DNA of 20,000 nucleotides from an uncultured virus (IMG/VR IMGVR_UViG_3300032030_000060) (Duplodnaviria; Heunggongvirae; Uroviricota; Caudoviricetes). Below, one piece after another: positions 1 to 20,000 of the stretch. The DNA is taken from the IMG/VR virus record IMGVR_UViG_3300032030_000060; one strand, written 5' to 3'. Positions within the stretch are counted from its first letter, which is position 1. Each line of letters starts with the position of its first letter. The notes beneath the pieces were generated by a model. That model did no database searches and had not been told where the DNA came from. It worked only from the letters and a program-made list of their open reading frames with translations. The position numbers and the translations under genes were made by a program.

Positions 1-882
1 AAGGCACTTGAGCGTTCTGTCGACAAGTCGCTCGGAAAAGCAGAGACAGAAGCACGTCGCCTTGCCATCGCAAACAAAGAGGCCGAACTTGCGGAGTTAC
101 AACGACAGTTAACGCTCGAAAAGCGCAAACGCAAGAAAGATGAGGACAGCGATGCTATTGCGGACTATGAGAACCGTATCCAAGACCTCAAATACGAACT
201 TGAAGACCTGAACGACACTTTGGTGAGCGAGTTGCTCGGAAGCGACATCAAATCAGCGGCAGAAGGTTTCGTGGATGCGTGGGTAGGCGCATGGCGAGAG
301 GGCGAGACAACACTCGACGCTATCGAACAGAAAATGGATGAGATGATTATGAATCTCATCAAGAAAGCAGCGACATCCGCTATCGTGTCAAAGATACTCA
401 AGCCGTTGTACGATGCTGTTGACCAGTACACAAGCGAGGCATCTGAAGGCGGTGTAGAGATGACACAGAACGAGATTGCGGCACTCGCAGCGTTGAGCAA
501 GCAACTCGGTATTGACATCGATGTCGCATTAGGTGCTTATTACAAGAACCTTGAGCGCATCGGTGCGGTGTCACAGACTGTTGACGAGAGCAAGTCCCTC
601 AGCGCACTTCAAGCGGGCATCCAAGGAATCACCGAAGAGACCGCTGGGGCACTCGAAGCATACATGAACAGTGTATCGCAGCAAGTGTATCTCCACAGTG
701 ATTTGCTCACACAGATACGTGACGCTGTCGTTGCGTTCGACCTCGATGTAAGCACAGCGACGATAAGCCAGATTCTGTTGCAGTTACAGTCGTCGTACCA
801 AGTCCAGATGTCCATCAACAACATCCTGAGCGGTGTGCTGACACCAAACGGACGCTCATTCAGTGTGGAACTCGCAAGTTAA
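1..882 (+). CDS. Tail tape measure protein, C-terminal part (5' truncated by window edge)
   Basis: Frame 1 is open from base 1 (KALERSVDKSLGKAETEARRLAIANKEAELAELQRQL...) into the listed 220..882 ORF. It is Ala/Glu/Leu-rich and helical, with an 'LSALQAGIQGITEETAGALEAYMNSV' segment of the kind seen at tape-measure C-termini in Bacteroidota phages. Confidence 0.7.
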   Translation, partial: KALERSVDKSLGKAETEARRLAIANKEAELAELQRQLTLEKRKRKKDEDSDAIADYENRIQDLKYELEDLNDTLVSELLGSDIKSAAEGFVDAWVGAWREGETTLDAIEQKMDEMIMNLIKKAATSAIVSKILKPLYDAVDQYTSEASEGGVEMTQNEIAALAALSKQLGIDIDVALGAYYKNLERIGAVSQTVDESKSLSALQAGIQGITEETAGALEAYMNSVSQQVYLHSDLLTQIRDAVVAFDLDVSTATISQILLQLQSSYQVQMSINNILSGVLTPNGRSFSVELAS

Positions 883-889
883 AAGGGTT

Positions 890-1480
890 ATGGAAGACAA
901 AGTGTATTTCAACTTTGAGAAACAAGCGTACGGCGAGAACGGTCTGTGCGCTGAGTACAAAAACGAACTTCGACGTTGTCATCAAGACACGTCGAGGCTC
1001 GTTGCCCTATCGCTACGGCAACAGTCCATACCGTGGATGGCAACCAAAATCCGTGAGCGGCTCATACCTCTGGACTACATCAAGACGATGTGGAAAGACT
1101 ACATCAACGGATACGTGTTCCACAACTTGGACGGTGTTGATGGGTACACATACACGTGGTACGTGGACTACGACTACGACAACGACATCTGCGCAAGAGA
1201 GGATGTGGTGCATATCACACATACAGTAGGGCCAACGGTTGTGATACCAGAGACGAAATGCCCTGTCATCTACGTTGACAACCACAGCGACGTGCATATT
1301 GTGTGCGAGGGGTATAATATGCCAAAATTCTATCTCTTCGACAACTCACGCATCACCATAGAGGACACAGACGAAGAAAGCAACATCATCGTGTACAAAT
1401 ACAGCGGTGAGTGCAAAGTCAAAACGGAACGTTTCTGCCTATGCTCGGTGAGAGAATTTGACAAAGAATTGAGAATATAA
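890..1480 (+). CDS. Hypothetical phage protein downstream of tape measure; C-terminal half has beta-solenoid-like repeats
   Basis: ATG at 890 (MEDKVYFN) just after the upstream stop. Periodic V/I-x-V/I pattern (VIYVDNHSDVHIVCEG..FYLFDNSRITIED..IIVYKYSGECKVK). Confidence 0.75.
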   Translation: MEDKVYFNFEKQAYGENGLCAEYKNELRRCHQDTSRLVALSLRQQSIPWMATKIRERLIPLDYIKTMWKDYINGYVFHNLDGVDGYTYTWYVDYDYDNDICAREDVVHITHTVGPTVVIPETKCPVIYVDNHSDVHIVCEGYNMPKFYLFDNSRITIEDTDEESNIIVYKYSGECKVKTERFCLCSVREFDKELRI

Positions 1481-1494
1481 AAAATCTTTACAAT

Positions 1495-1980
1495 ATGAAT
1501 GATTCATCCAACAAGTATTATGTGAAAAAATCACGACAAAGTCAGTATTCCGACATCACATCGCTCTTTGACGGCGTCGCTGTGCTGAAACTTGAGGGAA
1601 TGCTCAACAAAGGAAAAGCGGTCAATATCTACACAGCACAGTGGATAGACACCCAAGAGGAGGATTTCGCAATCGGAACACTCGACGAACACGACAACCC
1701 GATTGTTGTCAGAGAGAACGGAAACGTGTCGCTGACGTTCATTATCCGACAAAAATACGCAGTTTCCACCATCGACATACAACAAACACACGAAAATTTC
1801 GTTAATTATATGACAACGTCCGATGTGTGGCTCAAAACCAACTACCTCGGCGGTCTCGAAGCACACTGCGTGTGTCTGGACGAATACGAACCAACGACAG
1901 TCAGCCTCAACAGAGGAGATAAATCATACATCATCGGGACGATGACGTTTCACATGCTCGATAAAGCATTTTCGGATTAG
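1495..1980 (+). CDS. Putative tail-associated (distal-tail-like) protein
   Basis: 161-aa beta-rich ORF after an A-rich leader. Function is inferred only from size and position after the tape measure gene. Confidence 0.5.
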   Translation: MNDSSNKYYVKKSRQSQYSDITSLFDGVAVLKLEGMLNKGKAVNIYTAQWIDTQEEDFAIGTLDEHDNPIVVRENGNVSLTFIIRQKYAVSTIDIQQTHENFVNYMTTSDVWLKTNYLGGLEAHCVCLDEYEPTTVSLNRGDKSYIIGTMTFHMLDKAFSD

Positions 1981-2144
1981 TTTATAGAAGTTGTAATTAT
2001 TCTTTGATTTGTCATTTTGCCATTTAATGTAATTTACGAAATGATACATGAGTTATTTTATTTTGATTTTGTTGTAAGGTGTTACGTCTAAACAGAATGA
2101 TTTTAGGGTATTTTTTTGTATTCTGTTTTTTACATTTTCACGCA

Positions 2145-2187
2145 CAAAAGGAGAATGCCGTTATCCGTGAGGACAGCGGCATTTCTC
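2145..2187 (-). terminator. Intrinsic terminator hairpin between convergent operons (possibly bidirectional)
   Basis: GAGAATGCCGTT (2151-2162) pairs with AGCGGCATTTCTC (2175-2187) around an inner TCC-GTGA-GGA hairpin. On the minus strand it is followed by CTTTTG. Confidence 0.65.
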
Positions 2188-2242
2188 TCAAAGTGCTAAT
2201 CAAACAGATAAAACAAAAAAAACAAAATGACTACAAACAAAG

Positions 2243-2599
2243 TCAAAATATGCTGTTCCATAAACGGATGTACCACGGCTGAGACAACTCGTCAATCAGA
2301 CAAGCAGCATCGCAAAGATTAGCCTTCAACGTCGAACACTCCTCAGCACGCTCCGACAACTCTTTCTTCAACATCTCGACCTGTCTGTGCAAGACATCCA
2401 GTTTCTGATTCAACTCCTTAACCAAAACCTCCGAACGCTGACGCTCGTCCAGCAACTCACTGATACACTTGTCTTGGTCTTTCACTCTGACACGGTAATT
2501 CTCGTTGTGCATCTTGTACTGTGCGCACGAACGACGCAACGCAACAACCTCTTGCTCCAACGTTAACTCACCACCACTCTCTTTCTTCTTAGATGACAT
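2243..2599 (-). CDS. Coiled-coil hypothetical protein
   Basis: ATG at 2599 (MSSKKKE; GTG at 2605 is an alternative). Heptad L/V pattern over ~90 aa with a C-terminal PWYIRLW motif. Confidence 0.75.
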   Translation of the reverse strand: MSSKKKESGGELTLEQEVVALRRSCAQYKMHNENYRVRVKDQDKCISELLDERQRSEVLVKELNQKLDVLHRQVEMLKKELSERAEECSTLKANLCDAACLIDELSQPWYIRLWNSIF

Positions 2600-2624
2600 A
2601 ACCACAAATATTTAAATATTAAAA

Positions 2625-3035
2625 CTAATCAAAATCACTCTCCATATAACCCTCTAAGTCTGGGACACCAGACGGATGCAACTCAGACTGCTTCACCATG
2701 CGAGACTCCATACGGCCAGACAAACGTGGTATCGAATACATGTTCATCGTCTGACCCAAAACAGTGTAACCGTCAACAACATCGCCGTGGACAACCGAAT
2801 AAGGCAACACATCACCCTTCACCTCAACAACCATACCACGGTTGAAATGATTGTTGATGTAGTTGACAAGACCCTGCTTGAAGAGAATGCGCCAAGACAA
2901 ATACTTGTCCTCAACAACAACACCATCACTCTTCTTGTAACCACGACGAAACTCCGACATGAAAACCATGCAACCACCACCATTCGGAAGATACTTGATA
3001 CCGTCAATGACACCGACCAATAAGAAACTCGCCAT
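2625..3035 (-). CDS. Single-stranded DNA-binding (OB-fold)-like protein
   Basis: ATG at 3035 (MASFLLVGVI). SSB-like pattern: LLVG at the N-terminus, 'GYKKSDG..EDKYLSWRILF', 'YINNHFNRGMVVEVKGDV' and an acidic tail (YMESDFD). Confidence 0.65.
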   Translation of the reverse strand: MASFLLVGVIDGIKYLPNGGGCMVFMSEFRRGYKKSDGVVVEDKYLSWRILFKQGLVNYINNHFNRGMVVEVKGDVLPYSVVHGDVVDGYTVLGQTMNMYSIPRLSGRMESRMVKQSELHPSGVPDLEGYMESDFD

Positions 3036-3172
3036 AAAATCGATTCTAAACCACTTTTTAAGCGTTCTGGCGCACGATAACCGTGAAGATGGGTAACTAC
3101 ACCACCGAAGCCGTTTTAACACGACACAGAGCGATTTTCACACATCATCGCCAGAAACATAAATTTAACCAG

Positions 3173-3205
3173 TGCAAATATAACAAACTTTGAATATAAA
3201 AACAA
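3173..3205 (-). promoter_or_regulatory. Bacteroidota sigma-A promoter driving the minus-strand ssb-like operon
   Basis: The minus strand reads TATATTTGCA (3182-3173), matching the -7 consensus TAnnTTTG, with TTG ~20 nt upstream (3205-3203). Confidence 0.55.
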
Positions 3206-3402
3206 GAGAATCCAACACAAATTTCAAAAACATCATTCAAACGCTCTCTAATCGATTGTAAGCGCACCAGACTATAAAGTACCCACAAACACAAAGAAAA
3301 TGCGCCAAAACGCCTTAAAAACGCCTTAAAACGAATGCTATCACACAATACAACTAAACATAAACAATAAAAACACAAAAATCATAAATACACAAGACGA
3401 TT

Positions 3403-4120
3403 TACACACATACACGCACACGCACACGTGCGCACACACGTAATACGTCAAGACTATTTTACTCGTCAAGACTTAAACACTATAAACGAACGATTTTGAC
3501 GTAAACTAAAAAAAACAGTATACTGAAATAATAATATACTTAACGACTAAATATCTGATAACATAATACGTAAATTCTTAATCTATATCTATTTTTTTCT
3601 TCAAAATTTATTTTTTTTAATTTTAAAAATTTTCTCTAAATTATTTTTTTTCTGGAAATAGTATATGCACCAACGGACTTTCGGCGGCGGCGTTATCCCC
3701 CACCCGTGCGCCTTGCGGCAGCGAAAACGGCCAAAAACCGACAAAAACCGACAAATATTTGTCCGCATTGAACATTATGCAAAAATATTTCTGCAAATTA
3801 CATTATATCAATAAGTTACAAAGATTTTTGTGCTTTCCCTTGCATTATTCCATGTGAGACGAAAAATGAATAAAAATTGTATATTTAACCGCTCTAAAAT
3901 TTGTCTATTTTGGGCTATCTATATCTATAATTTATAGTCTTACTTCTTATCTTCTTATCTTATCTTCTTACTATTATACTATAATACTATAATATTATTA
4001 TACTATAGTACTATTATAATAGTGTTATATTATAGTAATACACTATAGTTTATGATTTACATTTACAAATTTACATATATAAATATTTAAGAAATTAAAT
4101 TACAAATGTAAATCTTTACA
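3403..4120. repeat. AT-rich low-complexity control region with short tandem repeats
   Basis: CA/CG alternating tract at 3403-3441; A/T tracts at 3590-3652; AAAAACCGAC x2 at ~3733-3752; TCTTA/TCTTCTTA repeats at 3938-3971; TACTATA repeats at 3977-4048. No credible ORF. Confidence 0.7.
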
Positions 4121-4152
4121 CGCATATAATAAGGTACGTGATACGAGAGGAA

Positions 4153-4318
4153 TGAGTGTAATTTATACACTTAAAAAACTGTACGTTTCAATGAGTGTGA
4201 TTTATACACTCAATCTGCGCAGATCTGCTTTAAGTGTATTGTTTATACTTAATCGGCGGTCTGTTTTTGGTGTAATAATTACACTTATTATTCGGTTTAT
4301 GCGTAATTTTAACGCATA
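4153..4318. repeat. Array of five 21-bp imperfect palindromes (operator/iteron-like)
   Basis: TGAGTGTA-ATTTA-TACACTTA (4153), TGAGTGTG-ATTTA-TACACTCA (4192), TAAGTGTA-TTGTT-TATACTTA (4231), TTGGTGTA-ATAAT-TACACTTA (4267), TATGCGTA-ATTTT-AACGCATA (4298). Confidence 0.85.
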
Positions 4319-4438
4319 AAATAAAATATGAGAAAACTCAAAAAAAATTTTTGTTTATAAGTCGCTGAAAATCAATGAGTTACAGAAAACTCAAGAAAAA
4401 AAATGCATAGTGTTAACAAATTGGATACACTTTTTTTA

Positions 4439-4470
4439 TTGTTGGTTAAAAAAATATTTCTATCTTTGCA
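4439..4470 (+). promoter_or_regulatory. Bacteroidota sigma-A promoter (probable strong early promoter)
   Basis: TATCTTTGCA at 4461-4470 matches the -7 consensus TAnnTTTG. TTG at 4439-4444 is at -33-like spacing. Confidence 0.75.
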
Positions 4471-4475
4471 TCAGA

Positions 4476-5520
4476 ATTCAAAACGGAGACGGTGGCCGTT
4501 TAAAAAACACCGAGCTAATTAGGCTATTTGCTCTTTGATTTAGTTAACATACGGCTGAATGTTGAAGGCTGCGGCTAGTGCTGGTTATTTCTCCTCATGT
4601 GTGGTTTTTGATTGAGGTCTGCCGCAGCGGTTGCTTTTACATTGGAACAAGTAAACGTCAAATCATTCAGCTCAGAAAAGTTTGGAACGCGCCAAGGAAT
4701 TGGAGCGGAGCAAATAAGCGAAAAATCAGATTTAACCCAATTTTGTATTTTGGCTGCTTTTTCAGTGTTTTGCGAGTTACTTTTCCGACAATTACTTTGA
4801 GTGAGGGCTGCGGAACGGCATTTGCCTATTAATTCCCAATTGCCGCAGTTAGTTTTCCGAGTGATATTTTATCCGTTATTTTAGCCGTTTGTTTGGCAGA
4901 GTAATTTAGTAGGAAGACGTTGAAAACTTGGGCACAAGTAAGAAAAAGGAAAACGGGAAGTAACAAACACTACACAATTTGCGAGTGAAGGACGTAATTA
5001 CCGAAAAAATAAGTTTTATGTTCTTTGCGTAGGCAAAGTACAGTCTGCGAAGATATAGCAGATATTGCCCGTTGAAAGTGCAGTTAGGTGACAGTTGACT
5101 GCGATACGGGAGAGTTATTGATAATTAGTATTTAGAGAAACAAGTAAGTACTAAAATCACATGTTTAATTAATTGTGGCGAATACTATCAGCAGAACAAA
5201 TAAAACACCAAGTTTTGCGCCTATCATTATAGGTATTGTTTTGGTGTTTTTGTTTTGTCGTTTTTGCGCCGTTTGCACAAGTTTATTACTTGGGCGCAAA
5301 TAACGAGCAAGGACTATCATTATAGTCGTACTATAGTATTTCAATACGGACAAAATAGGTAGTTTAATTAAAAGATTGCAATCTATCTGAAAATCTTATT
5401 GTGTGTATATTTGCGGCGGGGCTGCGAAGTTATTTAGATAGCCAATTTCTGCACACGAATTGGAGAAAAATAAGTATTCCCCTTCCCGCTTACTGCGGGC
5501 CGCAAATAACTAATTAGAGT
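4476..5520 (+). ncRNA. Candidate large (~1,040 nt) multi-domain structured RNA
   Basis: More than 15 nested helices found by eye, a 5' H-type pseudoknot, a closing helix 4515-4522/5510-5517, G-U pairs favouring the + strand, and no credible ORF. It starts just after the promoter. Confidence 0.7.
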
Positions 5521-5565
5521 TTATTTATATTATACAATTAACTAAAATTTATAGGAGACAGAATT

Positions 5566-6084
5566 ATGAAAACTGCAAATGTAAATGTTATCAATGAGTT
5601 ACGTAAAAAGGTAGCAAACCTTGAGCGTAAAACCTACTCCCTCAATCAAGCGGCCAAGGCTCTGTCAGGTATCGGCACCGACGCAGAGAAAGAAGTCCTC
5701 GGAGTCAAGACGTTTTCACTCGCTGAAATCAAGGCTGCGTGGAGTACCAAACTTATGATAGACGGCGAAATGGGACTGTACATGACGCAGCCCTACACTA
5801 TGCTCGTGGAGGAGAAAGAAGTCCGCCTGTTTGAGAGAACAGAAGGCAAGAAGGGCGTGTCGTTCAGGGCATTGAGTGTCCGCCGTCTGCAAAAACCCGA
5901 GAAGTGGACGCCTGCCATCATCCTCGAGGGCTTGGTGCAGAGCAGATTCCCCGACTTGGCTGCGGAGGAGGCGGCAGATACATTTAAGCATGTGAATGAC
6001 GTCGACGTCATGTACCGCAAGGTCACCAAGAAGGATGCAAACGGATTCATGTCGGTCACCTTCGAGGAGGTTGACGCAGAATAA
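5566..6084 (+). CDS. Hypothetical protein (first gene of the + strand early region)
   Basis: 172-aa ORF with AGGAGA and an A/T-rich leader, coding-like codon usage. Confidence 0.85.
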   Translation: MKTANVNVINELRKKVANLERKTYSLNQAAKALSGIGTDAEKEVLGVKTFSLAEIKAAWSTKLMIDGEMGLYMTQPYTMLVEEKEVRLFERTEGKKGVSFRALSVRRLQKPEKWTPAIILEGLVQSRFPDLAAEEAADTFKHVNDVDVMYRKVTKKDANGFMSVTFEEVDAE

Positions 6085-6105
6085 CCGCAAATGTACGCAA
6101 GCACG

Positions 6106-6134
6106 GGACCTGGGCACGTCGGTAAACTACCCAG
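6106..6134 (+). ncRNA. Small H-type pseudoknot motif, copy 1
   Basis: GAC-CTGGGCAC-GTC-GGTAAAC-TACCCAG. Stem 1 is GAC/GTC; loop CTGGG pairs with CCCAG. Confidence 0.55.
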
Positions 6135-6199
6135 CGGTAACTCCACCTACGCACATGCGTAGTCCGTAGGCCAAGTCGGGATAAAGGAGGAGGTCGGCT
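6133..6199 (+). ncRNA. Twister self-cleaving ribozyme (P1-closed type)
   Basis: P1 AGCGG/TCGGCT, conserved U^AA (6138-6140), P2 CTCC/GGAG, P3 CTACGC/GCGTAG, P4 TCCG/CGGG with loop ...CCAAGT, ATAAA linker and GAGG. Pseudoknots are CC/GG and AC(6145-46)/GT(6175-76), a compensatory version of the usual GC/GC. Confidence 0.85.
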
Positions 6200-6211
6200 C
6201 ACTATCACGCA

Positions 6212-6352
6212 GGCCGCCGTGTCTGTGCTGATGGGGTTTTCGTTTGGCGTGGTTTGCTCCACTGATAGAGCCAAACTGCGCATATCAAGTCCGCAGGCAG
6301 GTGTGCCGCCTTCGGGAGAAGGTGCGTCGGGTCGGGTCTGACGGCGGGCACA
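6212..6352 (+). ncRNA. Unidentified multi-stem structured RNA with tRNA-like 3' closure
   Basis: CCGCC 6214-6218/GGCGG 6343-6347; GTTTGGC/GCCAAAC; GTGG/CCAC; TGCG/CGCA; GCCTTC/GAAGGT; a 5-bp stem with 7-nt loop GTCGG-GTCGGGT-CTGAC. Confidence 0.45.
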
Positions 6353-6407
6353 AGTATTTATTCACTAAAGCAGCCGCAGCCGCTCACGTGTGGGGGTGCA
6401 AAGTAAC

Positions 6408-6656
6408 ATGAAATTAAAACTTAATTTTTGCTCCGAGGTGCAGTGCGCCAAGGAATTTGCAGAATTTATAAACTCATGCACATTCCAAAACTTAACTGGA
6501 GGGATAATGGTCCTCCAAGTTATTAAAAACAAAATTGCAGTTTATGGCTGCAATTTGGACTGTAGCATCACAAACAATGTGATGTATATTGACGGCGAGC
6601 CAGCCGTAGATTTCGATAAAAGAGAAATATTAATAGACTACGCTTTTGATGAGTAA
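6408..6656 (+). CDS. Hypothetical protein
   Basis: ATG at 6408 (MKLKLNF) within the listed 6390..6656 ORF. Confidence 0.7.
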   Translation: MKLKLNFCSEVQCAKEFAEFINSCTFQNLTGGIMVLQVIKNKIAVYGCNLDCSITNNVMYIDGEPAVDFDKREILIDYAFDE

Positions 6657-6660
6657 GTCA

Positions 6661-6687
6661 CGTCCCGAGCATGACGCAAAACTGCTC
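6661..6687 (+). ncRNA. Small H-type pseudoknot motif, copy 2
   Basis: CGTC-CCGAGCAT-GACG-CAAAAC-TGCTC. Stem 1 is CGTC/GACG; stem 2 is GAGCA/TGCTC. Confidence 0.6.
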
Positions 6688-6694
6688 ACTGCAT

Positions 6695-6765
6695 AGCCCA
6701 TTTGTGTAAAGGTAGCACGGCGCACTATGTGCGTAGGCGTGGGTTCGACTCCGACATGGGCTTCA
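6695..6765 (+). tRNA. tRNA-like RNA or degenerate tRNA with non-canonical 5-nt anticodon loop
   Basis: Acceptor AGCCCAT/ATGGGCT, D arm GTGT-AAAGGTA-GCAC, anticodon arm GCGCA-CTATG-TGCGT, T arm GTGGG-TTCGACT-CCGAC (one mismatch). No encoded CCA. Confidence 0.65.
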
Positions 6766-6794
6766 ACGTCTAAAAAATACAAAACAAAACAACA

Positions 6795-6920
6795 ATGAAA
6801 ACAAAAACAAAGGATTTAATCGAGGCTATGGCACATGTGCTCGGCCTCAATAAGAATGAACTTGCCGCAGGATATGCGGCATTTGTGAACGATTTCTTTG
6901 GCAAGGAGGTCGTCGCATGA
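6795..6920 (+). CDS. Small hypothetical protein (41 aa)
   Basis: MKTKTKDLIEAMAHVLGLNKNELAAGYAAFVNDFFGKEVVA*, preceded by a Bacteroidota-type A-rich leader. Confidence 0.6.
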   Translation: MKTKTKDLIEAMAHVLGLNKNELAAGYAAFVNDFFGKEVVA

Positions 6921-7023
6921 TACAAATAATCATCTTCGCATGGGCTTGCGCATCTATCGCAGGTCTGTGCGCACTTCGCGAAAACAATTAACATAAACAT
7001 AAACCAATAAAATTTCAACTATT

Positions 7024-8439
7024 ATGGCAACAATTAATTTCAAAAACGCAATAACGAATGAGACAATCAGCGTGGCTAACATCAAAAAAGTAGCCGACCG
7101 CGAGTATTTCTTCACCGTCCGCGACAAGGGCTGCGGAACAAAGTTCTTCAACCGCAACGTCTGCTTTGCCAATAACGGCGACACCAACTATGGCGGCAAG
7201 AATGGCACGTCGCTCATCCTCATCGAGGGCTGGGAGCCAGTTGACGAGCCGAAGGCACGCAAGCCACGCGCGCCAAAGGCCGCTGTCACCGCAGAACCGA
7301 CAGTCAGCGCACCCGTGACCGCAACGCTCACCGAGCCCGTTGTGACCGAGCCTATCGTGGCTGAGCCTGAGCCTATTCCCGCAGAACCCGTGGCAGAACC
7401 CGAACCAACAGTCGCAACCGCCGCCACCCTAATGGCGATGCTGAATGTCACAGCCAAAAATCTCTCAAAAAAATACGGCGAACTTGCTGGCGACATCATC
7501 AACGCAGTGACCGCAGCCGTTGTCAAGGTGTGCGAGACCACAGTCAACGCCGACGAGGTCAAAAAACTAATCGACGAGCGTGTGAAGGCTCTCTGTGGCA
7601 CGGTCACAACAATCGTCGTGAAGCAAGCATCTGGCGTATCTAAGACGCTCAAGGGCGTGTTCCACAAGTCATTCGACATCTTCTGTAATCTTGTTGGTGC
7701 TGACAAGCCGTTGTATTTCTACGGCCCTGCTGGGTGCGGAAAGTCGTACATGGCGAAGCAGATTGCCGACGCTCTTGGCCTCGACTATTACGAGACCTCG
7801 CAAGCCATGTTTGCCCACGACCTCAAGGGCTACGGCGATGCCAAGGGAGAGTATGTCGGCACGCCGTTCTATAAGGCTTTTAAGTTCGGCGGCCTCTTCT
7901 TCCTTGACGAAGTTGACGCATCAGCACCCGAGGCTTTGGTTGTGTTGAACAACGCTATCGCTAACAAGCGTTTTGATTTCCCAGTGATAGGCAATGTAGA
8001 TGCACATCCTAATTTCCGTGTGATTGCAGCAGGTAACACACGCATGACTGGTGCAACGTTGGCGTACACCGCAAGACAGTGTCAAGATACGAGTTTTAAG
8101 AACCGCTTCTTCTTCGAGTTGGTTGGCTACGACGAGCGCATAGAGTTGTCTATTGCCAACGGCGACAAGGAAATCGTGGAGTTCGCCCACGACATCCGCA
8201 AGGCCGCACGTGAGACCAACATCTTGCAGTTGTGTTCCTATCGGCAGATTAAGGACATGGCGACTCTGTTGCCATGTGTGAACGGCGACCCTTCCCACAT
8301 TGTGCGCGGTAGCGTGTTACAGGAAAAAGAGGTCGACGAGGCCAATATCCTCTACTCTCACCTTGCCCACAAGAGCAATCCTTGGGCAAAGGCAATGAAA
8401 GCCGAAATAGAGAATATGAAAAACGAGGAGGTGTGGTAA
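7024..8439 (+). CDS. MoxR/CbbQ/CobS-like AAA+ ATPase (dynein-related AAA_5 type) with N-terminal domain and Pro/Glu/Thr-rich linker
   Basis: Walker A GPAGCGKS, Walker B FFLDEVD, 'AHPNFRVIAAGNT' sensor region and 'DTSFKNRF' Arg finger. Confidence 0.9.
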   Translation: MATINFKNAITNETISVANIKKVADREYFFTVRDKGCGTKFFNRNVCFANNGDTNYGGKNGTSLILIEGWEPVDEPKARKPRAPKAAVTAEPTVSAPVTATLTEPVVTEPIVAEPEPIPAEPVAEPEPTVATAATLMAMLNVTAKNLSKKYGELAGDIINAVTAAVVKVCETTVNADEVKKLIDERVKALCGTVTTIVVKQASGVSKTLKGVFHKSFDIFCNLVGADKPLYFYGPAGCGKSYMAKQIADALGLDYYETSQAMFAHDLKGYGDAKGEYVGTPFYKAFKFGGLFFLDEVDASAPEALVVLNNAIANKRFDFPVIGNVDAHPNFRVIAAGNTRMTGATLAYTARQCQDTSFKNRFFFELVGYDERIELSIANGDKEIVEFAHDIRKAARETNILQLCSYRQIKDMATLLPCVNGDPSHIVRGSVLQEKEVDEANILYSHLAHKSNPWAKAMKAEIENMKNEEVW

Positions 8440-8460
8440 CACCCTCCTCTACTTCCTTTT
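8425..8460 (+). terminator. Hairpin overlapping the ATPase stop codon (terminator/attenuator-like)
   Basis: GAGGAGGTGT/ACACCCTCCTC stem followed by TACTTCCTTTT. Confidence 0.4.
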
Positions 8461-8496
8461 CGTTGAATACAATATACAATAAAATAATATTATATC

Positions 8497-9324
8497 ATGG
8501 CTGATTTTTTCAAAAGGTTCGAGAACGTGACATCTTTGGTCACGTATCTCGACGAGGCTCCCGTACAGCCCTACTTTTTGGGTTGTCAGTCCTCGAAATC
8601 CACAAGCAACCCGCATTTCTATGGGTACGACTCGTACGAAGATGCCCGCGAGAAGATGCTCAACGGCGACAAGGAACTTGCAAAAAAGTTGCGTGGTACG
8701 GCAAAGTTAGACATTAACGTTCCTGCCACCGCGACAAAAAAGCGCATGGTGACGCGAGTCGTGGGGTTCATGCCGCATGTGCCTAATTATTTGGCTGGTG
8801 TACCCAATAACATGGTTTGGGTCGAGGAGCAAAAAGTAACCGAGCCTGTTATTACAATCGTTTATAACATCGGTTGTTTAGGGTCTTCATCAAGCGACAC
8901 GGTCACTAAGGTTTCGGCACGCATCATGTCGGCAATCATGTCAGCGGAGCGAAAAGGTTATAGAATCAACCTTTACGTTGCATCCGCACAGACACAAGGG
9001 AAGCAGTGCTGTGGTCTTTTATGTAAAGTAAAAGATAGCGGGCAGCATATTGATACGCTAAAAATGGCCGTACCGATGATTTCTCCCGCTATGAATCGTC
9101 GATTCGGCTTCCGCTTCAGAGAGACAATGCCTGGACTATCGGAGGACTGGGTGTACGGATATGGAAGTTCAATGGGAACGTACGAATTTCAGTCGTTCCT
9201 CAATAGGCAGAACTTTAAATATGATATTGCTATCGCTTTCGAGAGCGTCAAGCATATAAAGACGCAAGATGAACTTGAAAAGATGTTCATCGACGCATCT
9301 AAAAAAATAAAGCAAAATCACTAA
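8497..9324 (+). CDS. Putative vWA-like (CobT/CoxE-type) partner of the AAA+ ATPase
   Basis: Adjacent to a MoxR-type ATPase. 'GFMPHVPNYLAGVP' is followed by a beta-alpha-beta pattern (ITIVYNIG..SARIMSAIMSAERKGYRINLYV). The MIDAS motif is degenerate. Confidence 0.6.
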   Translation: MADFFKRFENVTSLVTYLDEAPVQPYFLGCQSSKSTSNPHFYGYDSYEDAREKMLNGDKELAKKLRGTAKLDINVPATATKKRMVTRVVGFMPHVPNYLAGVPNNMVWVEEQKVTEPVITIVYNIGCLGSSSSDTVTKVSARIMSAIMSAERKGYRINLYVASAQTQGKQCCGLLCKVKDSGQHIDTLKMAVPMISPAMNRRFGFRFRETMPGLSEDWVYGYGSSMGTYEFQSFLNRQNFKYDIAIAFESVKHIKTQDELEKMFIDASKKIKQNH

Positions 9325-9344
9325 CAATTTAAATATTCAAAAAC

Positions 9345-9854
9345 ATGGCAAAGTTAACAAAAGCCGAACTTGAAATGCTCGGCATCACAGAAAGCACAAA
9401 AGAGAGTGTAAACAACGAGTCGACAACCGCAGCATCCGCAACAGATGCGCCAGTCACGGCCACAACGCCCATTCATGAGCCGACAATCAGCGACGAAGAG
9501 CGTGAAAAGTTAACAAAAGAGTTTGTTGGGCATTTGGTGGTGGCTACGATACGTGGCCGTGAGTGCTACGGCGTGTGTGATAACATTTACAACACGCCAT
9601 ACGGCACAATGCTCGGGATTCTGTATAAATACGGCAAAGACGAGTGGCACGCCGCCCTCACCGCACCAACCAACGTGAAGAAGGCAGAAGGAAGCGAAGA
9701 GGAAAAAGCACGGACGTCCGCACTTTACTATTGTGAAATGGAGTCAAACTCCTTGCGTTGGCGCATAGCGAAGGAGAAGGCGTCTGGTGCGATACCGACA
9801 CGTGAAGAATACATGCTTCAGCGCATTGAGCGCATCCGTGAGCGCATCGCATAG
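9345..9854 (+). CDS. Hypothetical protein
   Basis: 169-aa ORF with an A-rich leader and a Thr/Ala-rich N-terminal linker. Confidence 0.8.
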   Translation: MAKLTKAELEMLGITESTKESVNNESTTAASATDAPVTATTPIHEPTISDEEREKLTKEFVGHLVVATIRGRECYGVCDNIYNTPYGTMLGILYKYGKDEWHAALTAPTNVKKAEGSEEEKARTSALYYCEMESNSLRWRIAKEKASGAIPTREEYMLQRIERIRERIA

Positions 9855-9869
9855 GCGGCTCACTATCAC

Positions 9870-9935
9870 GGCGGCGGTCATGGTGACGTGAAAGCGAATG
9901 CTGGAACGTGGTGGTTCGATTCCACTGCCGCTTCA
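9870..9935 (+). ncRNA. Reduced tRNA-like RNA
   Basis: Acceptor-like GGCGGC/GCCGCT, D-like GTCA-TGG-TGAC, mini arm AGC-GAAT-GCT and canonical T arm GGTGG-TTCGATT-CCACT. It ends CTTCAA like the 6695 element. Confidence 0.55.
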
Positions 9936-9991
9936 AAGAAACAATCTTAAAATAACAACAATATCGTTTAATTTAAAACATTACAACTATT

Positions 9992-10471
9992 ATGAAAAGA
10001 GAAGAATACACAAAGCGCGTCAACGAAATGTGCGCTTACATTGACGACCATGCTTACGACAACATGGCAAAAGAACTGAAAGAGCGCAAAATTACCAACC
10101 CTCTCACATACGGAGCATGGTGCGAGCGCAACTTTGAGTTGAATTTACGAGAGGACTACAAGCGTATGACGACATGTACGTCAGATTTAAGCATCGCTGA
10201 ATGGTGTGTACCTATTGAGGGTATGACGGCAATATCCTCAACTTTGCGAAACATGGTTCTATTCTGGCGTGACAATATCGAGTTGATGGCCGAGTTTATA
10301 ATCGTGCTGAATATGAATGCACGGGAGCACCACGCAAGAAGGAACGTCAACTATGCCGATATGTATAGCGAACTTTACCTTATGATGAAGGATTTGTTCT
10401 TTGATTGGTTTGACGAGAGCAATCCAAATCACGACGAGGCGGTACGCTACTACTATGATTACGTCGACTAA
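9992..10471 (+). CDS. Hypothetical protein
   Basis: 159-aa ORF with A/T-rich leader. Confidence 0.8.
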   Translation: MKREEYTKRVNEMCAYIDDHAYDNMAKELKERKITNPLTYGAWCERNFELNLREDYKRMTTCTSDLSIAEWCVPIEGMTAISSTLRNMVLFWRDNIELMAEFIIVLNMNAREHHARRNVNYADMYSELYLMMKDLFFDWFDESNPNHDEAVRYYYDYVD

Positions 10472-10537
10472 TTTGTTCACACTCACGCGCCGCTTGCGAA
10501 CACTGGCGGCGCATACTTTAACAATCACACAACAACA

Positions 10538-10813
10538 ATGAAATATCAACTTTTAATTACAGCGAATTGCGACAGCGACAGCGTCGTGATTTTCGCACAA
10601 GAATACGAGAAAAGCATCGTAAGCGACGGAAGAATAAAAGAAGTGATTTCCTCACTTATACCATGCGTAAAATGGGAATATGACGACGGCGACGACGTGG
10701 TTGGCACTAATTATTGCCAGTATGCTGCGTACACCGAGCCAGAAGACTATACCCACTACCTTCTCGCGTCGTGGAATGCAATCGACGAAACAAAAGGGTG
10801 TGGTATTATTTAA
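10538..10813 (+). CDS. Hypothetical protein
   Basis: 91-aa acidic ORF with ACAACAACAATG leader. Confidence 0.75.
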   Translation: MKYQLLITANCDSDSVVIFAQEYEKSIVSDGRIKEVISSLIPCVKWEYDDGDDVVGTNYCQYAAYTEPEDYTHYLLASWNAIDETKGCGII

Positions 10814-10864
10814 CTCTCGCGCAAGTAATAATAATTAATATATTATAATTAATAAATTTCAATT

Positions 10865-11215
10865 ATGAAAACGAAAGATTTTATCTGCTACGTGGTTTTA
10901 GGCATACAGCCTGACTTTATCGACAACCTTTGCGACGAGTTCGACGTAGACTTTTCGTATGACGACATCAAAGAAATACTCGACATGTGTTCGGGTGGCT
11001 TCCAAAAAGAAGACCATTACAACAGTGTAGGCAATGAGATTATACGCCACATCTACGGCCAAATCATCGCCTACCACAACGACGTTCTGGACGAAAACAA
11101 GTTTGATTATATACTTGACGGAAGATGCAGCCGCCTGTACTACGACGGAGAAACAATTTACTCTAAGCAGGACATTGAGAACTTAGAGGAACAGCACGAA
11201 CTTGAGACAAAGTAA
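10865..11215 (+). CDS. Hypothetical acidic protein
   Basis: 116-aa D/E-rich ORF. Confidence 0.8.
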   Translation: MKTKDFICYVVLGIQPDFIDNLCDEFDVDFSYDDIKEILDMCSGGFQKEDHYNSVGNEIIRHIYGQIIAYHNDVLDENKFDYILDGRCSRLYYDGETIYSKQDIENLEEQHELETK

Positions 11216-11243
11216 AAGTAAAAGTAAACAACATATAGCAAAT

Positions 11244-11552
11244 ATGGAAGCAATTAAGATTTGGCTTGTTACTCAAGAAAGTAACGTTGATGGACTGATT
11301 GTGTTCAATGTAGTCCCTTGCATTAGCGAAGATACGGCAAAGCGAGTGTTGCAAAAAGAAGTGCAAACACTATTAAGCGAATCTCCTAAGTACAAAGATG
11401 CTAAGCGATGGATGGATGGAGATGATAGCCTAAACTATGACGACTGCCCATACACATGGGAGAGCGATAACGACGATGCGTTCTACATCTCTTGCGTATA
11501 TGATGACTATTATGAGTTAATCAAAATAGAAAAGAAAGAAATCCAGTATTAA
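11244..11552 (+). CDS. Hypothetical acidic protein
   Basis: ATG at 11244 (MEAIKIW) within the listed 11202..11552 ORF. Confidence 0.75.
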   Translation: MEAIKIWLVTQESNVDGLIVFNVVPCISEDTAKRVLQKEVQTLLSESPKYKDAKRWMDGDDSLNYDDCPYTWESDNDDAFYISCVYDDYYELIKIEKKEIQY

Positions 11553-11637
11553 CCTATGGCAAAAGTAATTTTAACCGATGCAATCATCAACGAGAGAAAT
11601 TGATAACTTTGGTATTAACCACATAAACATAACGACT

Positions 11638-12000
11638 ATGGCAAGGTATGAGGTTTACGACAACAACGACGAGGTCATTATGGAAACAATTAAGATTTGT
11701 AAAATTTCACCCGAAAACGGATATGAAGACGGAATCGCCGAATACAACGGCAAACTAAGCGCAGTTTACGCACTGTGCTTGTATGTGTGTCAACGCTTAT
11801 GGCACACAGACTACCTTAATAAGCGGATGATTGAGAAAGCAAGAAGCATGATAACGCTCGGCAAATCAAACAAGGCTTGCTACTTTTGGGCTAACAACGA
11901 CGTAACGTATTCCGCTATAGCAACAAGTGGAAAAGACGCAATCACTGGCGAGTTTGGAAGTAAGTATGATTATGAACCAAATTATCCGACAAAATGTTAG
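11638..12000 (+). CDS. Hypothetical protein
   Basis: ATG at 11638 (MARYEVY) after an A/C-rich leader, within the listed 11578..12000 ORF. Confidence 0.7.
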   Translation: MARYEVYDNNDEVIMETIKICKISPENGYEDGIAEYNGKLSAVYALCLYVCQRLWHTDYLNKRMIEKARSMITLGKSNKACYFWANNDVTYSAIATSGKDAITGEFGSKYDYEPNYPTKC

Positions 12001-12006
12001 AGGATT

Positions 12007-12162
12007 ATGAAGACATACTTTATCTACACATCAGCAAGCGGCGAGGAACACCGTATCGACGTTGAAAAATTCATGCAAGAATACGCCTACAATGACATCG
12101 TGCATTGTAAACGCAACCTCATGGGATGGATTGGAACTAACAAACATTTTGAATATGAATAA
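12007..12162 (+). CDS. Small hypothetical protein (51 aa)
   Basis: MKTYFIYTSASGEEHRIDVEKFMQEYAYNDIVHCKRNLMGWIGTNKHFEYE*; fills the gap and overlaps the next start. Confidence 0.6.
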   Translation: MKTYFIYTSASGEEHRIDVEKFMQEYAYNDIVHCKRNLMGWIGTNKHFEYE

Positions 12163-12949
12163 ATATGCTACTTACATTCGAGTCTCTACGGCCAAACAAG
12201 GTCGTAGCGGATTAGGACTGGAATCACAACAAAAGATATGCGGCGATTTTATTGCCGCTCAAGGCGGGACGAAAATCGCCGAATTTAAAGACGTCGAGTC
12301 TGGCACACATCGTGACAGACGAGGACTCATTGCGGCGATAGAGTTCTGCAAGACCAACAAATGCGGATTGGTCATCGCTAAACTTGACCGTCTTGCAAGA
12401 GATGTCGAATTTTGTTTCCGTGTTGTTAACACGGGCATCGATATTCATTTCTGCGACATGCCAACAATTAACACATTGTTGTTAGGCGTTTTCGCAGCCG
12501 TGGCGCAATACGAAAGAGAACTTACAAGTGATAGAACGAAAAAGGCACTTGCTGCCAAGAAAGCACGTGGTGAAAAACTTGGTGGTGCTTCGCTCGGATG
12601 GCAAGTATCATACAAACTTAAAACAAAAGAAGAAAAACAAAACGAATCTATGGAAAGAGGTAAAATGAAGCGGTCTCGACATCAGACATCAAGAGACACG
12701 CAAGCATTTATTAGGGTACTCAAAAGAGTGTTCCCTAATGCCACATTGGGCGACGACCCCTCAAAATGGCTATGGAATCAAATTTGTTGTAAACAGCCAA
12801 AAAGAGACGAGATACTCTCTATCATGGCTGATTACCAAAATATTGATTCAACGTTATTCCCAAATTGGGATTTCAAGCTATCAACAGAAAAGAATGCGCA
12901 GAAACTGCGCTCTTATATGCAAGCGTTCAAAAAATCATTTATTAACTAA
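12155..12949 (+). CDS. Serine recombinase (resolvase/invertase family)
   Basis: Start MNKYATYIRVST with catalytic YxRVS. Also 'DVESG', 'LVIAKLDRLAR' and 'AVAQYERELTSDRTKKALAAKKARGEKLG'. Confidence 0.92.
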   Translation: MNKYATYIRVSTAKQGRSGLGLESQQKICGDFIAAQGGTKIAEFKDVESGTHRDRRGLIAAIEFCKTNKCGLVIAKLDRLARDVEFCFRVVNTGIDIHFCDMPTINTLLLGVFAAVAQYERELTSDRTKKALAAKKARGEKLGGASLGWQVSYKLKTKEEKQNESMERGKMKRSRHQTSRDTQAFIRVLKRVFPNATLGDDPSKWLWNQICCKQPKRDEILSIMADYQNIDSTLFPNWDFKLSTEKNAQKLRSYMQAFKKSFIN

Positions 12950-12961
12950 AACAAAATAACT

Positions 12962-13051
12962 ATGGCAATTATTCTATTGTTCGGATTCATCGGCTGTATC
13001 CTTAACGGCGACCTCATTAAGATGGGTGGTCGTGGTGGTAGAAAACTCTAA
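12962..13051 (+). CDS. Small hydrophobic peptide (29 aa)
   Basis: MAIILLFGFIGCILNGDLIKMGGRGGRKL* with an A-rich leader. Confidence 0.45.
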   Translation: MAIILLFGFIGCILNGDLIKMGGRGGRKL

Positions 13052-13114
13052 ACACTATCAGGACCGCCGAACGGAAAACAGTCACTTAAACATTAAAACA
13101 ACAAAATTTTAAAT

Positions 13115-13453
13115 ATGACAACAACTGATTTTTACGACATCGGAAAACTTGGCCGTGCCCTCATCGCTTTTGAAAAAGCGATGGCAAATTATCGTGCAAT
13201 TATCGAAGGCCGTGAAACAATAGCAAAAGGCATGAGGAGCAAATACCCAAATATGAAGATAGATGCCATTCGCAGCCAAATGGCGACGCAAGAAGAACAG
13301 TTTTTTATGGCGGCTCAAGTTGAGTACGACGACGCAAAATGCTGCGCTTGTAGTCTCGGCATTGAGTTGCCAACTATCGATGTGAAAAAAGATGTTCTTA
13401 ACATCTTACGATTACGAAAAAAATATGTAGAACTTAAAAATATCAACGTATAA
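13115..13453 (+). CDS. Hypothetical helical protein
   Basis: 112-aa ORF with A-rich leader. Confidence 0.8.
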   Translation: MTTTDFYDIGKLGRALIAFEKAMANYRAIIEGRETIAKGMRSKYPNMKIDAIRSQMATQEEQFFMAAQVEYDDAKCCACSLGIELPTIDVKKDVLNILRLRKKYVELKNINV

Positions 13454-13454
13454 C

Positions 13455-13598
13455 ATGGGAAAAAAGAAATGTTGTATCTGCGGTCGGACATTTATAGGTT
13501 ACGAAAATAATCCGTGGCCTATTGAAAACGATGGAGTGTGCTGCGACACATGCAACGAAAAAGTGATAACCGAACGTTTAAAACTTATAACAAAATGA
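13455..13598 (+). CDS. Small Cys-rich (zinc-finger-like) phage protein
   Basis: MGKKKCCICGRTFIGYENNPWPIENDGVCCDTCNEKVITERLKLITK*; CxxC...CxxC. Confidence 0.7.
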   Translation: MGKKKCCICGRTFIGYENNPWPIENDGVCCDTCNEKVITERLKLITK

Positions 13599-13831
13599 TA
13601 ATGAACAACATCAACGACAACGAAAAGAGCGCACGTACCCAATGCGCTCAAATCGTAAAATGGTTAGAGCAGGGTTACTCAATCACCTCACTTGAGGCAT
13701 TGCAAATGTTCGGGTGCATGCGCCTTGCATCACGCATTTGCGACCTCCGTGAACGTGGCTATCAAATCAATACTTGCAAAATCAAGACTGCAACTGGTAA
13801 ATGGATTACAGAATATACTTTAAAAAAATAA
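13595..13831 (+). CDS. Winged helix-turn-helix protein (HTH_39-like)
   Basis: 'TQCAQIVKWLEQGYSITSLEALQMFGCMRLASRICDLRERGYQI'; ATGA overlap with the upstream stop. Confidence 0.8.
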   Translation: MIMNNINDNEKSARTQCAQIVKWLEQGYSITSLEALQMFGCMRLASRICDLRERGYQINTCKIKTATGKWITEYTLKK

Positions 13832-14074
13832 TGTTATGACGAACATCGGATTAAAGTACTTATCTACAGTTTCTTCCGAATTGCGTGAAATAAAAGAACA
13901 GTTAGAAAAACCAACGATACCTTGGTGCTTATTGCCAAGGTTATGAACGAGCGCAAATAACGTGTTTTTTAAGCACGCTACGGCACTTTGCTACACTTTG
14001 TGGGATAACCTACCCACCAGTAGTTACAAAACCGCTTAAAACGTTTAAAAAATAACTAAAGAATAAGAGGAATC

Positions 14075-14347
14075 ATGGCAACAATTTATAAAACAAACGG
14101 AACAGAGGTGGAAATACAGCCGCAGAACGGAAAAGATTTCACACTACAAGAAATGCAGGACATTGTCGGTGGCTACATCGAAATACTGCCAATTGGCGAC
14201 TATTTGATGGTTATAAACGAAGAAGGGAAATTGAACGGATTAGGAATCAACAAGAAAGCCACTGATATTTTCCTCTCATACTATCTTTACTCATTCGACA
14301 TCATCGTTGGTGATGTACTTGTTTGCGAAGCGAATCAAATTATATAA
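14075..14347 (+). CDS. DUF3846-like phage protein
   Basis: 'TLQEMQDIVGGYIE...MVINEEGKL...N..AT...IVGDVLV' motif pattern. Confidence 0.75.
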   Translation: MATIYKTNGTEVEIQPQNGKDFTLQEMQDIVGGYIEILPIGDYLMVINEEGKLNGLGINKKATDIFLSYYLYSFDIIVGDVLVCEANQII

Positions 14348-14364
14348 ACTTAAAACGAAAAGAA

Positions 14365-14673
14365 ATGGAAGAGATTATTAAAATCCGTTGCCAAAAATGC
14401 GGAGAGATAAAACCGCAGAGAATGTTCAAAAAGACTCGTTGGGGAAACTTTTCGATTGTGTGCAACGAATGCGTCGCCGCCGCAAGGCATGCAAATGCGC
14501 AGAAGAAAATAAACTCTGAGATTGAAAGTGTTAAAGTTGAACTTGAAAAAGCGAGACTGTTACGTATCTCAGAGTTCTCTCCTCGTGAACTGATGCAAGA
14601 ACTTGCTCGTCGTGGCTACGAAGGGAAACTGACGTACACCACTACACACACAATTGACATCACTAATTTCTAA
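14365..14673 (+). CDS. Hypothetical protein with N-terminal zinc ribbon
   Basis: ATG at 14365; CQKCG...CNEC; C-terminal 'FSPRELMQELARRGYEGKL'. Confidence 0.75.
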   Translation: MEEIIKIRCQKCGEIKPQRMFKKTRWGNFSIVCNECVAAARHANAQKKINSEIESVKVELEKARLLRISEFSPRELMQELARRGYEGKLTYTTTHTIDITNF

Positions 14674-14737
14674 TCGTATCATCGTGCGACTTTTGTGAGA
14701 TAACTACTCACCAAGTCACACATAAAGCATTACATTT

Positions 14738-15145
14738 ATGTTCAATCAACAAAAATTCAACAAGTGGGAAGAAGAGACTCATATTCCGAAGAAGATTATG
14801 GATATGGTCGAATGGATATGCGAAAAATGCGGTGTCTGTTTGATAGAAGAAACAATCACGTTGCGTAACAGAGGAGGTTATGCTTATGCTTTTGCAAAAG
14901 GCTACCAATACTCTTATTGTACGTCCTCGTATGAGGACGGGCCTGATGTAGACTATTCAGATGAAATCGCAAAATGGCTGAAGGGACTTGGTTTTATAAT
15001 CGAAAACTCTTATGGTGACAACGGATTAGATAGCGCAACGAATTGGCACGACACTTTTGGGCATTACGATTTCGTGTACCAGCCGACAAAGGTGTATGCC
15101 GAAATATTTGAAGAGTATTCCGATGATGATGATGACTATGAGTAA
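14738..15145 (+). CDS. Hypothetical protein with acidic C-terminus
   Basis: 135-aa ORF ending SDDDDDYE. Confidence 0.8.
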   Translation: MFNQQKFNKWEEETHIPKKIMDMVEWICEKCGVCLIEETITLRNRGGYAYAFAKGYQYSYCTSSYEDGPDVDYSDEIAKWLKGLGFIIENSYGDNGLDSATNWHDTFGHYDFVYQPTKVYAEIFEEYSDDDDDYE

Positions 15146-15165
15146 AAGTTAAAAATGTTAATGTT

Positions 15166-15199
15166 TTTTGGAATATTCCAAATTATAATTAAATTTGCA
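15166..15199 (+). promoter_or_regulatory. Bacteroidota sigma-A promoter
   Basis: TTTG at 15166-15169 and TAAATTTGCA at 15190-15199. Confidence 0.6.
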
Positions 15200-15202
15200 A
15201 AT

Positions 15203-15328
15203 ATGAAACGAATCTTTACCGACCCAGACAAAGTATTGCTCGCAATCTGCGAGAAATGCAAAATCAACTACGTGTGCGCTGCGCTTGCATTTTTGTGTGT
15301 GTTGTTCTATATTTTCTTTTTGAGATGA
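15203..15328 (+). CDS. Small membrane peptide (41 aa)
   Basis: MKRIFTDPDKVLLAICEKCKINYVCAALAFLCVLFYIFFLR*; starts almost at the predicted transcription start (possibly leaderless). Confidence 0.45.
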   Translation: MKRIFTDPDKVLLAICEKCKINYVCAALAFLCVLFYIFFLR

Positions 15329-15369
15329 AAACTATAATGCCAATAGAATTTCTACTGTTGTAGATTGAG

Positions 15370-15537
15370 ATGAAGAACGCTATCACTATCATCGCCGCCG
15401 TTATCGCTGCTGCTGCAATCGTTATGTTCATGGTCATTTCGTGGACATTTGACAATTGGTTCACTGGTGTTATCACTGGTGTATCTCTCGCTGCATACCC
15501 ATCTTGGGTAAAAGAATCATTCACAGATAAAAGATAA
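15370..15537 (+). CDS. Small membrane protein (55 aa, 1-2 TM)
   Basis: MKNAITIIAAVIAAAAIVMFMVISWTFDNWFTGVITGVSLAAYPSWVKESFTDKR*. Confidence 0.6.
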   Translation: MKNAITIIAAVIAAAAIVMFMVISWTFDNWFTGVITGVSLAAYPSWVKESFTDKR

Positions 15538-15659
15538 GTATTGAAACCACCACCGCCTCGACGTGGGCATCGCTCATAGTATGTTGATTAGGTTTTATAA
15601 TGTTTGTGTCAATCTGCCTGCGGGCGGTGGTTTTTACTTTACAACAAAACAAAACGACA

Positions 15660-15986
15660 ATGGATAAAAATATAAAGCAAAACATTTTAAGGGTTGTGGA
15701 ACAAAACGGTTTCTACAATTTTGACGGACTGAAATACATCTACGTGAAGATTCGCCCTGACGACTCTTCAACAAGGTTTAACGTTAGCGACGACCTCGCA
15801 GAGATGATTGCAGAAGAGTTGCCTAACAAATACAAAGAGCATTTGGTTACAATCAATCGTGAAGAAACATGGAGAGCATCTTATGTGCCTGTGTTTGACA
15901 ACGATACACAAGCGATGTGGGATGCAGAACTGAGCGAATATATCCGCAACAAACAAGAATGGTGCGACAAGTACGGATGCGAATAA
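15660..15986 (+). CDS. Hypothetical protein
   Basis: ATG at 15660 (MDKNIKQ) after an A-rich leader. Confidence 0.8.
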   Translation: MDKNIKQNILRVVEQNGFYNFDGLKYIYVKIRPDDSSTRFNVSDDLAEMIAEELPNKYKEHLVTINREETWRASYVPVFDNDTQAMWDAELSEYIRNKQEWCDKYGCE

Positions 15987-16003
15987 TTTAAAAACGAACA
16001 ATT

Positions 16004-16177
16004 ATGGAACAATTTCAATCTGATTATTTACGAAAAGCAAGTGACCAACTAAACAAGATTCGGAAGAATCTTGATTTGGTTATGTACGACATCAACCACC
16101 CTCTTACCGATGCCGAATATCAAAGGCTTCGTGAAGGGTATGACAAGATATGCGAGGCTATAGACAAGTTATCATGA
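16004..16177 (+). CDS. Small helical hypothetical protein (57 aa)
   Basis: MEQFQSDYLRKASDQLNKIRKNLDLVMYDINHPLTDAEYQRLREGYDKICEAIDKLS*; ATGA-coupled to the next gene. Confidence 0.65.
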   Translation: MEQFQSDYLRKASDQLNKIRKNLDLVMYDINHPLTDAEYQRLREGYDKICEAIDKLS

Positions 16178-16611
16178 TGAAGATGCAAGAATTATCAATC
16201 GGCGATTGGGTCAATGTTCTCAATTACCATTGGGACGGAAGACCTTACACAGGACAAGTGAAAGGTATCACGAAGAAACATGGTACTTATTACTTGCAAT
16301 TCGGCAGTGCTTTATCTGCTGAGATTGACAGGTGTGAGCCAATTCCCATCACTCCAGAAATCCTTGAGCAGAATGGGTTTAGACTGAAAGAGGAAAATGA
16401 TTCGTATAAGGAATATATTGCATGGGATGAGCATTGCATTATAGTGTTTTATTTCTACAAAGAAACGATATATAGAGTAAGCACTCTGTTGGATTGTGAA
16501 CGTGGTTTTGCAGGAGGTCTTGATCGAATCCACAAATGTAATTTGTTGTATGTTCATCAACTCCAACACGCATTTAATTTATGCGGAATACCCAAAACCA
16601 TCGAACTATGA
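16174..16611 (+). CDS. Hypothetical protein of a type common in Bacteroidota phages
   Basis: 'ELSIGDWV...PIPITPEILEQNGF...YVHQLQH' pattern. Confidence 0.8.
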   Translation: MMKMQELSIGDWVNVLNYHWDGRPYTGQVKGITKKHGTYYLQFGSALSAEIDRCEPIPITPEILEQNGFRLKEENDSYKEYIAWDEHCIIVFYFYKETIYRVSTLLDCERGFAGGLDRIHKCNLLYVHQLQHAFNLCGIPKTIEL

Positions 16612-16670
16612 GAAAATTATTGGATTTCATCCTATTACTATTTGTTGCAATATTTAAAAGGAAATAAGTT

Positions 16671-17057
16671 ATGGTACACGAAGCATATTGTAGTTACGAG
16701 ATTTCAAAAATCTTAAAGGAAAAGGGATTTGATGAGGAATGTACTCGTTATTATTCTTATGAAGATGATGAACTAATTGAATATACAAATGGAGTATATT
16801 CAAGAAACTCTAAAAATTGTAATAGATGTACTTCCCCAACTCACCAAATGGCTTGTGCTTGGTTGAGAGAGAAGCATTTTATAATAGTTGTTACTCCAGT
16901 ACTTTTCAACGTAAACTATGAAAATTCTAAGTGGGGCTATGATATTTGGGCAGATGATAATCTTGAAGTAAGTGCTGAAGACTGCAGTAATCCACTAAAA
17001 TCTTATGAAGAAGCTACTGAAATGGCACTTAAATATGTACTTGAAAATCTAATTTAA
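16671..17057 (+). CDS. Hypothetical protein of a type common in Bacteroidota phages
   Basis: 'YCSYEISKILKEKGFDE...SPTHQMACAWLREK...SYEEA' pattern. Confidence 0.8.
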   Translation: MVHEAYCSYEISKILKEKGFDEECTRYYSYEDDELIEYTNGVYSRNSKNCNRCTSPTHQMACAWLREKHFIIVVTPVLFNVNYENSKWGYDIWADDNLEVSAEDCSNPLKSYEEATEMALKYVLENLI

Positions 17058-17059
17058 TT

Positions 17060-17287
17060 ATGACACTACTAGCACAACAATTAGGCAAGATTATTCGTGA
17101 GAGGGGAGGCTATCTTCCCTCCCACGACAACTGGCTTGAAGAGAAAGCCAGTGAATTACGTCAGATGAATATAAGAACTATTATAGAGTTGTTTATCTCC
17201 TGGAATGGAGAAGACAGCCCTATAGATATTGCCAATATTGATTCAGCAATAGAGTATATAAACAAATGTATGGAGGAACAACAATGA
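17060..17287 (+). CDS. Hypothetical protein (ends MEEQQ)
   Basis: 75-aa ORF ending in the repeated junction. Confidence 0.7.
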   Translation: MTLLAQQLGKIIRERGGYLPSHDNWLEEKASELRQMNIRTIIELFISWNGEDSPIDIANIDSAIEYINKCMEEQQ

Positions 17288-17502
17288 AAGATTTCTTGAA
17301 AAGAGTAGCAATTCTTATTTTCGCAATATTTTTATTTCCCGTAATAGGACTAATATGTGTATTTGACCTAATTATAATGATTCTATATTATCTGTACAAA
17401 GGTAGATTTTGGTGGTATGATTATAACCCTTTATTTATAGTCTTTTTGGAATTAATTTACGAAGGAAAATGTGAATGGAGGAATAACAATGACAAGGTAT
17501 AA
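17284..17502 (+). CDS. Small membrane protein
   Basis: ATG at 17284 (MKDFLKRVAILIFAIFLFPVIGLICVFDLIIMILYYLY); hydrophobic. Confidence 0.65.
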   Translation: MKDFLKRVAILIFAIFLFPVIGLICVFDLIIMILYYLYKGRFWWYDYNPLFIVFLELIYEGKCEWRNNNDKV

Positions 17503-17641
17503 AGTAGGAGATGTTATACGTTATTTTGATACTGAAGTAATTATTACTGAAGTGGACGATTATGGATATCATGGTATCAATGCAGCAATACCTTTTGCTG
17601 CTGAAAAGTATTGTACTTTAATAAATGAAGAACAACAATGA
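17489..17641 (+). CDS. Small hypothetical protein (50 aa, ends EEQQ)
   Basis: MTRYKVGDVIRYFDTEVIITEVDDYGYHGINAAIPFAAEKYCTLINEEQQ*. Confidence 0.65.
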   Translation: MTRYKVGDVIRYFDTEVIITEVDDYGYHGINAAIPFAAEKYCTLINEEQQ

Positions 17642-17760
17642 AAATAGAAACAAGAAAACTTAACAAAATGTTATTTATCATACCATCAATATCAATAGAC
17701 TATGAATATAAGTTTATTAGTCTTGTATGGTTAAGATGGGGTATTTTTATAGGGAAATAA
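17638..17760 (+). CDS. Small hypothetical protein (40 aa)
   Basis: MKIETRKLNKMLFIIPSISIDYEYKFISLVWLRWGIFIGK*; starts in the junction motif. Confidence 0.55.
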   Translation: MKIETRKLNKMLFIIPSISIDYEYKFISLVWLRWGIFIGK

Positions 17761-17777
17761 AGGATTGGAGGACAACA

Positions 17778-18032
17778 ATGACCTACGAAGAGAGAGAAAA
17801 AAGACTTTGCAATAACTGCGAAGCAAAAGAAAACTGTTCCTACATAAGCAGAAACCTTGAAAGAAAATGTTCTTTTAAGGAAACTACTATGTATGGTTGG
17901 GAACTTGGCTACAAGGATGCTGTTGCCAAGGCTTGTGAGTGGCTAAACAACTTCTATAATGAAGAAACACATAGTTATCTTGTGAAAGAAGATATTGACG
18001 CTTTCCGTAAAGCAATGGAGGAACAGCAATGA
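17778..18032 (+). CDS. Hypothetical Cys-containing protein (ends MEEQQ)
   Basis: ATG at 17778 in the junction motif; 'KACEWL...DAFRKAMEEQQ' module. Confidence 0.75.
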   Translation: MTYEEREKRLCNNCEAKENCSYISRNLERKCSFKETTMYGWELGYKDAVAKACEWLNNFYNEETHSYLVKEDIDAFRKAMEEQQ

Positions 18033-18169
18033 CGTATAAAACATACACAAGACAAGAGTATCTGCAATGGTGTAAAAACAATGGCGTCAAGAATCCATTG
18101 CCTGAATATAAACGAAATAAGTTCACCATAAGCGGTTATCCAACATATCCGTATGACAAAAATTTCTAA
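18029..18169 (+). CDS. Small hypothetical protein (46 aa)
   Basis: MTYKTYTRQEYLQWCKNNGVKNPLPEYKRNKFTISGYPTYPYDKNF*. Confidence 0.55.
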   Translation: MTYKTYTRQEYLQWCKNNGVKNPLPEYKRNKFTISGYPTYPYDKNF

Positions 18170-18185
18170 ATAAGGAGGGACAACA

Positions 18186-18374
18186 ATGACAAAAGAAATC
18201 AATATTGAGGAATACCGACCACACATAGTATCGGAAGTTATATGCGTAAAATGCTACAAAAGATGGATTGCCGTAAGACCTTCAATAACCAAACTTAAAG
18301 ACCTTGAGTGTCCAAATTGTGGGGTAGGATATGTAATAGAAACAGGTGAAGAAATAAATACTGACGAAGAATGA
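18186..18374 (+). CDS. Zinc-ribbon protein
   Basis: CVKC...CPNCG. Confidence 0.7.
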   Translation: MTKEINIEEYRPHIVSEVICVKCYKRWIAVRPSITKLKDLECPNCGVGYVIETGEEINTDEE

Positions 18375-18625
18375 TATTTTATCATGGAACATCGAAAGAA
18401 AACTGGGATATCATCAAAAGGGAAGGTGTCTTGTTTAATGGTAGGGTTACATATCTTGCTGTAAATATGGGAGAAGCCAAATGCTATGGTAATATTGTCT
18501 TGCAAGTAAAGTATGACCCAACTACTCATCCTAATATGAATAACTATGTAGATGGTTGTTGGCTGTTTAGGGTGTACGAACCAATAACAATTGAAAACAT
18601 AAAAGTAATGGAGGAACAAAAATGA
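18371..18625 (+). CDS. Putative minimal ADP-ribosyltransferase-fold protein
   Basis: N-terminal FYHGTS, then 'I..EG', 'YLA....A..YG.IVLQV' and C-terminal 'I..ENI', a pattern typical of H-Y-type ART/Tpt1-like folds. Confidence 0.5.
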   Translation: MIFYHGTSKENWDIIKREGVLFNGRVTYLAVNMGEAKCYGNIVLQVKYDPTTHPNMNNYVDGCWLFRVYEPITIENIKVMEEQK

Positions 18626-18706
18626 CGGATAAACAAAAGAAAGCGCTGAAAATACTGAATGAACTGAGGAGTTTATGAATAATTTTAAAAAAGCGATGGA
18701 GGAGCA

Positions 18707-18871
18707 ATGACACAGGAAGAAATAAAAGAAGCAATTGAAGACCTTGATGAAGAGGTGCTGTTAACAATCATTGAATGCTGCAAAGAACTCAACATTAAGG
18801 GAATGCAAATGTGCTTCTGGGATAGGTATAGTTTAATGGATGTGATTGACAAAGTATTGGAGGAACAATAA
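18707..18871 (+). CDS. Small hypothetical protein (54 aa, ends LEEQ)
   Basis: MTQEEIKEAIEDLDEEVLLTIIECCKELNIKGMQMCFWDRYSLMDVIDKVLEEQ*. Confidence 0.65.
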   Translation: MTQEEIKEAIEDLDEEVLLTIIECCKELNIKGMQMCFWDRYSLMDVIDKVLEEQ

Positions 18872-19140
18872 TGAACACAAGAGAAGAACAAATTATTAAA
18901 GCATCGCAACTTTATGCAAAACACTTGCAGAAGCCATTCATGGATGGTGCAATGTGGGCTGATGCTCATCCCAACCTCTACAGCGTGACAAGGAAGTCAG
19001 TTGAAAGGGAAAGGAAATATTTGATTAGAGAGGCTTGTGATTGGTTGAGAGCCAACTTGCAAAACTATTGGAGTCAGAGTGTGACAGCCCCTGAAAAGTT
19101 TATCAATGACTTTATGCAATACATGAAAGAAAAACAATGA
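18871..19140 (+). CDS. Hypothetical protein (F..GA.WAD and ACDWL modules)
   Basis: 89-aa ORF coupled to neighbours on both sides. Confidence 0.75.
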   Translation: MNTREEQIIKASQLYAKHLQKPFMDGAMWADAHPNLYSVTRKSVERERKYLIREACDWLRANLQNYWSQSVTAPEKFINDFMQYMKEKQ

Positions 19141-19529
19141 AAAAATTAAAAAAAGCAGCGTATGACTACGCAACAAAAAGGCAGCAAGACACTAATTTCC
19201 CAGTGTATAATTTGGAGACTGAAATCACTGATGCTTTCATCGTAGGAGCACAGTGGTGGATGGGACATAACCTTTGGGTGGATGCCCAAGGTGATGACCT
19301 ACCAGAGATTGATAGAGAGGTTATCGTACTTTGCGACGATGGTCATGAAGGCTATAAGGTTTGTTTTGCACATAGACCATACAAGAAAGGATACCTTGGG
19401 AAGAGTCTTGTAACAGGGAATATTGAAACCTTTTATCCGCAAGTATACGGTAAAGGTGGATGGAATATCCCCGACGTAAAATGGTGGTTAGATGTCGAAT
19501 TGCCTAATTTGGAGGAGGAACAACAATGA
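19137..19529 (+). CDS. Hypothetical protein, DUF551-like C-terminal pattern
   Basis: 'AFIVGAQW..WVDAQGDDLPEIDREVIVL...VKWWLDVELP'. Confidence 0.7.
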   Translation: MKKLKKAAYDYATKRQQDTNFPVYNLETEITDAFIVGAQWWMGHNLWVDAQGDDLPEIDREVIVLCDDGHEGYKVCFAHRPYKKGYLGKSLVTGNIETFYPQVYGKGGWNIPDVKWWLDVELPNLEEEQQ

Positions 19530-19795
19530 ACGCAAGATACGAAGAAATAGAAAAGGCAGCAGATAGATACATGAAGGACATCGTTACACCTCTACCAGCC
19601 TCAATCAAGACCGCATTCATCAAGGGCGCAGAGTGGGCAGATGAGCGTCATAAGCCAAAAGTTTTATGGACATTATCTGCTGCTGATAGAGGCATTATTC
19701 ATGAAATAATATTTGCTCTTAATTCTTTAGGTAAAGAAAAAATGATTTCATACCATAAGGAAATTGAATTTTTAAATAAAATACGAAAATTATGA
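19526..19795 (+). CDS. Hypothetical protein (AFIKGAEWAD module)
   Basis: 89-aa ORF starting in the junction motif. Confidence 0.75.
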   Translation: MNARYEEIEKAADRYMKDIVTPLPASIKTAFIKGAEWADERHKPKVLWTLSAADRGIIHEIIFALNSLGKEKMISYHKEIEFLNKIRKL

Positions 19796-20000
19796 CACAA
19801 GAAGAAAAAACAAAACGCTACGACAAGATTTCAAAAGAAGTAAAAGATTTTTTTGAAGGTAAACAAAAAATGTATAGTAACGTTAATCAAACATTAGAAT
19901 ATCTTTTCCCCGAACTCAAGGAGAGCGAAGATGAGAAGATAAGAAAAGCAATTATTGAATTCTTTGAATCACAAGATGACAATACTACCTACTCATTAGT
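19792..20000 (+). CDS. Hypothetical protein, 3' truncated
   Basis: MTQEEKTKRYD...LFPELKESEDEKIRKAIIEFF; open to the window end. Confidence 0.75.
   Translation, partial: MTQEEKTKRYDKISKEVKDFFEGKQKMYSNVNQTLEYLFPELKESEDEKIRKAIIEFFESQDDNTTYSL

Follow-up and report, generated by a model that had tools for sequence, protein, structure and literature searches.

A conserved candidate pseudoknot and a probable long untranslated leader ahead of the early genes of an uncultured phage

What does a phage gain from a kilobase of DNA that lies directly behind a promoter and encodes no protein? The question is raised by positions 4476-5520 of a 20,000-nt stretch of DNA, analysed here as a whole and called the window, from an uncultured member of the Caudoviricetes (IMG/VR IMGVR_UViG_3300032030_000060). 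A sequence-only reading had divided the interval into five domains of nested helices, A to E, bracketed by a long-range closing helix, and had proposed a single multi-domain non-coding RNA (ncRNA) of about 1 kb. We arrive at a different account, to which we give somewhat better than even credence: the interval is the long untranslated leader of a rightward early operon, headed by a cis-acting 5' pseudoknot. As one giant ornate RNA, the stretch is not demonstrable.

The claim that no credible ORF occupies the kilobase behind the promoter holds under four genetic codes, and we regard 4476-5520 as non-coding. Its longest ORFs are of 84 aa (GTG start, 4578-4832, without a Pfam family) and 62 aa. 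Coding through an alternative code was rejected because no convincing frame opens: with TAG=Q or code 4 no ORF in the interval exceeds 84 aa, and the extra frames gained with TAA=Q all require 2-6 read-through stops. No tRNA or tmRNA was found. The box read as a consensus Bacteroidota promoter before the stretch is likewise upheld.

4461-4470, + strand: -7 promoter box of Bacteroidota type, TATCTTTG(CA), ahead of the rightward early operon; a TAnnTTTG match kept in relatives.

The motif TAnnTTTG is what we take to be the -7 consensus of Bacteroidota sigma-A promoters. At 4461-4468, TATCTTTG is one of only two + strand matches to it in 3300-5700, and a TAnnTTTGC box stands at the equivalent place in eight related loci (L001, L002, L003, L007, L038, L057, L085 and L137). 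A box upstream of the unit and conserved in relatives is what a predicted sigma-A promoter should look like, and going by this assumed consensus, the RNA most likely starts a few bases 3' of it. A sigma-70 promoter and terminator scan stayed at background level (12 vs 10.9 and 4 vs 3.5, respectively). In two sheep-gut metatranscriptome runs, the shares of sampled words of 3300-8500 that were present, 0.24 and 0.14, are not localised and are evidence neither for nor against transcription of the leader.

An RNA outside the known families had been suspected, and no Rfam family covers the stretch: the whole window gave 0 matches at gathering score, GOLLD, ROOL, OLE, HEARO and raiA included, which leaves a large ornate RNA of the Rfam kind without a match. 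At E <= 10, the region 4400-5620 returned six chance-level matches, the strongest of which has 18.6 bits where its family's gathering score is 54. As a control of the method, ROOL is found at 208 bits in the contig of a distant relative (L040).

The listed helices are present as complementarity. All 13 equal-arm helices pair at their coordinates, 10 of them by perfect Watson-Crick pairing and B3, B4 and D3 with one G-T each; the 14th helix, B2, bulged and with arms of 12 and 11 nt, stands apart from these 13. In the ensemble of 4476-5565, mean pair probabilities are 0.89-0.99 for A2, A3, B4, C2, D2, D3, D4 and E1, 0.60 for the closing helix, 0.57 for A1 and 0.49 for B1, but about 0 for B3 and D1, which are thus not part of the ensemble. 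The closing helix is built from CTAATTAG, an 8-mer identical to its reverse complement, of which the window holds exactly two copies (4515 and 5510); by our estimate this is not unusual in itself for an AT-rich 8-mer in 20 kb.

Fold strength was compared with dinucleotide shuffles, 40 for the whole stretch and 100 for each part. As a whole, the stretch folds better than its shuffles on both strands, with a minimum free energy (MFE) of -292.4 vs -262.3 +/- 8.2 on the + strand (z -3.7) and -238.2 vs -212.7 +/- 8.4 on the minus strand (z -3.0). This excess is confined to 4972-5520; domains A and B, which make up the first 460 nt, fold at the chance level.

4515-4975, + strand: 5' half of the leader body (domains A and B), G+U-rich, folding as its shuffles do (z -0.28 on +, -1.26 on -).
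4972-5163, + strand: domain C, four local hairpins (z -4.3 on + vs -2.2 on -).
5164-5372, no strand assigned: domain D, a cluster of near-perfect palindromic hairpins (z -5.3 on +, -5.9 on -).
5408-5508, + strand: domain E, two inner hairpins enclosed by a helix of 10 bp (5408-5417 with 5499-5508, pair probability 0.89) (z -2.9 on +, -2.35 on -).

Domains D and E combined give z -5.5 on the + strand vs -3.5 on the minus strand. Perfect inverted 8-mers within 250 nt follow the same division: A and B hold 4 against 2.4 expected, a number that 75/300 shuffles reach, and C to E hold 13 against 3.1 expected, which 1/300 shuffles reaches. A single ~1-kb fold is not borne out by these figures, as A, B and the long-range closing helix do no better than shuffled sequence. 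They also counsel caution against over-reading: hand-picked nested 8-mers in an AT-rich kilobase look ornate, and half of this one is at the shuffled level.

The sequence-only reading had further argued from G-T positions for selection on the + strand. The MFE structures do contain more G-U pairs on that strand (21 vs 5 in C to E, 15 vs 4 in A and B), but base composition explains them: the + strand is G+T-rich (GC skew +0.14 to +0.25), and shuffles enjoy the same advantage. Strand-specific selection fares no better, the z-scores being similar on both strands and D stronger on the minus strand. An upstream control, the palindrome windows of 4001-4400 for which no RNA was proposed, likewise folds at z -3.6 to -5.8 on both strands. 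Some RNA structure in the leader body is nonetheless conceivable, since C and E fold better than shuffles; C, whose first hairpin has a 13-bp stem with four G-U pairs (counted from sequence and structure), is the only part with a stability excess clearly greater on the + strand. Comparing 4400-5600 with itself gave nothing below E 0.03, so the domains do not repeat a common unit.

Related phages were compared across the same locus, and a conserved leader body did not emerge. In relatives (38-70% protein identity in the flanking genes), similarity is limited to the promoter and the ~45 nt that begin the leader; a search of 50,697 phage records gave no homologue of the leader body, and a 27-nt exact word of domain A was not found in viral contigs. 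The closest relative found, L038, whose AAA protein is 70% identical, agrees with the window in just two short AT-rich pieces, both lying before the promoter; the AAA protein had no relative in genome contigs. An untranslated leader of 0.6-1.1 kb is kept in 7/8 related phages, but its sequence is not. From promoter box to first ATG the distance is ~1.1 kb in the window, 0.92 kb in L002, 0.70 kb in L003, 1.0 kb in L057 and 0.75 kb in L085, with no ORF in between in any of the five. L002 and L057 share leader blocks at 84-94% identity, while their adjacent gene is 74% identical and only 53% so at third codon positions, which points to functional non-coding blocks in such leaders.

Taken together, it seems quite unlikely to us that 4476-5520 is one large ncRNA (a scaffold, sponge or decoy) first made on infection and evolving in sequence beyond recognition. 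Such an RNA would suit a non-coding stretch with a conserved early promoter upstream and no Rfam match, and the + strand z of the whole and the high pair probability of most listed helices would agree with it, but nearly as strong an excess on the minus strand, which is the better one in D, and a both-strand signal upstream of the promoter do not. Nor do the chance-level first 460 nt, where inverted repeats are not in excess, the loss of B3 and D1, and a closing helix made of a palindromic 8-mer that occurs twice. From the relatives, the retained non-coding length in 7/8 phages, the purifying selection on the L002/L057 blocks and the L007 leader (z -3.55 on + vs -1.64 on -) speak in its favour; the missing homology of the body and the L038 leader, with z of just -1.8 and -1.7, speak against it.

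The shared first ~45 nt hold the element that carries our own reading.

4481-4512, + strand: conserved 5' element, 32 nt, read as an H-type pseudoknot from alignment, covariation and a covariance model.

Stem 1 (6 bp) would join 4481-4486 to 4496-4501 and stem 2 (5 bp) 4490-4494 to 4508-4512, leaving in the window a loop 1 of 3 nt, a loop 2 of 1 nt and AAAAAA (4502-4507) as loop 3; across six sequences the loops measure 1-3, 1 and 6 nt, and loop 3 is A-rich. The pattern AAACGG-N7-9-CCGTTT-(A/C)AAAAA-N5 is present in six phages (the window, L002, L003, L057, L085 and L137), one copy per record, and in all six its start lies 9-28 nt past the final G of a TAnnTTTG box. A covariance model of the element (R1) finds it at 48.5 bits (E 7e-09), the only convincing match in the window. 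Two weak candidates for a second copy, one at 14027-14057 of the window with 11 bits and one from the L002 record with 17.8 bits, were rejected on inspection.

In the alignment (A7), stem 1 is invariant at 6/6 pairs, and stem 2 has both-side changes at 4/5 pairs with 29/30 cells paired, the one unpaired cell being a register effect of the 2-nt longer loop 1 of the window. The stem-2 covariation score is 0.424 vs 0.187 for shuffles, none of 500 of which reaches it, and at most 0.079 once the partners are slid by 1-3 columns; these values come from a single narrow clade, represented by six sequences among which stem 2 has five distinct variants. The pattern of stem 1 plus A-run has 78 distinct matches (77 in viral contigs and the window), of which eight have 5/5 stem-2 pairs in register; a TAnnTTTG box lies <=40 nt upstream in six of those eight and in no other of the 78, so the element is seen only behind this promoter. 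Across 185,579 prokaryote species, each represented by one genome, 76 pattern matches turned up, 0 of them with 5/5 stem-2 pairs.

The stem-1 arms lie 9 nt apart in the window but 7 nt apart in the five other phages, and the letters of this spacer covary with those found 6 nt 3' of the second stem-1 arm, which argues against a DNA operator. In a nested-only ensemble, stem 1 has a pair probability of 0.05 and stem 2 of 0.74. Because stem 1 shows no variation, a stem-2 hairpin whose 13-nt loop is conserved would account for the alignment as well as the pseudoknot does; the putative H-type fold has covariation behind stem 2 and complementarity behind stem 1, and we infer that the two form simultaneously. 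A switch through the 3' arm of stem 2 and a downstream GGACG is possible in L002 and L057, but this pairing is missing in the window, L003 and L085, and the switch was dropped as a general mechanism. An RNA-level element does lie at the 5' end of the stretch; the ~1-kb multi-domain body is unsupported. The candidate pseudoknot is small, conserved and absent from Rfam, and it appears to be new.

Long leaders also occur apart from the element: it is missing from L038 and L007, whose leaders measure 0.83 kb and 0.58 kb, so it is not required for a long leader. L001 lacks it too, and there the leader is short (85 nt). A broader generalization, which we consider quite unlikely, is that a clade of gut and rumen phages starts infection with a non-coding RNA of 0.6-1.1 kb whose fast-evolving body differs from phage to phage and which in most carries the pseudoknot as a 'handle'. 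If this were true, the body would do the work, perhaps as a sponge or decoy that engages a defence or RNA-binding factor of the host which itself differs from host to host, and the handle would ensure that the RNA is made or stays stable. Such RNAs would make up a new class of long non-coding RNA in phages, recognised by where they lie and by their 5' module, not by a conserved fold.

How much of the structured 3' half belongs to DNA rather than to RNA? Two features upstream of the promoter bear on this.

3961-4045, no strand assigned: AT-rich array (GC 0.23-0.25) upstream of the promoter, iteron-like, in which 7 TACTATAA-like copies recur with a period of 8 nt.
4151-4289, no strand assigned: 3-4 imperfect palindromes GTGTAA-N-TTACAC, operator-like, upstream of the promoter, from the repeat search and fold control.

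The array lies where two gene arms diverge and cumulative GC skew has its minimum (-2.32 at 3801-4200). Its motifs recur in domain D: CTATCATTATAG occurs there twice (5221 and 5314) and the palindrome TACTATAGTA once (5329-5338), TACTATAG is found in the 20 kb at 4001 and 5329 only, and the 28 nt of 5319-5346 are 82% complementary to 3993-4020. Conceivably, then, the structured 3' half (4972-5520, chiefly D) is a DNA-level element with extra sites for the protein that binds the 3961-4045 repeats, plus palindromic operators, an option that we judge unlikely, though a real one. The protein would be a replication initiator or early regulator and the hairpins by-products of dyad-symmetric sites, a refinement to which we give the same low weight. 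The equal strength of D on both strands agrees with such sites, as do spacer-less perfect palindromes (TACTATAGTA, GATTGCAATC, TTTAATTAAA and CTAATTAG) and an ACTAT density that peaks at 3501-4500 and again at 5001-5500. In relatives, ACTATCATTA is present in the L038 repeat array too, ATCATTATAG in the L057 leader, and GTTTCACGTGAAAC palindromes are common to the L002 and L038 leaders. However, C and D+E are more stable on the + strand, and the two CTATCATTATAG copies sit in hairpins with unlike flanking pairs (CC/GG vs GA/TC), as expected for an RNA or single-strand hairpin. DNA-level sites would also cover only part of the interval; they are compatible with the leader reading that we prefer.

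The leader might instead be subdivided by signals of its own, beginning with a second promoter-like box.

5406-5413, + strand: second TAnnTTTG box TATATTTG, 160 nt before the first gene, overlapping the 5' arm of the domain E closing helix.

The first gene may in fact be transcribed from this box, in which case 4476 to ~5260 would be a separate RNA. Within 4515-4975 (at about 4568-4640 and 4807-4860) lie two GC-rich hairpins of the form GCTGCGG...CCGCAG, each with a U-rich run behind it, and terminator-like + strand hairpins with U-rich tails were seen at ~4631 (dG -22.9), 4849-4865 (-10.7 to -20.7) and 5258 (-22.0), the last being the long hairpin 5190-5258, after which comes UCGUUUUU. These hairpins (~4631, ~4860 and 5258) have long loops or internal branches and come from a looser scan, which yields more matches on the + strand because that strand is U-rich; a consensus terminator scan of the leader gave a single weak + strand site, 5410-5428.

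An array of small transcription units (sRNAs) with their own promoters and terminators, in place of a leader, would make use of the 5406 box and these hairpins. CTTTGCA, the core of the -7 box, occurs seven times on the + strand of the L002, L003 and L038 leaders, where 0.4 would be expected, and is absent from their minus strand. An internal TAnnTTTG box is also common to L002 and L057; the ~140 nt behind it are 86-94% identical between the two and, on our reading of the alignment, include at least one compensatory pair. The window leader itself is without CTTTGCA, however, its sole internal TAnnTTTG match is the one at 5406, and there are no Rfam sRNA matches, so we hold such an array to be very improbable.

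The transcript would run into the gene that opens the rightward arm.

5566-6084, + strand: first gene of the rightward arm, 172 aa, with AGGAG at 5553-5557 upstream; its homologue is the first gene after the L002 leader.

The two homologues are 38% identical (E 1e-30). The gene has no Pfam or PHROG family, and its product had no relative in the viral-contig search. An AlphaFold2 model of the product (pLDDT 89) gave a best E of 0.04 against PDB in Foldseek, with scattered weak SSB/OB-fold rows at probability ~0.1, and a best Z of 3.1 in VIA-align wide; its fold is not assigned. Autoregulation of the gene 32 kind by a single-strand-binding product is therefore unsupported. Just 5' of the first gene, L002, L003 and L057 carry a 7-bp hairpin with a conserved 17-nt loop and one compensatory pair; no similar hairpin was seen in the window.

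What we infer about the function of the element and the leader is as follows. The transcript would begin shortly past the 4461-4468 box, and its first 32-40 nt (4481-4512) would fold into the H-type pseudoknot. This would be the functional RNA part, deciding the survival of the long, ribosome-free leader transcript and its extension into the early genes; it probably controls the fate of the early transcript. Our preferred mechanism is a put-like action on the elongating polymerase, which would allow read-through of the terminator-like hairpins at ~4631, 4860 and 5258; we rate it a plausible choice, short of an even chance, within the leader explanation. Next come protection of the 5' end against end-dependent decay and a protein- or ligand-binding switch, each a possibility of somewhat lower rank. 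The remainder of the leader would consist of ~460 nt without detectable structural constraint, followed by the hairpins of 4972-5520, which are genuine features of the sequence but probably in part DNA-level sites, and possibly a second promoter at 5406. To our knowledge, the control of early transcription is essentially unstudied in gut and rumen Bacteroidota phages. A phage-specific, covarying 32-nt pseudoknot, apparently fixed to the first bases of an early transcript, may reveal factor-independent polymerase processivity, or a means of stabilising long untranslated RNA, in Bacteroidota.

How does the locus compare with known systems? GOLLD, ROOL and other large ornate RNAs of phages and bacteria are long, non-coding, often phage-borne and of rumen origin (bioRxiv 10.1101/2024.12.08.627333), and a long non-coding stretch is what the locus has in common with them. 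The window, however, matches neither family, half of its stretch is without fold excess, and it shares no multi-stem core with relatives. Long operons of Bacteroides carry UpxY/ops sites and pause hairpins in their leaders, which recruit factors that make elongation processive and are recognised via non-template and upstream duplex DNA by an operon-encoded NusG paralogue (PMC11685472). The presumed host phylum and the place of the element, in the transcribed leader just past the promoter, are alike, but no NusG/KOW family was found among the 38 window ORFs scanned against Pfam.

Among small pseudoknots, preQ1-I (RF00522), SAM-II and preQ1-II resemble the element in size (~32-36 nt), H-type topology and very short loops 1 and 2, and as in preQ1-I the A-rich loop 3 could lie in the minor groove of stem 1. 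Unlike preQ1-I, the covarying variable stem is stem 2 and not stem 1, and the element has neither an adjacent expression platform nor a queuosine-related gene; the RF00522 model had no match at E <= 10 in 4400-5620. The gene 32 mRNA leader of T4 and T2 begins with a compact 5' H-type pseudoknot with a one-nucleotide loop 1 and little structure after it. In T4, this pseudoknot is some tens of nucleotides away from the start codon, and the single-strand-binding protein encoded by the gene itself starts to bind there. A compact H-type pseudoknot with a loop 1 of one nucleotide, at the 5' end of a phage mRNA leader and ahead of sequence with little structure, would be common to both systems, but the element here is 0.7-1.1 kb from the first gene, whose product has no recognisable fold.

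The put RNAs of the lambdoid E. coli phage HK022 are antiterminators of ~70 nt, each a pair of stem-loops. That two-stem-loop architecture is not found here, where the element would be a single ~32-nt pseudoknot in phages with Bacteroidota-type promoters, and the terminator-like structures that lie downstream in both cases are, in the window, no more than look-alikes. In both, a cis RNA element lies directly 3' of a phage early promoter, one per early transcript; the predicted place in the nascent transcript just past the early promoter recurs in 6/6 phages, and the invariant sequence of the element would fit direct recognition by the polymerase.

The most solid result of this analysis, and a new one, is that a conserved and covarying 5' element, predicted to fold as a pseudoknot, appears to head the long leaders of early transcripts in a small clade of phages from gut and rumen. 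The interval 4476-5520, which had been proposed as one ornate noncoding RNA of about 1 kb with five domains (A-E), is not supported as such, although that reading keeps a small probability.

The window is a phage-like contig coding for the C-terminus of a tail tape-measure protein, an AAA_5 ATPase and its DUF7192 partner and, among early/middle genes, a serine recombinase (12062-12949; Resolvase N-terminal domain, E 4e-24; DNA invertase in PHROG); most other ORFs have no family in Pfam and PHROG scans. The public run that best matches its DNA comes from a sheep-gut metagenome. Most window genes are missing a Shine-Dalgarno, and this scarcity, together with the TAnnTTTG box that we take to be the Bacteroidota promoter consensus, fits a Bacteroidota host. 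The interval lies inside a 2.2-kb geneless gap (3378-5566) that separates the leftward from the rightward gene arm.

Features of the gap and its right edge
3961-4045: AT-rich array of repeats with an 8-nt period, at the cumulative GC skew minimum
4151-4289: three or four operator-like palindromes
4461, + strand: -7 box TATCTTTG
5566, + strand: first rightward gene, AGGAG upstream

The array, at GC 0.23 the window's most AT-rich part, holds at least seven TACTATAA-like repeats and is a candidate for a replication origin or a regulator array; similar AT-rich arrays lie upstream of the early promoter in the related loci L001, L002 and L038. The palindromes are each imperfect, belong to the GTGTAATTTATACAC type and stand 170-310 nt before the early promoter.

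Relatives were sought in viral and metagenome contigs with the AAA_5 protein (7024-8439) as anchor. This returned L001, L002 (identical to L005), L003, L004, L007 and L038 at 54-70% identity, and the more distant L039 and L040; no AAA_5 relative was found in genome_contigs. In L038, the closest relative, the gene occupies two overlapping frames (L038:6010-7387; 6010-6831 and 6668-7387), a split due to a frameshift or an assembly error. L040 is a 120-kb viral contig whose AAA_5 relative is 43% identical to that of the window; it carries a ROOL RNA (L040:11157-11771; RF03087, 208 bits, E 8e-46) that adjoins a tRNA (11072-11143), away from the early-leader position. A long ORF-less leader, running from the promoter box to the first gene, follows the same box in seven of the eight phages examined.

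Leader lengths
Window: 1.1 kb
L057: 1.0 kb
L002: 0.92 kb
L038: 0.83 kb
L085: 0.75 kb
L003: 0.70 kb
L007: 0.58 kb
L001: 85 nt only

The window and L002 have homologous first genes after the leader (38% identity). The leader body of the window cannot be aligned with that of any relative, and no Rfam family matches its leader or theirs. The fold excess of the relatives' leaders is uneven: measured against shuffles, folding energies give z = -3.55 (+ strand) and -1.64 (minus strand) for the L007 leader, and -1.8 and -1.7 for that of L038. L002 and L057 are the closest pair: blocks of 100-175 nt in their leaders, an internal TAnnTTTG box included, are 84-94% identical, against 74% for the adjacent gene and 53% for its third codon positions. 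Judged by this conservation, leaders of this kind are functional in places; the comparison concerns L002/L057 only, the window body having no comparably close partner.

Several smaller features were seen in these leaders. The conserved internal box of L002:4160-4325 and L057:1990-2150 is followed by a block of about 140 nt, 86-94% identical; this candidate small RNA within the leader has hairpins, and in a CATGTA-type stem at least one pair changes in a compensatory way, from A-T to G-C. L002:4650-4690, L003:4740-4780 and L057:2425-2460 have in common a hairpin some 60 nt ahead of the first gene; its 7-bp stem contains one compensatory pair, its conserved 17-nt loop contains TTTTCGCGACTTTT, and its 5' flank, GACCT, is complementary to the Shine-Dalgarno region GGAGGTC. 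A perfect 14-bp palindrome, GTTTCACGTGAAAC (CACGTG core), which probably binds a protein, occurs at L002:4340-4375 and 4567-4602 and at L038:5189-5224, with two additional tandem near-copies in L002.

Beyond the promoter, the window, L002 and L003 share only about 40 nt directly downstream, and L057, L085 and L137 were added through two pattern scans of viral contigs. All six carry AAACGG, 1-3 nt, a 5-nt arm, G, CCGTTT, (A/C)AAAAA and the complementary 5-nt arm (4481-4512 in the window). In the alignment of these six phages (A7), which represent one narrow clade, stem 1 is invariant, and stem 2 takes five forms (CGGTG/CACCG, GGACG/CGTCC, GGACA/TGTTC, GGGTG/TACCC and, twice, TGAGG/CCTCA), with four of its five pairs changed on both sides and 29 of 30 cells paired. 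The covariation score of 0.424 was reached by none of 500 shuffles, and slid registers scored at most 0.079. The loops (1-3, 1 and 6 nt) are compatible with a compact H-type pseudoknot, and the computed stabilities of the stems are similar (-5 and -3 to -7.5 kcal/mol). The invariance of stem 1 leaves nothing to test there, and we infer that it forms together with stem 2.

The stem-1 pattern has 78 distinct matches, eight of them with a full stem 2 in register; a promoter box lies at most 40 nt upstream in six of these eight and in no other of the 78. In prokaryote genomes, none of 76 pattern matches has a full stem 2. The covariance model derived from these six phages finds one copy per phage record and has no match in the L001 and L038 records. 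Covariation and specificity together argue for a phage-specific feature of the RNA, or at least of the single strand, fixed to the opening bases of the early transcript. It is unlikely to be a dimeric DNA operator, as the window spaces its stem-1 arms 2 bp differently from the other five phages and the spacer covaries with downstream sequence. No such element was found in the literature on Bacteroides and phage pseudoknots, antitermination and rumen-phage noncoding RNA, which is not proof of absence.

The sequence-only reading of the interval was partly borne out, and its sequence facts hold. It had called the interval noncoding, and the longest ORF there has 84 aa; no frame opens when TAG or TGA is reassigned, and reading TAA as Q gives only frames with 2-6 read-through stops. 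Scoring covered its 13 helices with equal arm lengths, a set to which the bulged B2 does not belong, and all 13 are complementary where it placed them. Folding beyond chance is seen in domains C, D and E, and A+B lacks it. For the whole stretch z is -3.7 (+ strand) and -3.0 (minus strand), with 40 dinucleotide shuffles each.

Folding z by domain, cut at the borders of that reading (100 shuffles)
A+B, 4515-4975: + strand -0.28, minus strand -1.26
C, 4972-5163: + strand -4.3, minus strand -2.2
D, 5164-5372: + strand -5.3, minus strand -5.9
E, 5408-5508: + strand -2.9, minus strand -2.35

Perfect inverted 8-mers with arms within 250 nt number 4 in A+B (2.4 expected) and 13 in C-E (3.1 expected; as many in one of 300 shuffles). 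About half of the ornate picture, domains A and B, is the ordinary yield of 460 nt at such composition for anyone hunting 8-mers, and the remaining half is a genuine excess of dyad symmetry. The closing helix (4515-4522/5510-5517), a self-complementary 8-mer with two occurrences in the window, is probably likewise attributable to composition. With A+B at chance and the two strands so close in z, the single 1-kb RNA lacks support. G-T positions had been taken as a sign of + strand selection; they do not discriminate, as shuffled + strands are equally favoured, and the minimum free energy folds of C-E hold 21 G-U pairs on the + strand vs 5 on the minus strand because the + strand is G+T-rich. 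As an internal control, the region 4001-4400, ahead of the promoter, reaches z of -3.2 to -5.8 on both strands from DNA palindromes alone. On the + strand the leader repeats CTGCG six times and GGCTGC four times, and CTGCG occurs 9 times across five leaders (2.2 expected).

Domain C is made up of four local hairpins and is the sole part clearly favouring the + strand. Domain D is a cluster of near-perfect palindromic hairpins with CTATCATTATAG twice (5221, 5314); the 8-mer core TACTATAG of its palindrome TACTATAGTA occurs at 5329 and, within the repeat array, at 4001, and nowhere else in the 20 kb. A 28-nt stretch of D is 82% complementary to the 3961-4045 array, and related motifs occur in the L038 repeat array and the L057 leader. 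These array-like motifs and their counterparts point to DNA-level sites in domain D. A 12-mer from the 3' arm of helix D4, GCGCAAATAACG (5292-5305), recurs near 13952 (13950-13965), and a CTTTGC box resembling a promoter follows a short way downstream, near 13985. At 5406 stands a second TAnnTTTG box, which shares bases with the 5' arm of the helix that closes domain E. A looser scan picked out terminator-like sites, namely the hairpin 5190-5258 followed by UCGUUUUU and, in A and B, two GCTGCGG...CCGCAG hairpins with U-rich tails; a stricter consensus terminator scan flagged none of them.

The 5' element would lie within a few bases of the inferred 5' end, ahead of 0.7-1.1 kb of putatively ribosome-free RNA in which several hairpins precede U runs. 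Of single mechanisms the likeliest would be a put-like modification of the elongating polymerase: the invariant stem 1 and the A-run would then be the surface recognised, and the position in the nascent RNA would also be explained. The element may instead shield the 5' end from end-dependent decay, or serve as a protein- or ligand-binding switch. A gene-32-like autoregulatory loop is unsupported, since the product of the first gene has no recognisable fold. In the presumed host phylum, capsule operons carry leader-encoded signals for processive elongation (PMC11685472); no NusG-like gene was found among the 38 window ORFs scanned. A switch would share its predicted topology with the preQ1-I and SAM-II aptamers, although no Rfam model matches the 5' element.

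Follow-up and report, generated by a model that had tools for sequence, protein, structure and literature searches.

Twister ribozyme and non-decoding tRNA-shaped RNAs in the gaps between early genes of an uncultured virus

The gaps between early genes of an uncultured virus (IMG/VR IMGVR_UViG_3300032030_000060) contain a genuine twister ribozyme and two non-decoding tRNA-shaped RNAs, here named T1 and T2, each behind a common short word. These elements were identified in a stretch of 20,000 nucleotides (the window), and their coordinates are given in Table 1. The same gaps in relatives hold ribozymes of another class, with predicted pistol ribozymes, tRNA-like RNAs or GC hairpins occupying them. 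We give about even weight to the reading that the long early message of this phage is cut into pieces at these elements, as a preliminary description of the sequence had proposed. The twister, T2 and the pistols of relatives speak for this proposal, and the gain and loss of elements between close relatives, among which they are not universal, speaks against it.

Table 1. Features of the early gene block and its intergenic elements (window positions).
Feature	Position	Strand	Basis or remark
Gene A, 172 aa, first gene of the block	5566..6084	+	ORF list
Twister ribozyme, type P1 (Rfam RF03160)	6130..6202	+	Rfam and independent model R1
Leader word copy 1, CGGCTCACTATCACG	6195..6209	+	Exact repeat
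GC-rich multi-stem fold	6212..6350	+	Closing stem of 7 bp, 6214-6220 with 6341-6347
Conserved leader before gene B	6367..6410	+	Alignment with L059
Degenerate leader word, GCTCACTGCAT	6684..6694	+	Directly 5' of T1
T1, tRNA-shaped RNA, full cloverleaf	6695..6763	+	Rfam tRNA (RF00005)
24-codon hydrophobic ORF	6917..6991	+	Translation; contains hairpin 6937-6971
AAA+ ATPase (Pfam AAA_5)	7024..8439	+	Pfam, PHROGs
Hairpin over the AAA+ stop codon, then U-rich stretch	8425..8449	+	Fold z -3.45
DUF7192 protein	8497..9324	+	Pfam PF23822, E 3.7e-23
Gene D, 169 aa	9345..9854	+	Alignment of 8 homologues
Leader word copy 2, CGGCTCACTATCACG	9856..9870	+	Exact repeat; abuts T2 acceptor stem
T2, tRNA-like RNA	9870..9933	+	T-loop word and synteny in relatives
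Leader word copy 3, CACTATCA then GGACCGCCG	13053..13060	+	After a small conserved peptide ORF

The twister named in the preliminary description was recovered with two models. The Rfam twister-P1 model aligns over its full length (model positions 1-68) at 6134-6198, with 36 bits and an E-value of 1.2e-4 when 20 kb were searched or 2e-6 when 341 nt were searched. This score falls below the Rfam gathering score of 67.2 because the covarying pseudoknot positions and an L4 that is 2 nt longer cannot be credited by the model. The independent model R1, which was built from 24 other phage twisters with the window excluded, matched 6130-6202 (34.3 bits, E 2.1e-7) as its sole match in 354,063 bases, a search in which no twister was found in relatives. 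The order of elements is P1 - UAA cut site - P2 - (P3) - P4 - UAAA - P2' - GAGGN - P1', L4 carries the word CCAAG, P1 contains one G.G mismatch, and the catalytic architecture is intact. Leader word copy 1 overlaps the 3' strand of P1.

Both pseudoknots of the twister are kept by compensatory changes, as read from the window against the pair statistics of the 24 phage twisters. Pseudoknot T1 (L4 with L1) comprises G6170.U6194, C6171-G6193 and C6172-G6192, and pseudoknot T2 (L4 with L2) comprises G6175-C6146 and U6176-A6145. The outer pair of pseudoknot T1, G.U in the window, is UA in 18, CG in five and GC in one of the phage twisters, and its two inner pairs were fixed by the search pattern used to collect them. 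The variable pair of pseudoknot T2, A-U in the window, is GC in 18 and AU in six; both variable pairs are paired in 24/24. A wider twister set (n=34) has 8 T/ACC versus 21 C/GCC in pseudoknot T2. Self-cleavage is predicted at the U-A step between U6138 and A6139, and such a cut would leave the ribozyme on the downstream RNA. If the region is transcribed, a real twister means that the transcript must be cut there.

The tRNA-like RNA reported at 6695, T1, scored 43.7 bits in the Rfam tRNA search, above the cut-off of 29; ARAGORN reported no tRNA in the window, T1 included. Its helices are intact but for one pair, with a G.G in the T stem. The anticodon arm has a stem of 5-6 bp and a loop of five bases (CUAUG), or UAU if C-G closes, instead of the seven bases of a readable anticodon loop, and T1 cannot decode. 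CCA is not encoded. T1 is a singleton, and its D-loop and T-loop words have a single match among viral contigs, an ordinary tRNA-Met.

T2, the element reported at 9870, was recognised by the T-loop word GGTTCGATTCC at 9913-9923 and by syntenic copies in the relatives L001 (7755-7839) and L003 (about 7736-7800). It begins with an acceptor stem and a D-like hairpin, after which come a middle arm that varies and a T arm that is canonical and perfect; an anticodon loop and an encoded CCA are both lacking. Its tRNA score is negligible, with a best match of 14.7 bits to tRNA-Sec (RF01852; E 1.2 in 121 nt), and the L001 copy reaches 26.7 bits in the Rfam tRNA search. GGUUCGAYUCC and the acceptor stem are conserved in the window, L001 and L003, no two of these lineages share the hairpin of the middle arm (about 4, 8 and 7 bp), and the surrounding spacer is unalignable across the three. 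T2 stacks its acceptor helix on a T arm whose loop reads GGUUCGAYUCC, the arrangement of a tRNA-like processing signal. T2 is conserved exactly where tRNA end-processing enzymes recognise their substrates, in the acceptor stem and T arm, with no such constraint on the middle arm. The preliminary description had also suggested that decoys for anticodon nucleases are released; this is disfavoured, being a poor fit to RNAs without an anticodon loop of the normal kind.

The repeat seen in the preliminary description is exact, CGGCTCACTATCACG occurring at both of its positions, and a third copy of the leader word lies beyond the range first described, with homologous sites in G001, G002 and G003. 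The window has four copies of the core CACTATCA, each on the + strand, a count reached in 0/200 shuffles. GCTCACT occurs three times, all on the + strand and each just 5' of a structured element (T1, T2 and the 6212-6350 fold). The leader word comes after gene D in every case: CAC(T/A)ATC(A/G) stands behind the stop codon of this gene in 5/5 lineages (the window, L001, L002, L003 and L059), a count covering the lineages with sequence beyond that stop. T2 comes after this word in three of the five, and GC hairpins in the other two; the hairpins have stems of 9-11 bp. The structural setting of the word, as modelled, varies between copies. At T2 and in L059 a helix follows on its 3' side, the best fold of window 13020-13085 has it paired, and L051, L002 and L001 (4383) show it within the loop of a hairpin. 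In a lambda-type nut site, the boxB hairpin carries a conserved loop on a stem whose sequence is free; the three hairpin-loop copies show this pattern, and the copies before T2 and in L059 do not.

Pistol ribozymes (Rfam RF02679) were identified in the relatives L059 (76-152; 56.5 bits) and L068 (57.2 bits), both above the cut-off of 34.5, with P1-loop pseudoknot words that covary from one to the other. In L003, a pistol-like RNA (4440-4538) immediately follows the gene-A homologue; it scored 26.7 bits, under the cut-off, and a 7-bp pseudoknot ACCGAGC/GCUCGGU can be read if P1 is placed 10 nt further upstream. Structured RNA is absent after gene A in two of four lineages (L002 and L051). The preliminary description is borne out in part. 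T2 and the word are kept in position, and only one lineage each has the twister, T1 or the 6212-6350 fold. Selection on T1 or the 6212-6350 fold cannot be demonstrated because neither has relatives.

Several folds of the preliminary description fared less well. The pseudoknots proposed at 6085-6133 and 6657-6694 are weak folds (z +1.65 and -0.50), and the multi-stem RNA proposed at 6212-6352 has a z of -1.03, no Rfam match and no counterpart in any of the relatives examined; the closing stem of this fold has a pair probability of 0.62-0.75. A good fold was obtained for the G-U-rich hairpin (6937-6971; z -3.09), but it lies inside the 24-codon ORF, which has a 23-codon counterpart of similar kind in L001. 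Most elements have little thermodynamic support (fold z -0.14 to -1.85). Only 1/200 shuffles folded as well as the hairpin over the AAA+ stop codon, a possible weak terminator or 3' stabiliser. The A-rich leaders after the GC-rich elements were confirmed, and 6085-9940 is without a + strand terminator-like site.

Among the protein-coding genes, the 5566-6084 gene was confirmed in the ORF list. Gene A has no Pfam or PHROGs match and has homologues in L002, L003 and L051 with 38-42% identity, and no family was found for gene D in searches that included Pfam and PHROGs. The AAA+ gene of the preliminary description was confirmed by a Pfam AAA_5 match. The PHROGs family of this gene bears the annotation 'porphyrin biosynthesis'.

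We propose that the whole block from gene A on is a single long early transcript made by host RNA polymerase, in which the long intergenic gaps would act as punctuation marks at the RNA level. The twister would cut itself and free the gene-A message. The acceptor stem and T arm of T1 and T2 would be recognised by host tRNA end-processing enzymes, and the transcript would be cut by RNase P on the 5' side and by RNase Z or a similar enzyme on the 3' side. Stable GC-rich folds left at the new ends may then shield the pieces, and GCUCACU(AU)CA / CAC(U/A)AUC(A/G) beside a GGCGG:CCGCC helix would form a border mark that is probably read by some factor. The host-type promoter word TAnnTTTGC occurs on the + strand at 4461, 5406 and 15190 only, and is absent from that strand between 5415 and 15189; a boxA-like GCTCTTTGA comes after the word at 4461, at the operon head. 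The lack of an internal promoter word and the boxA-like leader fit one long transcript. The negative searches for a phage polymerase and sigma factor, given below, count for this reading as well. In one RNA run, 0.12 of sampled words were present.

Another reading, which we consider unlikely, treats the elements as portable RNA modules, acquired one by one and carried along with accessory genes. Each module would join a leader to an 'insulator', either ribozyme or tRNA-like, and fix the 5' end of one cassette; the elements would mark gene-exchange hot-spots and not one coordinated programme, and some tRNA-shaped RNAs may have roles of their own, for example in binding tRNA-handling or defence proteins via the T arm and acceptor stem. 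Consistent with this, the ~45-nt leader at 6367-6410 is near-identical in L059, where it stands directly after the pistol and before an unrelated protein, which gave no alignment with the gene B protein at E <= 100. The same leader thus precedes unrelated proteins behind different ribozymes. Relatives also differ in the genes they carry right behind the T2 slot and in the interval from gene A to the AAA+ gene. Neither the twister nor T1 nor the 6212 fold is shared between lineages, and behind the DUF7192 gene, more distant relatives have a pistol or structured RNAs of other kinds. However, T2 and the word are stable in position while neighbouring proteins are only 26-57% identical, a degree of conservation not expected of a passing passenger, and there is no known protein partner. 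This reading also overlaps with cutting of a long early message, as the modules would still act by cutting.

Less probable again is that CACTATCA is a DNA signal, serving as a middle promoter or bound by a phage regulator or recombinase. Separate primary transcripts would then begin with the GC-rich folds as their 5' structures, and each tRNA-like would be a small RNA gene with a start of its own. The word always stands a few bases before a structured element, on the coding strand only, and about 60-140 nt before the next gene, and a serine recombinase gene (12062-12949) lies between word copies 2 and 3. It also resembles the CACTAT core of T7/SP6-type promoters. Against this, the 83 ORFs of G001 include neither a phage RNA polymerase nor a sigma factor that could be recognised, and the single-subunit phage RNA polymerase (PF00940) was found in 0/3 near-complete relatives, a weak result as the positive control of that search matched in no genome either. 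The word is unlike the host-type promoter word, and the arms around it in L051, L002 and L001 are complementary yet sequence-divergent between copies, which argues for an RNA or single-strand fold and not for a duplex protein site.

The least probable reading takes T1, and perhaps T2 as well, for tRNA genes in decay, and the remainder for functionless GC-rich intergenic debris: T1, a singleton with a short anticodon loop and a mispaired T stem, could be a freshly damaged tRNA gene, and ordinary tRNA genes lie in the same arm of G002 (tRNA-Ser) and G003 (tRNA-Gln), but decay accords poorly with the otherwise intact helices of T1, with a T loop and acceptor stem of T2 that are perfect in three lineages amid unalignable spacer, and with the compensated twister pseudoknots.

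Cutting of a long early message at intergenic RNA elements has several parallels. Mitochondrial polycistronic transcripts are punctuated by tRNAs that are excised by RNase P and RNase Z, and tRNA-shaped units likewise stand between cistrons on the coding strand here; the units of this phage, in contrast, are non-decoding and occupy only some gaps, and their cleavage is predicted. In phage T7, RNase III hairpins between early genes process the message and leave stabilising structures. Both cases concern an early polycistronic phage message with intergenic cuts, here proposed, whereas the hairpin stems described above are shorter than those of RNase III sites, and a ribozyme and tRNA-likes take part. 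The mascRNA of MALAT1 and the synthetic ribozyme or tRNA spacers that split engineered operons are cutting signals in which, as proposed here, an acceptor stem/T-arm mimic or a ribozyme serves purely for cutting, but these are eukaryotic or man-made.

Ribozymes also occur near phage genes and tRNAs elsewhere. Theta (HDV-like) ribozymes adjoin tRNA genes in gut phages and so place a ribozyme beside a tRNA-type RNA as in this virus; theirs flank working, often suppressor, tRNAs, whereas non-decoding tRNA-likes and a twister are found here (PMC10879173). Ribozyme-rich neighbourhoods of bacteria and phages (twister, hammerhead, pistol, hatchet) similarly bring different classes near each other and near phage genes, and ribozyme processing of polycistronic transcripts is there suggested and not settled (PMC6765202). 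Different from those neighbourhoods, ribozymes alternate here with non-decoding tRNA-shaped RNAs and plain GC hairpins in the same gaps, behind a shared leader word. This combination was not found in the literature searched.

More tentatively, and with clear doubt on our part, CAC(U/A)AUC(A/G) with the GGCGG:CCGCC helix might be a signal for a dedicated RNA-binding or RNA-cutting factor of phage or host that defines cistron borders, behind which ribozymes, tRNA mimics and plain hairpins would be interchangeable end-forming blocks. If this is true, the elements would be natural insulators, which may allow accessory genes to be swapped in an antiterminated early operon with their neighbours undisturbed.

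The window is part of a tailed phage, with the end of the tape-measure gene at 1-882, an ORF-poor stretch of 2.4 kb after it, and then a long series of genes on the + strand. Its closest relatives are three viral contigs of 73-81 kb (L001-L003, also G001-G003), with 55-59% identity in the AAA+ protein, and a fourth is L051 (G004); a metagenome scan yielded 26 loci, several of which are duplicates of the relatives' contigs. The window had no blastn match among phage GenBank records. No relatives of the DUF7192 protein were found in bacterial genomes, so that the host could not be assigned directly. The word TAnnTTTGC, which matches the -7 element of Bacteroidota promoters, occurs on the + strand of the window only at 4461, 5406, and 15190, and these promoter-like words alone would point to Bacteroidota as the host phylum. 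For genes A and D, which belong to no known family, the ESM Atlas returned nothing usable, and a PDB sequence search with gene A gave no match. The gene-free stretch that separates the structural arm from the early arm contains an AT-rich tandem repeat of period 8 (3961-4016), with five copies of 24 nt spaced 8 nt apart, possibly an origin or packaging region. A Shine-Dalgarno block of the GGAGGAACAACAATGA type is repeated ahead of eight gene starts at 17265-19529, and the early genes at 5.5-13 kb have A-rich leaders without it.

Genes and tRNA-shaped RNAs of the window, and copies of the leader word in related viral contigs
Feature	Contig	Position	Strand
Gene A (172 aa)	window	5566-6084	+
T1, tRNA-shaped RNA	window	6695-6763	+
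AAA_5 ATPase	window	7024-8439	+
DUF7192 protein	window	8497-9324	+
Gene D (169 aa)	window	9345-9854	+
T2, tRNA-like RNA	window	9870-9933	+
Serine recombinase	window	12062-12949	+
CAC(T/A)ATC(A/G)	G001	62001, 65361, 69364	coding strand
CAC(T/A)ATC(A/G)	G002	74147, 463	coding strand
CAC(T/A)ATC(A/G)	G003	57354, 63768	coding strand
CAC(T/A)ATC(A/G)	L051	3424	coding strand
CAC(T/A)ATC(A/G)	L059	5314	coding strand

The preliminary description had placed a twister ribozyme 3' of gene A. At the curated threshold, Rfam gave no match anywhere in the window, and a permissive search returned twister-P1 at 6134-6198 with 36 bits (cut-off 67.2). As an independent test, viral contigs were scanned with the 3' half of the twister core, which covered at least 119 loci of an estimated 580; UAA followed by a 4-bp P2 was also required, and 34 of 110 distinct matches were kept. 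The alignment has 24 twisters; the window was kept out of it, as were a row with a long insert and three spurious rows. In this alignment 98% of cells pair, with P2 pairing by construction of the filter and the two inner pairs of the T1 pseudoknot fixed by the search pattern. The outer pair of that pseudoknot is UA in 18, CG in five, and GC in one, and the variable pair of the T2 pseudoknot is GC in 18 and AU in six. The window twister carries G.U at the former and A-U, a variant that recurs among phage twisters, at the latter; its departures from the Rfam consensus fall precisely on these two covarying pseudoknot positions and account for its low Rfam score. The covariance model built from the 24 had a sole match, window 6130-6202 (34.3 bits, E 2.1e-7), in 354,063 bases comprising the window, the entire G001-G003, and 21 other loci, which upholds the identification as a twister. 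According to one review, the fold is defined by the L4-L1/L2 double pseudoknot and a U-A cut site, and P1 is dispensable (PMC6154101), which matters because P1 of the window twister contains a G.G mismatch. The predicted cut lies between U6138 and A6139. For the two pseudoknots and the multi-stem fold (6212-6352) also described for this operon, nothing was found beyond base-pairing potential; Rfam gave no further family at 6080-6420, and the hairpin at 6937-6971 lies within a small hydrophobic ORF.

The gap after gene A is filled differently in related phages. In L003, a pistol-like RNA (26.7 bits) lies 20 nt 3' of the gene-A homologue; if its P1 is taken as UGCAC-loop-GUGCA, the loop word ACCGAGC would pair with GCUCGGU in the junction of P2 and P3 and so form the pseudoknot by which the class is defined (PMC6154101). 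Pistols also occur in the related locus L059 (56.5 bits) and in the more distant L068 (57.2 bits, 550 nt after the DUF7192 gene), and in L002 and L051 the gap has no structured RNA. In the synteny comparison suggested by the preliminary description, T2 and the leader word keep their place in relatives, and elements such as those in the gene-A gap are gained and lost between relatives. Type-P1 twisters are cut near the 5' end and pistols near the 3' end (PMC6154101), so that the fragment retaining the folded structure differs between the two classes, and selection would therefore seem to act on cleavage as such and not on which fragment keeps the fold. Window 6367-6410 is matched almost exactly by a leader of about 45 nt 3' of the L059 pistol (167-211); unrelated proteins follow the two leaders, and an 18-nt word of this leader had no exact match in viral contigs. 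The L068 pistol is bordered on both sides by a different, lineage-specific word, CCACATGGCC (1240-1400), and in L064, a relative 35% identical, a GC-rich structured element closed by GGGUGC/GCACCC (3950-4040) lies directly 3' of the DUF7192 gene.

Two RNAs had been described as tRNA-like. T1 scores as a tRNA (43.7 bits, all four arms present), has the anticodon arm GCGCA-CUAUG-UGCGU, and was rejected by ARAGORN; a search of viral contigs with its D-loop and T-loop words gave one match, an ordinary tRNA-Met. A CACUAU word in this arm is put down to chance, since this 6-mer turns up often in the window (12 copies against 8.8 expected). T2 is not a tRNA by its Rfam score of 14.7 bits. The element recurs in L001 (7755-7839) and L003 (about 7736-7800), at the same position 3' of the gene-D homologue. 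In the window, GGTTCGATTCC lies within a 5-bp T stem stacked directly on a GGCGGC/GCCGCU acceptor helix, with a small D-like hairpin, and the minimum-energy folds of the L001 and L003 copies are four-way junctions. The third T-stem pair is U-A, U.G, and C-G across the three lineages, and the middle arm is a different, unrelated hairpin in each (8 bp in L001, 7 bp in L003, and about 4 bp in the window). RNase P, RNase Z, and the CCA-adding enzyme recognize the acceptor stem and T arm, so conservation of these parts with a free anticodon position is what a processing signal would be expected to show. By the same comparison T2 would fit neither a decoder nor the decoy for anticodon nucleases that had been considered. 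Ordinary tRNA genes of the relatives (tRNA-Gln, G003 63970-64090; tRNA-Ser, G002 reverse complement 1715-1839) share a conserved upstream word, CGCAAGGCTTGTGAAAGTAGTAGCG, different from the leader word of the tRNA-like RNAs.

This leader word is found in the window as CGGCTCACTATCACG, exact at 6195-6209 and 9856-9870, and as CACTATCA, with four copies all on the + strand, a number reached in none of 200 shuffles; the copy at 15384, inside an ORF, may be chance. GCTCACT has three copies, which closely precede the 6212 fold, T1, and T2, all of them structured elements. In the relatives, CAC(T/A)ATC(A/G) occurs in the same arm, always shortly 3' of a stop codon and beside a GGCGG or CCGCC run, and, with the window included, it follows gene D in all five lineages whose contig runs past the stop; three more contigs break off at that stop. 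The word occupies the 9-nt loop of an 11-bp hairpin in L051 (z -3.85, 0 of 200 shuffles) and similar hairpin loops at L002 7400 and L001 4383, stands 5' of a 9-bp hairpin in L059 (z -4.92), and adjoins the acceptor stem at T2. The flanking arms are complementary, yet their sequence varies from copy to copy, which favours a role that would be exerted at the RNA level. A minor alternative is that the word, which resembles a T7-like promoter, would serve a phage polymerase; no polymerase or sigma factor was seen among 83 G001 ORFs or with PF00940 in three related contigs, a search in which the positive control was also silent. A duplex recombination site is opposed by the unconserved arms, and boxA is rejected in view of a much better boxA-like word at the operon head (4530).

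Among viral contigs, the exact 15-mer of the leader word matched 22 stretches, none in a related context, and the word with a GC helix, in 35 of 64 parts, gave 117 stretches of which the sole related one was the L001 contig itself. Around the apical loop, the fold at 6212-6350 contains UGAUAG (6263-6268), the complement of the word's core CUAUCA, a 6-mer match that could be chance. A small membrane-peptide ORF (window 12963-13052), conserved in G001 and G002 and ending in ...GDLIKMGGRGGRKL, has Gly codons that can pair with the CCGCC run and leader word 3' of its stop (fold z -4.15). In L001, a gene-free, GCAAAGG/GGGCG-rich spacer of 900 nt (3545-4440) has the leader word at its end, in the loop of a hairpin, and had no Rfam family at E <= 10 beyond chance-level matches.

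We judge it about as likely as not that these elements mark sites where one long transcript is cut and its pieces are stabilised, as the preliminary description proposed. On the + strand, no promoter-like word was found in 5415-15189 and no terminator-like site in 6085-9940. The operon head (4461-4545) contains promoter-like TATCTTTGC (4461), a small hairpin (about 4483-4499), and GCTCTTTGA (4530), an order repeated with GTTCTTTGA in L003 (about 3128-3190) and the related locus L060 (about 1935-1975). Both words resemble the antitermination word boxA, given as UGCUCUUUAACA in E. coli and AUGAUCUUUGAAA in B. subtilis (PMC13753749), and such a leader would fit a terminator-resistant elongation complex. 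From the first promoter-like word to gene A runs an ORF-poor leader of 1.1 kb (4470-5565), with repeated CUGCGG/CCGCAG, a second promoter-like word at 5406, and no Rfam match.

The purpose of self-cleaving ribozymes in bacteria and phages is presented as an open question in one review, where ribozyme clusters near phage genes are noted and processing of polycistronic messages is a suggested role (PMC6765202, section 13). Ribozymes beside working phage tRNAs are also reported in print (PMC10879173). In literature outside subscription journals, we found no paper in which operon spacers alternate between ribozymes and non-decoding tRNA mimics, and no description of the leader word. In this small phage clade, nature provides a clean comparison: a twister occupies the gene-A gap of one lineage and a pistol that of another, two further lineages have nothing there, and the next conserved gap is occupied by a hairpin or by a tRNA mimic that cannot decode, in every case preceded by the same leader word. 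The hypothesis that cutting is itself what these elements are for is therefore directly testable, and the clade also suggests that tRNA mimics may act as signals for processing in the operons of phages.
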